DNA of 64,000 bases from a phage. The notes beneath the pieces were generated by a model. That model worked only from the letters and a program-made list of their open reading frames with translations, was not told the DNA's origin and searched no databases. Every line of letters starts with the position of its first letter. Positions within the stretch are counted from its first letter, which is position 1. Of the stretch, positions 1 to 64,000 are shown piece by piece. The stretch lies in sequence record NC_101837.1; one strand, written 5' to 3'. The position numbers and the translations under genes were made by a program.

Positions 1-5
1 ACTGC

Positions 6-800
6 TTGCACACAATTAAGTGTAAAGCTAATGCAGTCCTTAATTATCTCGGTATTCCGGAAGATCGGTGCGTGGGGGTACTTGGAGGCACAGGTAATTT
101 CAGACTAGATCTTCCCATGCCGGAAAGATATAAAGCCAACCGTAACAATACTCTTCGACCACTGCTGCTTGGAGATGCAAGACAGTATCTCCAAAAGCAG
201 TATAATGCTCAAGTGATCAACGGTATCGAGGCTGACGACTGGTTAGCTATCCAGCAATTTGAAGGTTGGAACCACTACCAAAAAACAGGTAAGTTCAACA
301 AGTTTATTATCTCTATTGATAAGGACCAAAGAACACTACCGGGGCTTGTGTTCGATCCCATGCGAAACGATAAGGGAGATTTTGTAAGAGAAACCCCTAT
401 GCTGATCGATAACGGTATGGGGAACATCTTCATGAAGCCTAATGGAGAGGTTGGTGGTTACGGAATGCTGTTCTTCGGATACCAAATGCTGTGTGGTGAC
501 TCTGCTGACAACATTAAGCCGTATCAAGGACTTATCGGTAAGGGTAAGTTCGGAGATGCCTCAGCATTCTACCTACTGTCTCAGTGCAGCACTCCAAAGG
601 AGATGTGGGTGGCTATTATTGATCAGTACAAGAAGTGGTTCCCAAAAGGTGTTGTTAAGTATACTGACTTCAATGGTATTGATCGTAGAATTTCCGTAGG
701 TCAGTGGATGAGTATAATTTTTGACTGTTTGTATATGAAGCGAACATTCAATGATCAAACAAAACTTGTTAACGTTCTTAGAAATGTTGGAGCAATTTGA
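6..800 (+). CDS. 5'-3' exonuclease / flap endonuclease, C-terminal part; gene starts upstream of window
   Basis: GIEADD acidic motif and H3TH-like GDSADNIKPYQGLIGKGK; reading frame is open to the window edge. Confidence 0.6.
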   Translation: MHTIKCKANAVLNYLGIPEDRCVGVLGGTGNFRLDLPMPERYKANRNNTLRPLLLGDARQYLQKQYNAQVINGIEADDWLAIQQFEGWNHYQKTGKFNKFIISIDKDQRTLPGLVFDPMRNDKGDFVRETPMLIDNGMGNIFMKPNGEVGGYGMLFFGYQMLCGDSADNIKPYQGLIGKGKFGDASAFYLLSQCSTPKEMWVAIIDQYKKWFPKGVVKYTDFNGIDRRISVGQWMSIIFDCLYMKRTFNDQTKLVNVLRNVGAI

Positions 801-1132
801 TGACTAAAAATTCTGTAGATAACGCAATTATGGAAGCTGTTTTTGAGGATGATCACACAACAGGGGCACTTAAAACAAAAAATACATTCGTTGTTGCCAC
901 AGGTATGTGGCGGTTGTATGAAGATGACACCATTTCATACATCCTGTACACGGATGATTACGCAGATGACCGTGTATGGTCTGCTGTTTTAAAAGAGGAT
1001 TGTGAGCTGATTGAGGGCGAGCGGTTATGCATGTTCACCAGTGTGGAAACAGATGTTAAGCTTTGCTCTCTCGTCTTGTTCAAAGATAAGGCTTATGCTC
1101 CTGATGAAGGAGAGGAGGACGAGGAAGCATGA
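797..1132 (+). CDS. hypothetical acidic protein
   Basis: 111 aa ORF, start overlaps upstream stop (ATGA), acidic C-terminus. Confidence 0.4.
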   Translation: MMTKNSVDNAIMEAVFEDDHTTGALKTKNTFVVATGMWRLYEDDTISYILYTDDYADDRVWSAVLKEDCELIEGERLCMFTSVETDVKLCSLVLFKDKAYAPDEGEEDEEA

Positions 1133-1758
1133 GAGAGCGTCTATTATCCATAGACCAGTCGTTGACACACACAGCTTGCGTTGTATGGGACGATGGAAAG
1201 CCTGTTCATAAGGTTGTGTTACGAACTCAAAGCTCATCTGCAAAAGAGAAGAAACCAGGGACGGTTTCTTTTGCAACAGCTGCTGAGCGTATTGACTGGA
1301 TCTGCAAACAGGTCAGGTATTATATCCACACGTACGGCGTTGACACCGTAGTTATGGAAGGGCTTTCCTTTGGATCACGCGGAGATGCCACACGTGAACT
1401 GGCTGGGTTGTTTTACGGTCTTGAAGTTATGCTTTGGGATGCTTTAGCTGATTGTGAAAATGACGGCCTGTTTAAGGTCCACACAGTGACACCAACAACT
1501 GCCAAAAAGTTTGCTCGTAGTCATCTTCCTGAGGAACTTGCTTTCGAGGAGAAGAAAAAGCTTGACAAAAAGACAGGTAAAGAGCATACTGTGAAGAAAC
1601 CTGTTACGATGGATAAAAAGTTGATGGTTAAGGCCTGCGAAGTATCTGAACCTGGGTTCCTAGATGGGATCAATTTGGTACAAGGTAAGGCCGATCTCGC
1701 AGATGCTTATTGGATAGGCAGGGCGCATCTGGAGGGATTATCGCAAAGCGTAAAATAA
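1129..1758 (+). CDS. putative RNase H-fold nuclease (RuvC-like resolvase?)
   Basis: N-terminal SIDQSLTHTACVVWDD and VVMEGLSFG resemble RuvC-type catalytic strands; weak. Confidence 0.3.
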   Translation: MRERLLSIDQSLTHTACVVWDDGKPVHKVVLRTQSSSAKEKKPGTVSFATAAERIDWICKQVRYYIHTYGVDTVVMEGLSFGSRGDATRELAGLFYGLEVMLWDALADCENDGLFKVHTVTPTTAKKFARSHLPEELAFEEKKKLDKKTGKEHTVKKPVTMDKKLMVKACEVSEPGFLDGINLVQGKADLADAYWIGRAHLEGLSQSVK

Positions 1759-2315
1759 GAAAGAGAGCTGTCAAAGCCCCCGTTCATAACGGGTGGTTAA
1801 AAGATTCTAAGGACATAGCCAACTTTCGAAAAGAATTGTCAGAGGAGCAGGATGGTCTTGATCCGATCTTGTGCGAGCCACTTCGTAAGCCTTGTTTGGA
1901 TCATGACCATCTGACTGGTCGTTGCAGGGGTGTTTTGTCACAATGCACTAATACCTTTGAGGGGTATGTGCTTAAATACTGGATGAAATACTGTAACGAG
2001 TATACAGATTGCAGTTTATCAGAGGCGTTGCGCCGGATGGCTGACTATTTGGAGAAAGACTACAGCGACTTCCCGCTCCACAAAAACTACAGAGATGATA
2101 TGACAAAGTTCTTGAGGAGATGCTCTAAAGCTACGATCATTGCACGAGCAGAATCAGATCTCAATCTTGTCATTAATCCAGAGTGCACCAAGCATGAGGC
2201 TATTGAGTTCTACATGCAAGAGTTTATAAAGAAAACTGAGGAGAGAGATTTCTATGGGGATGAAAAAGGTATTCAATCCTTGCGACTCAGTCCTGATCAG
2301 GATGAAATACCGTAA
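1710..2315 (+). CDS. endonuclease VII-like (HNH-type) recombination endonuclease; true start likely downstream of 1710
   Basis: CEPLRKPCLDHDHLTGRCRGVLSQCTN matches Endonuclease_7 pattern C..C..DHDH.TG..RG.L..CN. Confidence 0.65.
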   Translation: MDRQGASGGIIAKRKIRKRAVKAPVHNGWLKDSKDIANFRKELSEEQDGLDPILCEPLRKPCLDHDHLTGRCRGVLSQCTNTFEGYVLKYWMKYCNEYTDCSLSEALRRMADYLEKDYSDFPLHKNYRDDMTKFLRRCSKATIIARAESDLNLVINPECTKHEAIEFYMQEFIKKTEERDFYGDEKGIQSLRLSPDQDEIP

Positions 2316-2475
2316 CTGGAAAGGTGTTGTTGCAGATCGCTGCGTTACTGAGCCTAATTTATGGTTTGGCTCTACAGAGTATCATAAAGAAGAGCAGTGG
2401 TTGATGCGTGCCTTCGATGTAGACAAGGGCGAATATCGTGACTTCGCTTTAAAAGACATTCTTCAGTTTTACTAA
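2254..2475 (+). CDS. hypothetical small protein
   Basis: 73 aa ORF; overlaps end of previous ORF in another frame. Confidence 0.3.
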   Translation: MGMKKVFNPCDSVLIRMKYRNWKGVVADRCVTEPNLWFGSTEYHKEEQWLMRAFDVDKGEYRDFALKDILQFY

Positions 2476-2487
2476 GGAATCTTAACG

Positions 2488-3471
2488 ATGATGACAAAGT
2501 TAACTCTTGAGCAAATTTTAACACTAAAGCAACAGGGATACACTAATAGACAAATTGCTCGTGAATTTTTAGGCCGTGAGTCACGTGAGAGCTGGATCCG
2601 ACTACAGCTTAAACGTGCACAGGAGAATATGTCAGAGATTGTAGGAGAAGCAACGGAGCGCTTCCTTGAAGAGCACAAAGGTGCTAAAGTTTGGGTGTAT
2701 GATACAGAGACATCTCCAACAAACGGCTGGTTCTTTGGGCACTATAAGACCAACATTCAAACCTGCGGTATTGAAATTATGCCCTACATGCTAACTTTCG
2801 CAGGTAAGTGGTTAGACAGTCCTAGTGTGGTTGACTGCGCTCTTCCCGATTACAAAATGTGGGATGAGGATATTCACAATGATCTCGAATTGATTCAGGA
2901 TTTGTGGTATTATCTAGATAAATGTGATGTCGCAGTAGCCCACAATTCAGGTTTTGACTGTGGGTGGGCCAACCAACGATTTGCATTTCACGGGTTGCCT
3001 CCAACAAGCCCCTACAAAGAGGTTGACACCCTTAAAATGATCAAGAAGGCATTCCGTTTGAATGCAAACACTTTGGAGTATGCATGCAAATACTTCCAAC
3101 TGGCCCGACAGAAACTGATTGATCACACATTTGAAATGTGGATCAAGTGTGTCCATGGTGATCTTGAGGCATTTAAACAGATGCGGGAGTATAATGTTGG
3201 TGATATCCTGTCTCTGGAAGGACTGTATTTGCTGGCTCGCCCGTTTGCTAAGCAGCACCCAAACATGTCATTGTACTATCAAGACGAGGAGCCAAAAGTT
3301 CGTTGTCCACGCTGTGGTGGAGAACACCTTCACGAGGAAGAAGCTTTGGCGTATACTCAACTGAGTGCATTTAAAACATACCGCTGCGAAGGTTGTGGAT
3401 CTGTTGTTCGTGACCGTAACAACATCCGCACCAGAGAAGAAATGAAAAACACCCTGATTCAGATAATCTAA
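2488..3471 (+). CDS. DEDDh 3'-5' exonuclease (DnaQ-like) with C-terminal zinc ribbon
   Basis: Exo motifs YDTETS, AHNSGFDCGW, H..D; C-terminal CPRCGG...CEGCG. Confidence 0.55.
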   Translation: MMTKLTLEQILTLKQQGYTNRQIAREFLGRESRESWIRLQLKRAQENMSEIVGEATERFLEEHKGAKVWVYDTETSPTNGWFFGHYKTNIQTCGIEIMPYMLTFAGKWLDSPSVVDCALPDYKMWDEDIHNDLELIQDLWYYLDKCDVAVAHNSGFDCGWANQRFAFHGLPPTSPYKEVDTLKMIKKAFRLNANTLEYACKYFQLARQKLIDHTFEMWIKCVHGDLEAFKQMREYNVGDILSLEGLYLLARPFAKQHPNMSLYYQDEEPKVRCPRCGGEHLHEEEALAYTQLSAFKTYRCEGCGSVVRDRNNIRTREEMKNTLIQII

Positions 3472-3479
3472 CAATTATA

Positions 3480-3501
3480 GGGAGGCTTGCGCCTCCCTTT
3501 T
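3480..3501 (+). terminator. intrinsic terminator
   Basis: GGGAGGC-ttgc-GCCTCCC hairpin followed by TTTT. Confidence 0.55.
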
Positions 3502-3516
3502 CCTCTTGGAGGCACT

Positions 3517-4335
3517 TTGAGCAAGAAAGAGTCCAACGACAAATACTACACAAACCCTGAGTATGCAGAATATCTTGTTGGTAAAGTAAAAGATAAGTAT
3601 GGGAATTGTGCATACGTTGAGCCTTCTGCTGGAAGGGGTTCTTTTTCAAAACTATTTTCAGAGATACTGTCGTACGATTTAGTACCAGATCCTGAATTTG
3701 AAGGACCAACACCGTGCATTCAGGCAAACTTCTTGGAGGTGCATCCCAAGGCAGATGTCTTCATAGGTAACCCACCATTTGGCAAGAATTCATCCTTAGC
3801 TTGCAAATTCTTTAACCATTGTGCATCATTGCTAGAGCTTGGAGGGGCTATAGCCTTCATCTTGCCACGGACATTTGAAAAAATATTTTTTGCAAACAAA
3901 CTGGACATGTCGATGCACCTTGTCTACAGCGAAAGGTGCCCTAAGAATTCGTTTTTACTTAATGGCAAACCTTATGACGTGCCATGTGTTTTCCAAATTT
4001 GGGAGAAAAAGGCGTGCAATAGGGATCCTGTAGAGATTGGAGAGAATAAGTTATTTTCTTTTAGCACACCAGATGACTACGACTTCTGTGTAAGACGTGT
4101 TGGGTATAATGCTGGAAAAGTATTGGGGGATGATGACCCAAAATCTGAAGAATCAACATATTTCATAAAATCTTTAGTTGACGGTGTTGACAGAGTGTTT
4201 GCTGAATGCTATTCTTCTTTTCAAGAAGAAGCAGGTAAGACTGCTGGAATGAAGAGTATAGGTAAGAAAGAACTACAATACATTTTGGAGACCAGGTATG
4301 ATCAAAAGCATAGACTTGACCAAAGAACTTACTGA
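3517..4335 (+). CDS. DNA N6-adenine methyltransferase (gamma-class); start reassigned to in-frame TTG after GGAGG
   Basis: Motif X YYTNPEYA, motif I YVEPSAGRGSF, motif IV GNPPFG; the ORF-track start lies inside the upstream terminator. Confidence 0.6.
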   Translation: MSKKESNDKYYTNPEYAEYLVGKVKDKYGNCAYVEPSAGRGSFSKLFSEILSYDLVPDPEFEGPTPCIQANFLEVHPKADVFIGNPPFGKNSSLACKFFNHCASLLELGGAIAFILPRTFEKIFFANKLDMSMHLVYSERCPKNSFLLNGKPYDVPCVFQIWEKKACNRDPVEIGENKLFSFSTPDDYDFCVRRVGYNAGKVLGDDDPKSEESTYFIKSLVDGVDRVFAECYSSFQEEAGKTAGMKSIGKKELQYILETRYDQKHRLDQRTY

Positions 4336-4756
4336 TGCAAAAGCTTTTGGTGAGACAGCGGTACAAAGAGGACAGGCGATGGGACTGGCACTACCTTTCG
4401 TCTTAAAAGAGCACTTTACAGATTTTCAACTTATCAAAGGTGATAAGGGAATGCTTATCCTGGAGCATAAGTTGAGTAAGAAACGCTATAAAGTCGTTTT
4501 TAATTCTAAAGCTCCAACAAAACTGGGATTCAGAACTTACAATCTTAACCCATCCTACACTAAGGGTGTTGGAAGGGTAGAACAACAGCATTTCAGTGCC
4601 AGAGCTTCTTTAGCCCCTTTGATGCTAAATTTCTCAGGGGTGGCTTTAGGATACCTTGATAAGAAAAGGGTTCTTCATGTTCGTTTCACAGACTTTGTAA
4701 CGCTTTTAGCTAACAACGAGGTTGATGAGAAGGGACGTGTAAAAACAAACTTCTAA
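4298..4756 (+). CDS. hypothetical protein
   Basis: 152 aa ORF on coding strand of operon. Confidence 0.4.
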   Translation: MIKSIDLTKELTDAKAFGETAVQRGQAMGLALPFVLKEHFTDFQLIKGDKGMLILEHKLSKKRYKVVFNSKAPTKLGFRTYNLNPSYTKGVGRVEQQHFSARASLAPLMLNFSGVALGYLDKKRVLHVRFTDFVTLLANNEVDEKGRVKTNF

Positions 4757-4771
4757 TAACGCATAGTATGA

Positions 4772-4975
4772 TTGGAGACCGAAATGACACTAGAGTTAAC
4801 AATTCCAGACAGCTTTTCAGAAAACTTTATCCCAGAAATGATGAGTAAGATGCGATCATTGCTTGATCAGATTGAGGAGGCTGTTTGGGAAGACGATGCT
4901 GTAGTGGCTAACGAGCTGGTAGATAAGTGTAAAAGTATTATTGATGCAGTTGAAGAATACCACGGAGGTTTTTAA
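4772..4975 (+). CDS. hypothetical small acidic protein
   Basis: 67 aa ORF, stop overlaps next start. Confidence 0.4.
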   Translation: METEMTLELTIPDSFSENFIPEMMSKMRSLLDQIEEAVWEDDAVVANELVDKCKSIIDAVEEYHGGF

Positions 4976-5589
4976 TGGATATTATTGTTCTTAACGCCCC
5001 ACCCAGCAGTGGTAAGGATCACATTGCAGATCTCTTGTTGGAAGCTATTCCTAACTCACACCACCGTGAGGTTAAGGAAATGCTCTTCAGTGTGGCAATT
5101 AAGGCAGCTGGTGTAACTCCTCAACTCTGGAATGCACTTTATGACCGCCACTACAAAGAAGAGCCTTGCCCTTTCTTAATGATAGACGGCAAGCATGTTT
5201 CTCCGCGAGAATGGATGATCCATTGTAGTGAAGATCTGATTAAACCTATCTTTGGTGAAGATGCTTTCGGTAAAGCCGCAGTCGCATCTTTGAAGAAAGA
5301 TTTTCCTGAAAGTAAAGGGGTTATTGTTTACTCCGATGGTGGATTTAAAGAGGAGCTGGCATGCCTTAGCGAGTACGCATACAGCACAGGTGGAGATCTG
5401 TTGTTGTTCCGTATTCACCGTGTAGGATATGACTGGGGAAATGATTCCAGAACCTATCTAAGTCTGGAAAAGAACGGAATAAAAGGGGTTGAGTTTGATG
5501 TTGTAAACCCTGAAGGTGCACCTTGGGAGTGTGCATCGGAGATTGTGTGCAAGTATATTGATGCTAAAGAGGCCCAAGAAGAATGTTAA
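4975..5589 (+). CDS. deoxynucleoside monophosphate kinase-like P-loop protein
   Basis: N-terminus MDIIVLNAPPSSGKDHIADLL resembles phage dNMP kinase N-terminus (..SG..SGKD..AD). Confidence 0.5.
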   Translation: MDIIVLNAPPSSGKDHIADLLLEAIPNSHHREVKEMLFSVAIKAAGVTPQLWNALYDRHYKEEPCPFLMIDGKHVSPREWMIHCSEDLIKPIFGEDAFGKAAVASLKKDFPESKGVIVYSDGGFKEELACLSEYAYSTGGDLLLFRIHRVGYDWGNDSRTYLSLEKNGIKGVEFDVVNPEGAPWECASEIVCKYIDAKEAQEEC

Positions 5590-6176
5590 TCGGAATTGAT
5601 GTAGATTTGACACTGGTAGATTCAGGAACAGCATGGTGGGAGTGGTTGGAGCGTTTGTATGGTCCAGCCAGTAAGACAGTCGCTAAACCTTCTAACGGAC
5701 TGATGTATTACGATCTGTCAAAGTATTGGCCTGATCGCCCCAAAGAAAACATCATAGGGCCTTTTGATTTCTGGAGTGACCCGTTCCTTTACGACTTTCT
5801 TAAGCCTGAAGAGGGGGCTATTGAGGTTATGAAAGATTTGGTGGCTCGTGGTCACAAGCTTGCGTTTATCTCGGTATGCAAGAAAGGTCACCTTGCATCT
5901 AAATCAAGGTTCTTAAAGCGTTGGACCAGTGATTTTATGGATCTGGACGATCACACCCAGGGCCACGGATTCTACGCCACACATTTCAAAGGGAATGTGG
6001 CTGTAGATGTTATAATTGACGACAGGCATGAATACCTGAACCAATTCGCTTCACGACCTGAAGTTATTAAAATCCTAAAAGATACGCCTTATGAGCAATT
6101 CGAGGAGTTAAAGGTCAGTATTGACTATGCCGCTAATAGCTGGTATAAAATAGGAAAGTTTTTAGAAGGTATTTGA
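5583..6176 (+). CDS. HAD-family 5'(3')-deoxyribonucleotidase-like
   Basis: N-terminal HAD motif I GIDVDLTL (DxDxT). Confidence 0.5.
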   Translation: MLIGIDVDLTLVDSGTAWWEWLERLYGPASKTVAKPSNGLMYYDLSKYWPDRPKENIIGPFDFWSDPFLYDFLKPEEGAIEVMKDLVARGHKLAFISVCKKGHLASKSRFLKRWTSDFMDLDDHTQGHGFYATHFKGNVAVDVIIDDRHEYLNQFASRPEVIKILKDTPYEQFEELKVSIDYAANSWYKIGKFLEGI

Positions 6177-6177
6177 A

Positions 6178-6378
6178 ATGGGCAGATGTTCTAAAGGTGG
6201 CGATCCTGTAGTCAGATACGGAGACTGGCTAGAGGTATATAATCTGGAGGGAAAGCTAGTGTATGCTTCCAGGATCACCCAGGATATGTGCTCTGATATG
6301 TTTAACAGGTACCTTGCATTTAAGGCCAACATAAACCCAGACGAAATTTCCAAAATTAAAACAAGGAGAGCTAAATAA
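6178..6378 (+). CDS. hypothetical small protein
   Basis: 66 aa ORF tightly packed between neighbours. Confidence 0.35.
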   Translation: MGRCSKGGDPVVRYGDWLEVYNLEGKLVYASRITQDMCSDMFNRYLAFKANINPDEISKIKTRRAK

Positions 6379-7361
6379 TGCTAAAACTGTGCACTGCAAA
6401 GATTATTGCTGACAGCATTTCCGAGAAAGGTAAGCGTATAACCACTTTTGAGCTAGAGTATCCTAGAATCATTCACTCTGAACTCATGACACACCGAGTT
6501 TTCAGCAGAAACGCCATGTCCTCTCGTGCAGTACCTGTTAACAAAATGCTGCAGCAGGTTGTGGAAAATCCTGCAATGCCAGTTCGTTTTGGTGTAAACC
6601 AGCGAGGTATGGAGGATGGTGGCGATCACGATCAGAAGATCCGTGTAGAGTATACTGATCTTGAGTTCTCTCCTGAAGAGTTCTGGAAAGAAGCTGCCAA
6701 AAATGCAGCCTGGCATGCAGAGAAGTTCGCACTTGCTGGTTACCATAAGCAAGTATGTAACCGCTTAGTGGAGCCTTTTCAGCGCATGAAAACAGTTGTA
6801 ACAAGCACCGAGTGGAATAATTTTTTCCACCTCCGTTGCTGGCACGATGCGGATCCTACGATTCAGATGTTGGCTAATTGTATGTGGGAGGCTCTTGGGA
6901 ATAGCACTCCTGAAATCCTTAAACCGGGTCAATGGCACACCCCATATGTAGAGCACGTTTATTTGGACGGAGAGTTTAACTACGCTGTGCGTGACACAGA
7001 AGGAAAGCTCTGCATTCTCGATACTAAAGAAGCTCTGTCTATCAGTGCTAGTTGCTGTGCACAAGTATCTTATCGAAATATTGACAGCACGTTTGAAAAG
7101 GCAGACAGCGTGGCTAAAAAATTGATTGGTGGGGATCGTATTCATGCAAGCCCTTACGAGCACCAGGCAACACCCATGGATCACGATAACGCAATGGAAC
7201 GTTTAAACTACTACCTGTCTTCATGTGAAATCACACAAGACATCAGTACTTGGCAGGAAGGTGTAACCCATCAAGACCGTGATGGTAAATTCTGGTCTGC
7301 CAACTTTTGTGGGTGGGTTCAGCACAGACAACTGCTTAATAACCACTTCGTGAAAGGTTAA
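6378..7361 (+). CDS. thyX: flavin-dependent thymidylate synthase ThyX-like
   Basis: SELMTHRVFSRNAMSSRA resembles ThyX RHR-x7-S signature (first Arg replaced by Thr); 327 aa is longer than typical ThyX. Confidence 0.6.
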   Translation: MLKLCTAKIIADSISEKGKRITTFELEYPRIIHSELMTHRVFSRNAMSSRAVPVNKMLQQVVENPAMPVRFGVNQRGMEDGGDHDQKIRVEYTDLEFSPEEFWKEAAKNAAWHAEKFALAGYHKQVCNRLVEPFQRMKTVVTSTEWNNFFHLRCWHDADPTIQMLANCMWEALGNSTPEILKPGQWHTPYVEHVYLDGEFNYAVRDTEGKLCILDTKEALSISASCCAQVSYRNIDSTFEKADSVAKKLIGGDRIHASPYEHQATPMDHDNAMERLNYYLSSCEITQDISTWQEGVTHQDRDGKFWSANFCGWVQHRQLLNNHFVKG

Positions 7362-7390
7362 TCCTATCACAGCGATAGGTAACTTTTGTG

Positions 7391-7419
7391 TTGACTAATA
7401 GTATTAGATAATCTATAAT
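7391..7419 (+). promoter_or_regulatory. sigma70-like promoter
   Basis: TTGACT-17 nt-TATAAT. Confidence 0.5.
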
Positions 7420-7459
7420 AATGGCTCACTTTGTTAGTGAGCCAGAAATGGAGACAGAT

Positions 7460-7921
7460 ATGAGTAATGTTATGATTCCTAAAAAGACATTTATTTCAGT
7501 TACTTTGGATTTCCTATCTACCGTTCCCGGGTTTAACGTTCGCACACGAAACGGTCTCCGAGCTGCACTCTTTGCCGTAGGGTTTGATTTAAAAAGTATT
7601 GATGTTCTTCGTGGAAAAAACGTTCGATGCAAAAATAAGCCAACACATTATCGAAAGGCAGATGTATTTGCTGGTGTCATGCGTGCAGACTTTAGATACC
7701 CGCAAATGTATAACGGTGTAGATATTTTAGACGTAGATAAAGCACCCGGTGAGGCAATGCTTGTGCAAGATCTTCCGTATGATATCCCTGTAGAGGATCG
7801 TGTTAATGTAAGAAAGTATACAAAACAATCTGAAAAGGCTGAAGATATTCATATTGTTGATGAACCTTTCAATTTTGAAGATCTGCATCGCCTGGAAAAA
7901 TTATTCGGTATTGAAAGCTAA
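7460..7921 (+). CDS. hypothetical protein (start moved to internal ATG downstream of promoter)
   Basis: ORF 7421-7921; the -10 box ends 1 nt before the first ATG, so internal Met (MSNVMIPKK) with GGAG RBS is more plausible. Confidence 0.4.
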   Translation: MSNVMIPKKTFISVTLDFLSTVPGFNVRTRNGLRAALFAVGFDLKSIDVLRGKNVRCKNKPTHYRKADVFAGVMRADFRYPQMYNGVDILDVDKAPGEAMLVQDLPYDIPVEDRVNVRKYTKQSEKAEDIHIVDEPFNFEDLHRLEKLFGIES

Positions 7922-7931
7922 GGTGGTGAAG

Positions 7932-8162
7932 ATGAGTCATAACTCCAAGTGGAAGGATCTTGGTTTTGCAAGTCGGGCAGAGTATGTTGGTTGGCTTTGG
8001 TTCAATGGCCTGACAAACGATATTAAAATGTATGATGATGTCTATTATGACGAGTATACAGGTAAAATTATAAATATCTCTGTAGAAGAGGATACTTTTA
8101 TCCAGCAAGATACTGATACCTGCCTTGATAAATACGTTAGTGAAGTGGAGGAAGCAAATTGA
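7932..8162 (+). CDS. hypothetical small protein
   Basis: ATG preceded by AAGGTGG RBS; ends at nrdA start. Confidence 0.35.
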   Translation: MSHNSKWKDLGFASRAEYVGWLWFNGLTNDIKMYDDVYYDEYTGKIINISVEEDTFIQQDTDTCLDKYVSEVEEAN

Positions 8163-10474
8163 TCACCAAGGTAATTAAAAGCAACGGATGTGAAGTGGCA
8201 TTCGATCCAGAACGTTTAAATAAGGCAGCTATTTTCGGTGACGACGGTAACGGCAATTGGTCACATATTGCACTGGATGCCTACAAGCGGTTGTATGATG
8301 GATGTACAACCAAAGAAGTTAACCAAGCTATTATAGACTCTTGTGTTAGCCGTAAAGACGAAGCACATTCCCGTATGGCTGGTCGTGTTCTTATTGGTCA
8401 GATTTATAAAGAGGCTTTTGGAGGGTTTACAAAGATCCCTTCCTTACCATCATTTTACAATACCATGGTTGAGAAAGGGTATTGGGAGGATATGGGCTAT
8501 AGCTTTACCGAGCTAAACACTTTAGACGCTGTTATTGACCACAGTAAAGATCTCGGTTATGGCTATGCAGTCCTTAAACAGTTTCGCGACAAATACGGGA
8601 TCAAGGATACTCTTAAAGACACCCTGTTTGAATCTCCCCAGATGATGTTTATGGGGATAGCAATGGCTGTCATGAAGAATATGCCGAAAGAACGTCGTAT
8701 CAACGATGTTGTAAAATTATACACTTATCTGTCCGACTTAAAGATCAATGCCCCGACACCGTACTTAAACGGGCTGCGCACAGGTAAGACAGGGTATGCA
8801 TCTTGTTGTGTAATAAAAGCTGACGATACAGCAAAATCTATTGGTGTGGCACGTGAAGTTGCGTACACAATGACGGTTAACCAAGCAGGTATCGGCTACT
8901 ACTTATCCTCAAGATCTGCAGGCGATGGTGTTCGTGGTAACACTATTAAACATATGGGTAAGATTCCATATTATCGAGGTATTGATGCTGGTGTTAAGGA
9001 GAACAGACAACAATCACGTGGCGGTTCTGCAACAGTATCATTCCTTGCACTGGACCCGCAGATTGATGAGCTAATCCGTTTGAGAAACCCTATGACTGTT
9101 GCTTCAAAAAGAATCAACACCATGGACTACTCCATCGGTATTAATAGGTCGTTTATCAACCGTGTGGCTAAGAATTTAGATTGGATGCTTGTTTCTTATA
9201 AGCACGCTCCTCAACTGCATGAGGGTATCTTCACCATGTCTATGGAGGAGTTCGATGCAGAGGTTGAGCGTATTGCTAAAGATGACAGTATTCCTAAAAC
9301 ATGGATCCGAGCCAGAGATCTTGCTGTTGAACTGATCACGCAGCGTACTGAGGTGGGAAGGCTGTATGTATACTGGACAGATGAGATGAATAGACATACA
9401 CCTTTTAAAGATGTGATCTATTCAAGTAACCTGTGTGCAGAAATAGCCCTCCCGACAAAAGGCTATTCAGATATGCGTAATATCTTCAAGTACGATGCTG
9501 ATGATGGAGAGGTTGCATTGTGCTTCCTGTCATCTCTTGTAGCTGGAAGGGTTACTCCAGAGGAGTATGAGGATGTTGCATACTACACGGTGCTTATGAT
9601 TGACAATGTTATGGAAATCATGACATATCCGTATGAAAATATGGAAAGCACAGTTAAAAAACGCAGATCCATCGGGGTTGGCCTTACCAATGTTGCACAT
9701 TTTATTGCCAGCCACAAGGTTACTTACGGGTCTCCTGAAAGTAAACAGCTCGTTCACGATCTTGCAGAACTTCACAGCTACAGCTTGCATAAGGCAAGTT
9801 TACGGTTGGCAAAAGAGCGTGGTGTCTGCGAGTGGATGCATAAAACAAAATATCCAGAAGGTTGGTTACCAATCGACACCTATAACAAAGAGGTCGATAG
9901 CGTGGTGAAAGATCCTTCTCTTAAACAGGATTGGGAAGGGTTACGTAAAGAAATCATTGAGAATGGTGGGCTACGTAATAGCGTTCTTGAAGCATATATG
10001 CCTAATGAAAGCTCTTCGCTGGCAACAAACACCACTAACGGGGTTTATCCTGTCCGTGAGCACATTATCTTTAAAAAGTCGCCACAAGGGCAGGTGCTGT
10101 TTATCGTTCCTGACTATGATGAGTTGAAAGAGTATTACACCTCGGCTTGGGACGTTGATACTAACGACATGATCGATATGTATGCCGTGATTCAAAAATT
10201 CACAGGTCAGGCAATCAGCGCGGATTTATACATAGACTACACCAAGTTGAAAGATGGTAAAATTTCAATGAAGGAGCAGTTAGGGTACCTTATCCGTGCC
10301 ACTAAATTCGGGATGAAGACATGGTATTATTTAAACTCTAGGGTTGGTGCTGGTGACTCCTTGGCAGAGGAACTTCATGCCAAGAAACAGGCTGAAGATG
10401 AAACCAGAAAGAACTATCCTTTGATTGCAGATAGTTCAGTTGAAGATCCGTATTGCGAAAGCTGTGCACTATAA
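8159..10474 (+). CDS. nrdA: ribonucleotide reductase class I large subunit
   Basis: N-terminal ATP-cone, NLCAEIALPT active-site region, 771 aa; TTG start after GGAGGA. Confidence 0.9.
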   Translation: MITKVIKSNGCEVAFDPERLNKAAIFGDDGNGNWSHIALDAYKRLYDGCTTKEVNQAIIDSCVSRKDEAHSRMAGRVLIGQIYKEAFGGFTKIPSLPSFYNTMVEKGYWEDMGYSFTELNTLDAVIDHSKDLGYGYAVLKQFRDKYGIKDTLKDTLFESPQMMFMGIAMAVMKNMPKERRINDVVKLYTYLSDLKINAPTPYLNGLRTGKTGYASCCVIKADDTAKSIGVAREVAYTMTVNQAGIGYYLSSRSAGDGVRGNTIKHMGKIPYYRGIDAGVKENRQQSRGGSATVSFLALDPQIDELIRLRNPMTVASKRINTMDYSIGINRSFINRVAKNLDWMLVSYKHAPQLHEGIFTMSMEEFDAEVERIAKDDSIPKTWIRARDLAVELITQRTEVGRLYVYWTDEMNRHTPFKDVIYSSNLCAEIALPTKGYSDMRNIFKYDADDGEVALCFLSSLVAGRVTPEEYEDVAYYTVLMIDNVMEIMTYPYENMESTVKKRRSIGVGLTNVAHFIASHKVTYGSPESKQLVHDLAELHSYSLHKASLRLAKERGVCEWMHKTKYPEGWLPIDTYNKEVDSVVKDPSLKQDWEGLRKEIIENGGLRNSVLEAYMPNESSSLATNTTNGVYPVREHIIFKKSPQGQVLFIVPDYDELKEYYTSAWDVDTNDMIDMYAVIQKFTGQAISADLYIDYTKLKDGKISMKEQLGYLIRATKFGMKTWYYLNSRVGAGDSLAEELHAKKQAEDETRKNYPLIADSSVEDPYCESCAL

Positions 10475-10480
10475 TTTTAA

Positions 10481-10500
10481 AGGGGCTTCGGCCCCATTTT
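10481..10500 (+). terminator. possible intrinsic terminator / attenuator between nrdA and nrdB
   Basis: GGGGC-ttcg-GCCCC hairpin followed by ATTTTA. Confidence 0.4.
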
Positions 10501-10512
10501 AGAGGTAGAATA

Positions 10513-11601
10513 ATGGCTGTATTTAATGCTGAGAACACCGCTCATAAAACTGGTGACTATCCGCTGTTTCTGGGACAGCAAATGGGTATGTACGACTCTA
10601 TCAACAAAAAATATCCACAACTGTTTGAACTATACAAAAAACAAAAAGAGCAAGATTGGGCAGAGGATGAAGTGGATTTGTCGCAATCTATTTCAGATTT
10701 TGTAACATGCTCAAAGTCAACTTATGACGTGATGGTGCAGACCTTGATGTGGCAATGGGAGGCTGATAGCGTTGCGGCAAGATCGATCATCTGCCTCTTT
10801 TCACCATTCATCACTAATAGTGAGCTTTTCACTCTATTGATGAAACAGTCAGAGATTGAAGTTCTTCACGCACTAACTTACTCAGAGATTGTTAGACAAT
10901 GCCTCCCTAATGCCCGTGAGATTATAGAAGAGATTCAGGAAAACCAAAACGTTCTGAGCAGATCCGGAGTTATTGTCAAATACATGCAAGAGCTTGAGGT
11001 TATTGGTGCAAAATACCGACTGGATCCTTCTAGTGTTGAAGAAGATGTTGTGCGGAAATGCATTCTTAGAGCGCTTTTTGCACTTTTAGCTCTGGAAAGT
11101 ATTGAGTTTATTGCAAGTTTTGCATGCACTTTCGCAGTAGCTGAACAGGGTATCTTTGTTCAGGTGGCGCAGCTTGTTCAAAAAATCATGCTTGACGAAA
11201 TGCTACATTCGAAAGGTGATTTTGCCATCATTGATATCTTGCTTAATGATCCCGCATGGGAGAAAAGCTTCCTTGAGATAAAGGGGGAGTTAAAAGAGAT
11301 TCTTGATGAAGTACGAACCAAAGAGTACGGTTGGAGTGACTATATTTTCAGCGAAGGAAGAGCGATTATAGGTCTTAACTCACCGTTGCTTAAAGAGTGG
11401 GTTGACTATAACTGCTCACCGATTTATGATTACTACGACATCGACAAAGACTTTGTGCCGCCAACAAAGGACCCGCTACCGTTTATGCAGGTGTGGATGA
11501 AACCTTCATTGCAACAGACGGCGAACCAAGAAATGTCGAACACTGACTACCGCGTCAACACAACTGTTAACGACGCTGAAGAAGAAATTTGGGAGTTTTA
11601 A
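10513..11601 (+). CDS. nrdB: ribonucleotide reductase class I small subunit
   Basis: Di-iron/tyrosyl-radical type sequence with E..H motifs (ALTYSEIVRQ, DEMLHS); start at ATG 10513 rather than ORF-track 10453. Confidence 0.85.
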   Translation: MAVFNAENTAHKTGDYPLFLGQQMGMYDSINKKYPQLFELYKKQKEQDWAEDEVDLSQSISDFVTCSKSTYDVMVQTLMWQWEADSVAARSIICLFSPFITNSELFTLLMKQSEIEVLHALTYSEIVRQCLPNAREIIEEIQENQNVLSRSGVIVKYMQELEVIGAKYRLDPSSVEEDVVRKCILRALFALLALESIEFIASFACTFAVAEQGIFVQVAQLVQKIMLDEMLHSKGDFAIIDILLNDPAWEKSFLEIKGELKEILDEVRTKEYGWSDYIFSEGRAIIGLNSPLLKEWVDYNCSPIYDYYDIDKDFVPPTKDPLPFMQVWMKPSLQQTANQEMSNTDYRVNTTVNDAEEEIWEF

Positions 11602-11604
11602 TAT

Positions 11605-11883
11605 ATGAGCTGCGAAAAATCTTTTTTCATCATCATTTACGGTAAGGATAACTGCCCACATTGTGTCAGAGCAAAAGAATTTGCAATCAGCAAAGGTCTG
11701 CCTTTTGTATATAAGACACTTGGCGAGGGCTACACAAAAGAAGAGCTTATTGAGAAGTGTAGTCCAATCGTCCCCAGAACGTTGCCGCAGATCTTCTTAG
11801 AAAGCGATCTTGACAGTGTCCATATAGGCGGTGCAGACGATTTCATCTCTTTTGTTAAGAATGGTTTTGGAGAGAAAAAGTGA
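11605..11883 (+). CDS. glutaredoxin / NrdH-like redoxin
   Basis: CPHC active-site motif (YGKDNCPHCVRAKEF), 92 aa, between nrdB and nrdD. Confidence 0.7.
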   Translation: MSCEKSFFIIIYGKDNCPHCVRAKEFAISKGLPFVYKTLGEGYTKEELIEKCSPIVPRTLPQIFLESDLDSVHIGGADDFISFVKNGFGEKK

Positions 11884-12743
11884 AAGTTGTAAAACGGGAC
11901 GGTAGAGAAGAGTTTTATAACGGAATTAAGGTGATCAAGGCGGCAGAGTCCGCCTTACTTGAGTCTGGACATACTGAAGAAGAAGCTTACCGGATAGCTT
12001 GTGCAGTTAATGAAGTTGTTGCTAACAATCTACCAACCGACCAGTGCACGATCTCTGTAAAAAATATCCATATCCTTGTTGAAGATGCTCTTATGGATAT
12101 GGGTTTAAAATGTGCAGCCAGAGAATACATCCAGTATAGACAGACAAGAGATAATAACAGAGAGGCAGGTGGAAAACTGCTTGCAGATATTAGTGGCTTC
12201 TTGGATCGAACTTGTGATGAATTTACAAAAGAAAACGCAAATAAGCCTACTAATCATGTACACACTCATCGCGACCTGCTTGCAGGCATCCTTAGCAAAC
12301 ACCTTGCATCAACACAGATCCTGCCAGACCGTGTTTCAGAAGAGCACAATAAAGGCTTCATCCATGTGCATGATCTTGACTACTTGATCAGTCCGTTAAC
12401 AAACTGTTGTTTGGTAAATTATCCAGATATGTTGGAAAACGGATTCAACATTGGCAACGCCCATGTCAGTAAGCCGAAGTCAATAGGGGTTGCAACAACA
12501 ATCCTTAGTCAAATCTCTAGCGCGGTAGCTAGTGCTCAATATGGTGGTCAGACTATGAGCCATATTGATCATTATCTGGCACAGTATGCTGAAGCAACCT
12601 ATGAGAAGAACCTTAAATTTTGCCAGGAACATTGGTTGCCGGATGCTGAAACTGTTGCAATGCAAATGACAGATAAAGACGTGTTTGACAGCATGCAGAC
12701 GTTGCTTTATCAGATCAACACACTAACCTCGGTAAACGGTTAA
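11880..12743 (+). CDS. nrdD: anaerobic ribonucleotide reductase NrdD, exon 1 (3' boundary approximate)
   Basis: N-terminal ATP-cone (MKVVKRDGREEFYNGIKVIK); ORF terminates where structured non-coding RNA begins. Confidence 0.7.
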   Translation: MKVVKRDGREEFYNGIKVIKAAESALLESGHTEEEAYRIACAVNEVVANNLPTDQCTISVKNIHILVEDALMDMGLKCAAREYIQYRQTRDNNREAGGKLLADISGFLDRTCDEFTKENANKPTNHVHTHRDLLAGILSKHLASTQILPDRVSEEHNKGFIHVHDLDYLISPLTNCCLVNYPDMLENGFNIGNAHVSKPKSIGVATTILSQISSAVASAQYGGQTMSHIDHYLAQYAEATYEKNLKFCQEHWLPDAETVAMQMTDKDVFDSMQTLLYQINTLTSVNG

Positions 12744-13027
12744 CAAACTGGCCGTTTTAAAACTCTGCTAACCTCAGTATGAGGGGTCAGCTGATCGCTG
12801 GCTAACGGGGAACGCTAAGGCGAAAGCTATGCCAATCCCGTGACTAGCTTCACAAGGAGTGAGGCGGTTGTAACGACTAACCTTTTGGTGTAGGGATTAT
12901 GGAAGATTCCGAAACGCAGGGGTCTGATTAAGAATCACACGGTGTGATTTCAGGCAAGAGATAGTCTGGCCTTGTGGAAACATAAGGGTGGGGACCGCAA
13001 ACCCCTTTTATCACATTAAGTTTAGGT
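12744..13027 (+). other. putative group I self-splicing intron interrupting nrdD (boundaries approximate, no internal ORF)
   Basis: ~285 nt non-coding insert between two halves of one NrdD; contains GACTA...GCGG (R-like) and AAGATAGTC (S-like) elements typical of the group I core. Confidence 0.55.
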
Positions 13028-14260
13028 TTGGACACTTCGGTCTTTGGTAGAATGATTACCAAAAATTACTTGAAAGTCCACAAAATGGGTCTTGGTGAAG
13101 AACGTATCACACCTGTGTTCCCTAAAGTGCTGTTCTTCCTGGAAGAGGGTGTCAACATGAACCCTGGGGATCCTAACTATGATTTGAAACGATTAGCTCT
13201 GGAATGCTGTGCAGAACGTATCTATCCTGACTTCGTATCTGTACCACTAAATAGAAAAGTGACAGGCTCGACAGATGGCAAAGTAACTAGCATGGGTTGC
13301 AGGAGTTTTCTTAGCAAATACAATGACTTGGAAACAGGCGAGGAGAAATACCTTGGCAGATTTAACTTAGGCGTTGTTAGCCTTAACCTGCCAATGATTG
13401 CGGCAAAAGCTAAGACGGAAGGTGTTGATTTCTTTGCAGTTCTTGACGAATACTTGGATCTTGCATATGAGGCTCACCTTGTAAGGGTTAACCGTCTAAA
13501 AGGAACAAAGGCAGGGCAGAACCCCATCATGTGGTGTGAAGGCGCTCTTGCTCGCCTGGATCCTGAAGAGAGTATTGATAAACTCTTCTATGACGGGTAC
13601 GCTTCCATCAGTATTGGGTATATTGGTGTGTATGAAACCTGTCAGATTTTGGGCAGAGAGGGTGACAAGGCTTTAGCTCTTGGAATCCTTCAGCACATGA
13701 GAGATGCTTGTGAGCGATACAAGAAGGAAAGTAGACTAGCATTTAGCTTGTACGGCACTCCTTCTGAGAGTCTATGCTATAAAGCTGCAACCTGTCTGGA
13801 TCGTGAATATCCGGAAGTGTTGAAGCACGAGCATGAATATCTCACCAACAGTTTCCATCAGCCAGTGTGGATAAATAGCTCTCCTTTTGATAAGTGGGAG
13901 TATGAGGAAGGTTTTGCTATGATCTCCTCTGGTGGCAACATTGGATACGTAGAGACACCTAACCTGAAAAACAACCTGGATGCTTTAGAGGCTCTTGTTG
14001 ACTTCGGGTATAAACATATTATGTATTTTGGTATTAACCAACCTGTGGATAAATGTCTCAAGTGTGGTTTCTCTGGTGAGTTCAGTGCAACAGCTAAAGG
14101 GTTCTGCTGCCCTGCGTGCGGATGCCACGATGAACAATATATCTCAGTGATCCGAAGAGTGTCTGGATATCTTTCCAGTCCTAACTCCCGTCCTTACAAT
14201 AAAGGTAAGCAAGCGGAAGTTATCGAGCGAGTTAAGCACTACGGAAGTTGTGGTTGCTGA
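13028..14260 (+). CDS. nrdD: anaerobic ribonucleotide reductase NrdD, exon 2 (5' boundary approximate)
   Basis: C-terminal Zn site CLKCG...CCPACGC and glycine-radical motif RRVSGYL; frame open upstream of the first ATG back to ~12986. Confidence 0.8.
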   Translation: MDTSVFGRMITKNYLKVHKMGLGEERITPVFPKVLFFLEEGVNMNPGDPNYDLKRLALECCAERIYPDFVSVPLNRKVTGSTDGKVTSMGCRSFLSKYNDLETGEEKYLGRFNLGVVSLNLPMIAAKAKTEGVDFFAVLDEYLDLAYEAHLVRVNRLKGTKAGQNPIMWCEGALARLDPEESIDKLFYDGYASISIGYIGVYETCQILGREGDKALALGILQHMRDACERYKKESRLAFSLYGTPSESLCYKAATCLDREYPEVLKHEHEYLTNSFHQPVWINSSPFDKWEYEEGFAMISSGGNIGYVETPNLKNNLDALEALVDFGYKHIMYFGINQPVDKCLKCGFSGEFSATAKGFCCPACGCHDEQYISVIRRVSGYLSSPNSRPYNKGKQAEVIERVKHYGSCGC

Positions 14261-14297
14261 TACTTGACAAAAGCCACAAGGATGTGGCACTATACAG

Positions 14298-15290
14298 ATG
14301 TTTAGGGAAGTTAGGAAACAAGAAATGGCTAAATTATCAACAGAAGAGTTTATAGAGAAGGCGAAAATCATTCACGGTTATAAATACGATTACACGAAAA
14401 CAGTGTACGTGGATTGCTATGCGAAGGTTTGCATTACCTGCCAAATCCATGGGGATTTTATGCAAGCACCTTGTAAACACTTGCAAGGTCGTGGTTGTCC
14501 TTTTTGTGCAAAACTTTCTCGTGCTGCAAAGTGTAATAAAGGTCTTAAATTTGTAGAAAGGGCCAAAGAAATCCATGGAGATAAATATGACTACTCTCTC
14601 GTATACTACAAGACTTGCAAAGACAGGGTAGAAATAATCTGCAACACTTGTGGAAATCACTTTACACAGACACCTGATAACCATATAAATTTGAAAAGAG
14701 GTTGTCCAGTTTGCAAGGGGTCAAGAATCTCACAAAGTAAAACATCACCACACGAAAAGTGGGTTGAGTCCATAAGAAGTAGAAATCCTTATGTTGAGAT
14801 ATTGGAAGAAATTATTGGGTGGGATAAGAAAGTCCTGTGCTGCTGTAAAGGTTGTAGCCACACATGGTTAACCGTACCAAGCAGTCTTAAGCAGGGACAT
14901 GCTTGCCCTAGATGCGCTAAAACAGGATTTTTATCACACGATAACGGAAAACTCTACATTATGGTTGATGATCCAGAAGTACCTACATTTATGAAAATAG
15001 GGGTCAGTCATAATGAAAGTAAGCGAAGAGACCAGATACTTAAAAGTGCACAAAGATCTAGAGCTGGTATCCGCGATCTTCACATAGTGAAAACGTTGGA
15101 AGGATCAACTGAAAACATGCTGGCTGTAGAAAAATCTATGCACAAAGCCTTCAGTAAATATAAAATAAACTTCCCTGTAAAATTTGATGGTAGTACCGAA
15201 TTCTTTAACTACAGACCTGAAGTGTTCAGTATGGTAGAATCAGCGCACAGAGAGATTTGTTGTAAACATAGGACAGGTAATAACCTGTAG
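14298..15290 (+). CDS. free-standing homing-endonuclease-like protein (T5orf172 / GIY-YIG superfamily C-terminal domain, repeated Cys/His N-terminal modules)
   Basis: Repeated HG(Y/D)KYDY...GCP(F/V)C modules; C-terminal LYIMVDDPE...KIGVS...STEFFNY resembles T5orf172 domain. Confidence 0.45.
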   Translation: MFREVRKQEMAKLSTEEFIEKAKIIHGYKYDYTKTVYVDCYAKVCITCQIHGDFMQAPCKHLQGRGCPFCAKLSRAAKCNKGLKFVERAKEIHGDKYDYSLVYYKTCKDRVEIICNTCGNHFTQTPDNHINLKRGCPVCKGSRISQSKTSPHEKWVESIRSRNPYVEILEEIIGWDKKVLCCCKGCSHTWLTVPSSLKQGHACPRCAKTGFLSHDNGKLYIMVDDPEVPTFMKIGVSHNESKRRDQILKSAQRSRAGIRDLHIVKTLEGSTENMLAVEKSMHKAFSKYKINFPVKFDGSTEFFNYRPEVFSMVESAHREICCKHRTGNNL

Positions 15291-15338
15291 AGCCATATAT
15301 CAACCTTTAAACATGTTATAAACTAAAGGAGGTGCAGC

Positions 15339-15455
15339 ATGTCATCAGGCATTTATAAAATTTGCAAGTGTGGTTGTCGTTGCAATCTTCGTTGGTGCAA
15401 GGCACTGGACGATTTTATTTGGCATTGCCCTGAATGTGATACGGAGTATCTATGA
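15339..15455 (+). CDS. 38-aa Cys-rich zinc-ribbon micro-protein (not in ORF track)
   Basis: Strong RBS AAGGAGGT 7 nt upstream of ATG; CKCGCRC...CPEC; stop overlaps nrdG start (ATGA). Confidence 0.45.
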   Translation: MSSGIYKICKCGCRCNLRWCKALDDFIWHCPECDTEYL

Positions 15456-15925
15456 ACATTGTCGGATACACAGAAGTATCTTACACAGAAGGGCCAGGTA
15501 TTAGAACTGCCTTGTGGGTATCTGGGTGCCCACACGCTTGCCCTGGTTGCTTTAATCAGGCATTTTGGTCAAAAGATAAGGGGAGGGAGTTCACTGAAGA
15601 AGATTTGCAAAAAATCTTGTCAGATCTGGATAACCCGTCTGTGTGCGGTATCTCTCTGCTGGGTGGAGAACCCTTAGCATACTATAATGAGCCAGGTATT
15701 ATTAGCCTGATGGAGAAAATTAAGGAAAAATTTGGTGACAAGAAAACTATTCTTGTATATACTGGGTTCACATTTGACCATATCTCTAGTGATGTTCTTA
15801 AACTGGCTGATATCATCATTGACGGTAAGTATGTAAAAGATTTACCAACCAAGAAACCGTTCCGAGGCAGTGATAACCAAAGAATGTTTAAAAAAGTATC
15901 AGGCGGTTGGGTTCAGGTAGACTAG
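15452..15925 (+). CDS. nrdG: anaerobic RNR activating enzyme (radical SAM)
   Basis: CPHACPGC radical-SAM cysteine cluster near N-terminus, 157 aa, adjacent to nrdD. Confidence 0.85.
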   Translation: MNIVGYTEVSYTEGPGIRTALWVSGCPHACPGCFNQAFWSKDKGREFTEEDLQKILSDLDNPSVCGISLLGGEPLAYYNEPGIISLMEKIKEKFGDKKTILVYTGFTFDHISSDVLKLADIIIDGKYVKDLPTKKPFRGSDNQRMFKKVSGGWVQVD

Positions 15926-15928
15926 TTG

Positions 15929-15958
15929 TTGACAAAGCTTTGTTTAGATAGGTATAAT
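15929..15958 (+). promoter_or_regulatory. sigma70-like promoter
   Basis: TTGACA-18 nt-TATAAT. Confidence 0.55.
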
Positions 15959-15989
15959 TATCGTAAAATGAAAGCAGAGGAGGTGCCAA

Positions 15990-16103
15990 ATGGCTAAAAA
16001 AGCCTTGAAGAAGGCGTACAAGAAAGAGATTGCGCTTGAGCTTAAGAAAAAACACAAGCGTGAAAAGAAACATCATGAAGATGAAGAGGGGGTGCAACAG
16101 TGA
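15990..16103 (+). CDS. 37-aa lysine-rich micro-protein (not in ORF track)
   Basis: ATG after GAGGAGGTG RBS; MAKKALKKAYKKEIALELKKKHKREKKHHEDEEGVQQ. Confidence 0.4.
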   Translation: MAKKALKKAYKKEIALELKKKHKREKKHHEDEEGVQQ

Positions 16104-16450
16104 CACAAGAACGTATCGATTTGGCTAATAAGTTTGTAGACCTCATTTTGCCACGGTTAGTTACTCAACATGCAGATGCTATTTCTACTAATCTTGATGG
16201 CTTACGCCTAATGCTGAATCGCACAGATGACCCTCGTATTCGGGCTGATTTAGAAGCCTCTGCCAACAAACTGGAAAAGTTCTTGCAAGTAGACACGCAA
16301 GAAGCCTTGCACAAGATTATGGTGGAAGGTTTCTCTAAAGAATTTACCATTAAAGAGCTTAAGGAGCTGATCCACCAAGAAGAGATGAATATCCGAGTTC
16401 AGGCTGTTGCAAGCAGCATGGAAGCGGCTATTGAAAAACTGTTGCAGTAA
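16100..16450 (+). CDS. hypothetical protein
   Basis: 116 aa, GTG start 8 nt after GAGGGGG. Confidence 0.45.
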   Translation: MTQERIDLANKFVDLILPRLVTQHADAISTNLDGLRLMLNRTDDPRIRADLEASANKLEKFLQVDTQEALHKIMVEGFSKEFTIKELKELIHQEEMNIRVQAVASSMEAAIEKLLQ

Positions 16451-16488
16451 AAGTACTTGGCACATCTCAATCTGAAAGGAGTCCCAAC

Positions 16489-17277
16489 ATGGGTCGAGCT
16501 AAAGAAACAAAACGCATGCGTGATGAAGCTAGAGAGGCTCGCAAATCTGATCGCCTGCGTAAGGCTGCTGAGAAATTTGCTGACGAAAGAGAGCACACCG
16601 CTCCAGCTCTCCGACCAATGAATAAGAAGCAGCAAAAGTATCTTGATTATCTAGGGTCACGTAAGATTATTATTGTAAACGGCGTGTTTGGATCCGGTAA
16701 GACATTTATGGCATCTGCATATGCAGGTGATCTTCTGCGTAAGAACGAGATTGATAAGATCATTGTTGCACGTCCTTACGTCCAGACAGGAAAGACTTCA
16801 GGATTTAAACCCGGAAATGCAATGCAGAAACTGTGGCCCTATCTTCGAAGCATGATGGACACGATTTGTCGTCGTGTTGGCAAAGGTGCTTTTGCCGCAA
16901 TGCTGGGAGACGGTCAGAACAGTCGTATCGAGATTTGTGAAGTTGAAAGCATTCGTGGTCGTAGTTTCGATGAGCGATGCTTTGTCCTGATTGACGAGGC
17001 ACAGCAAACTAACCCTGAAGAAATGTTGTCAATTATCACAAGGATCTCTGATCAAGCCACCCTTGTAATTATGGGTGATAATAGCCAACGTGACATCCCT
17101 GGTAAATCTGGCCTTGCATGGGTGACGGATTTCTTTACTCGTCATCCAGATCCTGAGGTTGGAATGATCAGCTTTGATAGTCCAGACGATGTCGTTCGTT
17201 CCGGGTTGGGTCGTCAAATCGCACTCAATCTTATTGAGGATCGTGCAAATCATATTTGGACCCCTGTTTCCGAGTAA
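16489..17277 (+). CDS. phoH: PhoH-like ATPase
   Basis: Walker A GVFGSGKTFMA, Walker B-like VLIDEAQ, PhoH-like overall layout. Confidence 0.8.
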   Translation: MGRAKETKRMRDEAREARKSDRLRKAAEKFADEREHTAPALRPMNKKQQKYLDYLGSRKIIIVNGVFGSGKTFMASAYAGDLLRKNEIDKIIVARPYVQTGKTSGFKPGNAMQKLWPYLRSMMDTICRRVGKGAFAAMLGDGQNSRIEICEVESIRGRSFDERCFVLIDEAQQTNPEEMLSIITRISDQATLVIMGDNSQRDIPGKSGLAWVTDFFTRHPDPEVGMISFDSPDDVVRSGLGRQIALNLIEDRANHIWTPVSE

Positions 17278-17321
17278 TACAGAAGGGTGGTTATTCCACC
17301 CTTAAATATCTAAAACAGTTG

Positions 17322-17350
17322 TTGACAAACAGGTAAGCTTTAGATATTAT
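17322..17350 (+). promoter_or_regulatory. sigma70-like promoter
   Basis: TTGACA-17 nt-TATTAT, preceded by GGGTGG-ttatt-CCACCC hairpin. Confidence 0.55.
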
Positions 17351-17380
17351 TATCGGACAAGACAAGGAGAAGGAGATAGT

Positions 17381-17692
17381 ATGGCTACAATACAAGAGAG
17401 ACTGAATAAAATATACTGCCTGTTTGTCTATAACGGCGAGACAATTTTGGCAAATAAAGGATCCAAGAATGTGTGGATCAAGGACAGCGGTGGTAATATA
17501 ATCAACTTAGCGTTGCTACGTGAGCGCCGACACAGATTCTTTATCGAGTCTCGAATTATTGAAAGCAGCACTTGCTACAGAACAGGCGATAAAGTAATTG
17601 TTGACAATGATACGTGGTATGTGGTAGATTGGCAATCATTGAGTTGTGATGCTTCTGACAATCGTAAGTACTCCATAGTGATTGCTAAATAA
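17381..17692 (+). CDS. hypothetical protein
   Basis: 103 aa ORF with AAGGAGA RBS downstream of promoter. Confidence 0.45.
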   Translation: MATIQERLNKIYCLFVYNGETILANKGSKNVWIKDSGGNIINLALLRERRHRFFIESRIIESSTCYRTGDKVIVDNDTWYVVDWQSLSCDASDNRKYSIVIAK

Positions 17693-17752
17693 AGGTAAAT
17701 GTGAATCAGGTTTAAATAAATAGCTTTCAACTTCCAATATTAAGGATTTCTC

Positions 17753-18802
17753 ATGAATTTAACACCTCGCAGCACCATGGTACACGGCATGAAAGAAAAA
17801 CAGAACGGTTTCGAACCTATGAGTAATAAAATGTTTGGTATGCCGGGCGGTATCATGGAAACATACAGCTACCCAACACCTGTTGTTGACCACGTTCTTT
17901 ATATCGACGATTTGGAGGACCTGCAGGATCATATGTCTCGTCTGCAGACGATCCGTATGGCTCAGCCGGAAGAAAGCATTCGTGTGATCATCAATAGCCC
18001 TGGTGGTTGCGTGCACATTGCAATGGCCTATCTGCAGGCATTCCGCGAGTCTCAGGCAAGCGTTGTTGCACATGCTGAAGGGATGTGCTGCTCTGCTGGA
18101 ACAATCTTATGGCTTGGTTGCAAAGAACGTACTGTGGCTCCGGACACAGAATTTATGTTCCACTACTATCAAGGTGGCACTTATGGTAACGGTGTTAACA
18201 TGAATACTCAGGTCAGCTACTGGAAAAAACGTTTTGAACACCTGATCGAAAAATACTACGGTGGGGTGCTGACAGAAGATGAGATCGCATCCATCACAGC
18301 TGGTGGCGAAGTGTGGTTGGACGGAGAAGAGTTGGCAGCACGCACTGGAGCTATTATTCTGGATGAAGGCAACATACAACGCATCCAGAACGGACAAAAA
18401 CCGAAAAAGCTTCTGGCAAAAGGTGATGAAGAAGGCGTGTTAGGTGAAGCAGGTCTTCCGGAGATTCATCAGTGCACATCTTTAGATGAGTTAGTTCATG
18501 CTGTTGAATCTGCAAAAGCGGGTGGTTCGAAAGGTGATGTTCACACTGTGTTCCTGAATCTGCAGATGGAAAGTGGCGAGACCGTCCGAATTGCCCTGGG
18601 TGAGATTACTTCAGAAGATCTGCAGAGATTCTCTGTCGTTGAACTTCAGGATATTCTGTCTCAATTGAAGACTACTCTGAACGGCGGTGAAGAGGTTAAG
18701 GTGAAAGATAAGACTCGCAAGCGTCTTGTGGACAATATTATTAAAACAGCAAAAGAGCTCAATGAAAAAATCCTTGGTGCAGGAATTGTCGAAGAAGCTT
18801 AA
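17753..18802 (+). CDS. ClpP-family serine peptidase with ~150 aa C-terminal extension
   Basis: ClpP-like Ser (GMCCSAGTILW) and His (MFHYYQGG) motifs; acidic/coiled C-terminal tail. Confidence 0.6.
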   Translation: MNLTPRSTMVHGMKEKQNGFEPMSNKMFGMPGGIMETYSYPTPVVDHVLYIDDLEDLQDHMSRLQTIRMAQPEESIRVIINSPGGCVHIAMAYLQAFRESQASVVAHAEGMCCSAGTILWLGCKERTVAPDTEFMFHYYQGGTYGNGVNMNTQVSYWKKRFEHLIEKYYGGVLTEDEIASITAGGEVWLDGEELAARTGAIILDEGNIQRIQNGQKPKKLLAKGDEEGVLGEAGLPEIHQCTSLDELVHAVESAKAGGSKGDVHTVFLNLQMESGETVRIALGEITSEDLQRFSVVELQDILSQLKTTLNGGEEVKVKDKTRKRLVDNIIKTAKELNEKILGAGIVEEA

Positions 18803-18813
18803 ACATTAATTCT

Positions 18814-18838
18814 AAAGCCCTCTTCGGAGGGCTTTTAT
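18814..18838 (+). terminator. intrinsic terminator
   Basis: AAGCCCTC-ttcg-GAGGGCTT hairpin followed by TTT. Confidence 0.7.
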
Positions 18839-18853
18839 GATCTGGAGATTTGC

Positions 18854-19387
18854 ATGACTTGTGCTAGAAAACCTGATGAACAACGTAACGCCTACGATGA
18901 GTATGTGACACCGGAATGGTGTGCAGAAGGGCTGTATGACCTTATTCCGTTCCCAGAAGACTGGACCTACTTAGAGCCTTGCAGGAATAGTGCCTCAGGT
19001 GTGTTCTACTCCCGTATGCCGTTAGGATCTGCATGGGGAGAAATCCAAGAAGGTGTTGACTATCTGAATACAGAATACAACCATGTTGACTGTATTATCA
19101 CCAACCCGCCGTACAGCCTGGCTCGTGAGTTTGTGAACAAGGCGTTGAAAGATGCCGACGTAGTTATTATGCTTTTGCGTCTTAATTTTCTGGAAAGCAA
19201 AGCCAGATTTGAATGGTGGCTTGATAATGCACCTACTACTGTGATCACAATATCTAAGCGTCCATCATTTCAATCAAACGGCAGAACTGACGGGCAAGCA
19301 TATGCATATTTTGTGTGGGATAAGAAAAACCGTTTAGACTTGCCGCCGTTTATGTGGTTGGCACCCCCAGAGGTAGACCTGAAATGA
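18854..19387 (+). CDS. small DNA N6-adenine methyltransferase (phage Dam-like, gamma-class)
   Basis: EYVTPEW, YLEPCRNSASGVF (motif I), ITNPPYS (motif IV); 177 aa. Confidence 0.6.
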   Translation: MTCARKPDEQRNAYDEYVTPEWCAEGLYDLIPFPEDWTYLEPCRNSASGVFYSRMPLGSAWGEIQEGVDYLNTEYNHVDCIITNPPYSLAREFVNKALKDADVVIMLLRLNFLESKARFEWWLDNAPTTVITISKRPSFQSNGRTDGQAYAYFVWDKKNRLDLPPFMWLAPPEVDLK

Positions 19388-19668
19388 AAATGAGTGCTAA
19401 GGACAAATTACACCAGCTAGCGCTAAAACGCCCTGTAACGCTCCCTGACGAGCTTAACTCCATTTATGATGCGATTGTAGGGGAGATACAAAATAAAGCG
19501 TTAGCAGGCTTTCTGGGGTGCGGATTTTCGATAAATCTACCCTCGCATCTCTCAGATTACTTCCCGCACATTGTTGGAGATTTAAGGGCAGGAGGTCTGC
19601 AGGTAGATGTTGTTGGCATCTCCCCAGAGAAAAATAATACGGTTGCCTACTTGACAGTAACCTGGTAG
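19384..19668 (+). CDS. hypothetical protein
   Basis: ATG overlapping upstream stop; 94 aa. Confidence 0.4.
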   Translation: MKMSAKDKLHQLALKRPVTLPDELNSIYDAIVGEIQNKALAGFLGCGFSINLPSHLSDYFPHIVGDLRAGGLQVDVVGISPEKNNTVAYLTVTW

Positions 19669-19704
19669 TTGTGTATTGTTGTTTTCAACAAGAGGGGGTC
19701 ATTT

Positions 19705-19944
19705 ATGTACAAGTCATTTTCAATCTACTCAAGACAGGCGAAACACTACACAGAGATCCTGATCACTCAGAAAAAATCTGTGGAAGGTGAGTGGGAATAT
19801 CACCATAAAATGTTGCGTCCAGACTGGGTTTTTGATAGACTTATTGCTATGATCCCTCTCGGAGAAGTATACCCTCTGACAGCCCATCGCGATGCTTGGG
19901 ATTTAATTGATTACATAGATTCATTTAAGGAGCCTAGATTATGA
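19705..19944 (+). CDS. hypothetical protein
   Basis: ATG after AGAGGGGG RBS. Confidence 0.35.
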   Translation: MYKSFSIYSRQAKHYTEILITQKKSVEGEWEYHHKMLRPDWVFDRLIAMIPLGEVYPLTAHRDAWDLIDYIDSFKEPRL

Positions 19945-20339
19945 AGATTGAGATTACTAAAGAAGGTAAGAAAGTGTCCGGCAACTATGCAACAGTAATT
20001 CGGGATTTAATGTTTGAAGCCACCAAGATCGGTACATCTAAAGTTGGTCAAACTGTTAGTGTGAAAAGTAATATCTCCACAGGAGAGAAGGTATTCATTG
20101 TGGTCAAAGGGCAGGATCCCGTGGAAGGAACAGTGGGCCGAGGTGGCTACCTGTGCATTTCTGAAGAGCCGCGTATGTTAGTGGCTGACGCTACTATGGG
20201 TGGGAAACGTGTGTGCGAGGCGGATGAGGTAATGATTATCCAACCTGTTGATCCAGATGACCCAGCAACTTGGGTGGTAGGAAATGAAATCTTCTCTTTA
20301 GAAGAGTTATCCTTCCCAGCACCGCGCTCTGTTCAGTAA
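19941..20339 (+). CDS. hypothetical protein (possible distant member of small acidic paralog family A)
   Basis: MKIEITKEG N-terminus, VKGQD core, acidic C-terminal region. Confidence 0.45.
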   Translation: MKIEITKEGKKVSGNYATVIRDLMFEATKIGTSKVGQTVSVKSNISTGEKVFIVVKGQDPVEGTVGRGGYLCISEEPRMLVADATMGGKRVCEADEVMIIQPVDPDDPATWVVGNEIFSLEELSFPAPRSVQ

Positions 20340-20376
20340 TAATTTATCTTACCAGGGACGGTAGGTAGGAGGTAGC

Positions 20377-20610
20377 ATGAAAGTTAAATTTCTTACAGAT
20401 TTAGGGTACCCTTCCTTGGTTGACTGTGTTGGTAAAATTGTGGAAGCAAAACGGCTATCTGCAAACGAGAATGTTGTCCTGGTTAAAGGGAAGGATTTAC
20501 TAGCTGCAGGTGCAGAGTCTGGCAGGATCTCTCCTGATTATATGTATTACCTATCTTTAAGTAATCTGCCAGAGCGAGGCGGTAAAGGCCTTGAAGTTGT
20601 GGAGGAGTGA
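20377..20610 (+). CDS. small acidic protein, paralog family A
   Basis: MKVKFL..., VLVKGKDLLAAGA, C-terminal EVVEE. Confidence 0.5.
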   Translation: MKVKFLTDLGYPSLVDCVGKIVEAKRLSANENVVLVKGKDLLAAGAESGRISPDYMYYLSLSNLPERGGKGLEVVEE

Positions 20611-21140
20611 CAGGTATGCTTCTGATTAACTGGGAAGACCTCTATGGGGACAAAGACCCTGTTGCGTTTGTTGATCGTAGGTGGAGATACACTGAAGAAC
20701 AACTGGCGGCAAAAAATCTAACTGCAAAACGCAGAAAGATCATCCAGTGCAAGTACAAATACGCACAGTTTGCTGCAAAAGTGTCTCCACAAATCGAGAG
20801 CTTTGTGCTTAAATTGTATGACGAGTACCTCAAATCCAAATTGGATTTTGTGCAGGTGTACCGTGCACAGGTACGACCAGATACCAACATGTGTAGATGG
20901 AAGGTTGTTTGTGAAGGTAAAGATTTGCCGCTCAGCTTGACAATTGAGTGGCGTTATGGGTATCATGAGTGTGGTCTGTATGATATTTGGGATGTCATTG
21001 TAGATCCTGCTAAGCATCTGAACACAGAGGAGCTGGAATATATCAATAAGGTTATTCTCGATATGTTTTTCAGCTACACACATGAAAACTCTGAGAAAGA
21101 ACGGGATAATTTTCTTGACACCCTCAGCGACCATTTGTAG
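20607..21140 (+). CDS. hypothetical protein
   Basis: 177 aa ORF. Confidence 0.45.
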   Translation: MTGMLLINWEDLYGDKDPVAFVDRRWRYTEEQLAAKNLTAKRRKIIQCKYKYAQFAAKVSPQIESFVLKLYDEYLKSKLDFVQVYRAQVRPDTNMCRWKVVCEGKDLPLSLTIEWRYGYHECGLYDIWDVIVDPAKHLNTEELEYINKVILDMFFSYTHENSEKERDNFLDTLSDHL

Positions 21141-21170
21141 TATACAATTTAACCTACAAAGGGAGGACCA

Positions 21171-21398
21171 ATGAGTATAAATGTTGTGCTAATAGGTTAC
21201 CTGGTAATGTCCGTTATAACAGCGGTATTCTTGACAGGTGTATGCATCGTGTCCAGACGAAGGGTGAAGTTTGATGATTTTATCACCATCATCACTGCTG
21301 CACCTTTTTGGCCTGTTGTTATCTTCATCGTAATAATGTGCCTAGTTGATTACTACAAGAATATCAGGAAGGAGAGTAGGGATGGAGACCGCACCTAA
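21171..21398 (+). CDS. small membrane protein
   Basis: Two hydrophobic segments, GGAGG RBS. Confidence 0.45.
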   Translation: MSINVVLIGYLVMSVITAVFLTGVCIVSRRRVKFDDFITIITAAPFWPVVIFIVIMCLVDYYKNIRKESRDGDRT

Positions 21399-21617
21399 AA
21401 CTATCTATACTGTTCTTAAAGAGATTGCGTTCTACGCAGATCTTAGCCAGGCACCTTTATGGGAAAAGAGCATGTATTTAAAATGGTGCGTTAATTTAGG
21501 GAGACCTTCCAGTGTTTCAAGCCATGTTTATTGAGATGCTATCTGGGATATTGTTACTGGTAGCCATCTTAGGTGGTGCAGTTCTGATGTATAACTATCT
21601 TGAAAAAGGAGACAGCA

Positions 21618-21803
21618 ATGGTAAAAAATAAATCTTTAGAGCAGGCTGAAAACCTTCTCCACGAGCTGGTAAAGGAGTGGAAAGTTGAATACTCAGATTT
21701 TAATGCACGAGAGGGTGAAGATTATTGGCCTACGGAGCGCTCAGAGGGCGAATGGTATCAAGATTTTATAGAGTGGTTATATCAGACGTGCGATGAGGGG
21801 TGA
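21618..21803 (+). CDS. hypothetical small acidic protein
   Basis: ATG after AAAGGAGA RBS (MVKNKSLEQ...). Confidence 0.4.
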   Translation: MVKNKSLEQAENLLHELVKEWKVEYSDFNAREGEDYWPTERSEGEWYQDFIEWLYQTCDEG

Positions 21804-22270
21804 CGATGTTTGTTAAATATGTAAAAACGTGCCTCAACAGTCTTGGCAGAGAGCATTGGTACACCTTGCTTGAAAAAGGGGAAATTTTAACAAAATCTGG
21901 AAAGATAACTTTGATACCTCTTGATAGTAAAGGTAAAGACCCGTCACGACTTGTTATAGATGATTACGTTACAGGTGTGACGTTCGAGGTCTCTGTGGAG
22001 AGGTTAATACGCAGAGCTGGCGGCCCTTATGACCGAAGAGAGTATGTTTTCGATTCCGTTACAGAGATGGGGGAGCATCCGTCTTTAATGTTCAGGATGG
22101 TAATCAGAGATATGAGGTCATCTATAGATAGGATCGTAAAGGACATTAAGGAACCTTTTAGAGTAAAAGTTAAGAAGTTTTTCGATTCTAAGATTAACAT
22201 ACTCGCCGTTGCACTAGGTGTAGTTCAACTTCTGTTAATTTTGCACTATTTTGAACTACTATTTAAGTAG
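21800..22270 (+). CDS. hypothetical protein with C-terminal transmembrane anchor
   Basis: C-terminal ILAVALGVVQLLLILHYF hydrophobic helix. Confidence 0.45.
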   Translation: MTMFVKYVKTCLNSLGREHWYTLLEKGEILTKSGKITLIPLDSKGKDPSRLVIDDYVTGVTFEVSVERLIRRAGGPYDRREYVFDSVTEMGEHPSLMFRMVIRDMRSSIDRIVKDIKEPFRVKVKKFFDSKINILAVALGVVQLLLILHYFELLFK

Positions 22271-22332
22271 TAGTTGAGATATGGCACAAAGGATGTGCCA
22301 TAGTGAAATAAACTAAGAAAGAGGTAGAGAGA

Positions 22333-22680
22333 ATGCCAAAGATTAAAACGTTATTACTGTGGGTAGCTGTTTTAGCTTTTATAGGGTACTGGACTTGGGA
22401 AACTGAATTAAAAGATATCGGATATACCAGTCTTGAGAGCAAGGCGTGCATTGGCATAACCGATGCGTTCAGGCAAAATGCTATGGATCATGAATGTGTT
22501 GATGCAGATATAGATGAGAAACTGTCTAAGGACAAAGATTTTTACCATGGGCATGCTTTACTTGATAGTGGTGACACTGTAGAGTTCTGGTCGTGGTTTC
22601 GTGAAGATGGAACAATAAAAACAGCAGTAAAGATCTCTAACAAAGAGTTAATGCTGTTGCAGCAAAAGGAGGCTCAATGA
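22333..22680 (+). CDS. hypothetical protein with N-terminal signal-anchor
   Basis: N-terminal LLLWVAVLAFIGYW hydrophobic segment. Confidence 0.45.
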   Translation: MPKIKTLLLWVAVLAFIGYWTWETELKDIGYTSLESKACIGITDAFRQNAMDHECVDADIDEKLSKDKDFYHGHALLDSGDTVEFWSWFREDGTIKTAVKISNKELMLLQQKEAQ

Positions 22681-22964
22681 TCTGGATATCCTATGCTGAT
22701 GGTACCATGCTGTATACTGCAGGTACCAGATATGAAGTTCAGGAGAACGATAAAAAATTTATCGTAAAAACATTTGACAAGGACGACAACCTTTTGCTAG
22801 AATTGACTTACAAAGTTGGAGAGGTATCCAATATCCAGTTGGATTGTGGTCATAAAGATAATCCACTCAAAAAACCTGGAGTAGGTAAGGCTTCAGAAGA
22901 ACGTCTGTCTCGTATTGCAGAAAGCGTTTCTCCCCAAAAATCTAAGAAGAGGACTAGAAAATGA
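22677..22964 (+). CDS. hypothetical protein
   Basis: 95 aa, translationally coupled. Confidence 0.45.
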   Translation: MIWISYADGTMLYTAGTRYEVQENDKKFIVKTFDKDDNLLLELTYKVGEVSNIQLDCGHKDNPLKKPGVGKASEERLSRIAESVSPQKSKKRTRK

Positions 22965-23155
22965 AAAACTTACGTTTTAACACTTATTACTACAACACAT
23001 TGAATGATTTGTATTATATTGTTCGAAGTAAAAGTCCTGAAACAGTCCTATTCTGCCGCGAACCTTTCAAAGGGGAGGAAGTAGAGTCTGAGATGAATGT
23101 TAGCCAGATCACCTCTTTGTTGCTCTCAGGCGCAATGGAAGAAGCAATATTCTAA
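22961..23155 (+). CDS. hypothetical small protein
   Basis: 64 aa, coupled start. Confidence 0.4.
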   Translation: MKNLRFNTYYYNTLNDLYYIVRSKSPETVLFCREPFKGEEVESEMNVSQITSLLLSGAMEEAIF

Positions 23156-23173
23156 ACCAGGCAGGAGGGTTTT

Positions 23174-23362
23174 ATGAAGCACTATTGCCTGTCTGGTAGA
23201 ATGGGTGCAGATTGTGATTGGGTTTTCTTAAAACTTGTCAGCATTCGAGAGTTCATCCCAGAGGAAGAGCAAGAAAGCGAGCTGATGTCATGGATCAACC
23301 ATTACGGTAACACTTTTCGGCATGTTAAGGTAGAAGAGTTGCCAAGCGAGGCTGAATTATGA
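23174..23362 (+). CDS. hypothetical small protein
   Basis: 62 aa, GGAGGG RBS. Confidence 0.4.
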   Translation: MKHYCLSGRMGADCDWVFLKLVSIREFIPEEEQESELMSWINHYGNTFRHVKVEELPSEAEL

Positions 23363-23655
23363 AACTTTTTGAGTGGTTTAAAAAGTTTAAATATAAAGCT
23401 GTAGCCATCGTGCCGTGGTCCATTCAGTGGGTTGATGAAGGTGGTCTACCGATACCTGGTGACAAAGATACTGGGTACTGGATTATGATGGAGAACGGGT
23501 TTGGAAAGCGAAAGTATACGTGCACAAACTCTACTCGATCTGCACTTAATAGAGTGCCTGGTTACAAACTTATGGTTGTGTGGAAAATGTCAGGCGTGCC
23601 TCCAGCCAATGCTCAATTTCTTACTGACAATCCGACCACGGTAGAGGGAGATTGA
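23359..23655 (+). CDS. hypothetical protein
   Basis: 98 aa, coupled start. Confidence 0.45.
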   Translation: MKLFEWFKKFKYKAVAIVPWSIQWVDEGGLPIPGDKDTGYWIMMENGFGKRKYTCTNSTRSALNRVPGYKLMVVWKMSGVPPANAQFLTDNPTTVEGD

Positions 23656-23657
23656 TA

Positions 23658-23939
23658 ATGAAAAAGATTAACAGTAGTGAAGTAGAGTTTAAACTTGTCG
23701 GAAAAGGCACTTACTGGGAAGTTCGTCAAAAGGTATATTTGTTCGGTCTTATTCCCTACTGGTCTAAATTCTACTGGGGAGCTAACGAGTTGGGAAGATA
23801 CGCCACCAAATCAATGGCACTTATTGGTATAGCAGAGTACATTGCAGCCCGAGACAGGGTTGGAACCACTTATTACTACACTGCTGACGATATTCGTAAC
23901 AGTGTTTACGTCCCACAACCACCTGATGGAGACCGTTGA
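23658..23939 (+). CDS. hypothetical protein
   Basis: ATG after GGAGGGAG RBS (ORF-track start 23652 is TTG). Confidence 0.45.
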   Translation: MKKINSSEVEFKLVGKGTYWEVRQKVYLFGLIPYWSKFYWGANELGRYATKSMALIGIAEYIAARDRVGTTYYYTADDIRNSVYVPQPPDGDR

Positions 23940-24163
23940 TGAAAGTTAAAGTTTTAGATTCAAGCTTCTATATTGGTCAGGAGCCTTTAGTAGGAAAAGT
24001 GTTTACTGCTGTCCCTAACGAAGATTACCCTGACCTTTTAAAAATAAAAGGAGCAGATCTTATTGCCGCTGGTGCATCTCAGGAATGCTTTGACAGTCAG
24101 TGGACCTATAACTTTGCCCTAGGTGAGGATGTAGAGGTAGTGGAGGACGATCATGAAGGTTAA
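23939..24163 (+). CDS. small acidic protein, paralog family A
   Basis: MKVKVLDSSFYIGQ..., KGADLIAAGA, C-terminal EVVEDD. Confidence 0.5.
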   Translation: MKVKVLDSSFYIGQEPLVGKVFTAVPNEDYPDLLKIKGADLIAAGASQECFDSQWTYNFALGEDVEVVEDDHEG

Positions 24164-24407
24164 AATTCTTGATTCTAACGTCTACTTGGGACAATCCTTC
24201 CTGAATGGAAAGGTCGTTCCTGCGGTATACTTTGAAGGGTTGCCGTGGGATGATCCTGTGCGGCAACATCACAGTTATGTAGGCCACAACGTGGTGTTTA
24301 TCTTGGGATCAGACCTGATCACCGCTGGTGCACCTGAATATTATTTCGGGGAAGAGTCCTACTATGCCTTTGGGGTAGGGTCAGATGCAGATATTGTAGA
24401 GCTGTGA
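24153..24407 (+). CDS. small acidic protein, paralog family A (tandem duplicate of 23939-24163)
   Basis: MKVKILDSNVYLGQ..., GSDLITAGA, C-terminal DIVEL. Confidence 0.5.
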   Translation: MKVKILDSNVYLGQSFLNGKVVPAVYFEGLPWDDPVRQHHSYVGHNVVFILGSDLITAGAPEYYFGEESYYAFGVGSDADIVEL

Positions 24408-24419
24408 TGGGTAACCGTT

Positions 24420-24818
24420 GTGAAAAATAAACTGTTTAAAGTTACAATGAAAATTCGCGGGGCTTGGAGCGTAAAGCAAGGGCGTATCCCAGAATTTGAG
24501 AAAGACTTCTACGTAGTCTCCACCTCGGAGGAGGCTGCATGCTGGCAGGCTGGCTATGCATATGCAAGAACCTGGTACGAAGGATACCAGACTGGTGGCT
24601 ATGACGGAGAAATTATCAGCAAGGGTGTAGAAGAAATTAATGTGTTGACAAGTGAAAAAGTTTTTGTTATAGTGCATCCAGATTCCAGAGTGAAGCATTA
24701 CTGGAATGCCAGAACAAAAACTTGGACACCGTTTGCAGATTCTGCTACACCACTTTTAAACCAGAAAGCTCTTGACTCTGTCCCGAGCTATGGGGTTGTT
24801 GAAGAAAAGCTAAACTGA
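24420..24818 (+). CDS. hypothetical protein, paralog family B (start uncertain)
   Basis: Shares EKVFVIVHP.S...YW......WTP block with 26625-27020. Confidence 0.45.
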   Translation: MKNKLFKVTMKIRGAWSVKQGRIPEFEKDFYVVSTSEEAACWQAGYAYARTWYEGYQTGGYDGEIISKGVEEINVLTSEKVFVIVHPDSRVKHYWNARTKTWTPFADSATPLLNQKALDSVPSYGVVEEKLN

Positions 24819-24835
24819 AACGGTGAGGTACTAAC

Positions 24836-25126
24836 ATGATGGATTTAGTTCTAGACACTGATAACACCGGAGCGTTTAAAAAGGATGGTGTAACAAGCGT
24901 TGACCAATCATTCCCTGCCAAGATTGACTCAAAATGGACCTACAAGTTTGATGGAGAGATCTTCGCAAATGATGAGAAGGTTGTAGATGCTGCAGCCATT
25001 TTGAACGCTCTAGGGTACGACCCTGTGAATTCTTTGATCAAGGATCCTGTTGAGTTTGCAGAGTATGTTCGAAAAATGGCAGATCTTGCTGTGGATATTT
25101 TAAAAACTATCGACAACAATCTGTAA
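24836..25126 (+). CDS. hypothetical acidic protein
   Basis: 96 aa, GGTGAGG RBS. Confidence 0.45.
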   Translation: MMDLVLDTDNTGAFKKDGVTSVDQSFPAKIDSKWTYKFDGEIFANDEKVVDAAAILNALGYDPVNSLIKDPVEFAEYVRKMADLAVDILKTIDNNL

Positions 25127-25132
25127 AAACTG

Positions 25133-25161
25133 TTGACACAACGCTTCAGATTTAGTATCAT
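25133..25161 (+). promoter_or_regulatory. sigma70-like promoter upstream of HPF-like gene
   Basis: TTGACA-17 nt-TATCAT. Confidence 0.5.
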
Positions 25162-25208
25162 TGTTTTCAAAGAGGGTTTGGTTCCCTCTTCTTTAAAAGG
25201 AACACGTT

Positions 25209-25526
25209 ATGCAAATTGAAATCACTGGCAACGTAGAAATCACTGAAGGTATGGTGTCTTTCATTTCCCACAAAATGTCTAAGCTGGAGCGTTTGCATCC
25301 CTCTGCCAACTATGCACGTGTGAGTGTAAAAGTTGAAAATGATCACCAGGAAGTTATGGCGTTCATTTTTGACAATTCTGGAAAAGAAGTTATTGCCAAA
25401 GCTAAAGGCAGTGATGCTTACGAGGCAACTGACCGTATGGTAGATGTTGCAGCACGTCAACTGGCTAAATGCGGTGGAAAGAGAGGTAAGGGGAAAGGCA
25501 AAGTAAAGATTGACTTTAGAGAATGA
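25209..25526 (+). CDS. hpf: ribosome hibernation promoting factor / RaiA (YfiA) family homolog
   Basis: MQIEITGNVEITEGM...KLE...VKVEN...KAKGSDAYEATDRMVDVAARQLAK matches the HPF/RaiA family pattern along its length, as recalled (not computed). Confidence 0.75.
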   Translation: MQIEITGNVEITEGMVSFISHKMSKLERLHPSANYARVSVKVENDHQEVMAFIFDNSGKEVIAKAKGSDAYEATDRMVDVAARQLAKCGGKRGKGKGKVKIDFRE

Positions 25527-25535
25527 GGTGCTACA

Positions 25536-25637
25536 ATGGGTGTGATCAAGAAATTAGTCCCAAATGTAGAGATTGCATGCTTTGAAATTATGTTTGCAAT
25601 CGCAGTTGTAGTTAATGTGTTAGGTTACGGCTATTAA
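25536..25637 (+). CDS. 33-aa hydrophobic micro-protein (not in ORF track)
   Basis: ATG after GAGGTG RBS; one predicted TM helix. Confidence 0.3.
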   Translation: MGVIKKLVPNVEIACFEIMFAIAVVVNVLGYGY

Positions 25638-25663
25638 TATCAAATAATTGAGGAGACCTCTAA

Positions 25664-25933
25664 ATGAAAATTAAATTATTCAAAACTGAGCTGGCAGACA
25701 AAAACTGTGGACTGGTTGAAGGTATGATTGTCGAAGCACAACCAGTTGACTATATGAAGGTGGTTCGTGATGCCCTGGGTGAAGGTTTTGATCTGATGGA
25801 GCCAGCTCTGCGAGAAGATGTTATCGAGATGGCTAAAAAGCACACACCTGAAGGCATGGTGGTGTTTGTTGCACCGGGTAACGGAGAAGAGTTGATTGTA
25901 ACTCCGGATGTGTATGAGATTGTAGAGGAATAA
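25664..25933 (+). CDS. small acidic protein, paralog family A
   Basis: MKIKLFKTE..., C-terminal YEIVEE. Confidence 0.5.
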   Translation: MKIKLFKTELADKNCGLVEGMIVEAQPVDYMKVVRDALGEGFDLMEPALREDVIEMAKKHTPEGMVVFVAPGNGEELIVTPDVYEIVEE

Positions 25934-26024
25934 TCCTGCTTGGATTAGCATACTTCCTCGATAAGGAAGGTTTGTAATTATTTGTGGGAAAGGAATCCCA
26001 ATCTCTTACCAGAGGTGATACTAT

Positions 26025-26288
26025 ATGATTGTTTATTTTAAAACTTCAGGTGGATACCCTGATTCTCAAAGCTTGATCGGAAAAACGTGCACAGCATACT
26101 CACCTCTTGATGAGGAGGTAGGCGATATTCTACGAAATATGTATCGGATTGATCCTCAAGAAGCTTTTGATCAAAACCTTGTATTTGTCAAGGGCTCAGA
26201 CATGAAGTCTTTGGGAGCATTCCCTGAAGCAGATGATGATGCCGTTTATTCGTTCATGACCCCTTTTGAAGCTATGGTTGTTGGGTGA
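26025..26288 (+). CDS. small acidic protein, family A-like
   Basis: VFVKGSDMKSLGA core. Confidence 0.45.
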   Translation: MIVYFKTSGGYPDSQSLIGKTCTAYSPLDEEVGDILRNMYRIDPQEAFDQNLVFVKGSDMKSLGAFPEADDDAVYSFMTPFEAMVVG

Positions 26289-26292
26289 TAAT

Positions 26293-26625
26293 ATGAAAGT
26301 ACGCTTTATTGGTGAAACAATTCCTGTGCATCTCCGGTCGCCTGAGGATTCTGCAGATCTTGCATCTCAAAAGGCGAGAGGTTATGATAAGAAAGTAACC
26401 TCAACTGATGTAGTGCTTGAGGCTACTAGTCTACCTGACCCTGCTGCATTCTTTAATCATTATGGGTACTATTTCAGCAATCTGATGAATATCGGTGAGC
26501 TTGTGTTTATTAGTGGTGGAGAAATTGTTAGCAAGCTTGGCGGCGATCCGGATATCTTTCATGAAACCTGTCCTTTTGCATTTGTAGTAGGTTCAGATGT
26601 GGAAGTTATTGAGGAGGTGCGGTAA
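26293..26625 (+). CDS. small acidic protein, family A-like
   Basis: MKVRFIGE..., C-terminal VEVIEEVR. Confidence 0.45.
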   Translation: MKVRFIGETIPVHLRSPEDSADLASQKARGYDKKVTSTDVVLEATSLPDPAAFFNHYGYYFSNLMNIGELVFISGGEIVSKLGGDPDIFHETCPFAFVVGSDVEVIEEVR

Positions 26626-27020
26626 TGGTAAGCCTATACCGTGTTGAGTATAGCTCAGATACTGTATACAACGTAAGAAGCAAAGATCGCAGCGACAGAG
26701 TGCAAGAAATGTATGTTCTTGCCGACAGTCCGTTATCTGCAGCGTTCAAGGCAGGGGCTCTTGCATCTCGTTGGAAATTTGAAGGTGGATCTTTCTATGA
26801 AGAAACCCTTGAAGATTCTGTTGTTATTTCTTCTGTAGAGGTTTCAGATGACTACGAAGGGAAAAAGTTCGTAATGCGGCACCCACACAGCAACATTGCG
26901 TACTACTGGGATGTTCTGAACAACGAGTGGACCCCAGATCTTCAGAAGGCTACTGTGCTAACACCGTTTTTGGCAGATAAGTTCCCACCAGAAGGTAATT
27001 TATCCGCACTGTTTCAGTAA
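26625..27020 (+). CDS. hypothetical protein, paralog family B
   Basis: KKFVMRHPHSNIAYYWDVLNNEWTP block shared with 24420-24818. Confidence 0.45.
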   Translation: MVSLYRVEYSSDTVYNVRSKDRSDRVQEMYVLADSPLSAAFKAGALASRWKFEGGSFYEETLEDSVVISSVEVSDDYEGKKFVMRHPHSNIAYYWDVLNNEWTPDLQKATVLTPFLADKFPPEGNLSALFQ

Positions 27021-27038
27021 TTTTCTTGCACACAGGTG

Positions 27039-27067
27039 TTGACAACGCCAACCCTGTGTGAAATAAT
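27039..27067 (+). promoter_or_regulatory. sigma70-like promoter with flanking palindrome
   Basis: TTGACA-17 nt-AATAAT; CACAGG...CCTGTG inverted repeat brackets the -35. Confidence 0.5.
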
Positions 27068-27099
27068 ACCTTCATCTTAACAAGACAGGGGACCGATTG

Positions 27100-27357
27100 A
27101 TGAAGATTAAATTGAAAAACCTTGAAACGGCAGAGATTCAGGACGGTGTTGATTTCCGTTCTAAAGATGGTGACATCTTAGAGGTAAATATTCCAACCTA
27201 CGAGCTGATTAAAGGTTTTGGCAACGTTCCGGAAGAGGATATTACAGAAATTCTTATGATGTTGATTCTTGACGGAACTGTGTTTGTAGGTGAAGGTGAG
27301 AACGCTATTGCAATCCCAGGCCATTTTTATGAAGTAGTTGACGAAGAGGTGCTGTAA
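27100..27357 (+). CDS. small acidic protein, paralog family A
   Basis: MKIKLKNLE..., C-terminal YEVVDEEVL. Confidence 0.5.
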   Translation: MKIKLKNLETAEIQDGVDFRSKDGDILEVNIPTYELIKGFGNVPEEDITEILMMLILDGTVFVGEGENAIAIPGHFYEVVDEEVL

Positions 27358-27708
27358 ATGAAAGTAGAAATTACCGGTTTTGATGTGAATGTGGTTCCGG
27401 AAGATATTTTAGCTAAACTTCCAGAAGGTTTTGGTAACGGCGTTGTGGTGGATGCTGTTCCTCCTACTAAAGACATTCTGCTGCAGTATGGTGTAGCAGA
27501 GGAAGATGTCGATAAAGTTCTTACAATGATGGCAATCGATCGTGTTGTCGTTGTTAAAGGTCTCGATAATTTTGAGAGTGATCCACTGATTATTCGTGGA
27601 GATGACTACAAAATCATCGATAATGAAGGCCAAGAGTTCTATGAGCCTTGTGCAGAAGATATTCTTAACTTATTACTGGAAGCAGGCACCGAAGAGGAGG
27701 ACGAATAA
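27358..27708 (+). CDS. small acidic protein, paralog family A
   Basis: MKVEITGF..., VVVKGLD, acidic tail EEEDE. Confidence 0.5.
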   Translation: MKVEITGFDVNVVPEDILAKLPEGFGNGVVVDAVPPTKDILLQYGVAEEDVDKVLTMMAIDRVVVVKGLDNFESDPLIIRGDDYKIIDNEGQEFYEPCAEDILNLLLEAGTEEEDE

Positions 27709-28037
27709 TGAAGATTGACCCGTTACTGAAGGCTCGTGCAGAAAAAGCGTACACCATTAAGTTGACCAACTTGGTTCCTACTTGTCATCCGGATGTAGGT
27801 TGGCCCGAAGGTTTGGTGGAGGGAACTGTAACAGCTGCATACCTTCCTAACATCAAATACCTCATGGAAATCTTGGAGCTGGATGAGGAAACGGCAGAAG
27901 AGTTCCAGTTGGACATGAAACAAAGTGGGACTCTGGTTATTCACGGGTGGTACAATACTAAAGATGCAGAAGACCCTCTGGTAACTTCTAATCTGGCATA
28001 TGAAATCTTAGGGCCTTTGAACCTGGAGGAAGACTAA
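27708..28037 (+). CDS. small acidic protein
   Basis: 109 aa, acidic C-terminus, coupled start. Confidence 0.45.
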   Translation: MKIDPLLKARAEKAYTIKLTNLVPTCHPDVGWPEGLVEGTVTAAYLPNIKYLMEILELDEETAEEFQLDMKQSGTLVIHGWYNTKDAEDPLVTSNLAYEILGPLNLEED

Positions 28038-28324
28038 TGAAAGATCTGGTTAAGATTAAGATTAAAGATACCAATGGAGAACTCAGCCATTTTGGAATTA
28101 ATGATGGTGACGAGCTGATCGCACACCTGCCTACCAAGGAAGTTGTAAGCAAAGCAGTTGCCGGAGAAGAAGATGCAATGCAGGCTGCAGGTGTGGATGA
28201 AAACTATGTAGCTATGTGCATGTGCCGAGATCAGGTTGTTCTGTATAAAGCGTATCGACCAAACGGAGCCACGGAGTGGCTTGTATTCCGACCAGAAGGA
28301 TATGAAATCTTAGAGGCACTATGA
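28037..28324 (+). CDS. small acidic protein, paralog family A
   Basis: MKDLVKIKIK..., C-terminal GYEILEAL. Confidence 0.5.
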   Translation: MKDLVKIKIKDTNGELSHFGINDGDELIAHLPTKEVVSKAVAGEEDAMQAAGVDENYVAMCMCRDQVVLYKAYRPNGATEWLVFRPEGYEILEAL

Positions 28325-28413
28325 TAAATCTTGCCAAGGTTGCAACGGCACTATTAATTATTTGCTGGTCAGTAACCTTAACACTGTGTCTTGTATTTCA
28401 GTAAGGTGCTTAT

Positions 28414-28677
28414 ATGAACATCCTGATGTGGGTTGTAGCAGTGGCGTTTGTTGCATGTTTTTGCTGCTGGGTTGCGGTGAGGATTTCTGTAGCTACCCTT
28501 CGGAAGTTGGGGTTCTCAGAGTGGGATATTAATATCCTTTCTTTTCGCAATGAAACAATCTCAGCCGCCCTACTCTGTAAGAAATTCAAGTGGGAACCTT
28601 GTGAGGTCATGAACTATCTAAGAACGGGTGATATACCTGAAAGATTTAAAAAAGTTCTTGACGGCAATGATAAATGA
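28414..28677 (+). CDS. small membrane protein
   Basis: N-terminal MNILMWVVAVAFVACFCCWVAV TM helix. Confidence 0.4.
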   Translation: MNILMWVVAVAFVACFCCWVAVRISVATLRKLGFSEWDINILSFRNETISAALLCKKFKWEPCEVMNYLRTGDIPERFKKVLDGNDK

Positions 28678-28705
28678 TAGTATAGTGACTAACAAGAGGT
28701 GAGGA

Positions 28706-28843
28706 ATGACTGATTTTACTGAAGCTTTAATGATGGCCTTGTCTGTTTTAGCGCTATCGGTGTGTTTTGGGGCGTTATTCACATCTCTGGTTAAAGTTTT
28801 ACATACAGTATTATTACCCAAGGAGCGCAGTAATGACGAAGAT
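28706..28843 (+). CDS. 45-aa hydrophobic micro-protein (not in ORF track)
   Basis: ATG after AAGAGGTGAGG RBS; TM helix ALMMALSVLALSVCFGALF. Confidence 0.3.
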
Positions 28844-29084
28844 TGACTTAAATGCTGGAGACCATGTTGTTGTCAAATGCATCGGAGATTATCTTGGATT
28901 CACAATCGGCAATACTTACGAGGCGGTAGTGGCGAAGGTTTACCATGATAAAGTCCTCAGTCTTGTATTTGACTGCGATGATGATGGGGATGACCGATAC
29001 GTCTGTGAGGTGCTGGCACGAGACGATAGTGAAGACCAGAAATTCCTGGTTATTGAACTGAACGGTATTTTTGTAGAACGTTAA
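28833..29084 (+). CDS. hypothetical acidic protein
   Basis: ATG after AAGGAG RBS (ORF-track 28767 start unlikely). Confidence 0.45.
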   Translation: MTKIDLNAGDHVVVKCIGDYLGFTIGNTYEAVVAKVYHDKVLSLVFDCDDDGDDRYVCEVLARDDSEDQKFLVIELNGIFVER

Positions 29085-29112
29085 TTTAAAACAACATAAG
29101 GAGACTCTTACT

Positions 29113-29418
29113 ATGGCTAAATCTAAAGTTGAACTGTTCACCTCTCTTCCTTCTGACACTGCAGAGCGTGATCGCCTTCGCAAAACAATCGAAGAACTGG
29201 TAGAACTCCAACTTCAGATTAAAGATCTGAAAGATGCCATTAAGGATATCATTCTCGTTGAGAAGCAGGATCACCTGTATTCTCCTAAATTCATCAAATC
29301 TCTGGTGGCTACCGAGTTCGATATTCGCTATGAGGCTGAAAAACGTCGCGCTAAAATCGAAGAAGAGGTTGAGCACATGTCTGAGGCAGACATTCTGTTC
29401 AAACGCTCTGTAGAATAA
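29113..29418 (+). CDS. hypothetical coiled-coil protein
   Basis: 101 aa, AAGGAGA RBS, followed by strong terminator. Confidence 0.5.
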   Translation: MAKSKVELFTSLPSDTAERDRLRKTIEELVELQLQIKDLKDAIKDIILVEKQDHLYSPKFIKSLVATEFDIRYEAEKRRAKIEEEVEHMSEADILFKRSVE

Positions 29419-29423
29419 TGACA

Positions 29424-29452
29424 AAGAGGGGGGCTTGGGCCCCTCTTTTTAC
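29424..29452 (+). terminator. intrinsic terminator
   Basis: AGAGGGG-ggcttgggc-CCCCTCT hairpin followed by TTTT. Confidence 0.7.
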
Positions 29453-29473
29453 TATCTATGAAGGAGATTTGAG

Positions 29474-29800
29474 ATGGGTATGCCGATTACTGTAAAAGAG
29501 CTAAATGAACGTGATGCAGGTGGTCTATGGCCTGCACGAAAAATCCGCTGCGTCTATATGAAAGAGAATCTTGAACATCTTGATCAACAGGTAAAGGTCG
29601 GCGATATTTTCGAGGTCTTCTATTCCAATCGGCGCAACTGGGAAACCATTCAGCCTTCTGGTTTTGTTCTTGCCAAACTTGACACTGGAGAAGTGATTAT
29701 CCCTGGGTTGGATATTGTCTTCGAAATTATCCAAGAGTGGGATCCGGATAAGATTAGATACGAAGAATTATTCGGTAAAGGTATTATCAAACCTGTGTGA
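29474..29800 (+). CDS. hypothetical protein
   Basis: 108 aa, AAGGAGA RBS. Confidence 0.5.
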   Translation: MGMPITVKELNERDAGGLWPARKIRCVYMKENLEHLDQQVKVGDIFEVFYSNRRNWETIQPSGFVLAKLDTGEVIIPGLDIVFEIIQEWDPDKIRYEELFGKGIIKPV

Positions 29801-29808
29801 GGTGGATT

Positions 29809-30108
29809 ATGTCTACAAAGGCGGCTAAATACTCCTATATGCCATCAACCTCTGCAGAGGTAGACTTTAGTTTCGATGTGTTTCCACTGTTTGAGGTGAT
29901 TCTGGCATACCCAACAATACTATCTACTCCTGAATCACTTGTACCTGTTAAGTTGCAGAACGCTATGCATTCTATGCACTACAACAATAAATGTAGGCAC
30001 AGATGGTGTCAGGACGAGGAAAAAGATTTGGATAGTTTGAGGGATTTTGACAGTCACCTTTTGACACCTTTCAGCTACTCCAACCTTGATAAGCCCTCAT
30101 GGGTATAG
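29809..30108 (+). CDS. hypothetical protein
   Basis: ATG after GAGGTGG RBS. Confidence 0.4.
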   Translation: MSTKAAKYSYMPSTSAEVDFSFDVFPLFEVILAYPTILSTPESLVPVKLQNAMHSMHYNNKCRHRWCQDEEKDLDSLRDFDSHLLTPFSYSNLDKPSWV

Positions 30109-30132
30109 CAAAATATCAAATTTAAGACACCT

Positions 30133-30159
30133 AGGACGCTCTGTGGCGTCCTTTTCTTT
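30133..30159 (+). terminator. intrinsic terminator
   Basis: AGGACGC-tctgtg-GCGTCCT hairpin followed by TTTCTTT. Confidence 0.65.
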
Positions 30160-30321
30160 ATCTGGTGCACGATTGCATACCTTGGACAGATAATCTCGTT
30201 ACAGAGCGTTTAAGAGCTTTCTACAAACAAGTCTCTCTTTCGAGCGTAGCGAGAACGCACGTCCGTTTTGACCCAAATCACCATACGCTCGGATTTTAAC
30301 CAAACCCTCGCGGCGTTTCTG

Positions 30322-30350
30322 TTGACACATTACCGCTCTCGTGATAGTAT
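30322..30350 (+). promoter_or_regulatory. sigma70-like promoter
   Basis: TTGACA-17 nt-TAGTAT. Confidence 0.5.
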
Positions 30351-30468
30351 CCACACATCGTTTGGAGAATATGGGATACACAATGAGAACATTGTCTGAA
30401 GTTTTAGTGGTGATCCTGATGATTATTACGTCCATAGCGGCTGTTGCCGGAATACTCACAGGTGGAAC

Positions 30469-30681
30469 ATGATCAACACACATGCATCTGAAGAGACATC
30501 CAAAGGAGTGACCATATGTCCATTGGCTGAGCCAGTGAAAGGGGAAAACTTCGATTCTGAAGATTCTCCATCTTCGCTCCAGGTAGATCCTGAGGCTGAT
30601 GACTTGACGTGGGGAGACATCGTAGATATCTGGTTCTCTATTATGCCTGAGCACGAAGAGTTCAGAGGTGGTAGACTATGA
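30469..30681 (+). CDS. hypothetical acidic protein
   Basis: 70 aa, AGGTGG RBS. Confidence 0.4.
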   Translation: MINTHASEETSKGVTICPLAEPVKGENFDSEDSPSSLQVDPEADDLTWGDIVDIWFSIMPEHEEFRGGRL

Positions 30682-30803
30682 AGCACCGAGCCCACACAGG
30701 TTCCTCATGCTAAAGCATGGCCTGAAGAGGCAAACGTGCATAATTCCAGCGTATTGGAACGCATAAAACCCTGTTCACACTCTCATTTTCCAGAGGAGAT
30801 TTC

Positions 30804-31019
30804 ATGAAGATAGAAATATTTGGTGGGGCTGACAACACTCGTGGCCTGATTTACCTTGAATTCGATGAATCATACCTGCCAGAGGTGTTAAATATAGACT
30901 CTGTTGCTGAGGCTTTGGGAGTAAACCCTAAAGAACTCCACTCTTGTGCTGAGATCGATGGTTGGGAAGAGACCATGAACATTGATTTCAGTGAAGTAGA
31001 GGATGAACCGCTGGACTGA
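30804..31019 (+). CDS. small acidic protein, family A-like; last plus-strand gene before the non-coding region
   Basis: MKIEIFGG..., acidic C-terminus EVEDEPLD. Confidence 0.45.
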   Translation: MKIEIFGGADNTRGLIYLEFDESYLPEVLNIDSVAEALGVNPKELHSCAEIDGWEETMNIDFSEVEDEPLD

Positions 31020-32549
31020 CACACAATTAGCTGCCCGGCTAAAGTGCTGGAAGCACCTATAACACATCTTTCAACTAAATTTCCTACCACCACAATCACT
31101 TACCTCCCACACATGACTGTTTGCTTGTTTAGTGAGCAGTCATGCCTTGACATTCTTGCCTATCTTGATAAAATTAAGTTCTTCTCTTTTCTTTTACCGA
31201 GTAATTCGGGTTTTCTGTTCTCTTCGGTTTGAAGGGGTATGGAGATACACCTGAGTGAACAGGGTGAACAACCGAACCTTTGGCTATGGCATTAGCATGG
31301 CGAAGCGGACGGGTGACGAAAGAGGGGCCGGAGGACACCAGTCACTGCCATATGATATATGGGTGATAACCTGAAGAGTCTGAATAAGTGTTTAAGTACC
31401 AGTCAGAGGAAAAGGTGAATGGTAGCCGAAGGGGGATGGGGGGTTTCTTGTATCTTTAATTTGTATATTATGTATACACTTGTAAACCAATCTCATCTGA
31501 ATCTGTTTACCACACAAAGCGGATAGAGACAAATATCACCTATTAAACTTGAATTATTTATAGAAAATACCACAACACCAATTAAGTCTTTGATTTTAAA
31601 CACAAATCCTACAGATATTCAACCTCCATATTTAACATACTCGTAACATATTCCATACTCTACCTGTCTGATCAATTTACCCAACTACATCCCCATATTT
31701 TCCCTGTCTGTACTACCCCATCCCCGCCGGGAGTCCCGTCATATCTGGCTTTCCAGCAAATATCACACCCACAAATATCATTGCCTGAAGAGGGTTTCAT
31801 CCCATAATACATGCCTTACATGAAGAGCGCTTCATACACCACGTAAATTTTTTAATTGACCTCCCCGCCGCCGGAGAGGTTGGCTTTTCCCCACACAGAC
31901 CTGAAGAGTCAGCCAGAAATATCTGAACAGGTCCAGTTCTGCCTTGTCATGAGCCGTAGCGACTGGAGTGCTGCCAGGCGGACGGAATGGGAATACTTCT
32001 CATTCTTATAATAATTCTCAAATATCGAGGCAGTGAGGCAAATTAATAGGTGAGGCCGTTCACACAGTGGCACAACATTTGCAATCTATTTTGTGGGGGT
32101 GAATGAGAATACCTATCATTGTGAGAACTGTTATCATTACGGGCAATTTAACATAATACCCATTATGCGCACCACTGGCGATCCATACAGGGATTGATAA
32201 CATGAGTTACAGTTTACGCATATAACAATCATATTTCTTACTATTTGTGTGGGATATAGTTAGCAGCCGATAGATTAGATATTGACCTGTGGACTTCCAA
32301 CCGTCTAGACGTCTAAACGCCCACACAACAAGGATTATACATACATTACTGAATGTAAACAGGGCCGCAAAAATGCTACCATACCAGTTTGTAAATTTTT
32401 CATGCAGCACTTGACAAAGAGAGGAAAAACTTGTCTGACATGCTGGGCATACTTCACACCTTAAACATACTCAACACTGGATACAATAACAATTGTTACT
32501 ATTGCATGCCTCACTGTTCACGTATAGACTATTTGCTCAAAAATGATAA

Positions 32550-32569
32550 GCCATGCCATTCGTTTGCAT
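32550..32569. repeat. 20-bp direct repeat, copy 1 (GCCATGCCATTCGTTTGCAT)
   Basis: Exact 20-mer repeated at 32822-32841. Confidence 0.7.
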
Positions 32570-32654
32570 GATAACAATAACGATCAACAACAATAAAGAC
32601 TGAAATGATAACGTTGTTGATTTGACTGACTAACAATTAACAGGCTAATAATCT

Positions 32655-32798
32655 ATGACATAATATAAAAGCAGGGCAACTATTAGCAGATCTATAGTTG
32701 CCTTGCTTGTTATGTCATGATTAACTAAATACAAGGCAACTATGATCTGATTAATAGTTTGCAGACAAACTATCACGGGGGTGATGGTTACTGCTTTT
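32655..32798. repeat. iteron-like cluster bracketed by an 18-bp inverted repeat
   Basis: ATGACATAATATAAAAGCAG ... CTGCTTTTATATTATGTC arms enclose at least 5 copies of GGCAACTAT / ATAGTT(T)GCC in both orientations. Confidence 0.65.
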
Positions 32799-32821
32799 AT
32801 ATTATGTCGCGACTCCGTCGC

Positions 32822-32841
32822 GCCATGCCATTCGTTTGCAT
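32822..32841. repeat. 20-bp direct repeat, copy 2
   Basis: Identical to 32550-32569; followed by a further ATAGTTGCC copy. Confidence 0.7.
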
Positions 32842-33502
32842 AGTTGCCTTATTGTTACAGATAAAATAATTGTATTGTTAATTATTTCTTATCTTTCTAT
32901 TAGTCATCTAATGATTCCAGTTAGTATAGTAACGTACAGTAAACATTAGACGACTAAAGATTTCTCTGATTATGATAACTTGCCGTGACAATTTCAGACT
33001 GTTTACGAAAAATGTTGACACCTGAGCTGATTTATGTTATGCAATTTAAACGAATAATTATTTTATGCAGGTATTGACTATTCTGTTATCCTATGGTCGG
33101 AATAAATACTTAGCAGGCTATAGAATGGTGAGCGTACGTAAATTCTGAGATCTGTCGGCTATAGTTATACTCGATTTTTCACGTAGAACACGCTTTTTGG
33201 TTTGTGTAAGTGTATGACTTATAAAGATTTTTAGTTGTTGACAAGATATTGAAGATGTGCATCAGGTTAAATTTTGTGCAATAGCTGCATTACGTGCAAT
33301 TTTGGAAGGAAAACGGGTAAAAATAGCACCGCTACCACACAATGAAAGGTTATGCAATAGTTATTTTACATGTATATTTGTACAGTGTGTGGGATTGATG
33401 GCTCGTCAATTATTCCACTTGCCAGGTAGGGCCGTTTATGGTAGGGAGGAAGAGCAGACAAAAAGAAAGGGACCTAAGCCCCTTGATAATTCAGTTAAAA
33501 AA

Positions 33503-33922
33503 TTATAATGATTCGTATATTTCAAAAATCCGATTTGCCAGGTCGTTACGGTACCGGAATTTTTCATCACGTTTGATCATAAGATCTTTATAGCCGTACT
33601 CTTTAAGCACTTCATTAACTTTATGGCGGCACACCTTCATATTATCCTGAGCGTCACCAATAAACCTGTTGCTATGGTGCATGGCTTTAATTTCTTCTTC
33701 CAGGACCAGGGCAACTATGCGGACCGGATCAAGCTGATAGGCGGTAACATCCATGCGGCATTGTAAACGGCTTTTTACGTCTGCCACCGGATATACTGCA
33801 ACCTCTTCCCCGTCAACATTGACAATAATTAGTTTACCATCGATTTCGAATCCTTTCGCCGCCGGACCGTGACAAAAAGCGTTATCAAAGCTATATGCCG
33901 GATTATTAGATTTAATGTTCAT
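33503..33922 (-). CDS. hypothetical protein
   Basis: 139 aa, AAGAGG RBS. Confidence 0.5.
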   Translation of the reverse strand: MNIKSNNPAYSFDNAFCHGPAAKGFEIDGKLIIVNVDGEEVAVYPVADVKSRLQCRMDVTAYQLDPVRIVALVLEEEIKAMHHSNRFIGDAQDNMKVCRHKVNEVLKEYGYKDLMIKRDEKFRYRNDLANRIFEIYESL

Positions 33923-34065
33923 GGTGTTTTTACCTCTTAGTTAATTTTCTTACAACTTCCCTTCAAAAAAGAATATAGCAAAACTGCCGATCCCTGTCAA
34001 CCAGGGATAGCATAATTTTTATGTGATCAAGGGGCTTTAAGCCCCTGACCGTGCACCTTGTTGTA

Positions 34066-34329
34066 TTATTTGTTGCTCATCCAGTTTTCCCAAGCTGCCT
34101 GATAATCTGCCTCACTACGGCGGATCTCTTCTTGCTCTTCAAGTCGGATCTCTTCTTCCAGGTACCCCAAGATGTCAGCCTTTTTGGTCTGGCGTAGCAT
34201 CCAGTCATCTTTTTTGCGAGTGAAGATCTTATAAGCTTTCTCGCAAACCTCTTTTTTGCTACCTTTCTGGACTTCAAGAACACGATAAGCCATATATTGA
34301 ACTAATTTGAGCTGATCAAGGCGTTTCAT
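34066..34329 (-). CDS. hypothetical charged protein
   Basis: 87 aa, AAGAGG RBS. Confidence 0.5.
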   Translation of the reverse strand: MKRLDQLKLVQYMAYRVLEVQKGSKKEVCEKAYKIFTRKKDDWMLRQTKKADILGYLEEEIRLEEQEEIRRSEADYQAAWENWMSNK

Positions 34330-34391
34330 GATGTTTTTCCTCTTTATGTGGTTTTTGTTTAGTGGGCCTTTTGGCCCGTGTCATTATCTTA

Positions 34392-34664
34392 TTACTTACG
34401 GCGGCAGAATTCAAGCGTTTTTAATTGATAATCTTCCTCAGCCTGGAGTACAACCGCCTCGATCATTTCGTTGGCATTGTTGAAGCCATATCCTTTAGCG
34501 AATTCATCCGCACCACCTTCGTGATCATGTTCTGCGTTCATCGCTTCCACGAAATGGAATTCAAGATTATTGAGATAAGGGCTTGATGTTCCGTCCTCTT
34601 TTTCGATGAGATCCCAAATAGCATTGAAACGTGATTCAACTTCTTGGTTAATCCAGCTTAACAT
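34392..34664 (-). CDS. hypothetical acidic protein (start at internal Met with RBS)
   Basis: GAGAGG RBS before MLSWINQ... Confidence 0.5.
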   Translation of the reverse strand: MLSWINQEVESRFNAIWDLIEKEDGTSSPYLNNLEFHFVEAMNAEHDHEGGADEFAKGYGFNNANEMIEAVVLQAEEDYQLKTLEFCRRK

Positions 34665-34767
34665 GGCGTTTTCCTCTCTTCCGGTTGTTGTGTGGGCGCT
34701 TTTGCCCCCTTCGAGATAAATGCTACCCCACCACCTGGCAGATGTCAACGGTTTTTATAGTTTTTAT

Positions 34768-34815
34768 ATAGCAGGCACACCCGGTGATTGTCTCCCCCCC
34801 GTCGCCAGGTGCCTG
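34768..34815. repeat. GC-rich ~48-nt intergenic element (inverted copy of the 43723-43772 element)
   Basis: GCAGGCAC...CCGGTGATTGTCTCCCCC...GGTGCCTGC; reverse complement matches CGGCAGGCACC...GACGGGGGAGACAA.CACC at 43723. Confidence 0.55.
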
Positions 34816-34877
34816 CCGTGAAACAAGTATAACAAAAAACAGGACCATTGCAAGCCCTGTTTTGTAGTTTATAAGGA

Positions 34878-35069
34878 TTATATTTTTTCGCCTATGTAGT
34901 CCGGTCGGTTTTTCTCTGTCATGCGCTTTAGCAATTCTTGCATGTTACTTATGGCTTGTAGTGTATCCCCTTCCAGGCTTGAATCGACATAATCAGGATC
35001 GTCTATGACCTTTCTATGATTATGATAACGCAGTACCGCCAATACCTTTCTAACTTGTTCGATATTCAT
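34878..35069 (-). CDS. hypothetical small protein
   Basis: 63 aa. Confidence 0.45.
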   Translation of the reverse strand: MNIEQVRKVLAVLRYHNHRKVIDDPDYVDSSLEGDTLQAISNMQELLKRMTEKNRPDYIGEKI

Positions 35070-35081
35070 TTTTACCGCTCT

Positions 35082-35216
35082 TTAAAACAAGGTGCCAACC
35101 GTTTCCAATAGATCACTGACTACCAGGACAATACCGATCAGCACATACCTAACCATAAGGAGAAAGAGCGCCAGCGATCCCGCCACAATCCCCAAGGTGA
35201 TGATTATCTTTCTCAT
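35082..35216 (-). CDS. 44-aa hydrophobic micro-protein (not in ORF track)
   Basis: MRKIIITLGIVAGSLALFLLMVRYVLIGIVLVV; start 2 nt after upstream stop. Confidence 0.4.
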   Translation of the reverse strand: MRKIIITLGIVAGSLALFLLMVRYVLIGIVLVVSDLLETVGTLF

Positions 35217-35218
35217 GG

Positions 35219-35503
35219 TTAACGGTTTACGTAAGTTTTCCCGTTTACGGTGATGGGCAGATCCTCCAGGTCTGGATCTTCCTTAAGGTCGCGAGCAAGT
35301 TCACCGCACCGGACACCCTCGAATCCGTAGTACTCTGTCGTGCCGTCCTTAAAAGTTTTAGCGGCAAGGCATAAGCGATAAGTAACCCCGATTCGATTGA
35401 CGGCATGAATATCCGTTAGATTAACCTCTTTTGCCAGCTCTTTAGCCATTACAGGCGCATTAAGTCCAACAACCAGGGCAACCACTGCGATCATCTTTTT
35501 CAT
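35219..35503 (-). CDS. small secreted/periplasmic protein
   Basis: N-terminal signal peptide MKKMIAVVALVVGLNAPVMA-KE, AGAGGA RBS. Confidence 0.5.
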   Translation of the reverse strand: MKKMIAVVALVVGLNAPVMAKELAKEVNLTDIHAVNRIGVTYRLCLAAKTFKDGTTEYYGFEGVRCGELARDLKEDPDLEDLPITVNGKTYVNR

Positions 35504-35594
35504 TGTGTCTATCCTCTTTCTGCTACGTTTAAGGCGGCGGTAACCGCCTGTTTATGCTTTGTTGGTTAATTTTCGGGTATCGGTATAAATTAAA

Positions 35595-35810
35595 CTATGC
35601 TGTACGCTCAACTATAACAACGGTTTGAGGGATCTCACCTTCCACCACTATCAAGGCCTTTTTCTGCGTGATGGATATCTTTACCCGTTGCAGCGTGGCG
35701 GTGAAGTCTTTCATTTCGTCACGTGGTGTTTTAGTGCAATACCAGATCTCAGGCTTGCCGATCTGTAAGTTGCGTAAAAATTCCGTTTTGCCTGTTTTGT
35801 TAGTGATCAT
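35595..35810 (-). CDS. hypothetical small protein
   Basis: 71 aa, GGGTGAGG RBS. Confidence 0.45.
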   Translation of the reverse strand: MITNKTGKTEFLRNLQIGKPEIWYCTKTPRDEMKDFTATLQRVKISITQKKALIVVEGEIPQTVVIVERTA

Positions 35811-35819
35811 TTGCCAACC

Positions 35820-35924
35820 TCACCCGATACCGTTGGAAGACAAGATCACATTAGCCATGGTTGCAATCAGGCCAATACCCAGGGCAATAACCAGGATCAC
35901 CGCATCAATTAATTTCTGTTTCAT
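35820..35924 (-). CDS. 34-aa hydrophobic micro-protein (not in ORF track)
   Basis: MKQKLIDAVILVIALGIGLIATMANVIL...; GAGGAAAAC RBS. Confidence 0.4.
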   Translation of the reverse strand: MKQKLIDAVILVIALGIGLIATMANVILSSNGIG

Positions 35925-36014
35925 TTTGTTTTCCTCTTCTTGTTCCAGGTGGCGGACCATTCCACCGCCTTATGTATTATGCTTTGTAAGATGGTTGTTT
36001 GTTTTCAAACTATT

Positions 36015-36194
36015 TTAACGATAATCATCGTACGCTTTATTAACCTGGCGAATATAACATTCAAAAGCCAGATCAATAGATTTATATTCACGGATATACT
36101 CACCATAGGAAACCACATACATTTCTATAGCTTCCTCATATGCGAGGAGAATAGAATCCAAGCCTACGATCTCAGTCTTTGCAATAATAGCCAT
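36015..36194 (-). CDS. 59-aa hypothetical protein (below ORF-track cutoff)
   Basis: ATG after AAGAGGA RBS. Confidence 0.4.
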   Translation of the reverse strand: MAIIAKTEIVGLDSILLAYEEAIEMYVVSYGEYIREYKSIDLAFECYIRQVNKAYDDYR

Positions 36195-36265
36195 GATTTT
36201 TATCCTCTTTGTGGTTGGTGGGGCTTGCCCCTTTGATTTATATACTACAGTCTTATATGGTCATG

Positions 36266-36499
36266 TCAACTATTTTCAAAAAATTTTTCTGCTGTGATAT
36301 TTTTCCCGGTAGGGTTCGCTACTTTCAAAATTTTATCATGCACTGGACGCCCAAAAGAATAAGCGCCGTACACAGTACACCAATAATCGCCGTCAGGCTG
36401 TACTATTACCGCCGCATAGGGTACGCCTTTTTCGTTTTTGCTGACAAAATAGATCACGTTGCCATTAATAGCCTCGGCGCGTTTAATTTGTTCCATCAT
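36266..36499 (-). CDS. hypothetical small protein
   Basis: 77 aa. Confidence 0.5.
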   Translation of the reverse strand: MMEQIKRAEAINGNVIYFVSKNEKGVPYAAVIVQPDGDYWCTVYGAYSFGRPVHDKILKVANPTGKNITAEKFFENS

Positions 36500-36554
36500 G
36501 ATGATTTGCCTCTCTTTATTTTCATAATTGGGGGCCTTTTCGGCCCCGCCAGGT

Positions 36555-36839
36555 TTATTTGTTGATAGCGTGCAGCGGGAAAGGTACGCCAGGTTGATAG
36601 ATAACTTTTACAACCTCATCAGGGCAAAAGAAATTACAAAATTCACCCTGATAAGCCTCATCCTCTTTTAATTCTTCATCAACATACTGGAAAAAGTAGT
36701 CAATGCTTGGATAATCCTGACCGGGATTATATTCAACCATGGTTAATAACAATTCTTGATCATTCCGTATGATATGCATACCAGCTTTTAAGTATTTGGC
36801 TTCCATTTCTACTACATCGCCAACGGTAACAATAGCCAT
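36555..36839 (-). CDS. hypothetical acidic protein
   Basis: 94 aa, TAGGAG RBS. Confidence 0.5.
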   Translation of the reverse strand: MAIVTVGDVVEMEAKYLKAGMHIIRNDQELLLTMVEYNPGQDYPSIDYFFQYVDEELKEDEAYQGEFCNFFCPDEVVKVIYQPGVPFPLHAINK

Positions 36840-36984
36840 GGTTTTAACTCCTATCTATCCGGTTAATGATTGGAGGCCTCACCGCCCCCCCGACACCCTT
36901 TATTATCCATATTGTAGGACTTGATGCAAGTACTTCTTTAAAAATTTTTTAAGCGCCTTGGGGGCCGCTGTAACGCCAAAATAA

Positions 36985-37011
36985 TAAAGGCTATGCAACC
37001 GCATAGCCTTT
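36985..37011 (-). terminator. intrinsic terminator (minus strand)
   Basis: On minus strand: AAAGGCTATGC-ggtt-GCATAGCCTTT, 11-bp stem, followed by ATTATTTT. Confidence 0.6.
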
Positions 37012-37046
37012 ATGTGATTATATCGCTGCAGGCCCTGCCAGGGGCC

Positions 37047-37397
37047 TTATTTTGCATTCTTTCCTATATTGCCGCTACGGTACCAGCGTTTACGGTGAAA
37101 ATGGTAATAATCACCATCGGCATTAAACATTAGATGATTTTCAATAACCAGCTTACGAAGGTGGGCCGGATCTTGTTCCATTCTTGCCAGATTCTGGCGG
37201 CTGTTACGTAAGCGGATAAATTCCATATTCAGGCCGTTGATTGCAGCATGGATGTCAAAGTAACCACCTTTGAGACGTTCACGCATGGAGTTAAGCTCAA
37301 CACAATATACAGATTTCTCACAAATCAAGGTATTAGCCAGGGCGCGGACCTGGGCAAGGGGGTTAAGCTCATTAAGGTAATATAGTTTTACTTTCAT
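37047..37397 (-). CDS. hypothetical protein
   Basis: 116 aa. Confidence 0.5.
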   Translation of the reverse strand: MKVKLYYLNELNPLAQVRALANTLICEKSVYCVELNSMRERLKGGYFDIHAAINGLNMEFIRLRNSRQNLARMEQDPAHLRKLVIENHLMFNADGDYYHFHRKRWYRSGNIGKNAK

Positions 37398-37414
37398 AAA
37401 ATCACCTGCTGAAA

Positions 37415-37735
37415 TTAGTTTGAGAAAACATCGTTCACAATAGCGATCACAATGCCGCCCACCTTGTCACGGTCAACAATGCACAAATCACCATAGATCA
37501 TGTGGTAGTCTGGATGATCTTTCACGGAATAATCAATGAGTGTTTTCTTGTCATCCAGCTTACTAACTTCCATTCTCATAACGATATGAGAATCATCAAA
37601 GGCATTATTCCGAAAAGTCATAACCTGACCGCCAGGGCACCCGGTGATTTCCACCTCCACGCCGTCTACGATCTGACCATCAAAGAAATAAAGATTATTA
37701 GCCTGGATAAACATGATCATTACTCCTTTTTGCAC
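37415..37735 (-). CDS. hypothetical protein
   Basis: 106 aa. Confidence 0.5.
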   Translation of the reverse strand: MQKGVMIMFIQANNLYFFDGQIVDGVEVEITGCPGGQVMTFRNNAFDDSHIVMRMEVSKLDDKKTLIDYSVKDHPDYHMIYGDLCIVDRDKVGGIVIAIVNDVFSN

Positions 37736-37760
37736 TGATTATTTTAACAGGGTTTAAATT

Positions 37761-37805
37761 TACTTTATTGATGGCCCTGGAGTCAAGGCCATCTAAAAAT
37801 AAATT
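37761..37805. repeat. conserved ~45-nt hairpin element, copy 1 (abuts stop codon of 37806-38006)
   Basis: TTTACTTTATTGATGGCCCTGGaGTCAAGGCCATCTAAAAATAA; GATGGCC/GGCCATC 7-bp stem, 10-nt loop. Confidence 0.7.
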
Positions 37806-38006
37806 TTACAGGCCTACAATCTCTTTAATTCGTTTTACTGCTGCCTCAGCGCCTTGAGGGTAAAAATTATGGTAACCAATCACGCGAGTGATACTAATCG
37901 CCGTTTGATGATCTTCATAATCACCTTTAAAGATTTCTTGACCGTCAATCAGCACGGCAATTTTTTCTTCTTTTTTGAAGTTAATAACGCGGATATTGTT
38001 GCTCAT
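37806..38006 (-). CDS. hypothetical small protein
   Basis: 66 aa, AAGGAGAAA RBS. Confidence 0.5.
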   Translation of the reverse strand: MSNNIRVINFKKEEKIAVLIDGQEIFKGDYEDHQTAISITRVIGYHNFYPQGAEAAVKRIKEIVGL

Positions 38007-38146
38007 TTTGTTTCTCCTTTTGGAACTTTGTCTATGCGGTGGGGAGTGTCTCCCCGTTGATTGTTATTATCCATATTCTGGATCGGATTGCAACACTCAG
38101 GGAGAAAAAAATTTGAAAAGTTAGGCCCCAGGGATCGGGGCCGTTA

Positions 38147-38266
38147 TCAATTACTTACAGCGATAAAATACATCCCTACGCCTAACAATATTTCAAGGGC
38201 GATGATCTCAAGCCATACCATAACACGGCGCGCCTTATCGGTGCGGGGCTTATCCTTGGGTGTCAT
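38147..38266 (-). CDS. 39-aa hydrophobic micro-protein (tentative, not in ORF track)
   Basis: MTPKDKPRTDKARRVMVWLEIIALEILLGVGMYFIAVSN; AGGAGG upstream. Confidence 0.3.
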   Translation of the reverse strand: MTPKDKPRTDKARRVMVWLEIIALEILLGVGMYFIAVSN

Positions 38267-38485
38267 CGTCTCCCCCTTTCCTCCTGTTAGCAGTGACGTG
38301 GTTTGCAATGGCCCCCAGGAGTATTATCACCACGCACATTACAAGAAAAATTATCTCTGTCGTTGTTCGATCCATTGTTATAAAATTCCTTAAGATCAGG
38401 CCTGAAAATAAAGCTTTCGTTATTGAATCCATCCCGCCAGGCGGCTGGCTTCAAATCTTCACTAAAGGGGTTAATTAACGTGGCA

Positions 38486-38857
38486 TTATTTAAACGGCTG
38501 GTCCACATATTTTCTATTCCTCTCAAATAGGCGATCCGCCTCAGTTAAACAAATCTCATGGGCGTGATCTCTGGTTTTAGCTTCATCGAAAACCTGTTGT
38601 GCAAGGCTGCAACGTAGGGAGACTGGAAGATCGCTGTAGTAGGCGTTGACAAATGTTTGAGCGTCGTACAGGTCTGAAAATACTTTACCCTTTCTATTAT
38701 TCCCCTTGTCAACAATTGCAAGGATAACAAGTACAATAGTTGCAACCACCCCCAGGAAAATAGATATAATAAACCATAAAAAAGCGGATCTACCCATCTT
38801 GCCAGCGATCCAGGCGTTGAACAAGGCAACTACTACAGCCAAAATAATAAATTCCAT
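38486..38857 (-). CDS. membrane protein (2 TM helices + soluble C-terminal domain)
   Basis: Start at internal Met MEFIILAVVVALF with AAAGAGG RBS. Confidence 0.5.
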   Translation of the reverse strand: MEFIILAVVVALFNAWIAGKMGRSAFLWFIISIFLGVVATIVLVILAIVDKGNNRKGKVFSDLYDAQTFVNAYYSDLPVSLRCSLAQQVFDEAKTRDHAHEICLTEADRLFERNRKYVDQPFK

Positions 38858-38921
38858 TCTATGTACCTCTTTTGCAGTTCTGTTTAACAATAAGGCGGCA
38901 AATATGCCGCCTGTTACCTGA

Positions 38922-39302
38922 TTAAAAATTATCGCCGTAAATCTTTCCGCTTTCTGCCCACACCACCACGCGGGGCATGTTATCCCATACATCTTGTTTC
39001 AGATTTAACGCGTGCAATTCTTCGGTGGTGCTCATACCGGGCACGGGCTGATTGTATACTGCAAAACGACCGCCTGCATAATCATAGGCCAGAGTTAAAT
39101 CACACTGGATCATCTTTTTGATCATGGCGTTAAGCATAGCGTTAGCCGCGTACTGGTCACGTTTTAAAGGCAACTCTTTGATTAGTTTGCGATAGTTTTC
39201 GATATGGTCGCACACTGTTTCACGTGGAAGATCTTTCATATCTTCACGGAATGTAACCAGGTTAAACATAACGGTGTCAATAGCTTTAGTAGTGTTTTTC
39301 AT
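38922..39302 (-). CDS. hypothetical protein
   Basis: 126 aa. Confidence 0.5.
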   Translation of the reverse strand: MKNTTKAIDTVMFNLVTFREDMKDLPRETVCDHIENYRKLIKELPLKRDQYAANAMLNAMIKKMIQCDLTLAYDYAGGRFAVYNQPVPGMSTTEELHALNLKQDVWDNMPRVVVWAESGKIYGDNF

Positions 39303-39393
39303 GATGTTTTCCTCTTTGTTTTGTGGGGGGGCAAGTCATCTCGCCCCTTGAGTTTTTAATATAGCAGGTTTTTAGATTATTGCAACACTTTAT

Positions 39394-40017
39394 TTATGAA
39401 AAACTCATCTCCCCATATTCATCCACATCAAACCGCCAATCATTGGCTTCAATAAGGCCGATCAGGTTTTCGGTAGTAAACTGTTCAAGATAGGCCTCCT
39501 CCAGGTCTACGTAAACCTTGCGGGATAGCTCCCGTACCGTCTCGGTGATCAGCTCTTCCAGCTCTTCAACTTTGTCCTCTTGCTTGGTGGTCAGGTCTAG
39601 CCAATTAGTATCGATGCACCCTCCTATTGTGTTTTCGTGATGATAATGGCTAAACGGGATACGTTCAACACTGGCTGATAACTCGCCATCGTGCATTGTG
39701 CCGAACAAGTGACGAATTGATCGGAACTTGGTCAGGGCCTTTACTTTACGCAAGAATTTTTCTAAATCCACGTTTTCAGCACTGATTGACGCGCCATCGC
39801 CTTGACACCAAAAGCCGGACCAACGTATTTCGGTATCTTCAAGGCCGTACTCTGGAAAGACATATTCTTTATAGTGTTCAATTACACTTTCTGCAAAAAA
39901 ATTATCCCCGCTGTGTTCTTCTCTTTCGCGGACCATTTCAATAGCTTTTTCTTTTTGTTCGTCGGTCAGCACGTCGAAAGATAAATTGTAACCTGTGGTA
40001 ATGTTAACGGTGGTCAT
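39394..40017 (-). CDS. hypothetical acidic protein
   Basis: 207 aa, Asp/Glu-rich, AGGAGAAAA RBS. Confidence 0.5.
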   Translation of the reverse strand: MTTVNITTGYNLSFDVLTDEQKEKAIEMVREREEHSGDNFFAESVIEHYKEYVFPEYGLEDTEIRWSGFWCQGDGASISAENVDLEKFLRKVKALTKFRSIRHLFGTMHDGELSASVERIPFSHYHHENTIGGCIDTNWLDLTTKQEDKVEELEELITETVRELSRKVYVDLEEAYLEQFTTENLIGLIEANDWRFDVDEYGEMSFS

Positions 40018-40091
40018 GATATTTTCTCCTATTTTCTTTGTTAGTGGCGGGAAGTTTTCCCGCCTGTGTGTTTAAGTATACTTATCGAGAT

Positions 40092-40352
40092 TTACTTGTC
40101 AACACTATTTTTTAAATTATTGTGGCGTAAAATGTTCAAGATCTCTTCAACGTCATCAACACGGCGGCAATTTTTAAACGCTACCAGTTGCCCCAGTATT
40201 TTAATCACTGGACGGCCTTGCCAGTGCCCTTGGAGAAAGCGAGCTTTAACTTTATCGGTGGAACTATCACGCCACCAAATGGCCTTGTTGTTGCAGTAGT
40301 AAAAATTATTCAGGACAACATCAACTTTATCAAAATTTTTTAATTTACGCAT
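40092..40352 (-). CDS. hypothetical small protein
   Basis: 86 aa, AAGGAG RBS. Confidence 0.5.
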   Translation of the reverse strand: MRKLKNFDKVDVVLNNFYYCNNKAIWWRDSSTDKVKARFLQGHWQGRPVIKILGQLVAFKNCRRVDDVEEILNILRHNNLKNSVDK

Positions 40353-40394
40353 GGCGTTTACTCCTTTCTCTCTTTGATGTGGTTAGTATAGCTA

Positions 40395-40422
40395 ACCTGT
40401 TTAAGATGTCAAGCTTTAAATA
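40395..40422 (-). promoter_or_regulatory. sigma70-like promoter (minus strand)
   Basis: Minus strand TTGACA-16 nt-TATACT. Confidence 0.5.
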
Positions 40423-40560
40423 AAATCACTGTCAATGATATTTTTAACGCCATAAAACGGCCCTAAGCGATGTTTTCAGGTTAAAGGGGGGCGATTGCAT
40501 AGGTGGGGCCTTTTTGGCGCTTACAGGGCCAACCGGGGGCGCTATTCGTAGGATAGAAAT

Positions 40561-40585
40561 AAAAAGCCCCGCACAATGGCGGGGC
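40561..40585 (-). terminator. intrinsic terminator (minus strand)
   Basis: Minus strand GCCCCGC-cattgt-GCGGGGC followed by TTTTT. Confidence 0.65.
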
Positions 40586-40593
40586 GTTGGTTG

Positions 40594-40815
40594 TTATTTG
40601 CCTTTGTGGCGGTATCGTTCCGCCTGTCGTTCACGTTCCAAAAGCAGGCCCGGTAATTTGCGATCATAATGATTCCGCCAGATCTTCCCAAATCTTTTTG
40701 GCTTATTCAGTTTATTGTTGCGCTGGCGGCGTTCCGGCAGCTCTTCGGAAGCATGAGATCGCTTTACAATTTTCTCGAAATTAATTTTCATATATTCCCC
40801 CCTTGCTAACTTCAA
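40594..40815 (-). CDS. hypothetical basic protein
   Basis: 73 aa, Arg/Lys-rich. Confidence 0.45.
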   Translation of the reverse strand: MKLARGEYMKINFEKIVKRSHASEELPERRQRNNKLNKPKRFGKIWRNHYDRKLPGLLLERERQAERYRHKGK

Positions 40816-41134
40816 TATTGGCCTGAATAGCCCGGATACGGCGCTTTATAACTTCCTGATCTGTGTGGTCGTATCCCCAAAAGTCTACAATTTTTGCGCC
40901 CCCCGCCTCCAGGCGGTATAGTGTTTCCTGCATTTTGTAAGCCGGGATCGGTCGCGGTGTTACTTGGTCACCTTCTTTATTTTTATACTTTATAATATAA
41001 TCTTCGTTATCGTTGAATGCCCAAAATGGATATTCTGCAAGGGCGGTACTTCCTCTTTCCTTTTTATCCTGGATCTTATTTACAATTAAAGCCGTAGCAA
41101 TAGCGCCAATAATAAAACTTGCCCCGCTGATCAT
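40781..41134 (-). CDS. membrane-anchored protein
   Basis: N-terminal TM SGASFIIGAIATALIV. Confidence 0.5.
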   Translation of the reverse strand: MISGASFIIGAIATALIVNKIQDKKERGSTALAEYPFWAFNDNEDYIIKYKNKEGDQVTPRPIPAYKMQETLYRLEAGGAKIVDFWGYDHTDQEVIKRRIRAIQANIEVSKGGIYEN

Positions 41135-41208
41135 GTACTTTCTCCTTTCATGGTGTTAATAAATTATCTTTATAGATGGCCCTGCAACCAGGACCACCGA
41201 AAAAATAA

Positions 41209-41454
41209 CTATTTCACAATGCCTACAAAACAGATCCCGCCTTCACCTATATAAGCAATATCGGTCACTTTATAACTTGTCAAGATCTGCTTATTTAGTT
41301 CATTAATAAAATCGGTCATTGCGTTGGTGTAGTTGTCTTCCGTGTCTAAGGCATAATCCCAGGTGTACACCTTTTTACGTCCGAAGCCTTTTACCATGAT
41401 ACGGGCGCTTTTGGTGTTGGTAGGGGCATAATATTTGGTGATTAGTGCTGCCAT
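41209..41454 (-). CDS. hypothetical small protein
   Basis: 81 aa, TAGGAG RBS. Confidence 0.5.
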   Translation of the reverse strand: MAALITKYYAPTNTKSARIMVKGFGRKKVYTWDYALDTEDNYTNAMTDFINELNKQILTSYKVTDIAYIGEGGICFVGIVK

Positions 41455-41500
41455 GGTTTTAACTCCTATGCATTAGTTCAGTGTTAACAGTATAAAGTTT

Positions 41501-41545
41501 ACTTTATTGATGGCCCTGGTGTCAAGGCCATCTAAAAATAAGCTT
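41501..41545. repeat. conserved ~45-nt hairpin element, copy 2 (abuts stop codon of 41544-41885)
   Basis: GTTTACTTTATTGATGGCCCTGGTGTCAAGGCCATCTAAAAATAA. Confidence 0.7.
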
Positions 41546-41885
41546 ACTCGTTTTCTTCCAGCTCCGCAAGCTCTTCTTTTGCTTCTTCTAACTCTGTCTG
41601 TAATTCCTGGTATTCTTCATCGTCCTCAATATCCAGGCTGTCGATGTAGTCGCTAAATCCGCAGCGGTAAGCGATAGGATCTAGCTCCTTGAGGATACGC
41701 GACGGAAGAAAAGAAATGTTTCCGATCATAATTTCGCCGTAGATCTCGTCTAACCATTCATCATAGTTTTCGTCGTACTTGTCCTCGTCGATTTCAAAGT
41801 TATCGATCTTATTCTCAAGGTCTGCGATCTGTTTTTTCAGTTCAGCGATCTGCATAGCTTTTTCTGAGGCGGTCATAGTAGTCAT
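41544..41885 (-). CDS. hypothetical acidic coiled-coil protein
   Basis: 113 aa, Glu-rich. Confidence 0.5.
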   Translation of the reverse strand: MTTMTASEKAMQIAELKKQIADLENKIDNFEIDEDKYDENYDEWLDEIYGEIMIGNISFLPSRILKELDPIAYRCGFSDYIDSLDIEDDEEYQELQTELEEAKEELAELEENE

Positions 41886-41937
41886 GGTGTTTTTCTCCTT
41901 TTGTGTGTTCTGGGAAGTTTTCCCGTTTATGTGCTTA

Positions 41938-41965
41938 TTATATCGATTTAAGTTAGCTTGTCAAT
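41938..41965 (-). promoter_or_regulatory. sigma70-like promoter (minus strand)
   Basis: Minus strand TTGACA-16 nt-TATAAT. Confidence 0.5.
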
Positions 41966-42084
41966 TAAAAGTTTAAGAAAAATTTTGCGACACCGTTGGC
42001 GCTACCCATCAACATTTGCGCCAGGATGTACCCAATGATGCAAACGATGATGGTTACCTTTGTGTGCTGGCGTGTAGTGCTCAT
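41965..42084 (-). CDS. 39-aa hydrophobic micro-protein (not in ORF track)
   Basis: MSTTRQHTKVTIIVCIIGYILAQMLMGSANGV...; GGAAAAGGAGGC RBS. Confidence 0.4.
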   Translation of the reverse strand: MSTTRQHTKVTIIVCIIGYILAQMLMGSANGVAKFFLNF

Positions 42085-42120
42085 CTTTAAGCCTCCTTTT
42101 CCGCTCAACTGTGGTTAGTT

Positions 42121-42165
42121 TACTTTATTGATGGCCCTGGTGTCAAGGCCATCTAAAAATAAACT
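42121..42165. repeat. conserved ~45-nt hairpin element, copy 3 (abuts stop codon of 42165-42560)
   Basis: TACTTTATTGATGGCCCTGGTGTCAAGGCCATCTAAAAATAA. Confidence 0.7.
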
Positions 42166-42560
42166 CAATAAGTTTTTAGTACTTTCCCGTCCAATCTGTC
42201 AAGCTGGATCTCGATAGCTGCAGAAAACCTATTGTAAACCACATCGCCCAGGGAGTCCAGCCAATCTATGACGTTATATACCTGCTCTTTATTCTTGCAA
42301 GTCCGGATCCGTTTCATTACGTAAGACGGATCAATATTAGCGCTCTCGTTGTTGTGGTCCTGCGCCTGGCCTGCTGCGCTAGTTATAGATTTTACAACCA
42401 CCTGAAAGGGCTTTAAGGTGCCTTTTGCGTTCATCTCACGCGCTTTTGCGGCGCGGTTGTTATATGTTACACAACGGCGGCAAATGTTGACCAAATGCAT
42501 ATCAATAATTTTTTCATCGTTTGCCAGTTCGTTCATGATGCGGCGTACGTTCTTATTCAT
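42165..42560 (-). CDS. hypothetical protein
   Basis: 131 aa. Confidence 0.5.
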   Translation of the reverse strand: MNKNVRRIMNELANDEKIIDMHLVNICRRCVTYNNRAAKAREMNAKGTLKPFQVVVKSITSAAGQAQDHNNESANIDPSYVMKRIRTCKNKEQVYNVIDWLDSLGDVVYNRFSAAIEIQLDRLDGKVLKTY

Positions 42561-42608
42561 GATCTTTTTCCTTTGTGCTGGCGGGAAACATTCCCGCCTT
42601 TTGTGTCT

Positions 42609-42636
42609 AGTTTACTTAAATTTTGCAGCGTGTCAA
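42609..42636 (-). promoter_or_regulatory. sigma70-like promoter (minus strand)
   Basis: Minus strand TTGACA-16 nt-TAAACT. Confidence 0.45.
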
Positions 42637-42642
42637 TGATTT

Positions 42643-43041
42643 TTATTCGTGGGCGCATGTTACAATGTGTTTTTTATAGCCCAGGTGGTCAGCAAGTGCC
42701 GACAAAAACTCTTCTTCGTAGATCCAGCCGTCGGCAGTGATCCCCATAGCATTTAATGCGCTCTCAAGTGCTGCGTTAGCTTTATCGTAACCGTGACCGC
42801 TCGCCTTGCCGCCAGTATAACCGTACTTATTGTTCTTGTTGTCGTGAATCCAAAACACGCAGTAGTGAGTGTTCCCGCTGGCGGCGGCATAATACCGGAT
42901 CTCAGCTACTTCGTGCAAATTATTGTCATCGTCCAGGCCCACCAGATTATAAGCCTTGTAAAATCCACGATCACGGCGGCAGTTCTTGACATCAGAAAAA
43001 GAAAAGTCCGCATTATCAAAATTAAAGGTAGTGGTTTTCAT
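42643..43041 (-). CDS. hypothetical protein
   Basis: 132 aa, Gly-rich ...GGKASGHGYDKANAALESALNAMG... Confidence 0.5.
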   Translation of the reverse strand: MKTTTFNFDNADFSFSDVKNCRRDRGFYKAYNLVGLDDDNNLHEVAEIRYYAAASGNTHYCVFWIHDNKNNKYGYTGGKASGHGYDKANAALESALNAMGITADGWIYEEEFLSALADHLGYKKHIVTCAHE

Positions 43042-43105
43042 GATTTTATCCTCTTAGTGTCTTTTGTGCTTTTAGTGTATTTGGTGTCGGACTATATGTC
43101 AATAC

Positions 43106-43303
43106 TTATTTTTTATTAAACCAGTGGTTGATCTGTCCTTTTGTCAGGGCGCAACGATTAAGCTGTTGCCGGGTATAGCTCTGACCGCGACGGAATTTAT
43201 AAAGGCCTTGCCCGTTGTTGATGGTTACGTCCACCTGGCAAACCATTTGATCGGTGACCACCTGGCGAGTGTTGCGACGTACTTTGATCCCGTATGCGTT
43301 CAT
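43106..43303 (-). CDS. hypothetical small basic protein
   Basis: Start at internal Met with AAGAGGA RBS. Confidence 0.45.
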   Translation of the reverse strand: MNAYGIKVRRNTRQVVTDQMVCQVDVTINNGQGLYKFRRGQSYTRQQLNRCALTKGQINHWFNKK

Positions 43304-43384
43304 AAATTTATCCTCTTTACTGGTTAGTGCGGTGTTGTTCACCTTGTAGGGTAATAATACCATGATTAACCTTGTTGTCAACGA

Positions 43385-43525
43385 TTATTTTAAATTATTT
43401 TTATGATAGAATCCACCTGCCGCCCCCGCCAGGTTAACCACCATTTTTTCGTACTCTTCTTTATGTTCCCGCGCTTCTGTATCATTAATCACTACATTTC
43501 CCAGGTGAGTAGCATTACCTTTCAT
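43385..43525 (-). CDS. 46-aa micro-protein (not in ORF track)
   Basis: ATG after GAGGAGG RBS; MKGNATHLGNVVINDTEAREHKEEYEKMVVNLAGAAAGGFYHKNNLK. Confidence 0.4.
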   Translation of the reverse strand: MKGNATHLGNVVINDTEAREHKEEYEKMVVNLAGAAGGFYHKNNLK

Positions 43526-43722
43526 TTTTGTACCTCCTCTTCAATTGTTTACCCTACAGTATGGGCCTACCAGGTTTGCAAGATTTCACCCTCTCCCACC
43601 TGGTCAGTTAGGTCCTGCCAGGCTGGCCCCGCCAGGTTGCAGCGGTTAGCGCATCAGGTTAGAAAAATTTTTTGAAAAGTGTTGACAGCGGCCCCGACAG
43701 GTGGCACAATATACCTATCGAA

Positions 43723-43772
43723 AGGACGGCAGGCACCGGTGACGGGGGAGACAACCACCAGGGATGGGCGCT
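43723..43772. repeat. GC-rich intergenic element (forward copy; partial third copy at 43865-43905)
   Basis: CGGCAGGCACCGGTGACGGGGGAGACAACCACCAGGG; related GGCCGGGAGACAATCACCGGGCC at 43877. Confidence 0.55.
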
Positions 43773-44039
43773 GCATAAAATGAGAACGGTTATCATTATC
43801 ATTTAAAAATTTATGCAAAAAATCCTTGCTTTCTTTGTCCTGTGTGATACTATAATAACAAGCCGGGGCAACAGGGGCCGGGAGACAATCACCGGGCCTG
43901 CCCGTTATTCTGCAAACGAGAATGATTATCATTCAAGATTCTAAATGAGAACTCCTCGCATTTAATAAATTTAATTAGCACGCTAATTACCCTCCGTAAC
44001 AATTTACTATAAAATAGTATCCACTAAAATATTCCCATA

Positions 44040-44510
44040 TAGAAATTTTAAAAATCCATTTCTGAAAACGAAAAATCGATTTCGTCCCCAAAAATTTCAG
44101 GTTGAGAGCCGGAACGATTTCCAGAAAATCCGATTCAGAAAACGAAAAACAGGTCGAGTACTGAGAAATTTATCGAGAAAAATTTTCAGAAAATCCAAGC
44201 CCTGAAATGAAAAGTAGATCGAGTACCTGGAAAGCTGCACCGCAACTTCAAGATAGCGGTTAGATTGTTACCATAGAAGGTCAAGGGTAAGTGGAGGAAG
44301 TTCTAGTAGAGGGAGGTTAGCATGTGTGGGAAATCTATAATGGTGGCCTGGAATATGGTGCAAACGATAGGATGAGTTATTCAGCTTGTCGCGCCTACTC
44401 TGAAAAATCCATTTTAGTTTTCGATCCATTTTCTGATTTTCTAAGAATTTTAAAATATCCAGCCCGGTGAAATATCAAAAGGAGGAAATCCATTTTAGAA
44501 ATCCCCCTTA
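44040..44510. repeat. degenerate direct-repeat array (core GAAAATCC(A/G)(A/T)TT, at least 5 copies) in a 1.1 kb non-coding region
   Basis: aaaatccatttctgaaaacgaaaaatcga / cagaaaatccgattcagaaaacgaaaaac / cagaaaatccaagccctgaaatgaaaag / gaaaaatccattttag / ggaaatccattttag. Confidence 0.6.
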
Positions 44511-44538
44511 TACTTGATATGCCAGGAATTTTCAAGTA

Positions 44539-44868
44539 TCAGTTGTCTTTGTTTTTAGGTTTGTACATGCGCAGAGGTATGGTCTTTGTAACATTCCATT
44601 TCCTCAACCCTTCCCAGCTCCAGTTGTGGGCGTGGTATCCGGTTATGCATGCACTACTGGAGTGATCGTAAGCATAAGAGAACGCTAAGCGCACCAGGTG
44701 GGGCCAGTCCTTCCATGGTTGTGGACCGTAAGCTTTTCTCCAACACCGACACAAACTAAATGTCTCAAGAATAGGAAGGATAACAAATCCATACACCGCC
44801 ACCAGAATAGCCAGCGCAATGATTGTCAGGAATACATACCCTGCAGTTGAAATGATGATCTCTGTCAT
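44539..44868 (-). CDS. membrane protein
   Basis: N-terminal TM IISTAGYVFLTIIALAILVAVYGFVILPI. Confidence 0.45.
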   Translation of the reverse strand: MTEIIISTAGYVFLTIIALAILVAVYGFVILPILETFSLCRCWRKAYGPQPWKDWPHLVRLAFSYAYDHSSSACITGYHAHNWSWEGLRKWNVTKTIPLRMYKPKNKDN

Positions 44869-45062
44869 TTGTCCTCCCCTTTCTTACGAATATAGATGTG
44901 AGAGCCTGCCTGTATATAAATTTCTCGACCATCTTCTGCAAAGATATGAAATACACGATCACCTTCGTACTCGATACGAGATATTTTCATAATGGTCTTT
45001 CCACCTGGGATACGGATCTCGTCCCCCACAGCGATGTTCCATGCAGATTTAAGCTTAAACAT
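44865..45062 (-). CDS. hypothetical small protein
   Basis: Start at internal Met with AAGGAAGG RBS. Confidence 0.45.
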   Translation of the reverse strand: MFKLKSAWNIAVGDEIRIPGGKTIMKISRIEYEGDRVFHIFAEDGREIYIQAGSHIYIRKKGEDK

Positions 45063-45300
45063 CTGCACCTTCCTTTGGGAGCTCGAACTCTGGCATAGCC
45101 ATATACGCCACAACAGGGTTGTAATCAAAGTAGAAATGACCGTTAATTATCCCAGTTTTGTGAGCATAGTCACCAGATCCTGCAAGAACAACCTCGCAAA
45201 CTCCGAAATCAACCTTGCCATTCTCATCTGCCATGGCTACAATATACTTTCCTAGAGGCATGTTTTTAACGCCGTCTACAAATGTCCACCCTTTGTTCAT
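45055..45300 (-). CDS. hypothetical protein
   Basis: 81 aa. Confidence 0.5.
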   Translation of the reverse strand: MNKGWTFVDGVKNMPLGKYIVAMADENGKVDFGVCEVVLAGSGDYAHKTGIINGHFYFDYNPVVAYMAMPEFELPKEGADV

Positions 45301-45321
45301 AACTTTATCTCCTGGACTTTC

Positions 45322-45654
45322 TTAAGGTAACCAGTAAACAATTTCGCCTTTCAGTTCCATGTCGTTACCGACATAGATTTTCCAGCCATCCATTTTAGCC
45401 ACTGCAGGAGTGAAGTCCGAAGAACCACTAACCTCTTTCCAAGTCCCGTAGTCAGGTTGCCAGATATAGAATCCACCTTCCTTGTCCCATGCTCCATATA
45501 CCACATCGAGCAGGTTGCCCATTGCAACAATAGTAGGCCGTGGGAATAATACATCTACAGATGCACCACAATTTCGGGTAGATTTTAAATTACAATCCCA
45601 AAAGATGTCTGCCAGTGTGGCGGCAATAGCTTTACGTCTTTCCAATGTTACCAT
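45322..45654 (-). CDS. hypothetical protein
   Basis: 110 aa. Confidence 0.5.
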   Translation of the reverse strand: MVTLERRKAIAATLADIFWDCNLKSTRNCGASVDVLFPRPTIVAMGNLLDVVYGAWDKEGGFYIWQPDYGTWKEVSGSSDFTPAVAKMDGWKIYVGNDMELKGEIVYWLP

Positions 45655-45664
45655 GGCACGATAC

Positions 45665-45856
45665 TCACTTGTTGTTAAGAAGTTCTAAAACTTTCTGTTT
45701 TACTTTGTCAAGGTCTGTGGATTCAAAAACTGTACGATATCCCCAACTTTGCCCATAGGAGTGACTGCAATCCCCGTAGCACCATTGCTCAATTTGATAG
45801 TATTCAAGGAACGGGTGCTGTCTAACTATGATACCATCCCGGTTAAAAATTACCAT
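45665..45856 (-). CDS. hypothetical small protein
   Basis: 63 aa. Confidence 0.45.
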   Translation of the reverse strand: MVIFNRDGIIVRQHPFLEYYQIEQWCYGDCSHSYGQSWGYRTVFESTDLDKVKQKVLELLNNK

Positions 45857-45919
45857 AATACATCACCCTCTGTTAGTTTATGCGTATATTATACACTGCA
45901 GTTTTCAGATGTCAACCTC

Positions 45920-46114
45920 TTACAGATTGCTCCAGTACAATCGGCATTTACATTTTGGGCAATGAGGTTCTTTTATGTAGTAACCGTCAGTCTTTGGAAC
46001 ACTTTTTGGTGCAGTTTTAAGATTGTACCTGGTAAAACATCGGAAGCAGGTTACCTCTCCCACCTGTTGATCGTTGATCCACTCACCGGAGTAAAGTTCT
46101 TTCTTGTTTCTCAT
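45920..46114 (-). CDS. small zinc-ribbon protein
   Basis: CFRC...CPKCKC; start at internal Met. Confidence 0.4.
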   Translation of the reverse strand: MRNKKELYSGEWINDQQVGEVTCFRCFTRYNLKTAPKSVPKTDGYYIKEPHCPKCKCRLYWSNL

Positions 46115-46365
46115 AATTCTCTCCCAAATCCTCTGCAATCTTATACCAAAATCTCCAGCCAGAAAGCACACGGGAACACTTTGAGGATTGAATCTTTACT
46201 TGGCTAGGAAGTTCTTTTTCCGTATGGTAGGTAGAAATACCCTCCTGCAGATTCGAATATAGCTCCTTCGGTTGTATCTACCACAGCAAGAATTAAGATT
46301 TTAGTCTCCACAGTGCTCTCCTCTCTTAGTTGTCGTGGAAACTATATCACCTCAGAAGATGGTCG

Positions 46366-46905
46366 TCAACACTTTTTGTACTCCACCACGACAATATCTA
46401 TGTCGAAAGTGGCAAGGTTAATAACGTCCTCTACGTGTTCCCACTTCAAACCGCCTATGCCGCACCCGATCTTAGGGATGTAGAATGGTAAAGTCGATCC
46501 GCTGAATACTTCATTGACTAGCTCAAAGCCTTTCAGGATTGAGAAATACTCAGCATTAGGTCCTGGGTAGAACTGGGTATATAGATTGATTCCGTAGACA
46601 ATACCTATCGGAGATAAGTGCTCCCATCGGGAGAACGCACCCAGTTTACTTAGGCAACCGTATCTAGTCTCTTTGTCGGCTGACAGTGCTTGAGGAAACT
46701 CACGGGCAATCTGTTTTGCTATACCCTTGCCCATTGTGTGGAAGCAGTTACAACCGTGGATCAGGTGACCAGCACCGCTCTTAAAAAGGGAGATTAAATC
46801 TCCCTCTACAGTATCAATAATCACGGTAAGCCAGCTCCTCTTCCGCAATTTCAAAAAACTCAGTCCAGCACTGTGGCATATTGGAGTTACCGAAGTGGCT
46901 TTCAT
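46366..46905 (-). CDS. macrodomain protein, TARG1/OARD1-like (putative ADP-ribose hydrolase); start uncertain, overlaps upstream ORF
   Basis: GDLISLF...HLIHGCNCFHTMGKGIAKQIAREFP and C-terminal IPKIGCGIGGL resemble the TARG1/OARD1-type macrodomain pattern (GDLF..HC.S.D..MGAGIA..FK..FP) as recalled. Confidence 0.55.
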   Translation of the reverse strand: MKATSVTPICHSAGLSFLKLRKRSWLTVIIDTVEGDLISLFKSGAGHLIHGCNCFHTMGKGIAKQIAREFPQALSADKETRYGCLSKLGAFSRWEHLSPIGIVYGINLYTQFYPGPNAEYFSILKGFELVNEVFSGSTLPFYIPKIGCGIGGLKWEHVEDVINLATFDIDIVVVEYKKC

Positions 46906-47239
46906 AGTAAAGGTTCTTACCGCTAGGAAGGTAGAAATCTGTTACCTCATAAAATCCACAATCGTCGCACTCACCTTCTTCAAACTTGGCCTTAACCTTA
47001 ATACCGAGGAAGGTGAAAAGTTTATGGACATCTTCAGTTTCGAACTCCCAGGGAATGTTGTTTTCCGCATCGGTGTAGAACTGGATCAGCAGACCATTGT
47101 CCAGTTTACCAAAATACTCTGTGAAGTAACTTCCTTCCCAGAAATCTTTATGACAAATAATATCCATGCGTTTGCCCATAATAATGGTGTGAGCGTTTTG
47201 GGCATCGTCACGAATCAGTTTTGGCATTTCATAGATCAT
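46814..47239 (-). CDS. hypothetical acidic protein
   Basis: 141 aa. Confidence 0.5.
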   Translation of the reverse strand: MIYEMPKLIRDDAQNAHTIIMGKRMDIICHKDFWEGSYFTEYFGKLDNGLLIQFYTDAENNIPWEFETEDVHKLFTFLGIKVKAKFEEGECDDCGFYEVTDFYLPSGKNLYYESHFGNSNMPQCWTEFFEIAEEELAYRDY

Positions 47240-47307
47240 CTTAGTTCTCCTGGTTCAACAGGTGGTGGCGCTACAGGAAGATCATAAAACATAGCTATCA
47301 CAGTCTC

Positions 47308-47505
47308 TTACACAGGAATTGCTTCAAACAGGCCGTTATCTATACCGTCCTTCAGATAGAGATTATATTCTATGTCGGTATCTGTATAAAGGGCAGCATC
47401 CAGCATTCTATCTGTGAGTCCATCCATTGGGTGGAGAAACCACCACCCACGCCAGTCAAAGTAACAGCCTGGTGCATCTTCTCTTACACGGATTCGATAA
47501 ATCAT
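47308..47505 (-). CDS. hypothetical small protein
   Basis: 65 aa, AGGAGG RBS. Confidence 0.45.
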   Translation of the reverse strand: MIYRIRVREDAPGCYFDWRGWWFLHPMDGLTDRMLDAALYTDTDIEYNLYLKDGIDNGLFEAIPV

Positions 47506-47601
47506 GGGCAGTGGCCTCCTGTTAGTTATACATCCCAGTTTTCTTCGTTCATCGCGTCCTCCCGTTATATGAAGTTATAATTGCACACCTTTCAACCTGT
47601 G

Positions 47602-48018
47602 TCAACAGAAAACTTCAACAAATTCTTCCACAGTTTTAATGTCGTGGGAAAAAGGTTTACGGCTATAACGGGCAATAGCACTATCAACCACCGCCCGGTA
47701 CTCTAAATCTTCAGAATATTTCATGAAGCATTGTAGCGTCTCTGGACAGATAGCTAAATAGCTCCACCACCCCTCTTCAGATTGGTAGTCAAATCCCATA
47801 CTCTCCAACCATGAAGCATATACGCCTGCACCCTCAAGCCAGTGAGTATTTTCATCCAGAAACTTGTTAATAGACATGTGAGCTTCTAAGCATTTATCCA
47901 GCTCTTTTCCGTTAACCAGCCACGCACTGACCGTGGCGCATCCAAGGTCTACAGATTGAGTTGACAGGTTGTATTGGTCATAGTTCTCAGGTTTAACAAT
48001 GATATCTTCTAATGTCAT
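47602..48018 (-). CDS. hypothetical protein
   Basis: 138 aa. Confidence 0.5.
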   Translation of the reverse strand: MTLEDIIVKPENYDQYNLSTQSVDLGCATVSAWLVNGKELDKCLEAHMSINKFLDENTHWLEGAGVYASWLESMGFDYQSEEGWWSYLAICPETLQCFMKYSEDLEYRAVVDSAIARYSRKPFSHDIKTVEEFVEVFC

Positions 48019-48039
48019 TTTTCAGATCTCCTTATACAA

Positions 48040-48068
48040 AAATGCCCCACCCTTTCGGGCAGGGCTAT
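48040..48068 (-). terminator. intrinsic terminator (minus strand), copy 1 of a duplicated terminator
   Basis: Minus strand CTGCCC-gaaa-GGGTGG (GAAA tetraloop, G-U wobbles) followed by GGCATTTTT; near-identical at 58761-58788. Confidence 0.55.
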
Positions 48069-48080
48069 GTTAGTTATGTG

Positions 48081-48659
48081 TTAAAAGTATTCGTATAAGT
48101 ATCCATCTGGAGCTGGAATTTTTTCATGAATGTAGTAACCAATATATATTCCGGTTTCTCTGCTACAAGAGTTGTGAGATACCCATTCTTTAAGAACGTT
48201 ACCATTCATGTCCAACCTCCTTACATTTTTGCACCGTCTACCGCTGGTGCTTCTATGTAACAGAATATCCTCTGTCTGCTTGTCTTTATTTTCTCCCCAA
48301 GTCGTTAAACGGATATTATCAAAAGAGTACCCTTTGAAATCATCTATCCTGTCACAAGAAGGCTTTTTCCTTTTGTCGTATCCGCTGGCTACCCACTGAT
48401 CATACAACTCTTTGTAACCGTTAAGGTATAGCCACTCCTTAAACTCTTTTTTGGTGTAAGTCGGAGGAGGGTGACCTCTTTGCTTGCTGTTGCACTTTTG
48501 AGCCTTGTACAACACACGTATTACACCTTTTTCTGAAGAGTCTTTAGCAAATTGGTCAGCCTCCCTGCTGGCCTTCTTGCAACACTCTTTGCACGTTGAT
48601 TTGTTACTGGTGTAGAAGTCGGAGGCCTCCTTGTCCTCTCCACAACGTTTGCATTTCAT
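48081..48659 (-). CDS. HNH-like (HNH_3/AP2-type) homing-endonuclease-like protein with N-terminal zinc ribbon; catalytic His apparently replaced by Arg
   Basis: MKCKRCG...CKEC; SCDRIDDFKGYSFDNIRLTTWGEN vs HNH_3 pattern DH.D...NN..NL.L.T..EN. Confidence 0.4.
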   Translation of the reverse strand: MKCKRCGEDKEASDFYTSNKSTCKECCKKASREADQFAKDSSEKGVIRVLYKAQKCNSKQRGHPPPTYTKKEFKEWLYLNGYKELYDQWVASGYDKRKKPSCDRIDDFKGYSFDNIRLTTWGENKDKQTEDILLHRSTSGRRCKNVRRLDMNGNVLKEWVSHNSCSRETGIYIGYYIHEKIPAPDGYLYEYF

Positions 48660-48667
48660 AACTGACC

Positions 48668-49894
48668 TCAGAAAGGGATCGAGTCATCGAACTCATACTG
48701 CGCCGGATTCTGATCCATCGGGTCATCTTCCTCGTCATTTACAGGAGGAGCGTCTACAGTGTTTTGCTGTGGAGCTGCTTCCTGTTTGGCAGCTTGAGGT
48801 TCTTGATGGTCAGTGGACCCAGCACCGTTCTTGATCCAATCGTACAACGGCTCAGCCAGATTAGTCAAGACATCTTTCGCTTCTGCAGTAATTGCCACTG
48901 CAAAATCATCAACTTTCGTTTTCTTGTCAATACGGCGACAAGCGTTCAACACCGCATTACCGACACTGGCACCTACTTCATCTTCAGTTCGGTTGGTGGC
49001 TTGAGCATACTCTTTCTTAAGCTCAATGGTGACTACGTGCAGTGTTTTAGCCACGCCCAGTGGGTCGTCTACCTTAAACCCGCGATCCAGGATGATCTGC
49101 AACGCATTGATGCTATGCCCCGTTTCCACACCGATAGGGTCGTAAGAGGATTTACGCTTGCCACCGGAGCCTTGAGTGCCGTTCTCTGCCTTAGGGGGAT
49201 AGGCTTTGAAACCACTGATAATGTTTCCGGTGTCTTTGTCAACAATGGCTGCAACACGACCACCTACCACCAGGTCTTTAAGCTGCTCATCAGTTACAAC
49301 CATAGCACCTTCGCCAATCTTGTGGTCATTAACAGTAACCACGTTGCCAACAATCTGAGTCACATCGCCATAGATGCGTAAAACGTCCTGATTGGCATTC
49401 TGCTGAGGTTTCTGCTTCTGGCCTTGTGATTGTGCACCTTGTTGCTGTTTTTGCTGCTGAGTCGCTGCTGGAGCCTCTCCTGCACCCAGCTTGACCATCT
49501 TAGCCAGTGAGCCTTTGTAATAGGTCTTACCGTTATGCTCGTTTGCCTTCAAAGGGATATTTACGATCCATCCCGGCGTTACGGTTTCCCACTTGTCATC
49601 AATTTTAACAGAGACAGAGTCTTGATGACCAGGTTTAAGCAGCTTATCACCCATGCTGATCCAGACTTCTTCACCACCTTGAAGCAGGTTATCAGAGGAA
49701 TCCAGTTCAGAAATCAGTAAAGAGATGGTGTGGCTGGACTCAATTTTCTTACCTTGCCACACAGTGGTTTTAATACCTGTTGTAGGATCAGCACCTTTGA
49801 TAGGCTTGATGCTGACGCGTTTAATCATGCCGTGAGCCAGTAAAACAGTTTCACGCGGATTCATCGGGTTAGCGAATTGTTGAATAACGCTCAT
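48668..49894 (-). CDS. putative ssDNA-binding protein with SSB-like acidic C-terminal tip
   Basis: 408 aa; Gln-rich linker (QQQKQQQGAQSQGQKQKPQQ); C-terminus EEDDPMD...EFDDSIPF resembles bacterial SSB DDDIPF tip; N-terminal fold not recognised. Confidence 0.4.
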   Translation of the reverse strand: MSVIQQFANPMNPRETVLLAHGMIKRVSIKPIKGADPTTGIKTTVWQGKKIESSHTISLLISELDSSDNLLQGGEEVWISMGDKLLKPGHQDSVSVKIDDKWETVTPGWIVNIPLKANEHNGKTYYKGSLAKMVKLGAGEAPAATQQQKQQQGAQSQGQKQKPQQNANQDVLRIYGDVTQIVGNVVTVNDHKIGEGAMVVTDEQLKDLVVGGRVAAIVDKDTGNIISGFKAYPPKAENGTQGSGGKRKSSYDPIGVETGHSINALQIILDRGFKVDDPLGVAKTLHVVTIELKKEYAQATNRTEDEVGASVGNAVLNACRRIDKKTKVDDFAVAITAEAKDVLTNLAEPLYDWIKNGAGSTDHQEPQAAKQEAAPQQNTVDAPPVNDEEDDPMDQNPAQYEFDDSIPF

Positions 49895-50259
49895 TATTTG
49901 TCTCCTTGTTCTTCGTTAGTGTTTGCCGTGTGTGCAAACCCTGCTTGAATTAATTTGTCCTGAACTTGAGCCAACAGGCCCATTGCAAAACTTGTGGTCC
50001 CAGAGAGGGCCATCAGCATATCTCGTTGTTGAGCTACCCAACCTAAGGCATAGTCCAAACGACGATATTTTTCTTCTTCACGCAGAGCCTGAAATAATTG
50101 TTCAGCCTCCGGTTGTTGTGTGAGCTCCTGAAGTCTTCCCATGAAAGAAGAAAGCACTAGCAAAAGAGACACTTGATCTTTACTTAACCCTAAGAAAAAT
50201 TCTTGAGGTTGTTCTTGCTCGTTCATCGCAACCGACGCTTGATCGTTCATTTGTTCCAT
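49894..50259 (-). CDS. hypothetical protein
   Basis: 121 aa, coupled to downstream gene. Confidence 0.5.
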   Translation of the reverse strand: MEQMNDQASVAMNEQEQPQEFFLGLSKDQVSLLLVLSSFMGRLQELTQQPEAEQLFQALREEEKYRRLDYALGWVAQQRDMLMALSGTTSFAMGLLAQVQDKLIQAGFAHTANTNEEQGDK

Positions 50260-50342
50260 TATGGAATCTCCGATTTTATTTGAACAACATAGAAGGAGAC
50301 ACTATTTTAGCATCCCCTTCTGCAAATTACAATAGGTATTTG

Positions 50343-50588
50343 TTAGCCAATCACTTCAAAAGTTCCCCAATTCCCGTCCAGCAGGCAGGTGATCGGATCC
50401 CCATCGTCGTCAAAGATTTCAAAGTTTTCAGCATCCAGGATGTGACCCTCGAACACGATACTTTCGTCGCCACCACCAGAAATAACAGCGTATTCCTTAC
50501 CTTGAGTCAAGTTTTGACACCCTTTGCCACCAAAACCTACTTCAACACAACGTACTTTCTGTCCTGCGCGAGCAACTGCTTCAGTCAT
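50343..50588 (-). CDS. hypothetical small acidic protein
   Basis: 81 aa. Confidence 0.45.
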   Translation of the reverse strand: MTEAVARAGQKVRCVEVGFGGKGCQNLTQGKEYAVISGGGDESIVFEGHILDAENFEIFDDDGDPITCLLDGNWGTFEVIG

Positions 50589-50605
50589 CTTAAGGTCTCC
50601 TGATA

Positions 50606-50926
50606 TTAATCGTCAAGTTCAAAATAGATTTTAACAGCTTCATCAAAGATTGGAATCCCGATGTTGTTGATAAGCTGCCAAACTACCATATCTTTACCCG
50701 GATCTGGGAGAATGTCAACCTTTCTCCATGCGCTGTATATCCAGTTCGGACCACCTTCTGCACTAACTGGCAGATTTTCACCAGCCTCCTGCAGATACTT
50801 ATACAGCAAAAGATATTCTGGATACTCTAGAACACTGTCCTCTGTAGTATATAGCAGTTCACGGTATACTTTTAAGAACCCTGCTGGGGTAATGTTTTCA
50901 GTCTTCATTTGCCGCTTCTCCTGCAT
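50606..50926 (-). CDS. hypothetical protein
   Basis: 106 aa. Confidence 0.5.
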   Translation of the reverse strand: MQEKRQMKTENITPAGFLKVYRELLYTTEDSVLEYPEYLLLYKYLQEAGENLPVSAEGGPNWIYSAWRKVDILPDPGKDMVVWQLINNIGIPIFDEAVKIYFELDD

Positions 50927-51290
50927 TCATCAGGTCTGCCATAGCGTCACCTACGAAGAGAACAACCACATCGTTGACAGCGTCAGCATCATCTTTGTTG
51001 ACGTTGCTGAATTTAGGACACACAGCAATGATCATATAGACACCGTTACCAACCTGGACTGTCCGTGTGGTGCACATCATGGCGGTATTTGTGCCTTCTT
51101 TGAAGGCGAAGCCTTGAAGACGCTCCTCTAAAGTGTTACCGGTAGATTTCAGAAGCGCCAGCTCGTCCAAGGCATAGATGATATCTCCGGAAGTTAGTGT
51201 TGCCTTGCCATCAGACACCATAATAACTCCATCAGCACCGTCAAGCTTAGAGGCTTCAAAGATATCAATATCCCAAATATTTTTCATCAC
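50898..51290 (-). CDS. hypothetical acidic protein
   Basis: 130 aa. Confidence 0.5.
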   Translation of the reverse strand: MMKNIWDIDIFEASKLDGADGVIMVSDGKATLTSGDIIYALDELALLKSTGNTLEERLQGFAFKEGTNTAMMCTTRTVQVGNGVYMIIAVCPKFSNVNKDDADAVNDVVVLFVGDAMADLMNAGEAANED

Positions 51291-51547
51291 GCTTCCTCTT
51301 CGTCTAAGGAGTTGAAGATTTCACCGAAGTATTCTAAGACTTCTAGCTCCCGTGTGGTGCAGAAAACACAGTCACCGTTGTCATCCTCGATAACTGCCTC
51401 TTTACCCAGCACATCTACTTCAAGTTTATCGTTCAACAGGACAGCTCCTGTGTAAACTTTGTCGGCTGTGCAGTCCCGAAAAGCAGAGTCCTTCTCCAGA
51501 TAGTCTGGCTTAACCTTGGCTTTAATTCGTTGATATTGTTTGGTCAT
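51287..51547 (-). CDS. small Cys-containing acidic protein, paralog family D (start moved to ATG downstream of promoter)
   Basis: DSAFRDCT...DDNGDCVFCT shared with 51611-51865; AAAGGGGA RBS. Confidence 0.5.
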   Translation of the reverse strand: MTKQYQRIKAKVKPDYLEKDSAFRDCTADKVYTGAVLLNDKLEVDVLGKEAVIEDDNGDCVFCTTRELEVLEYFGEIFNSLDEEEA

Positions 51548-51578
51548 TGCTGTGGTCCCCTTTCGTTTTGATAGGGCC

Positions 51579-51607
51579 ATTATATTAGGCCCCATCGCTA
51601 TTGTCAA
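51579..51607 (-). promoter_or_regulatory. sigma70-like promoter (minus strand)
   Basis: Minus strand TTGACA-17 nt-TATAAT (consensus). Confidence 0.55.
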
Positions 51608-51610
51608 GTA

Positions 51611-51865
51611 TTAATGCTCAGGTTTTACAAAAACCACTTCATTAACAGTGCACCAGACAGAGTCTCCTTCATCATCTTTAAAGGTAAGGCACTGTGCTGA
51701 GTTTTCCAGCTCATCAATCTCTTCTTGTGATAAAGGAGCCCCTTCTTCCAGAAGGGCTTTTACCAGAGGGTTCTCACAAAACTCCGCTTCATAAATTGCA
51801 CCGATTGTGCAATCTTTAAAAGCTCGGTCATTTTCAACGCATTCTGGCTTCAAAGTAATTTTCAT
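51611..51865 (-). CDS. small Cys-containing acidic protein, paralog family D
   Basis: DRAFKDCT...DDEGDSVWCT. Confidence 0.5.
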   Translation of the reverse strand: MKITLKPECVENDRAFKDCTIGAIYEAEFCENPLVKALLEEGAPLSQEEIDELENSAQCLTFKDDEGDSVWCTVNEVVFVKPEH

Positions 51866-51941
51866 CTTAGCGGTTTCCTTAGTTATTTAAAAATCAACGC
51901 TCTGTTTGTGTGAAGCATCTTATATCTAATCTTACTTCTTG

Positions 51942-52313
51942 TCAATGACTATTTTCAATCAGCCACACAGGGTCGAGGTAAATTTGTTGGCGTGTTGCCC
52001 AATGACAAACTTCATTGTACATCTGAACCTCTTTGTCTGTCAATTCACGAATAGGCTCATCTATACCCTCATTTTTGTGGTAATCCCAGTCGGCATCGAT
52101 TTCCCACAGCCATGACTTGTTGTCACCACGCTTACGCACACAGAAGTCACCAGGACGGCCTGCCAGTGCATTTAAGAACTCGTTCTCTGCTCGCTCCTGA
52201 AGAATGCTAAGGAGCAAAACGTTGGAGCATGACCGTAAAATATGCTTCAGCTCGCAGTCATCAATCTCAACTTCAATACGTTGTTTGACTGTGTGGGTAC
52301 CTTTTACTAACAT
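51942..52313 (-). CDS. hypothetical protein (start at internal Met with GAGGAG RBS)
   Basis: MLVKGTHTVKQ... Confidence 0.5.
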   Translation of the reverse strand: MLVKGTHTVKQRIEVEIDDCELKHILRSCSNVLLLSILQERAENEFLNALAGRPGDFCVRKRGDNKSWLWEIDADWDYHKNEGIDEPIRELTDKEVQMYNEVCHWATRQQIYLDPVWLIENSH

Positions 52314-52323
52314 TCTATCTCCT

Positions 52324-52518
52324 CTATACAAACTCTGCAAGTGTTGTGTTGTTCACTGCACCGCAGTAAATGGAGTATCCCAGCCCATTAGGGTGCAGAA
52401 ACCACGGCGTGCCGAAATTATCTTTCACGTAGACATCGCCGTTGCTTGTAAAGGGCCAATATTCTTCACCAAGGGTGAAATACCTGCTCATACCCTCAGC
52501 CAGATACTTTACTTTCAT
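52324..52518 (-). CDS. small protein, paralog family C
   Basis: GTPWFLHPNGLGYSIYCGA motif shared with neighbours; GAAGAGG RBS. Confidence 0.45.
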   Translation of the reverse strand: MKVKYLAEGMSRYFTLGEEYWPFTSNGDVYVKDNFGTPWFLHPNGLGYSIYCGAVNNTTLAEFV

Positions 52519-52742
52519 AGGTCCTCTTCAACAGCTACAAACTTGGCAAGCAGGGTGGTTCCGTAGATATGATACTCACCGTTTGCCAGATGGGAGATAA
52601 ACCAGGCAATCCCTTCCTCGTCTTTAATCATCTTGTTTGCACGAGCTTTATCGTAATAAACCTCGTAGGTCTTTCCTTCTTTAAAGAATGACAGGTCTGT
52701 CATCTTTTCTTCTACAAAAGTAGCTTTAACCAAAGTTGTCAT
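52515..52742 (-). CDS. small protein, paralog family C
   Basis: GIAWFISHLANGEYHIYG; AAGGAG RBS. Confidence 0.45.
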   Translation of the reverse strand: MTTLVKATFVEEKMTDLSFFKEGKTYEVYYDKARANKMIKDEEGIAWFISHLANGEYHIYGTTLLAKFVAVEEDL

Positions 52743-53023
52743 TGATCGGTCTCCTTCTTGTTAAGTCTGAATACTGCAATAATAGCATTCCCAAGGTGCA
52801 GTGTCAAATCATTTCCAAGATACCACAGCATTCCACGGTCATCTTTGATGAAAGGGTAGCAATCTGGTGCCTTCCAGACATTGTACACTTTCCCAACCTG
52901 AAAGAAATCAGGCCCTGTTGGGATTTTAGTGCCTGGCCACACTTGAGATACCTGAACACACTCCACCTGCATAATAACAGGGATAGTCATGGATGTAAAT
53001 GTTTTTGTTGGTTCTACTACCAT
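52739..53023 (-). CDS. small protein, paralog family C (start at internal Met)
   Basis: GMLWYLGNDLTLHLG; AAGAGGAG RBS. Confidence 0.45.
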   Translation of the reverse strand: MVVEPTKTFTSMTIPVIMQVECVQVSQVWPGTKIPTGPDFFQVGKVYNVWKAPDCYPFIKDDRGMLWYLGNDLTLHLGNAIIAVFRLNKKETDQ

Positions 53024-53072
53024 AAAAGTCTCCTCTTTGCTCAACAACACTTCCATGTGTTGATAGTTTACA

Positions 53073-55850
53073 TTAGTGACAATCACCCCAATTACGACCA
53101 CACAGGTATTCACCTGTGATCTGGAACGGGACGCCCATCATTTTAGAAGCTTGCCAGAAGCAATGCACCACCATTTCACCCACAGGGCTCCAGATAAGTT
53201 CAAGCTTTCCGTCATCGTTCAGGATAGGATCGTACACCGTGTTTCCGTCTCTGTCAACCACTTCGTTTCCGTCCTCATCCTTGCGTGCCTTTTTGTACTT
53301 ATGACCGTCGAACACATGAAGTTTGGCCTCCTGCTCTGCCTTAAATGCTTCCAGTTCTTCGATTGTGTCGAAGGTGTACACAGTCTTATACTTCGGTGTG
53401 TCAGGGACTTGAAGCTGATATTCGTCATGGTAATAGATAATACGACGAACACCTTCATCGTACCACCCACGCTTCACCATTTGATGGTGCATGAGTATCC
53501 CAACTAAGTCACACAACGATGCGCCGCCATTTTGTTGGTATGCATTAAGTAAAGAGTGTTTAGATCGGGTCCAGATAGCATGACCATCAAAAGAGTAGAT
53601 AAACTTCTTACCCGTTGCTTCCCAGAATTTCTCCAGATCTTCTTTACGCCCCTTAAGACCAGGGTTGGCATCCCAGAGTGCATCGATTACCCTTTGTCCC
53701 AACTCTGGAGAGATGTCCAGCATATCTGCAACTTTATCTTTTTGTGCCCCATACATAACCCCATACGTGATAGGTTTACCGTCGTTACGAGACACCTCTC
53801 TACCTGCTACTTTTGTATATGCCTCAGCATTGTTTTGGTGTGCGTCCCCGTTACTTACAACATCGTAATACAGGCCGTTGTCGAACTCAAAGGCACCCCA
53901 AGCCCCGATAAGCTGCTCTAAGTTGGACCCGTCAATACCGATCTCAAAGTATCCTGGAGGAACACCCCACAGACTACGCATCTCTTTACCCATAACCACT
54001 TTAGGAGATGGTTTAGGCATGTTTGCACAAATACTGTGTTTCTGTCGGGAAGTGTTTGTTAATCCAGAACTTTTAGCAGGAAGCTTATGGTCAATCTTCA
54101 AACGTGGGTGATTAAGAAGACCAGTATCAACCTTATCCTCCTTGATTGGATCAAGGACCGATCTGCGGTTTCGCAATGATAACCACAAGACGATATCTTT
54201 AGCCATCTCTCCGTTCAATTTTTCAAGATTCGGGCATAGGTGTCCAAACGTATCTTTCAGTTGCGGAGAAGTAATAAGTGCCCTAGCTTTTCTACGTATT
54301 TTCCCGAATACTTCCTTTTTAATCCTTTCGGAGTTAGGAAAGCTTCGGAACTTGTGCACGGTTGTCTGGAACTTAGCATCAGTTTTGTTCCAGAAGTTGA
54401 TAATTAGGTCACAATACTCTGACTCTAAAAGCTCGTCCATATATGCATACACTCGTGCATCAACATCTGCATCAGGTAGAGCTTTCTTCTTGCTGTCTTT
54501 AGTTACATCCTTAGTTCTCCACATTGTCGGAAGCCAACCAGCACTGATCAGGTATCGCTTAATATCGTCCTGATTGCTGATTTTCATAGGTATCTTGCAG
54601 TCAGGCATTCGCTTCTGCTGTAGATCACTTATTGCCTGATCCATTAGCTCTTTAGGTAAAGGTTGTGGTGTGGAGGTGCCCTTGATATAGCCCCTCAAGA
54701 AATCCGCCATCTTGTCAGGGTCTTTACAGCCCATCTCTTCACACCATTTTATCCCCATCTTACTGACATCTCCTGTGGAGGTAAATGCTCGCTTAGGAGG
54801 AGCTTTGAATTCTAAAGCACTCATGTCCACAGGGTAGCCAAGCTTGTCTTTTAACCATTTCCAACCATTATTGGAGATTGTCCCATCCTGGTTAAACGGC
54901 TTTTCAGGGAACTTAGGCCGCTGAGACATTGATAACTCTTTTAAAGGAAGTTGTGGTTCAACACGATCAGCGATCTCTTTCATCCACGCATCGCAGCGGT
55001 CACGTAAAGCAATAGCCCCATCTATGTCGAAATACACACCCTGTCGAGCCTGCAGCTCCATCAGGAAATGCTGCAGCATGCCTCGGCGTAATGCATTCTT
55101 CCAGGTAATCTTCTTGAATCCTTTAGGCTTCTCTTTGGCAGGGTCATACATAAAGTTCTGCATGTCAGATTTGCCGTAGAATACACCTTTTGATTCCGCT
55201 ACCAACTCTTTCCAGAGCAACTCCTGGATGATAACGTCCTCGAACACACGATCCACATATTTCCACAGCGGAAGATCGCGCCAGTCATCAATTTGAACTT
55301 TCTGGTTACCAAGGGCGTAGCCCCATGCCATAAGGCCGTGAGGACCAACAGGTTGCATTTTCTTAGTAACCGGGTTGAATACAGCGTCCGGACAACCTTT
55401 TGGTAAAGGGCGATCAGGCCACAAGATTCGGCTCATAGCCAACGTATCAAACAGGTTAACCTGGTGGTCGTTGATAGTCCCCATGCATTTAGGATCACGG
55501 AACATATCAAAATGAATACCGGATAATCTTTCCATTAGCATAAAGTCATAACTGTAGCAGTTATGGCAGTTCAAAGCTGTTGGTGACCAGTCAGAATTGC
55601 CTGTAAGCCAACCTTCCAACTCCGAAAAATCTGCTATGCGAACTTCAAAATCTTTATAAAGAGTTTTCTTTGCCAGAATGAAGTTCTTAGCCTTTTCTAT
55701 ATCCTCCTCGGAGTAGTGTGTGCGGTCATTTAGAGGAAGGAACAGCATAAAACGGTTCTTATTCAGCTCTTTAAACAGACCGCAGTGATAATAAAGATCT
55801 GGGTCTTCCAGCAAACCGGATGACTCAAAATCGAAAGACCACATACTCAT
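53073..55850 (-). CDS. family A DNA polymerase, T7 gp5-like
   Basis: 925 aa; motif B-like KPITYGVMYGAQ, motif C YYHDE, C-terminus GRNWGDCH resembling T7 gp5 terminus (recalled); AAGGAG RBS. Confidence 0.9.
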   Translation of the reverse strand: MSMWSFDFESSGLLEDPDLYYHCGLFKELNKNRFMLFLPLNDRTHYSEEDIEKAKNFILAKKTLYKDFEVRIADFSELEGWLTGNSDWSPTALNCHNCYSYDFMLMERLSGIHFDMFRDPKCMGTINDHQVNLFDTLAMSRILWPDRPLPKGCPDAVFNPVTKKMQPVGPHGLMAWGYALGNQKVQIDDWRDLPLWKYVDRVFEDVIIQELLWKELVAESKGVFYGKSDMQNFMYDPAKEKPKGFKKITWKNALRRGMLQHFLMELQARQGVYFDIDGAIALRDRCDAWMKEIADRVEPQLPLKELSMSQRPKFPEKPFNQDGTISNNGWKWLKDKLGYPVDMSALEFKAPPKRAFTSTGDVSKMGIKWCEEMGCKDPDKMADFLRGYIKGTSTPQPLPKELMDQAISDLQQKRMPDCKIPMKISNQDDIKRYLISAGWLPTMWRTKDVTKDSKKKALPDADVDARVYAYMDELLESEYCDLIINFWNKTDAKFQTTVHKFRSFPNSERIKKEVFGKIRRKARALITSPQLKDTFGHLCPNLEKLNGEMAKDIVLWLSLRNRRSVLDPIKEDKVDTGLLNHPRLKIDHKLPAKSSGLTNTSRQKHSICANMPKPSPKVVMGKEMRSLWGVPPGYFEIGIDGSNLEQLIGAWGAFEFDNGLYYDVVSNGDAHQNNAEAYTKVAGREVSRNDGKPITYGVMYGAQKDKVADMLDISPELGQRVIDALWDANPGLKGRKEDLEKFWEATGKKFIYSFDGHAIWTRSKHSLLNAYQQNGGASLCDLVGILMHHQMVKRGWYDEGVRRIIYYHDEYQLQVPDTPKYKTVYTFDTIEELEAFKAEQEAKLHVFDGHKYKKARKDEDGNEVVDRDGNTVYDPILNDDGKLELIWSPVGEMVVHCFWQASKMMGVPFQITGEYLCGRNWGDCH

Positions 55851-55908
55851 ATACAGTTCTCCTTAAAGGGGAGGCGGTTGTACTACCCCTCCCACTCTTT
55901 GTTAAACA

Positions 55909-57987
55909 TTAAAAAGGCGTTTCATCATCCTCAAAACCAGGGACCGGGTCAGAGGATGGATCATCGTACTGGAGGTCTTCCTGCGTGTCAACAGGCTTAA
56001 CAGTAGGAGTTACAACCTTATCAGCCACAACCTTGCCCATAGGTGTTTCTACAACTGCATGCTCCTGATCCTCAAACATAGCCTGAGGTCTCCAAACAAC
56101 CTCCCCACCTTCTCCATCTGTAAACATTTGCATTTCTTTGTCCCAGTACCAATTACTGGCATCATGGAACTTACCTGTGTGCGGGTCCATAACCAAAGTG
56201 TCAGCAATACCTAGAGTTTTTGCTGGACGGTTTTTAAGACCTACCAGACGGACACGTCCACGAGAACGATCCACCATTTCTTCGGCCTCGACACCTATGA
56301 CTACCCAACTCAACTGTTCAAGCCCCGCCGATCCTCGCAAATTCTCTTTTCGCACAGGATACCAGAAAGGTAACGGGTTACCATCCTTGTCCTTAGGAGG
56401 CACAATCTCTGTACGTTTGAGGTGAGCGATCACCAAGATAAACACGTTAAACTGCTTACAAAACGCAGCCAGTTGAGTCATAGCCATGTCCAGTTCTTTT
56501 CGCTCATCCTTAACATTAAGCCCTGAAATTACCATGGACAGGTGATCCAGCACAATATAACGGCAATGGTACAGGCAAACCATTTGCTTAAGCTTGGTAA
56601 TCAACTCGTCCACCGGAATAGATCCGAAATGTTTGAACACTTTGATTTTTCCAGCTTTTGCCCATGATTGGTGAATCTCTGCGTGTTCTTGATCAGTTAA
56701 AAACTGGCTAGGATCTTCAACAAACTCTTTAACATCAAACCCTAACTGGTTTGCATACAAGGAGTTAATTGCTTCCTCTGGGTCCTCCTCAAGATGGATC
56801 ATACATAGACGATCATCCTCTTCATAGTCATCAGCCTTCTGGCATGTCGGGTCCATTAGGTATCTTGCAATACAATGTTCCAGTTTTTTAGCTACAGTTG
56901 TTTTACCGCCCCCTGATGGCCCTGTAAGCATTACGAGTGTCCCTTTGTGCAAGCCTTTTAGCATTTTTTGCAGTTTTGGGAACTCTGCGCTGATATCTAC
57001 CCCGTTGGAAGTCTTTTTCCGCAAAGACTCGATAGAGAAGTCTTCTAAATCCGACACAGCATCAGGCACATATTTAACAGGGTGCCGGAACATGTTGACA
57101 ATATCTTCCAGCTTTTTAGCCTTCAGCATGTCACGGATATCTTTTACCCCGTCAGGGTCATTTACTTCACCAGGGTATTCTACGTGGTAAACGTTATCAG
57201 CCATCAAAAATGCTGCGATATTGTGCGTGGCCTCAACACCTTTAATGACGTGTTTTTGCTTCTCTACCTCGTTAGCTGCATCGTTATCCATTGCCAGCAC
57301 AACTGTTCCATAGCTACGGATAAACTTCTCATTGTTTGCAAAAGTATCCACTGCGTTTGCACATCCACAGTTAATTCCAACAAAAGGCAGGCAGGGTTTT
57401 CCTGCCAGATCACCACCGTTGATAACTGCGTCGATCCCGTCCTGGACCTCTTTAGCCCACTGCTTCACCTTTGCCGGGGCTTTAGCGTTGGTGAGAATCC
57501 CTTTTACTTGTATCTGATATGCAGCCTGCCATGCTGCAATAACATCACCTTCCCCCTCACAAACGTTAATCTGCTTACGGTTGTTGGAAGATGCACACAG
57601 CTTTTGACCAAACATCTGGGAGTTGGCCTTTACGATGCCAACAACGGAGAAGTGGCCCCTTTGTTCTTTAGGAATAGTCCAGTCACGCTTTTTGAAACCG
57701 GACAGATTTCCGTAGCGGTCGTAATATGGGAAATATGTTGCAGTGACTGTCACACCGTCTTCTTGTGACAATGCTGATCGCACACCAAAATATTGTGCAG
57801 CCATCAGACCGATATTTTGTTGTGGGACAGGGACAATTTTAGTATTTTCTAAAACAGTCTCTACAGTTTCAACTTCTTTTTCATCACGATAGTCTCGTTT
57901 CACACTTCCCCCACTTTTATACTTAGTTGCTTTCGGGTTTGGCTCACCGAAACGGTTGTATGCAGATGCCATAAATTTACTTCCCAT
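55909..57987 (-). CDS. bifunctional primase-helicase (TOPRIM + DnaB-like), T7 gp4-like
   Basis: TOPRIM CEGEGD and DNDAAN; Walker A LTGPSGGGKTT; 692 aa; AAGGAG RBS. Confidence 0.85.
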   Translation of the reverse strand: MGSKFMASAYNRFGEPNPKATKYKSGGSVKRDYRDEKEVETVETVLENTKIVPVPQQNIGLMAAQYFGVRSALSQEDGVTVTATYFPYYDRYGNLSGFKKRDWTIPKEQRGHFSVVGIVKANSQMFGQKLCASSNNRKQINVCEGEGDVIAAWQAAYQIQVKGILTNAKAPAKVKQWAKEVQDGIDAVINGGDLAGKPCLPFVGINCGCANAVDTFANNEKFIRSYGTVVLAMDNDAANEVEKQKHVIKGVEATHNIAAFLMADNVYHVEYPGEVNDPDGVKDIRDMLKAKKLEDIVNMFRHPVKYVPDAVSDLEDFSIESLRKKTSNGVDISAEFPKLQKMLKGLHKGTLVMLTGPSGGGKTTVAKKLEHCIARYLMDPTCQKADDYEEDDRLCMIHLEEDPEEAINSLYANQLGFDVKEFVEDPSQFLTDQEHAEIHQSWAKAGKIKVFKHFGSIPVDELITKLKQMVCLYHCRYIVLDHLSMVISGLNVKDERKELDMAMTQLAAFCKQFNVFILVIAHLKRTEIVPPKDKDGNPLPFWYPVRKENLRGSAGLEQLSWVVIGVEAEEMVDRSRGRVRLVGLKNRPAKTLGIADTLVMDPHTGKFHDASNWYWDKEMQMFTDGEGGEVVWRPQAMFEDQEHAVVETPMGKVVADKVVTPTVKPVDTQEDLQYDDPSSDPVPGFEDDETPF

Positions 57988-58741
57988 TAATTCTGCTCCT
58001 TACTACAGGCTCGTTTGCTAGGAATACGGCTTTTGCCCAGCCACGTGGTGTGAGGCTTCGAATCATCTTCGTTCTTGCACTCTTTCCACCCAGCTTGGCG
58101 TGTTGCATGGAATACCCGCTAACCGCGTCAACTATTTGCGGGACAGGTTTTGTGGCTGGGATTATAAATCCATTACCTATCCAGCCGCAAGTTATTTTTG
58201 GATAGGCATCACGTGGAGCTATAAATTCAGGAAACCATGGGTTTACATCATCTTCCGGTAAATACCCGCCATAATCCGAAGGGTGAAAACGGTAATCAGG
58301 TTTGCGCCACAGTGTGGACATAACACCCACAGGATTCTCTACATGCCACGGGCAATCGTAAATCTCTCCCATCTCTTCCGCAACCCGAGCATCCTTTACA
58401 GCATTAATTTGGATCATGGGGTCCTTAGCCAGCTTTTTCTTAAAATGTGCAGCACCTGATACCGCTAAATGCGTGCACGGAGGAAATGCAAGAATAAAAT
58501 CTGGAGCCGGATACATGCAAAAAGTTTCCTGAGGGAACCACGGGTCAATCCAATAGTCCACATAGTGAATGTTGGGATGATCGGTGATCACCTCTGCATA
58601 ACTGCCGTGATCAGCGCCTTCTGCATTAAAGCACAGGCACAGGTACCCAGCTTTTGCCCAGTCAATGACTGCACCACCAGACCCGTCAAATAGACTCCAC
58701 ACAACACCTTTGTGGTAGTGTTCTTTGTAGATAAATTTCAA
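57977..58741 (-). CDS. short C5-cytosine methyltransferase-like protein (motifs I, IV, VI present, no obvious target-recognition domain); start moved to TTG after AGGAG
   Basis: SLFDGSGG (motif I), AFPPCTHLAVSG (PC motif), VENPVG (ENV motif); ORF-track GTG start lies inside a terminator hairpin. Confidence 0.5.
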   Translation of the reverse strand: MKFIYKEHYHKGVVWSLFDGSGGAVIDWAKAGYLCLCFNAEGADHGSYAEVITDHPNIHYVDYWIDPWFPQETFCMYPAPDFILAFPPCTHLAVSGAAHFKKKLAKDPMIQINAVKDARVAEEMGEIYDCPWHVENPVGVMSTLWRKPDYRFHPSDYGGYLPEDDVNPWFPEFIAPRDAYPKITCGWIGNGFIIPATKPVPQIVDAVSGYSMQHAKLGGKSARTKMIRSLTPRGWAKAVFLANEPVVRSRINGK

Positions 58742-58760
58742 TTTGCTGTCTCCTAATGCA

Positions 58761-58788
58761 AAAAGCCCCACCCTTTCGGGCAGGGCCT
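58761..58788 (-). terminator. intrinsic terminator (minus strand), copy 2 of duplicated terminator
   Basis: Same CCCCACCCTTTCGGGCAGGGC core as 48040-48068, followed by T-run on minus strand. Confidence 0.55.
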
Positions 58789-58792
58789 AGTG

Positions 58793-59275
58793 TTAAACCC
58801 GGATACCTATTGTATACTCGGTGGATACCAATGTCAAATCTAAATTTAAAATTTCTTGCATCTCATAATATGCGTCCAGGGTTAGATACATTTCCCCATC
58901 CTTTTCTGCATACTTGTCCAAGTGCTTAAGGCATTTCGGATAACTATCGAGTGCAGCTTTCAGACACTCAAATTCTGTGCTGTTAATGAATCCTTCCATC
59001 TTAGCTACCCGTTCTGGAGTAACGATAGCACTGTAGTGAGATTTAGCTTCCTGAATGCAATGGGTCCAAGCATCAACTTTCTCTTCGAAAAGCCCGAAGA
59101 ACTTCTTTTTGGTGAGCTTCAGATTCTTTAAGTGCTTAAGCACTCGGTTGCCGATCACAGCCACATCACGAAACTTAAGGATCACTTTGTCGATATCCTC
59201 GCGGCCTATTTTCACAAAGCAAGCCTCGCACATTTCAGGAGTGGCATAGCCTACTTTCCACATAAAATCTGACAT
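58793..59275 (-). CDS. hypothetical protein
   Basis: 160 aa. Confidence 0.5.
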   Translation of the reverse strand: MSDFMWKVGYATPEMCEACFVKIGREDIDKVILKFRDVAVIGNRVLKHLKNLKLTKKKFFGLFEEKVDAWTHCIQEAKSHYSAIVTPERVAKMEGFINSTEFECLKAALDSYPKCLKHLDKYAEKDGEMYLTLDAYYEMQEILNLDLTLVSTEYTIGIRV

Positions 59276-59287
59276 AACACCCTCCCC

Positions 59288-59683
59288 TTATTCCTGAAAA
59301 GCAACGATATCATATGAACTTGCAGATGATCCTGGTGAAGAATGACTCCAGTCTAGGTCATCAGAGTAGTCAGCGTACTGTGCACCACTACGTAGTTTGT
59401 ATTTTACCCACTTACCTGGTGCAGGGTTTTCACCACCTTCCCATACTTCCCAGCCTTCTGGCAGGCCGTCCTGGGGGTAGTCATCCACCTCACTAATAAT
59501 CTTAGGGTTTGGCACCAAGATCCCTGCAGGCTCTTCCTTCCTGATAAGTGTCCACACAGCGTAGGTGTCTGAGCAGGCGCATGATAGCAAAGTATATCCA
59601 CTATTCAGAACTTCTGCAAGCTCTTTCTCAGCATCTTCCAACTTGGTTAAGTGGTATTGGACAATCTTCACATCTGTAATCAT
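59288..59683 (-). CDS. hypothetical acidic protein
   Basis: 131 aa. Confidence 0.5.
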   Translation of the reverse strand: MITDVKIVQYHLTKLEDAEKELAEVLNSGYTLLSCACSDTYAVWTLIRKEEPAGILVPNPKIISEVDDYPQDGLPEGWEVWEGGENPAPGKWVKYKLRSGAQYADYSDDLDWSHSSPGSSASSYDIVAFQE

Positions 59684-60027
59684 CAGAAACCTCCCACTTC
59701 TTCGGCAAATGCAGCTGCTGTCGTCGCTGCATCAAGATAGGACTCTAGTTCACGGGCTGCACGTTTGTAAATTGAGTGGCGCATATCGTTTGGCAGTTTG
59801 TGGAAGTCCACCTCTTCACCGTTGTGGTAAACATGCACATCAGTGATCTGTCTAAATCCATAATAGTCAACATCAGAATCACGACACTCTGGGTCTGGCA
59901 ACTGGACAACTGCCTGAGCTTCCACAGTGAACATATCGTCAAGTTCAAAATCGATTTCAAAAGTGTATGGTTTATAACGTTTCATCATTTGATTGTACTC
60001 TTTATTGATCAGACTTATCTTTCGCAA
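59683..60027 (-). CDS. hypothetical protein
   Basis: 114 aa. Confidence 0.5.
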   Translation of the reverse strand: MRKISLINKEYNQMMKRYKPYTFEIDFELDDMFTVEAQAVVQLPDPECRDSDVDYYGFRQITDVHVYHNGEEVDFHKLPNDMRHSIYKRAARELESYLDAATTAAAFAEEVGGF

Positions 60028-61327
60028 CTAAGGCCGGGGCAAGTTTGTAATAACGGAAGCCACCACCACCTTGCCAGTTTACAGACTTAGAAATACCACC
60101 TTGATCTTCGCCATCGATCACTTTTTCCAAGCGCGGAATAATATGGGTATGACAATGATCACCTAGCTCGATTGAGATCCAGCGTCTTTTCATCTTATGA
60201 GCTACAGCAGCAGTAGTTCCCGAACCACCGAATGAATCCAATACCAAATCGCCTTCTCGCGTGCACATTTCGAAAATCCGCTTCAAAAGCGCTTCTGGTT
60301 TTTTCCCATTTTTGAAACTAACGCCGCCTTCATTTGCTATTCCATTCCAACTAATGTCTGTCCAAACATCAGTTATTAGTTCCGCAGGTTGCATCTCACC
60401 GTCAATTTCCAAAAGCCTATTGGAGTAAAAGACCATTTGCCTACCATTTGCGATATAAAATCCTTCAACATCCTCATTTGGATGTACATAAACCTTATCC
60501 CTATCTTTCTTTGACTTCTCGATAGTTTCTTTTCTCTTTATTTTAGCACCACCACCAATTGCAACAGATTGAAATACACGTTCTGCATTATCAATTGCGA
60601 ATTGTGCTAATTCATCATCGAATGTATCAGGCAGTTTTTTCTTGGCTTCTTTTGCATCTTTATAGCCATTGGCCTTTGCAAACGCATCGGCAATACTGCA
60701 CCACGTCCAATTTTTATAATGGTCATCCGGGTTTAATAGGTATTTGTTATATCCTGTATCATACCCTTTAGGTATATAGATTTTGTTAAGCGGTTTCTGG
60801 GTGCGATCTTTTGCATATACAAGCAAAAAGTTTGCTGTGGAGAAAACTGTGGCTCCTGTTGCCTTAAATCCCGAAGGGGAATTTGTGGTCATCGATATGG
60901 TATTTAACTGATTTGCACGACCAAAAATCTCGTCCATCAAAACTTTTAAATACGCCATTTCGCAATCATCTAAGTGAACGAATATTACCCCATCATCACT
61001 TAGAAGATTACGAATTATTTCTAACCTATCCCTCATTAAGCCCAGCCAAATGGAATGCTCCAGGCTATCATCGTAATGCTCAAAAGCCCTCCCGGTATTG
61101 AATGGTGGGTCTATGTAAACACACTTCACTTTGCCTGCATACTCTTGCTCTAGCGCCTTCAATGCTAATAAGTTATCTCCAAAAATCAGTTTATTATCAA
61201 AAATATCGTTTTCGGTCACTTTCTGGCTGTGGTAAGATTTGCTAGAATCTTCTAACAAAATGTGTGGCTCTAACTTTTTGCGCTCGTTTTTACCTATCCA
61301 GGTAAGTTCTAATTTGGTTTTGCTCAT
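60002..61327 (-). CDS. orphan DNA methyltransferase, N4/N6 beta-class (Mod-like)
   Basis: N-terminal LTWIGK, motif IV VYIDPPFNTG, motif I DLVLDSFGGSGTTAAVA. Confidence 0.75.
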   Translation of the reverse strand: MSKTKLELTWIGKNERKKLEPHILLEDSSKSYHSQKVTENDIFDNKLIFGDNLLALKALEQEYAGKVKCVYIDPPFNTGRAFEHYDDSLEHSIWLGLMRDRLEIIRNLLSDDGVIFVHLDDCEMAYLKVLMDEIFGRANQLNTISMTTNSPSGFKATGATVFSTANFLLVYAKDRTQKPLNKIYIPKGYDTGYNKYLLNPDDHYKNWTWCSIADAFAKANGYKDAKEAKKKLPDTFDDELAQFAIDNAERVFQSVAIGGGAKIKRKETIEKSKKDRDKVYVHPNEDVEGFYIANGRQMVFYSNRLLEIDGEMQPAELITDVWTDISWNGIANEGGVSFKNGKKPEALLKRIFEMCTREGDLVLDSFGGSGTTAAVAHKMKRRWISIELGDHCHTHIIPRLEKVIDGEDQGGISKSVNWQGGGGFRYYKLAPALVAKDKSDQ

Positions 61328-61388
61328 CGTTTGGTGCTCTCCTTAGTTTTTTGTGGGGAGGAGGCCTCCCCTTTATACTCACATCTTA

Positions 61389-61730
61389 CTACTCAAGGTC
61401 TTCAGAGTCAAGCTCAAAAAGAATCAAACTGTGCATGCCTGCAGATAGATTAACACACCCTGCAACAATAAGGGTCTGATAGTAAGGTTCAGCACCCTCA
61501 ATGTCTTCGTTAAAATCCACAACAAGGTAGTCACCTTTGTTAAAGGTGTATTTGTCCGATGTAAACGCAAAACCTGCCCAGTCCCCTACTGCAGGGTCTT
61601 TATCAGTCACCTTTGTTAACAGTAGATCTTTTTCACGGGATCTTTTAGTAAAATCGTGAATCACAACATCCTTCTCTTCAGGAGTTGGATTGCCACACAC
61701 GTAGTTAACTATATTTCTCCACAAACTCAT
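61389..61730 (-). CDS. hypothetical protein
   Basis: 113 aa, coupled to helicase gene. Confidence 0.5.
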   Translation of the reverse strand: MSLWRNIVNYVCGNPTPEEKDVVIHDFTKRSREKDLLLTKVTDKDPAVGDWAGFAFTSDKYTFNKGDYLVVDFNEDIEGAEPYYQTLIVAGCVNLSAGMHSLILFELDSEDLE

Positions 61731-63097
61731 ACGTCCCCCTCTTCGGCTCTGGTTTCAAAATCTTTCCTGACAATTTTGTCCAAGTCAGGGAATGTTGTAT
61801 TGTAAAACTCTACGACTCGCGGGTCAACAATAATGTCAACTTCTCTTAGTGGACGCAACAAGTTTATTCCTTGTATTGTCTTAACCCGACTCAAAGCAAC
61901 ATACGTCATCCCAGGAGAGAAAGCTCCGTTCTTTCCAAGGTCCAGGTTGTAACAATCTAGCGTAAGTCCTTGACTTTTATGAGATGTTACGGCATACCCA
62001 GATTTCAGAGGAAGTTGCCTGTATGACCCAATCACTACCCTCTCTATAAACTTCTCCATCTTCCTTTCTGCAATGTTGTATCTCTGAGATGGCTTATACT
62101 CGTTATTTTCCCACAACCTCTGCTCTATGTCAACCTGTGTTCCATCTTCAAGCTCTACCACCACCGCCTTGTTCTTAAATTTAACAATTGTGGCACGTGT
62201 TCCGTTAACATAATAAGGTACTTTGTGCGTCGGGTCAACATCGTTGGCGGTTATCATAACTTTCATGCCAATTTTCAACTTCATCTCCTGCTCAACTGGC
62301 AGGGTGGAGGGAAACTTACCCTTCATTTCACCAGTGTATACCTTCTCTGGGGCGTTGATGGCATCATAGAACCTTCTGTTCACTTCCTCTGCTTGTTTGT
62401 TGGTGGCGCAAATTGTGAGAGCGTCTGTTGGTACACCGCCTTTGTAACAGCGAGCATTAAGTTCTGCTACAACCTCTTTTATGCGACGACCCTCACGAAC
62501 ACAGTTGAGCATTGTGGCAAATCGAATAGACTCCTGTCGGAACTGGTCTATTAGGGCTATGTTGTGAAGGTCCAGCTCTTTCCAAGATTCGGTATAGCAA
62601 CACAGGTCCGTATGGTAGAAGTTGAAATAGGCTTCCTTCTCCACAGAAGAGACAACAGGAGGTGCCTGGTAAAAATCGCCAAACAATATGACCTGTATGC
62701 CTCCGAAAGGTTTGTCATTTTTTCGAAGGAAGCGGAGTTTCCTATCCATCTCTATAAACTTATCAGCACGGATCATAGAGATTTCATCGATAATTAGGAT
62801 GGTAAATGCCTTGCTTTTCAAAGGCTTTGCTGTTTTTGCCCTTATTGCGGTCCAGTCTGACTCCATGCTCACACCTGCTGCAAGATCGAAGGTTCGGTGT
62901 GCTGTTGCTCCATTAACGTTTAAAGCGGCTACCCCTGTCGGGGCAACCGTTATGCAAGAGTCTCCATACATCGACTGGATCATGTTGATGAGATACGTCT
63001 TCCCACAACCTGCAGGTCCTGAAACGAAGACATTCTCACCGCTCATGATTGCAACGAGGGCAGCATCTGTGCCTACATCATACTGCCCTTTTTCCAT
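61727..63097 (-). CDS. SF1 DNA helicase, Dda/RecD/PIF1-like
   Basis: Walker A VSGPAGCGKTY, Walker B LIIDEISM, 456 aa. Confidence 0.8.
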   Translation of the reverse strand: MEKGQYDVGTDAALVAIMSGENVFVSGPAGCGKTYLINMIQSMYGDSCITVAPTGVAALNVNGATAHRTFDLAAGVSMESDWTAIRAKTAKPLKSKAFTILIIDEISMIRADKFIEMDRKLRFLRKNDKPFGGIQVILFGDFYQAPPVVSSVEKEAYFNFYHTDLCCYTESWKELDLHNIALIDQFRQESIRFATMLNCVREGRRIKEVVAELNARCYKGGVPTDALTICATNKQAEEVNRRFYDAINAPEKVYTGEMKGKFPSTLPVEQEMKLKIGMKVMITANDVDPTHKVPYYVNGTRATIVKFKNKAVVVELEDGTQVDIEQRLWENNEYKPSQRYNIAERKMEKFIERVVIGSYRQLPLKSGYAVTSHKSQGLTLDCYNLDLGKNGAFSPGMTYVALSRVKTIQGINLLRPLREVDIIVDPRVVEFYNTTFPDLDKIVRKDFETRAEEGDV

Positions 63098-63987
63098 TAC
63101 GCCTCCTCGTAAAGAATGTCGATAGTGTTACCGTCACGATCAACTACATATTCAATAGGGTCTCCATCTTTGCGTGCTTCCGGAGCTACCACAATCTCAT
63201 AGCGGCATGCACGGCACTTGGCGCTATTGTGTTGGTATGGCACACTAACCACATCTGCAGGGTCAACCATGACAGTCATTACAGTGCCGTAGCTCTTTGC
63301 ATACTCTTTGCTGGCGCAGTGTAAGCCATAGGAGCACGCAGCTTCCGGATCATCCTCTACAAAGTTACGAGGCATGGATACAAAAGCACCCTGGTATTGT
63401 GGAACTTTACCACTGTGCCAATCTACCCACTTGCTGCCGTTAAACTGAACCCCTTTGTAGCAAATGATTCGACCATCTTCTGCAATCTGGATATCGTTGG
63501 CCTGCATAAAATCGTAGAGCATGTTTACAGATTTTGCAGAAGGATTGCGTAGCAGGCGAACTAGGAATTTCACATAGCGGTCATCCAGTGTTCCGTCTGC
63601 ATAATCTTTCTCAATTTTCTTTGCAATGGTGGATCGCATCTCTACACCGTAGTAGTAGAGCTTACCATCCTTCATGATCAGGTTGTCTGCAAGTGTGGTG
63701 AACTCATTCTTGCGTTCCAACCAGACAAGGATTTCACCAATTGCCTCGTCATATTCCTGAACAGAGATATGGTCGAAGACTTTCTGGTAAACTTCCTCAC
63801 TTTCACTGCGGCGAATTTCAAAAATACCTTCGTTGCAGGTGATCTGGAGGAGTTCTCCACAAATAACTACTAAAGGCTCGATGCTTCGAGTCTGTTGCTG
63901 AGACACACTGCTCACCACCTCCAGCACCGGATCTTTGACTTCTACTAAAGGTTCTTCTGACTTGATTGCCACCCCAGTGAACCCCAC
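63097..63987 (-). CDS. hypothetical protein (start near window edge)
   Basis: 296 aa, coupled to helicase; no motif recognised. Confidence 0.45.
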   Translation of the reverse strand: MGFTGVAIKSEEPLVEVKDPVLEVVSSVSQQQTRSIEPLVVICGELLQITCNEGIFEIRRSESEEVYQKVFDHISVQEYDEAIGEILVWLERKNEFTTLADNLIMKDGKLYYYGVEMRSTIAKKIEKDYADGTLDDRYVKFLVRLLRNPSAKSVNMLYDFMQANDIQIAEDGRIICYKGVQFNGSKWVDWHSGKVPQYQGAFVSMPRNFVEDDPEAACSYGLHCASKEYAKSYGTVMTVMVDPADVVSVPYQHNSAKCRACRYEIVVAPEARKDGDPIEYVVDRDGNTIDILYEEA

Positions 63988-64000
63988 ACCGTGAACAACA

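Follow-up and report, generated by a model that had tools for sequence, protein, structure and literature searches.

A twelve-gene accessory array in an rV5-like phage: two families of predicted SH3-like proteins and a cassette that may act in host-strain-specific infection

What could a long run of small, mostly acidic, uncharacterized genes contribute to an rV5-like coliphage? The stretch of DNA analyzed here (hereinafter the window; 64,000 nucleotides from NC_101837.1) belongs to a Vequintavirus (rV5-like) and is about 98% identical to the phages Murica and MaxBurger. The sequence-only reading of the segment 19941-31019 suggested a single family of at least ten diverged paralogs together with a second paralog pair. 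The respective ORFs, all on the plus strand, are labelled as hypothetical proteins across more than 100 Vequintavirus genomes, and their order is the same in all seven genomes examined. The analysis described below shows that this accessory region comprises twelve real genes, namely five of a family denoted A1, five of a family denoted A2, and two of family B. The tandem paralogs are genuine, but they split into two sequence families of five, and the ORFs at the edges of the segment (19941-20339 and 30804-31019) are recovered by neither the A1 nor the A2 profile and are not members. The similarity within each family goes beyond chance: in leave-one-out HMM tests, where a profile of the remaining members is run on the 551 window ORFs that are 35 aa or longer, the omitted A1 or A2 member always ranks first. 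Profile searches detected no further A members, either elsewhere in the window or in the remainder of a Murica genome.

The A1 family (phrog_5009 and relatives, with no Pfam entry) consists of proteins of about 70-110 aa with the motif MKVK..Y..(V)GK.v.A...I.G.DLI.AGA...Y.F..G.E.EvvEE. The solitary member g20377 (20377..20610, 77 aa; rV5 ORF127, bas54_0166) matches phrog_5009 at 8e-36 and g23939 with the hhalign probability of 98% (leave-one-out E 2.5e-7, dN/dS 0.11). The remaining members form two pairs. Genes one and two of cassette 1 are g23939 (23939..24163, 74 aa; rV5 ORF140, bas54_0159) and g24153 (24153..24407, 84 aa; rV5 ORF141, bas54_0158), the start of which overlaps g23939 by 11 nt. 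The same positions in cassette 2 are occupied by g26025 (26025..26288, 87 aa; rV5 ORF147, bas54_0152; leave-one-out E 2.4e-5) and g26293 (26293..26625, 110 aa; rV5 ORF148, bas54_0151; leave-one-out E 1.9e-6). All five match the enlarged A1 profile with hhalign probabilities of 98.5-99.9% (99.1% for g26025, 98.5% for g26293), and such a match is absent for the five A2 genes, g19941 and g30804. Pairwise comparisons within A1 yield BLASTP E values from 1.6e-14 to 1e-3 and, for most pairs, hhalign probabilities of 70-99%; the leave-one-out E values range from 1e-18 to 2e-5.

The A2 family includes the solitary g25664 (25664..25933, 89 aa; rV5 ORF146, bas54_0153; leave-one-out E 5.7e-4, dN/dS 0.04) and a four-gene operon: g27100 (27100..27357, 85 aa; rV5 ORF150, bas54_0149), g27358 (27358..27708, 116 aa; rV5 ORF151, bas54_0148; leave-one-out E 3.6e-10, dN/dS 0.07), g27708 (27708..28037, 109 aa; rV5 ORF152, bas54_0147; leave-one-out E 2.6e-3) and g28037 (28037..28324, 95 aa; bas54_0146, which the rV5 reference divides into ORF153 and ORF154; leave-one-out E 6.8e-6, dN/dS 0.06). 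The pairwise signal is weak (hhalign 2-28%) and the members are listed separately as phrogs 11868, 12359, 12155, 12457 and 12794; each member is recovered, with an E value between 3.6e-10 and 2.6e-3, by a profile made from the four ortholog groups to which it does not belong.

By sequence, then, the array is two families of five, given that the A1 and A2 profiles show no significant similarity in hhalign comparisons (probability 7.8% and 8.5%, E 0.004). The motifs that had been described as common to all members stand in part: A2 shares with A1 only the N-terminal MK(V/I)K strand, a G..v.A second strand and an acidic YE(I/V)(V/L)EE end, and the central G.DL(I/L).AGA block is confined to A1. 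AlphaFold models of the g23939 (A1) and g27100 (A2) sequences, with pLDDT of about 90, are both confident SH3-like barrels that have, each model being read on its own, five strands in the same order and that significantly match solved small β-barrels of the SH3, KOW and PsaE types, including the same PDB chains. In A1, strand 3 is followed by a conserved short helix (G.DLI.AGA); in A2, two helices are inserted between strands 2 and 3. The ortholog of g28037 in ECP32 has a BFVD model that matches the A2 model with a TM score of 0.67. The array proteins thus resemble SH3, KOW and PsaE domains in the predicted fold but not in sequence-level membership: for nine of the ten A proteins, Pfam yields no family at E<=1, g28037 gives only sub-threshold matches to LRAT and HTH_16, and none of the ten matched KOW (PF00467) or SH3 models. 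A barrel of this kind might modulate host translation or transcription by binding the ribosome, RNA polymerase or partners of NusG as a KOW- or L24-like domain, alongside the RaiA/HPF homolog of the phage, a role that we consider improbable. The suggestion that these proteins lack a described function holds, with no match in Pfam, NCBIfam, PADLOC or, by sequence, the PDB, and with the label “unknown function” in PHROGs.

The second paralog pair noticed earlier is also real. B1 (g24420, 24420..24818; rV5 ORF142, bas54_0157; dN/dS 0.04), the third gene of cassette 1, encodes 132 aa from a GTG codon, or 123 aa if translation begins, as in the Bas54 annotation, at the ATG at 24447; B2 (g26625, 26625..27020, 131 aa; rV5 ORF149, bas54_0150), the third gene of cassette 2, has a start that overlaps the g26293 stop. 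The two proteins are similar to each other (BLASTP E 7e-10, hhalign probability 94%), belong to phrog_7379 (E 5e-74 and 2e-66, respectively) and represent a family found in Vequintavirus only. The A1-A1-B order occurs twice, as 23939-24153-24420 and 26025-26293-26625, which points to duplication of a three-gene cassette; in shuffles, an A1-A1 pair precedes the B gene in both cases with a probability of 8.5e-5.

In six further genomes, none of the twelve genes is disrupted, and their dN/dS values of 0.04-0.26 indicate purifying selection among genomes that differ at synonymous sites by up to 20%, so that both coding capacity and conservation are borne out, whereas “diversified” in the sense of fast evolution is not an apt description of the orthologs. 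The proposed translational coupling of adjacent duplicates is likewise upheld by start-stop spacings of -11, -1, 0, -1, -1 and +4 nt and by upstream Shine-Dalgarno sequences. Two σ70-type promoters are present on the plus strand. The first one (25133..25161, TTGACA-17-TATCAT, 11 of 12 matches; rV5 P144) lies upstream of the RaiA homolog, g25664 and cassette 2, and the second one (27039..27067, TTGACA-17-AATAAT with a TG extension; rV5 P150) precedes the four-gene A2 operon; both sites are also given in rV5 Table S4 and annotated in NC_011041. Judging from these sequence signals, the proteins would be made from host σ70 promoters as translationally coupled sets. The RaiA/HPF homolog itself is encoded in the middle of the array.

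Functional information comes from Tn-seq (HIDEN-SEQ) of Bas54 (MaxBurger), of which the comparison of K-12 with one clinical strain, the UPEC isolate CFE311, is used here (Extended Data Table 8 of bioRxiv 10.1101/2025.11.20.689424); the data sheet labelled CFE303 bears the command line of CFE311, and the resampling sheet after it shows identical numbers for bas54_0060-0168. The window proteins are 98-100% identical to their Bas54 orthologs (86 of 87 aa between g26025 and bas54_0152, and 110 of 110 between g26293 and bas54_0151). On K-12, all array orthologs are non-essential or intermediate; bas54_0150, for example, carries insertions at 25 of 25 TA sites and hence is non-essential there (bioRxiv 10.1101/2025.11.20.689424). 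On CFE311, insertions in all three genes of cassette 2 are lost: the mean count drops from 142 to 0 for bas54_0152 (g26025, log2FC -7.16), from 71 to 0 for bas54_0151 (g26293, log2FC -6.17) and from 108 to 0 for bas54_0150 (B2, log2FC -6.77), with the adjusted p of 0 in each case (bioRxiv 10.1101/2025.11.20.689424). Depletion is weaker for bas54_0157 (B1, log2FC -2.14, adjusted p 0) and not significant for bas54_0153 (g25664, log2FC -2.78), and no CFE311 phenotype was seen for seven of the ten SH3-like genes, including bas54_0166 (g20377) and all four genes of the A2 operon (bioRxiv 10.1101/2025.11.20.689424). Thus, g26025, g26293 and g26625, and more weakly g24420, are dispensable on the permissive host and required on the other one, a pattern that the other eight of the twelve array genes do not show on CFE311.

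Two caveats apply to these phenotypes. Given the translational coupling in cassette 2, insertions in its A1 genes could be polar on B2, in which case the requirement is shown for B2 only; insertions in bas54_0154, 0155, 0158 and 0159, which are upstream and transcribed in the same direction, had no effect on CFE311 (bioRxiv 10.1101/2025.11.20.689424), which argues against strong polarity. Conditional essentiality could also have a cause other than immunity, such as a physiological difference between the hosts. Of the CFE311 systems, only DS-28 and Gao_Tmn were cloned in that study, and of the phage genes, only bas54_0063 and bas54_0140 were tested as knockouts; the authors do not discuss bas54_0150-0152 or the B1 ortholog (bioRxiv 10.1101/2025.11.20.689424). 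A close parallel is bas54_0140 (g29809, window 29809-30108), one of the counter-defence genes identified by HIDEN-SEQ, experimentally confirmed to act against DS-28 and located in the same accessory region of the same phage genus (bioRxiv 10.1101/2025.11.20.689424). This gene, too, is non-essential on K-12 and depleted on CFE311 (log2FC -5.5, compared to -6.2 to -7.2 for cassette 2); unlike cassette 2, it is represented by a clean knockout and matched to a defence system, and its product does not resemble A1, A2 or B in sequence.

The role that is most likely for the array is that of host-strain-specific infection factors, probably acting in counter-defence. We hold with middling confidence the complete reading, namely that of an accessory twelve-gene array, with A1 acquired and amplified, that performs this role. 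The proteins would be small cytoplasmic protein-binding modules, with each paralog directed against a host factor of its own. Cassette 2, at the least, appears to be a host-strain-specific infection factor, dispensable on K-12 and required on CFE311, and most probably neutralizes a strain-specific immune system, perhaps with B and the SH3-like proteins acting in one complex; its genes are candidates for a new counter-defence family. The initial proposal of host takeover or anti-defence accordingly receives indirect support from the loss of bas54_0150-0152 and the depletion of bas54_0157, but not from the seven genes that lack a phenotype. A precedent at the level of the fold and functional class only is Nip of Bacillus phage Φ3T, a protein with predicted SH3-like domains that counteracts the TIR protein SpbK and is reported to form a complex with SpbK and phage YonE (PMC11984713). 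In contrast to the array proteins, Nip is a 279-aa protein with two SH3-like domains and an HU-like dimerization domain, encoded as a single copy in a temperate phage.

The acidity of the proteins had prompted a different idea, that of DNA mimics or decoys. If so, they would act like the anti-restriction proteins Ocr, ArdA or Arn, presenting an acidic surface in place of the DNA backbone and titrating away restriction enzymes or nucleoid proteins. Those phage and plasmid proteins are small, acidic and expressed early, and the array is encoded in a σ70-driven accessory region, its timing being deduced from the promoter sequences; the array proteins have pI values of 4.05-5.4, most of them 4.05-4.7 with net charges of -7 to -21 (g27358 being the extreme, with pI 4.05 and -21), and the median pI of the wider A1 family is 4.45. 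However, unrelated small proteins encoded nearby are equally acidic, so that acidity, although confirmed, is not specific, nor is it a conserved defining feature: g20377 carries a net charge of just -1, some relatives are neutral or basic, and charges across the family span +1 to -21. The conserved A1 positions (Y11, G19, K20, G38, L41, G45, A46 and Y57) do not form a charge pattern but are hydrophobic or glycine determinants of the fold. The β-barrel predicted here differs from the elongated shapes with which Ocr and ArdA mimic DNA, and the array proteins match neither the Ocr nor the ArdA family in Pfam, nor any NCBIfam or PDB sequence. Finally, K-12 BW25113, which possesses restriction systems, tolerates all mutants. 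DNA mimicry, for which no specific support emerged, therefore has a slim chance of being the correct explanation.

The dispensability of all members on K-12, the lack of a phenotype for most of them on the single clinical strain and the natural collapse of one pair into a chimera would also fit redundant, near-neutral filler paralogs, a recombination by-product of a plastic region with no specific role. This is very unlikely and already largely refuted by the selection data presented above, that is, the intactness and low dN/dS of every copy in genomes this far apart; the gene order kept in all seven genomes and the strong requirement for three or four genes on CFE311 count against it as well. 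Packaging into the virion, with injection and action on entry as in the case of T4 internal proteins, is highly improbable because, although rV5 Table S3 tags the g27708 ortholog (gene 152) as “structural protein (MS evidence)”, no peptides matching it were found in the MS table examined, the tag is given to only one of the ten proteins, the genes form part of a non-structural unit preceded by σ70 promoters, no capsid-targeting leader was seen, and bas54_0147 is dispensable and shows no phenotype on CFE311.

The reading of the array as a set of host-strain-specific infection factors leaves the question of its origin. A1 is a wider uncharacterized phage family: its profile retrieves 40 clusters at E<=1e-3 among 1.84 billion representatives, and tblastn with a distant A1 member matches 227 phage records, including Krischvirus and Tlsvirus. 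Phage Phi1 (Krischvirus) carries 4-5 tandem copies, and in lambdoid E. coli prophages, an A1 copy is located between the Q antiterminator and holin genes; in the syntenic region of Seunavirus FENT2, a single genome from the sister genus, there is no A1 gene. Because Krischvirus, Tlsvirus and lambdoid prophages carry A1 genes, singly or in tandem, and the syntenic site in FENT2 has none, we infer that A1 was acquired horizontally. Amplification would have followed in the Vequintavirus ancestor, including the duplication of the three-gene cassette; the copies, now at 20-40% identity, would have diverged long ago, each being currently kept by purifying selection, with occasional allele replacement and unequal recombination at the DLI.AGA block. 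An example of the latter is at hand. The 30-nt block encoding G(A/S)DLI(A/T)AGA (24050..24079, plus strand), which is repeated at 24306-24335 with 80% identity, is the crossover site of a natural g23939::g24153 chimera, the junction being visible in the sequences P0014 and P0018; in two assembled genomes (L013 and L014), one 70-aa chimera (P0014) replaces both genes. Small accessory genes are also known to multiply in tandem by recombination, as in the “accordions” of poxvirus K3L. A comparable segmental amplification of counter-defence genes was observed for T4 tifA under toxIN selection (PMC9391042). Those amplifications are recent, near-identical and unstable, whereas the copies in the array are ancient and divergent, evolve under purifying selection and retain a fixed order across the genus.

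By sequence comparison, the array of small acidic genes is real and exceeds chance similarity, and it consists of two families, not one. The members are + strand genes, denoted here by their start positions: g20377, g23939, g24153, g26025 and g26293 form family A1; g25664, g27100, g27358, g27708 and g28037 form family A2; and g24420 (B1) and g26625 (B2) form an additional pair, family B. When the 37 annotated-type genes located from 18.8 to 31.0 kb are translated and compared all-vs-all with BLASTP and phmmer, precisely these two connected groups and one pair emerge. In A1, the E-values are 1.6e-14 for g23939-g24153, 7e-7 for g23939-g20377, 2e-3 for g26025-g20377, and 4e-4 to 7e-4 for g26293 against g23939 and g24153; in A2, they are 3e-4 for g27100-g27358, 4e-3 for g28037-g27358 and 0.016 for g27708-g27358; the B pair is connected with an E-value of 7e-10. 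When each gene is first enriched with its database orthologues, hhalign gives probabilities of 70-99% for most A1 pairs, lower values being limited to g24153-g26025, g20377-g26293 and g26025-g26293, and 94% for the B pair; within A2, the probability is only 2-28%, although the alignments are long (59-84 columns).

The decisive membership test is a leave-one-out search, in which the profile of four ortholog groups is run against every window ORF of 35 aa or longer (551 in total). The left-out fifth group ranks first every time, with E-values from 1e-18 to 2e-5 for A1 and from 3.6e-10 to 2.6e-3 for A2, and the runner-up ORF is never better than 0.04. No further A1 or A2 members are detected among the other window ORFs on both strands, and the rest of a Murica genome (71 kb) contains none. 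Given these ranks and that no other ORF joins, the array includes exactly ten genes, in two families of five, and the B pair. The sequence-only reading, which had proposed at least ten paralogs of a single family A and a second pair B between 19941 and 31019, was thus right that there are ten paralogs with similarity above chance, as borne out by BLASTP, phmmer and the first rank of all ten, and right about the second pair, but the ten do not make up one family. The proposed boundaries have to be abandoned: the ORF at 19941 (132 aa, phrog_5748) is recovered by neither family profile, and neither is the ORF at 30804 (71 aa), with the best E-value of 0.16 in one leave-one-out run. The motifs thought to be common to all members separate as well. 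The central G.DL.AAGA block is confined to A1, whereas A2 shares only MK(V/I)K at the start, 'G..v.A' in the second strand and, at the acidic end, YE(I/V)(V/L)EE.

Along its entire length, the region shows 98-98.6% identity to over 100 genomes of Vequintavirus (rV5-like phages), e.g., rV5_ev168, Murica and MaxBurger. All its genes are on the + strand, and it corresponds to the distal end of the rV5 transcription unit of genes 82-163 (Kropinski et al., PMC3606486). The Murica annotation labels all of them 'hypothetical', with the exception of a RaiA/HPF homologue, a 'virion structural protein' and a 'transcriptional regulator'. The coding status of the ORFs is well supported: all twelve genes are intact and in unchanged order in six other Vequintavirus genomes, and the pooled dN/dS is 0.04-0.26 at dS of 0.05-0.21, similar to the neighboring genes. 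Translational coupling of adjacent duplicates, also suggested by the sequence-only reading, agrees with the spacing between starts and preceding stops in the array (-11, -1, +4, -1, 0, -1 and -1 nt) and with the Shine-Dalgarno sequences that precede the genes. Two strong σ70-type promoters with a perfect TTGACA are located in the few intergenic gaps of the array: one at 25133-25161 (+; rV5 P144), in front of the RaiA gene, a 33-aa ORF, g25664 and the second of two A1-A1-B cassettes (g26025-g26293-g26625), and the other at 27039-27067 (+; rV5 P150), in front of four contiguous A2 genes. The RaiA/HPF homologue (ribosome hibernation factor; PF02482, E 1.3e-12) is encoded in the middle of the array at 25209-25526 (+), behind its own promoter P144, and its disruption by insertions is without effect on both K-12 and E. 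coli CFE311 (bioRxiv 10.1101/2025.11.20.689424).

In word-indexed protein searches and in tblastn with the window members, A1, A2 and B turn up almost exclusively in Vequintavirus; the exception, seen in the former, is an A1 relative encoded by E. coli prophages (P0031, P0035). No member is found in the syntenic region of one phage of the sister genus Seunavirus. The wider A1 family is exposed only by an exhaustive HMMER profile search, which, out of 1.84 billion representatives, retrieves 40 clusters with E-values of 1e-3 or lower; roughly 30 of the clusters are distant relatives, 63-136 aa in length, that carry the same set of motifs. One distant relative matches 227 phage records, including Krischvirus (the RB49/Phi1 group), Tlsvirus, and Proteus, Klebsiella and Citrobacter phages. 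Phi1 has four or five A1-type genes in tandem (ORF071, 073, 074, 076 and perhaps 080), within a block of small hypothetical genes. In lambdoid prophages, a 75-aa relative, 46% identical to g20377, is encoded between the Q antiterminator and the holin; among 5,426 complete E. coli genomes, 35 contain it, in every case annotated as 'hypothetical'. Thus, A1 occurs well beyond Vequintavirus. The suspicion that the family is undescribed holds for the resources consulted: Pfam, NCBIfam, PADLOC and PDB sequences give no matches, PHROGs places the members in several 'unknown function' groups, and neither the rV5 genome paper (PMC3606486) nor the accessory-gene screen of Silas et al. mentions these genes.

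AlphaFold2 models built on the family alignments are confident for both families (g23939 for A1, pLDDT 90.4, pTM 0.78; g27100 for A2, pLDDT 89.2, pTM 0.77), so that A1 and A2 are each predicted to adopt an SH3-like small β-barrel fold. The A1 model contains strands 2-5, 21-23, 33-37, 56-61 and 65-69, and a short helix (38-43) bearing the conserved G.DLI.AGA block; the A2 model contains strands 2-5, 26-28, 61-63, 70-72 and 77-80, and between the second and the third of these it has two inserted helices. The extra residues of the longer A1 members (g24153, g26025 and g26293) are located where A2 has its insert, and, judging by the models, descent of the two families from a common ancestor is plausible. 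Pairwise hhalign of the ortholog-group profiles and comparison of the family alignments give no significant A1-A2 link, and the A1 profile extended with 25 distant relatives is still non-significant against A2 (probability about 8%, E 0.004). The SH3-like fold is too common for functional inference, and the A2 model matches only uncharacterized phage proteins in BFVD. An 83-aa acidic protein encoded at 28833-29084 (+), which by sequence belongs to neither A1 nor A2, may be a further small β-barrel; the BFVD model of an 83-aa protein of Shigella phage CM1, presumed to be its orthologue given the matching lengths, aligns with the A2 model with a TM-score of 0.52.

The order A1-A1-B is present twice, in g23939-g24153-g24420 and in g26025-g26293-g26625. 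If the 37 genes are ordered at random, the twofold arrangement has p = 8.5e-5, and a run of four A2 genes p = 2e-3. The position-matched pairs score 92% (g24153-g26293) and 71% (g23939-g26025), but the cross pairs are not clearly worse, and therefore duplication of the cassette rests mainly on synteny; the only DNA-level remnant is a 30-nt DLI.AGA block between adjacent genes. Recombination in the array is ongoing. In two independently assembled genomes (L013 and L014), g23939 and g24153 are replaced by a 70-aa chimera of the g23939 N-terminus and the g24153 C-terminus, with the crossover in the DLI.AGA block (24050-24079 and 24306-24335), the sole stretch with 80% DNA identity between the two genes. 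In phiWec189 (L002 9001-9249), the g27100 allele has 52% protein identity and flanks of 96-100%, a single-gene allele replacement in the A2 operon.

Several other rearranged sequences were encountered. P0028 is a chimera of a prophage-type A1 N-terminus and the g23939 C-terminus; in P0086 (98 aa, from a 657-bp metagenome contig), the C-terminal half corresponds to g27708, and the unrelated N-terminal half matches Pfam PF24132. The g28037 orthologue in the rV5 reference NC_011041 (L012 9526-9796) is split into the overlapping ORF153 and ORF154, to all appearances through either a frameshift or a sequencing error. MaxBurger (L018 4966-5054) lacks the six-gene block g21806-g23359 (21806-23655), which includes the gene labelled 'virion structural protein' in Murica and rV5; the block is therefore dispensable. 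Outside the window, Murica gp13-gp16 (L015 9233-10257), in the transcription unit of genes 11-26, are tandem, equal-sized small genes (87, 87, 87 and 77 aa) that have the pattern 'MAT..K/..G.VV' in common at the N-terminus and resemble a third family of paralogues.

A phenotype for part of the array can be read from HIDEN-SEQ, a study of saturated transposon libraries of Bas54, i.e., phage MaxBurger (bioRxiv 10.1101/2025.11.20.689424), the proteins of which are 98-100% identical to the window proteins. The orthologues are bas54_0166 (g20377), 0159 (g23939), 0158 (g24153), 0152 (g26025) and 0151 (g26293) for A1; 0157 (g24420) and 0150 (g26625) for B; and 0153 (g25664) and 0149 to 0146 (g27100 to g28037) for A2; g29809, a member of none of these families, corresponds to 0140. 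On K-12, all these genes are 'non-essential' or 'intermediate'. In the resampling table that, per its command line, compares K-12 BW25113 with strain '311' (CFE311, a UPEC isolate), the mean insertion counts of 0152, 0151 and 0150 drop from 142, 71 and 108, respectively, to 0.0 (log2FC -7.16, -6.17 and -6.77; adjusted p 0.00000 each), i.e., a depletion as strong as that of 0063 (-7.23) and 0140 (-5.48), which the authors validated as counter-defence genes against DS-28 and which are the only two that they knocked out. The B1 orthologue 0157 is likewise depleted (-2.14, adjusted p 0), the value for 0153 (-2.78) is not significant, and the remaining A1 and A2 genes show no effect in this single strain comparison. 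The text of the preprint never mentions 0150-0152 or 0157. Insertions in the same-direction upstream genes 0155, 0154, 0159 and 0158 have no effect, so that gross polarity is unlikely; translational coupling within the second cassette could nevertheless let A1 insertions act via B2.

In Extended Data Table 8 of the preprint (sheets Data S6/S7), the sheet titled 'resampling_K-12_vs_CFE303' bears the CFE311 command line, and the next resampling sheet contains identical numbers over rows bas54_0060-0168; the CFE303 comparison thus appears to be missing, as far as these rows go. The 99-aa gene at 29809-30108 (+), which lies inside the range originally assigned to the array and is unrelated to A1, A2 and B, encodes a product identical in 99/99 aa to bas54_0140, which knockout showed to be needed against DS-28, a predicted defence system of E. 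coli CFE311 (bioRxiv 10.1101/2025.11.20.689424).

The most economical reading is that the twelve genes encode small accessory proteins that are cytoplasmic and σ70-expressed. The ten barrels among them would be protein-interaction modules that multiplied and diverged, each copy being retained for a distinct activity, and the A1-A1-B cassette, in at least one of its copies, would serve as a host-strain-specific infection factor, the target of which is most probably an immune system present in CFE311 and absent from K-12. The general suggestion of a host-takeover or anti-defence role accordingly gains ground for the second cassette and B1, depleted on CFE311, but not for the other A1 and A2 genes, which show no effect. 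A role in translation is suggested by the RaiA gene embedded in the array and by structural matches to KOW and L24 but is at odds with the strain-specific phenotype. DNA mimicry, the specific mechanism raised in the sequence-only reading, is not favored: acidity is not a conserved property of the family and, in this region, is not peculiar to it either, and the residues that are conserved determine the fold. Packaging in the virion rests on one rV5 table entry for g27708 (rV5 gene 152), of which no peptides are found in the rV5 MS table.

Known systems offer parallels: Nip of Φ3T, a phage counter-defence protein, likewise contains SH3-like domains, and T4 tifA is a precedent for tandem amplification of counter-defence genes (PMC9391042). 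Overall, the sequence-only interpretation holds in part: the family is undescribed, and for some of it a role as a host-specific infection factor has experimental backing. A bolder and rather doubtful proposition is that A1 is a new, widespread family of SH3-like counter-defence adaptors of rV5-like, RB49-like and T1-like phages and lambdoid prophages; that its multiplication in Vequintavirus has yielded a standing 'library' of ten binders, each with a different host immune or takeover target; and that A1-A1-B is a three-protein inhibitor of a CFE311 defence system.

The majority of the small early and accessory genes of phages are 'dark matter'. Here, twelve of these genes, from a coliphage group with therapeutic relevance, fall into two or three families of predicted fold; A1 extends far beyond the genus, repeatedly in tandem arrays, and one cassette is tied to an existing Tn-seq phenotype, undiscussed so far, on a clinical isolate of E. 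coli. Follow-up could define a new counter-defence family together with its target system and could account for part of the host range of rV5-like phages.

Downstream of the array, about 2.4 kb without a convincing ORF (~31020-33470) divides the + strand unit from a - strand unit, and the cumulative GC skew peaks at ~28-32 kb, near this stretch. The matching Bas54 region, the bas54_0134/0135 gap, tolerates no transposon insertion (bioRxiv 10.1101/2025.11.20.689424), which points to an essential non-coding element, for instance an origin.

Follow-up and report, generated by a model that had tools for sequence, protein, structure and literature searches.

An HPF-like gene in an rV5-like Vequintavirus coliphage: promoter, conservation and candidate roles at the ribosome

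Ribosome hibernation factors and the HPF of phage rV5

E. coli HPF lies between h30 and h44 of the 16S rRNA, occluding the mRNA path as well as the tRNA positions of the A and P sites (Beckert 2018). The C-terminal end of HPF runs along the path of the mRNA, where His95 stacks on G693 of h23 at the position of the first E-site codon nucleotide, and both Arg33 and Lys93 contact the E-site tRNA (Beckert 2018). RaiA binds the HPF site. Because its flexible tail is longer and reaches into the RMF site, ribosomes carrying RaiA cannot dimerise (PMC13152769). RMF, which is required for 100S ribosomes to form, is not seen until log phase has ended, and crude ribosomes prepared from stationary-phase cells contain the E. 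coli hibernation factors at detectable levels (PMC13152769).

The hpf gene of the rV5-like Vequintavirus coliphages is already described, and no discovery of it is added here. In the rV5 reference record (NC_011041) it is ORF 144, or rv5_gp139, similar to a Klebsiella sigma(54) modulation protein, and the same record carries its promoter as 'Sigma70-type promoter; P144'. Mizuno et al. 2019 (PMC6375957) placed rV5 HPF among the virus-encoded ribosome-associated proteins and grouped the coliphage sequences with gammaproteobacterial HPFs. They proposed that a viral HPF might compete with the cellular HPF, preventing dimers (PMC6375957). The gene was reported again in five further rV5-like phages (Mathieu et al. 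2020). In the literature searched, we found no later functional studies on phage HPF.

For their experiment, Mizuno et al. placed rV5 HPF on pBAD24, expressed it in E. coli NM522 and harvested the cells at an OD600 of 1. Ribosomes were pelleted through a 500 mM NH4Cl sucrose cushion, and the 70S and 100S fractions were analyzed by mass spectrometry (PMC6375957). Peptides of rV5 HPF were present in the crude extract with none in the 70S and 100S fractions, and both the gradient profile and the 100S peak were unchanged by the protein (PMC6375957). The authors judged the result inconclusive, naming an inadequate growth phase, a true loss of binding, or dissociation in the salt wash (PMC6375957). 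We regard the experiment as uninformative about ribosome binding because of the pelleting in 500 mM NH4Cl, the use of cells at an OD600 of 1 with few vacant ribosomes and low RMF, and the authors' own caveats. The cultures did grow with inducer present, which argues against a strongly toxic shut-off of translation by rV5 HPF.

The hpf locus and its expression signals

The window is the whole 64,000-nt stretch of phage DNA that was analyzed (NC_101837.1). Over a 3-kb stretch around hpf, identity is 99.1% with Escherichia phage RudolfGeigy and 95-99% with about a hundred further rV5-like Vequintavirus phages. Of the 120 phage records matching the region, 118 carry the gene, under the labels 'ribosome hibernation factor', 'RaiA' and 'sigma 54 modulation factor'. 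The BASEL collection includes many Vequintavirus phages growing on E. coli K-12. In the bov10K2-type and NWU records, the true hpf appears as 'ATP-dependent protease La type I'. Eighteen 'Campylobacter phage' records (MG0656xx, e.g. MG065654 and MG065666), with C. jejuni as the host, are 95-99% identical to positions 24000..27000 of the window. On sequence grounds, the assignment of these records to C. jejuni looks doubtful.

A preliminary description of this DNA had proposed a 105-residue HPF/RaiA homologue with a family-type motif and a Lys/Gly-rich tail, preceded by its own TTGACA-17-TATCAT promoter. The ORF, the quoted motif (MQIEITGNVEIT...KLE...VSVKVE...AKGSDAYEATD...D..ARQLAK) and the tail are all present as claimed (Table 1). 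The gene is located within a long block of small phage genes, most of them uncharacterised.

Table 1. Features of the hpf region, in window coordinates
Feature	Position	Strand	Evidence or remark
Sigma-70-type promoter: -35 TTGACA (25133-25138), 17-nt spacer, -10 TATCAT (25156-25161)	25133..25161	+	Consensus scan
7-bp hairpin AAGAGGG-loop-CCCTCTT, predicted 5' UTR of hpf	25170..25190	+	Weak
Shine-Dalgarno AAGGA, 7 nt 5' of the hpf ATG	25197..25201	+	Direct read
hpf ORF, 105 codons/aa, ATG start	25209..25526	+	ORF list and direct read
S30AE/HPF core domain, residues 1-87 of hpf	25209..25469	+	PF02482, AlphaFold2, Foldseek, dN/dS
Lys/Gly-rich tail CGGKRGKGKGKVKIDFRE (KCGGKRGKGKGKVKIDFRE), residues 88-105 and stop	25470..25526	+	Predicted disordered
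33-aa hydrophobic ORF (MGVIKKLVPNVEIACFEIMFAIAVVVNVLGYGY), rv5_gp140 homologue, 10 nt 3' of the hpf stop	25536..25637	+	Annotated in rV5, FV3, JES2013 and MaxBurger
89-aa acidic ORF, rv5_gp141 homologue	25664..25933	+	Also conserved 3' of hpf in the sister clade
Terminator-like hairpin CTTCCTCGATAAGGAAG then GTTTGTAATT	25953..25969	+	Consensus scan alone, weak
Other TTGACA-N17-TANNAT sites	e.g. 17322, 21115, 30322	+	Pattern scan
Other TTGACA-N17-TANNAT sites	e.g. 34720, 51579, 51917, 52779	-	Pattern scan

The proposed promoter was borne out by a consensus scan and a shuffle test, and it is annotated in rV5. It matches the sigma-70 consensus at 11 of 12 positions and sits in an 82-nt gap downstream of the preceding gene. 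The pattern TTGACA-N17-TANNAT occurs at 11 sites in the 64-kb window against 0.38 expected from dinucleotide-preserving shuffles, a ~29-fold excess, and this number was equalled in none of 100 shuffles. The strand of the sites also tracks gene orientation. Given the excess and the strand agreement with the genes, the sites are not due to chance. The excess agrees with the 33 host-type promoters spread across the rV5 genome (Kropinski et al. 2013). From this near-consensus promoter of its own, we infer that hpf would be transcribed by the host sigma-70 RNA polymerase. Early expression is no more than plausible, as sigma-70-type promoters are found throughout the rV5 genome.

The hairpin in the predicted 5' UTR was considered as a regulatory element and rejected. 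Its energy (MFE -9.9 kcal/mol, z = -0.77 against shuffles) is no better than that of shuffled sequence and it is not conserved, the stem being mismatched in the MaxBurger and A6-1 copies and missing in the sister clade introduced below. The hairpin is probably non-functional. Also set aside was an internal promoter-like sequence, TTGACT-16-TACAAT at 25510..25537. The last base of its -10 is the second base of the next ATG, which starts at 25536. We treated the match as chance or irrelevant.

Downstream of hpf, the 33-aa ORF has no Pfam match. It is kept in the Vequintavirus copies, whereas the sister clade has a promoter-like site and a hairpin instead. Since no terminator lies between them, the 33-aa ORF is probably co-transcribed with hpf. 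The 89-aa ORF is likely the last gene of the transcription unit, and the terminator-like hairpin that follows is a possible end of the unit. This 89-aa ORF is labelled 'sigma 54 modulation factor' in some relatives (naam_151, APCEc02_082 and A6-1), and a second copy of HPF was considered. It has no S30AE or other Pfam match and the label is a misannotation; it looks like a label shifted from the true hpf.

Small ORFs around hpf form paralogous families, with no Pfam match in any of them. They include a tandem pair with 40% identity and a more distant third copy (20377..20610, 23936..24163 and 24153..24407). A pair of 131/132-aa proteins with 28% identity is encoded one on each side of hpf (24420..24818 and 26625..27020). 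Further along the window, about 31300..33400, is an ORF-poor stretch with a GC content of 0.34-0.38 between convergent plus- and minus-strand gene blocks. The equivalent in the rV5 genome paper is the 'non-coding' region 104013-106618. No Rfam family, tRNA or tandem repeat was found in this stretch, and the same scans found nothing in the rest of the window.

Family membership, conservation and residue signature

The hpf product matched PF02482 (Ribosomal_S30AE) at 48.7 bits (E = 1.3e-12; gathering cut-off 23.7 bits) over profile positions 1-86 of 88. It also passed the HPF/YfiA family model TIGR00741 (46.4 bits, cut-off 40.9). Neither of the NCBIfam equivalog cut-offs was reached, with 55.6 bits against 125 for HPF (NF007780) and 17.2 bits against 158 for RaiA (NF007654). 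The best PDB sequence match was E. coli HPF (E = 5.5e-12), residues 1-89 aligning to 1-89. In the pairwise alignment that the preliminary description had suggested, phage HPF shares 43% identity with E. coli HPF over 88 residues and 25% with E. coli RaiA (YfiA); the PDB alignment bears out the E. coli HPF sequence used as far as residue 89.

An AlphaFold2 model built from a 26-sequence alignment has a mean pLDDT of 84, with the core above 90. Its elements (E2-7, H13-29, E33-43, E46-55, E60-67 and H70-89) follow the beta-alpha-beta-beta-beta-alpha order of the family, in which both helices pack against one side of a sheet of four strands. When the model was compared with the PDB by Foldseek, the best 37 matches were all HPF, RaiA or protein Y chains. 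TM scores normalised to the target were 0.88-0.92 against HPF structures, the top ones including V. cholerae HPF (TM 0.92, rmsd 1.1 A) and ribosome-bound E. coli HPF (6h4n_x; TM 0.89, rmsd 1.2 A). Weak matches to double-stranded-RNA-binding domains came at ranks 38, 43 and 45. Sequence and predicted fold together establish that the phage protein belongs to the HPF/RaiA superfamily, as had been proposed. Within the superfamily it is nearest the short HPF type; it is HPF-like and not an equivalog. Long HPFs (about 185 aa) have a second, C-terminal dimerisation domain, which is absent from the phage protein as it stops at residue 105.

Large protein databases hold a sister clade (P0004) with an hpf product 63% identical to that of the window. 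Its members come from metagenomes and E. coli assemblies, on contigs of 124-137 kb, and in L003-L006, contigs of 16-126 kb from Logan/ENA assemblies, the gene is at 4001..4312. The phage collection searched has no member of this clade at E = 1e-3 or better. About one fifth of a 4-kb query aligns between sister-clade and Vequintavirus DNA, at ~72-80% identity, and the clade is a distinct Vequintavirus-like phage lineage. Its hpf is syntenic, flanked by homologues of the genes that flank the Vequintavirus copies. Upstream, the clade keeps the -35 block AAACTGTTGACACA and the 17-nt spacer, with a weaker -10, AATTAT, extended by TG-n.

Among the Vequintavirus copies of hpf, dN/dS is 0.03-0.17 (Nei-Gojobori counts). 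Between the clades pS is 0.78, with synonymous sites saturated, and pN is 0.22 in the core. The same position in the sister clade, together with saturated synonymous sites against a core pN of 0.22, indicates that hpf is old in this phage lineage and maintained under purifying selection. It could in principle be a functionless passenger, a captured host gene without a role in infection, and rV5 HPF expressed alone left ribosome profiles unchanged and was not toxic. The selection data contradict this reading, as does retention of the gene in nearly all the related genomes (118/120), at the same position and with a TTGACA-17 promoter even in the synonymously saturated sister clade. We consider a passenger exceedingly improbable.

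An exhaustive HMMER scan of 1.84 billion representatives returned just 23 proteins at E = 1e-3 or better, with no cellular relative above about 45% identity. The nearest cellular relatives are mostly metagenomic singletons, and the HPF of Thorsellia anophelis is 38% identical. A match to P0006, a PPC-repeat protein of 1160 aa with 8 matched stretches, was discarded as spurious. A recent transfer from the host was also rejected, given that cellular relatives reach at most about 45% identity and that the sister clade is saturated at synonymous sites. The lack of closer cellular relatives in the scan tempers the 2019 statement of a relatively recent transfer (PMC6375957). Acquisition long ago from a gammaproteobacterial-type hpf best explains these comparisons. 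A lytic phage needs active ribosomes, so genus-wide upkeep of a gene from a ribosome-silencing family is unexpected. The remaining interest of the locus is why a lytic phage genus conserves such a fold under strong purifying selection.

Phage HPF has the near-invariant family residues T12, K22, D69, Y71 and D75, and also K25, R83 and K87 in the helices (T12, K22 and K25 are T13, K23 and K26 in E. coli HPF numbering). Another 24 positions are identical across both phage clades yet rare among cellular homologues, including V16, A70, T74 and A81. V16 stands in place of R17 of E. coli HPF, at a position that is basic in about 74% of the aligned cellular homologues. The conserved K80, basic in about 74% as well, is V80 here and T80 in the sister clade. 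In both clades the D-M-Y motif is DAY (M70 to A), T74 replaces Ile and A81 replaces Leu. Phage HPF further has Ser for G58 and for R33 of E. coli HPF, the latter at a position variable across the family. With hydrophobic residues at two conserved basic positions and the DAY motif, the binding surface may be altered.

One reading of this signature is that ribosome binding was lost and that the protein now binds a phage mRNA, a tRNA or a protein partner. The 24 phage-specific positions, the scores below both the HPF and RaiA equivalog cut-offs and the weak fold matches to double-stranded-RNA-binding domains would fit, as would the finding that rV5 HPF was not on ribosomes (PMC6375957). However, the near-invariant family residues and most of the basic helix residues are kept, the closest structures (rmsd 1.1-1.2 A) are true HPFs, and the negative ribosome experiment was inconclusive according to its authors. 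Such a repurposed RNA binder seems improbable to us.

The C-terminal tail differs more between the clades than the core does. Its pN is 0.45 (0.22 in the core), and its sequence is not conserved between them; despite this change, it is basic in every copy of both clades. Residues 91-105 have a pLDDT below 50 in the AlphaFold2 model. Phage HPF has 18 residues after K87, compared to 8 in E. coli HPF and 26 in RaiA. The net charge of the tail is +6 (residues 87-105) or +5 (residues 88-105), versus +2 for the E. coli HPF tail and -4 for the RaiA tail, and the pI of the whole protein is 9.1 versus 6.5 for E. coli HPF. In APCEc02 (hpf at 401..706), a 1-nt insertion in a G run changes GGGGAAAGG to GGGGGAGAGG and results in a frameshifted tail ending RKKGKGERQSKD, still basic. 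The hpf match stops at residue 86 in APCEc02, Murica and YN3, with the insertion checked at the DNA level in APCEc02 alone. The insertion in APCEc02 may be genuine variation, or an error in sequencing the homopolymer.

Candidate roles and comparison with known systems

By analogy with the E. coli factors, we favor canonical binding in the 30S decoding channel with a RaiA-like outcome, to which we give a probability of roughly 0.55. The core of phage HPF would sit in the decoding channel of vacant, non-translating ribosomes. From there the flexible polybasic tail, which exceeds the E. coli HPF tail by ~10 residues, would follow the mRNA path further, in the direction of the platform region bound by RMF. 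Estimated from residue count, the extra length could cover a further ~30 A of the exit path. Idle ribosomes would then be held as inactive, nuclease-protected 70S monomers, with host HPF, RaiA and RMF kept off and 100S dimers not promoted. The lack of a 100S rise on expression of rV5 HPF fits a RaiA-like outcome.

The same observation would fit the anti-hibernation role explicitly proposed by Mizuno et al. 2019 (PMC6375957). The phage protein would occupy the HPF/RaiA site weakly and reversibly, or block RMF, and ribosomes of starved or stationary hosts would stay usable for phage mRNAs. Consistent with such a competitor, rV5 HPF was salt-labile on, or absent from, washed ribosomes, and the loss of two conserved basic core positions could lower affinity. 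The tail is in principle long enough to reach the RMF site, as that of RaiA is, and rV5-like phages are gut and sewage coliphages whose hosts often grow slowly. Yet a polybasic tail of charge +5 speaks for tighter rather than weaker binding to RNA. Translation is also blocked for as long as the decoding channel is occupied, and a net benefit would need a fast off-rate. We hold a competitor of this kind to be rather unlikely.

The nuclease protection assumed in the RaiA-like reading could alternatively be the function itself. While host mRNA decay frees ribosomes, phage HPF would fill the decoding centre of those that are idle and protect their 16S rRNA from host nucleases or from A-site abortive-infection toxins. 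Protection of ribosomes from nucleases by cellular hibernation factors is reported (10.1101/2025.11.04.686544), and RMF competes with RNase R (PMC13152769). The strong purifying selection on hpf would agree with a protective role, and blocks of small genes like that around hpf often hold takeover or counter-defence functions. Against this, the proposal is entirely an inference, phage HPF is not known to counter any defence system, and the Pfam searches found no defence-related genes among the neighbours of hpf. We give little credence to a shield as the main role.

A broader reading is that phage HPF is a diverged derivative whose polybasic tail fills both the mRNA exit path and the RMF site. 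It would prevent the host ribosomes of starved cells from entering the 100S and RaiA states, or guard the decoding centre against defence toxins or nucleases. We offer this as a tentative idea, doubtful as it stands; if true, the gene would be a viral counter-measure against ribosome dormancy.

To the published description of the gene, the present analysis adds the strength of selection, a sister clade with a TTGACA-17 promoter and a substitution signature common to both clades. It also adds a basic tail with a length between those of HPF and RaiA, and the finding of no cellular relative above about 45% identity.

The closest known system is rV5 gp139/ORF 144 itself (YP_002003641, ABI79209). 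It is the same gene, with a 98% identical protein, the same neighbours and the same P144 promoter. The proteins differ by point changes in the tail alone, with GKRGK...FRE here and GKKGK...FGE in rV5. Other phage S30AE proteins (PHROG 8990), such as those of Cronobacter phage GAP32 and Xanthomonas jumbo phage XaC1, are also from large virulent phages. Phage HPF scores 233 bits to its own PHROG 12469 and 30 bits to PHROG 8990, and judging from sequence the PHROG 8990-type proteins appear to be separate acquisitions. The GAP32 protein was placed elsewhere in the tree by Mizuno et al. 2019 (PMC6375957).

Like phage HPF, E. coli HPF (YhbH; PDB 2rql, 4v8h and 6h4n) has the MQ.xITG start, the fold, K23, K26, R83, K87 and the D-x-Y motif. 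Unlike phage HPF, its tail is 10 residues shorter and far less basic, and it has R17, R33, M70 and K80 where the phage protein has V, S, A and V. The short HPFs (NF007780) are single-domain proteins of about 95 aa with a short C-terminus near the E-site codon, which the 105-aa phage protein does not fit. Short HPFs partner RMF and help to convert RMF-induced dimers to 100S, whereas rV5 HPF was without a discernible effect on 100S when tested where RMF is low (PMC6375957).

E. coli RaiA (YfiA, protein Y) has the same domain, and by analogy the same 30S site would be expected for phage HPF. Both proteins have a C-terminal extension beyond the length of HPF, and in RaiA this extension keeps RMF away and prevents 100S formation. 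The tail is acidic in RaiA (-4) and basic in the phage protein (+6 over residues 87-105), and the two proteins are 25% identical. With this identity, an equivalog score below the cut-off and the opposite tail charge, the public label 'RaiA' for the phage gene is imprecise.

Follow-up and report, generated by a model that had tools for sequence, protein, structure and literature searches.

The repeats at the two ends of the T7 chromosome are short and exact (160 bp). A short degenerate array, in which CCTAAAG recurs with a 13-nt period, follows directly after the repeat at positions 175-341, and the promoters of the T7 leader drive early genes that face inward. When T7 concatemers are cut, the repeats have to be duplicated, and an intermediate in the form of a hairpin that contains the repeat has been reported (Chung et al. 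1990). The way in which concatemers yield complete short terminal repeats has not been settled, even for T7.

Among rV5-like coliphages, the genome paper on rV5 (2013) drew the segment considered here as a grey "non-coding" box that 'contained no ORFs', and its authors did not find the bidirectional terminator that they had expected to separate genes 163 and 164. Subsequently, PhageTerm defined a nonpermuted terminal redundancy of 459 bp in LL12 (PMC6658697), and Korf et al. described 'short terminal redundancies of 458 bp' in HdK5 and EdH4 (PMC6563267). Vequintaviruses have also been called circularly permuted or headful, in a study that used Nextera libraries (PMC8407724) and likewise in PMC13211470. 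In more distant phages, a direct terminal repeat (DTR) of 514 bp was derived from 2x coverage and PhageTerm in the equivalent gap of the Klebsiella phage KPP-1 (Mydovirus), and DTRs of 343 bp are annotated within the equivalent gene-free gap of phi92 (Justusliebigvirus). For near-identical phages, both the existence of the gap (2013) and the place of the 459-bp repeat within it (2019) are in print, and the core identity of the locus described below is therefore known. By contrast, no description of its palindrome cassette, of the conservation of this cassette in two subfamilies, of its variable array or of its ultra-conserved left block was found in the literature searched, and the conserved cassette thus appears to be undescribed.

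A conserved gene-free gap

The window analysed here is the whole stretch of 64,000 nucleotides from phage record NC_101837.1, and the gap occupies positions 31020-33256. When the 2.2-kb gap was used as a query, 121 phage records matched at 90-97% identity, essentially all of them from Vequintavirus. Judging by this similarity, the phage is a Vequintavirus, that is, an rV5-like coliphage. Depositors of the matching records left the segment unannotated or gave it tiny hypothetical ORFs. Relatives for comparison were collected individually, and the main alignment holds 14 genomes (the window and 13 relatives); a related-locus search with the flanking 139-aa gene gave only three IMG/VR loci.

The gap is real, non-coding and conserved. 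In the 14-genome alignment, the flanking gene at 30804-31019 has 9, 4 and 35 substitutions at the three codon positions, which is a coding signature, whereas ORFs internal to the gap have no excess at the third position and are mostly broken in the 13 relatives. The sole ORF within 32842-33466 (33257-33508) is intact in one of the 13. Together with indels that are not multiples of three in L006, a divergent vequinta-like contig, these data rule out hidden small genes. Searches of the gap for tRNAs and for tRNA or tmRNA relics returned none. Within 30000-34500, no Rfam covariance model matched even at E<=1, and across the entire window none reached the gathering score. A candidate hammerhead or other ribozyme (CUGAAGAG, which resembles CUGANGA) was likewise rejected, as it has no Rfam match at E<=1.

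An earlier sequence-only reading had claimed that the gap lacks a credible ORF or tRNA, which the codon-position counts, ORF integrity and tRNA search bear out. It had also asked for a comparison with related phages; the gap is syntenic and conserved in them and hence is no recent insertion of unrelated DNA. The description of the whole 2.2 kb as AT-rich applies to the right half, where GC is 0.31-0.35 (32436-33256), but not to the left half (31020-31976), which has a GC of 0.43, equal to the mean of the window. The coordinates of the features discussed below are collected in Table 1.

Table 1. Features of the gap and its borders, in window coordinates
Feature	Position	Strand	Description
Strong sigma-70-type promoter (predicted)	31147-31174	+	TTGACA-16-TAAAAT, extended -10 TG; faces the terminal repeat
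Ultra-conserved non-coding block	31169-31418		Begins with a hairpin and T-run (31197-31220)
Two copies of a ~55-85-nt module	31716-31800 and 31860-31914	+	CCCCGCCGG...GGCTTTCC...AAATATCA...CCTGAAGAG
Indel-rich variable zone	31919-31965		Just outside the left DTR boundary; mean identity 0.78
Direct terminal repeat, 459 bp (by homology)	31977-32435		Alignment with LL12 and record ends of relatives
Two tandem dyad boxes within the DTR	32102-32138	+	AATGAGAAT-N-CCTATCATT and GTGAGAAC-N3-TTATCATT
Copy-number-variable short degenerate repeats	32436-32549		TGACAYAATRG..., then ...CTGTTYACGC...; abuts the DTR
20-bp direct repeat, copy 1	32550-32569	+	GCCATGCCATTCGTTTGCAT; invariant island amid hypervariable DNA
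Nested palindrome, 152 bp	32657-32808		Cruciform- or hairpin-capable; outer arms 32657-32674 and 32791-32808
GC-rich mini-hairpin	32808-32822		CGCGAC-TCC-GTCGCG; directly after the palindrome
20-bp direct repeat, copy 2	32822-32841	+	Exact match to copy 1, 272 bp apart
AT-rich gene-free leader	32842-33466		GC 0.31-0.34; reaches the minus-strand block at its terminator (33484-33467)

The direct terminal repeat

The terminal repeat of LL12 (its positions 1-459) aligns to 31977-32435 of the window, ungapped and at 96.1% identity, and the same boundaries recur in independent GenBank records. Three of these carry an exact repeat of 458-459 bp at both record ends. HdK5 starts at the equivalent of 31977 and ends at that of 32435, with an exact repeat of 459 bp; Gotham (MT682716) annotates repeat_regions at 1-459 and 136567-137025; and the repeat of YN3 measures 458 bp. 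In addition, the record of bov22_2 runs from 31977 to 31976, those of bov10K2 and bov11CS3 open at 31977, and those of ECP2303 and Aya terminate at 32435. Overall, at least eight independent records agree on these two boundary bases, at least five of them besides HdK5, Gotham and YN3. Across the 14-genome alignment, identity within the DTR is 92-98% and the boundary sequences are invariant, while the DNA just beyond each boundary is hypervariable. The boundaries of the KPP-1 DTR are homologous to those in the window. LL12, HdK5/EdH4 and Gotham carry the same element as the window, with the same DTR boundaries, at 92-96% identity and in the same non-coding gap; their reports give the length and position of the DTR only, and none of them describes the cassette, the array or the left block.

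Close relatives therefore have a short exact DTR, with the same sequence at both ends and fixed boundaries. Headful (pac) packaging would give permuted ends without a fixed right end, a pattern that is at odds with the boundaries shared by these eight or more records, and later versions of the records from PMC8407724 now open at 31977. In these relatives, the sequence equivalent to 31977-32435 stands at both virion ends, and the genes on each side are transcribed toward the ends. With its own ends assigned by homology, 31977-32435 is the 459-bp DTR of this phage, its left physical end predicted at 31977 (GGCGGACGGAATGGG...) and its right physical end at 32435 (...AAAAACTTGTC).

Of the options that the sequence-only reading had left side by side (origin, packaging site or genome end), the genome end is thus upheld by the LL12 repeat and by the three GenBank records with both ends. 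Its emphasis on a palindromic cluster was misplaced, as the cluster lies outside the DTR and the DTR itself was overlooked. Similarly, it had described two transcription blocks that converge on the gap. The strands of the ORFs do switch there: plus-strand ORFs and positive GC skew extend as far as ~31.0 kb, and ORFs on the minus strand are found from 33.5 kb onward. The convergence itself is an artefact, which arises because a collapsed or circularised assembly merged both repeat copies of a linear chromosome. The GC skew switch at the gap tracks the direction of transcription and the genome ends, as the rV5 paper also states.

The palindrome cassette and the adjoining array

The array that abuts the DTR has an identity of 0.71-0.80 among genomes, with many indels. 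Only the alignment of several genomes reveals it; Tandem Repeats Finder reported no array in the copy of the window itself. Beyond it lies the cassette, which spans 115-406 bp inward of the left-end repeat; its palindrome begins 221 bp inward of the DTR.

The outer inverted repeat of the palindrome, 18 nt long, is perfect, and none of 200 shuffles reached the same length. This repeat had been noticed in the sequence-only reading, which placed the right arm at 32781-32798, 10 nt short of its actual position, and gave the left arm as 32655-32674 instead of 32657-32674. As DNA, the 211 nt from 32650 to 32860 fold with -48.9 kcal/mol (z = -10.1), and the RNA fold of the palindrome has z = -8.5. 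The nested structure includes a side hairpin at 32768-32789, whose loop is GGGGG. Allowing up to one mismatch, GGCAACTAT has four copies (on the plus strand at 32675 and 32735, on the minus strand at 32694 and 32840) and is not enriched window-wide. Where at least five copies had been counted in an iteron-like cluster, these four are paired arms of one nested palindrome and not iterons. Nor is the label iteron-like supported, since the cluster has no tandem direct-repeat array and is composed of the nested palindrome and the two widely spaced 20-bp repeats. The latter, also noticed earlier, are real and are invariant in 13-14 of the 14 genomes.

The arms of the palindrome are invariant in all 14 genomes. 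In a wider set, the 206-nt block at 32655-32860 has at least 99% identity in 77 of 119 genomes, a level that the whole region reaches in none, and the block at 32669-32868 is conserved above the neighbouring genes. One record departs from this pattern: in FV3, copy 1 of the 20-bp repeat is joined straight to the sequence that follows copy 2, which amounts to a precise loss of the palindrome. FV3 may have a genuine deletion that leaves it viable, or the palindrome may have dropped out when the DNA was cloned or assembled, as long palindromes classically do. A genuine deletion would mean that plaques can form without the cassette.

The cassette in other lineages

The same cassette architecture is found at the same position in L006, KPP-1, the Phapecoctavirus L008 and phi92, so that its conservation spans two subfamilies, Vequintavirinae and Stephanstirmvirinae. 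The lineages were compared by the length of the perfect inverted repeat in each one against shuffles, because a four-lineage alignment misregistered the arms and an arms-only alignment misregistered L008. In the four lineages tested (window, L006, KPP-1 and L008), the perfect outer inverted repeat exceeds all 200 of 200 shuffles, and phi92 has a perfect 15-nt outer inverted repeat at the equivalent place. The outer arms read GACATAATAACGCTGAG in L006, AGCGACACAATAACACGGGAG in KPP-1, GCTAATAATAAGCCA in L008 and GCTAATAATAACGCA in phi92, each 100% complementary to its partner. On this comparison, the arms have changed in sequence with their complementarity preserved, which points to selection either for pairing within a strand or for a protein site with dyad symmetry.

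Other parts of the cassette behave in a similar way. In L006, the palindrome lies between two matched direct repeats with a sequence of their own (GCGCCATGTTATCGTTGCATA), the two copies of the 20-bp repeat evolve in concert, and counterparts of the GC mini-hairpin are present in L006, KPP-1, L008 and phi92. Relative to the DTR, the position of the cassette is constant: it starts 221 nt inward in the window, ~324 nt in L006, 308 nt in KPP-1 and 251 nt in phi92; these distances are given where the DTR is known or inferred, which excludes L008, whose DTR is unmapped. The loci of phi92 and KPP-1 resemble that of the window: they combine a DTR in the same gap, dyad boxes inside the DTR, and a cassette with a perfect outer inverted repeat and a GC mini-hairpin, in phi92 also with a G-loop hairpin. 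Nevertheless, these two differ from the window in arm sequences, repeat lengths and internal hairpins.

The left side of the gap

The predicted promoter at 31147 matches the consensus at 11 of 12 positions and is the top plus-strand site across 29.5-35 kb. Its counterpart in L006 reads TTGCAA-17-TATAAT. The block that follows is ~100% identical in the 13 relatives, compared with 86-97% for the flanking genes; among 117 database genomes, 41 have it at 99% identity or more and every one at 95% or more. In L006, the block has the non-triplet indels mentioned above, and the pairing of its first hairpin is kept through a compensatory change. Either a transcript driven by the promoter or a site that a protein recognises would be a candidate function. 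A conserved RNA structure was considered for the block as a whole and set aside, as its fold (z = -0.8) is no better than that of shuffles; the comparison for covariation had one diverged homolog. The G-rich part at ~31.3 kb was also compared with the hairpin modules at 43.7-43.9 kb, and a resemblance was rejected for lack of a BLAST match.

Closer to the DTR, repeats of the AAATATCA type occur at 31758, 31773 and 31917, with another at 31531, and motifs of the two modules recur left of the DTR in L006, KPP-1 (GACCTGAAGTGTCAGCC, and AAATATCA twice) and L008. Repetition of CCCCGCCGG, which had been proposed earlier, is mistaken: there is exactly one copy, and the supposed second one reads CCCCGCCGCCGG. 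The variable zone next to the DTR has 44-nt insertions in six relatives.

Interpretation and alternatives

We consider it probable, at about 0.6, that the region is a T7-like concatemer junction of a chromosome with short, exact and non-permuted DTRs, and that the cassette is a cis-acting signal for end maturation or packaging. Concatemers would carry one repeat per junction, and the repeat would have to be duplicated at each of them. A terminase or an associated nuclease would cut at the conserved boundaries, ...GCTGCCA/GGCGGAC... and ...CTTGACAAAGAG..CTTGTC/TGACA... (cuts marked by slashes). The cassette, in the order 20-bp repeat, nested palindrome, GC mini-hairpin and 20-bp repeat, would direct end maturation or packaging in cis. 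It would do so in the form of a hairpin or cruciform that extrudes, or else as a protein-binding site with dyad symmetry. The variable array, the dyad boxes of the DTR and the junction-facing promoter at 31147 would be accessory terminal parts.

With T7, the window shares the short exact DTR, a short degenerate array that abuts it (at 32436-32549 in the window), a gene-free leader of ~1 kb and a promoter that faces the junction. There is no sequence similarity between the two, and the genes that flank the gap in the window face outward, in contrast to the inward-facing early genes of T7. Moreover, the longest inverted-repeat arms near the T7 ends have 10-12 nt at ~90%, with no long perfect palindrome. 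For this reason, the cassette is tied to end processing by position and analogy only. End maturation or packaging is still ranked first among the roles of the cassette, because T7 shares the layout of DTR, array and promoter-bearing leader, although without the palindrome; an origin is ranked second and roles at the RNA level third. It is a more doubtful proposition that the cassette is a dedicated new cis-element which extrudes as a hairpin or cruciform and directs or primes the duplication of the DTR, or starts end-proximal replication.

Could the cassette, with the adjoining AT-rich DNA, instead serve as the origin of replication or as one among several? On that reading, the two 20-bp repeats and the arms with their dyad symmetry would be bound by an initiator, and the stretch of 31-34% GC to the right would unwind. 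The locus does resemble iteron origins, such as lambda ori and plasmid oriV, in having repeats and dyad symmetry beside AT-rich DNA: an invariant repeat pair brackets the structured element, and the neighbouring 32842-33256 has a GC of 0.31, compared with a window value of 0.43. That the two repeats evolve in concert is also what would be expected of initiator sites that co-evolve with their protein, and three perfect tandem DnaA boxes within the putative DTR of L006 hint at replication functions near the ends. However, iteron arrays have at least three tandem copies of ~17-22 bp, and here there are just two direct repeats, 272 bp apart. No DnaA box (TTATCCACA, up to one mismatch) was found within 31000-33500 or in KPP-1, and no adjacent initiator gene was identified. 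The skew switch follows transcription direction and genome ends, the flanking genes are both transcribed toward the site, which is unusual for an origin, and the element is missing from FV3. We therefore regard an origin as unlikely.

A role at the RNA level is less likely again. The palindrome would be a bidirectional terminator or barrier that protects the ends, and 31169-31418 a small non-coding RNA made from the promoter at 31147. A terminator of this kind is what the rV5 authors had expected here; the side hairpin at 32768-32789, with the T-run after it, scores as terminator-like, the RNA fold of the palindrome is far more stable than chance, and the promoter and the first hairpin of the left block are kept in L006. 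Nevertheless, since transcription on either side proceeds past the end of the linear virion chromosome, a multi-branch palindrome of 152 bp goes far beyond what termination needs. The sole promoter-like site that faces the palindrome sits in hypervariable DNA, and the left block has neither an Rfam match nor a fold better than shuffles. Finally, it is very improbable that the cassette merely resides in the genome as a selfish or neutral element without use to the phage, such as a MITE-like inverted repeat or a by-product of recombination. Terminal inverted repeats with flanking direct repeats, the precise loss in FV3 and the tolerance of the gap for insertions, for instance of an HNH homing-endonuclease gene in L006, would fit such an element. 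By contrast, the cassette is syntenic in five lineages and two subfamilies, its arms are perfectly complementary despite turnover, and it is conserved above the neighbouring genes. In addition, the direct repeats are not target-site duplications, because 87 and 13 nt separate them from the arms.

Implications for rV5-like genomes

Usually, rV5-like genomes are deposited as if circular, with an unexplained "non-coding" box of 2 kb and a supposed convergence of transcription. Reading this box as the joined ends of the chromosome corrects the opening and the annotation of these genomes, which matters because collections for therapy and biocontrol often include them. In addition, these easily grown E. 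coli phages, with a strongly conserved, covarying palindrome at a fixed distance from the DTR and a possible natural deletion variant in FV3, offer a handle on the hairpin models and on the origin. The advance is modest: the observation is sound, its earlier interpretation was partly correct, and the locus is a tractable entry to the processing of short terminal repeats. The literature searched contained no transcriptome of these phages.

Dyad boxes and other short motifs

Two copies of GAGAAYNNNTATCATT had been noted near 32101-32140 and are present at 32105-32138, within the dyad boxes of the DTR; the window has four copies in all, compared with 0.3 expected. The half-sites of the boxes are kept among relatives and the spacer is free to vary, and in one relative both boxes are inverted in place. 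Phage navn annotates them as a repeat_region. Boxes of the same kind lie within the DTRs of phi92 and KPP-1 and, for L008, within the gap. On the more doubtful proposition above, a DNA-bending factor of the host or of the phage might be brought in by these boxes, which are Fur-box-like in the sister genera: those of phi92 and KPP-1 agree with the E. coli Fur consensus at 15-17 of 19 positions, and those of the window at fewer than 14. Fur boxes proper (GATAATGATAATCATTATC, threshold 14/19) were accordingly rejected for the window, as its gap region has no match of 14/19 or better.

The repetition of CCTGAAGAG that had been pointed out earlier is a true enrichment, with eight copies in the window, three of these in the gap, against 0.48 expected. 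Within coding DNA, the motif encodes Pro-Glu-Glu in frame. A looser Fur-like 7-1-7 pattern, allowing up to three mismatches, occurs 19 times in the window, compared with 5.6 expected.

Variation at the palindrome and in the adjoining non-coding DNA

The 152-bp palindrome to the right of the direct terminal repeat (DTR) is not the same in every record. A 33-nt insertion is found at its centre (window 32709) in rV5 and in 'Campylobacter phage' A147, and probably in LL12 as well, and it is because of this insertion that 10 database genomes fall at 80-90% identity. In the FV3 record (L018 ~1608-1660, corresponding to window 32550-32841), copy 1 of the 20-bp direct repeat abuts the sequence past copy 2, and the palindrome has been precisely lost. 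The deletion may be natural, in which case it is viable, or the loss may be an artefact of cloning or assembly.

Other differences are seen in L006, a divergent vequinta-like contig. On the minus strand of this locus, its putative terminal repeat contains three perfect tandem DnaA boxes (TTATCCACA); neither the window nor KPP-1 nor the Phapecoctavirus locus L008 has such boxes. Moreover, the non-coding DNA left of the repeat carries an inserted ORF of 256 aa that has an HNH_3 homing-endonuclease domain (E = 1.6e-18). Thus, the gap tolerates mobile insertions. By its side in the window lies a 139-aa gene (within 33484-34058) whose product has no domain in Pfam. Since this gene is missing in HdK5, FV3 and Gotham, and apparently also in APCEc02 and PMBT16, while Phapecoctavirus has a counterpart with ~90% protein identity, it is an accessory gene.

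Short motifs and candidate small RNAs

The motif CCTGAAGAG is present in 8 copies in the window, compared with 0.48 expected, and lies on the transcribed strand in every case. The copies inside gene blocks are taken to be putative in-frame Pro-Glu-Glu, and the three gap copies are invariant. L006 itself carries the motif four times; KPP-1 contains variants related to it (GACCTGAAGTGTCAGCC) but not the motif proper.

In sister genera, dyad boxes situated within or close to the terminal repeat agree with the E. coli Fur-box consensus at 15-17 of 19 positions, and none of 300 shuffles attains these numbers of hits. The homologous boxes of the window (32102-32138) match this consensus at fewer than 14 of 19. 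It is possible that phage genome ends carry sites for Fur or a Fur-like protein.

A second ORF-free island is located at 43530-44540, within the minus-strand gene block. It contains two promoter-to-hairpin modules that have the loop GGGAGACAAYCACC in common, and the dyad box known from the DTR recurs after each of them. A third module (site 34780-34853) lies downstream of a TTGCAA-16-TATACT promoter. The hairpin modules at 43.7-43.9 kb and at 34780-34819 have no match in Rfam, and the three together are a candidate small-RNA family.

Coordinates of the motifs, boxes, modules and genes in the window and related genomes
Feature	Genome	Position	Strand	Context
CCTGAAGAG	window	5805, 6672, 13562, 61674		inside gene blocks
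CCTGAAGAG	window	30721		between two ORFs
CCTGAAGAG	window	31370, 31784, 31900		gap
139-aa gene	window	33503-33922		adjoins gap
Module 1	window	~43726-43770	plus	second island
Dyad box	window	43779-43797		after module 1
Module 2	window	~43866-43905	plus	second island
Dyad box	window	43915-43933		after module 2
Third module	window	34780-34819	minus	
Fur-like dyad boxes	L028 (phi92)	1742-1763, 1937-1958		
Fur-like dyad box	L008	7632-7650		
Fur-like dyad boxes	L017 (KPP-1)	3737-3819		
DnaA boxes	L006	7845-7884	minus	putative terminal repeat
HNH_3 ORF	L006	8716-9486		left of repeat

Database records of relatives

About 18 GenBank records (MG0656xx) labelled 'UNVERIFIED Campylobacter phage' are 88-95% identical to the E. 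coli vequintavirus region of the window, and their host label looks doubtful. In Shigella phage CM1 (MK962749.1, 104503-107338), the matching span is ~600 bp longer than the 2.2-kb gap used as query and the repeat is matched twice; probably, this assembly kept both copies of the terminal repeat in tandem.
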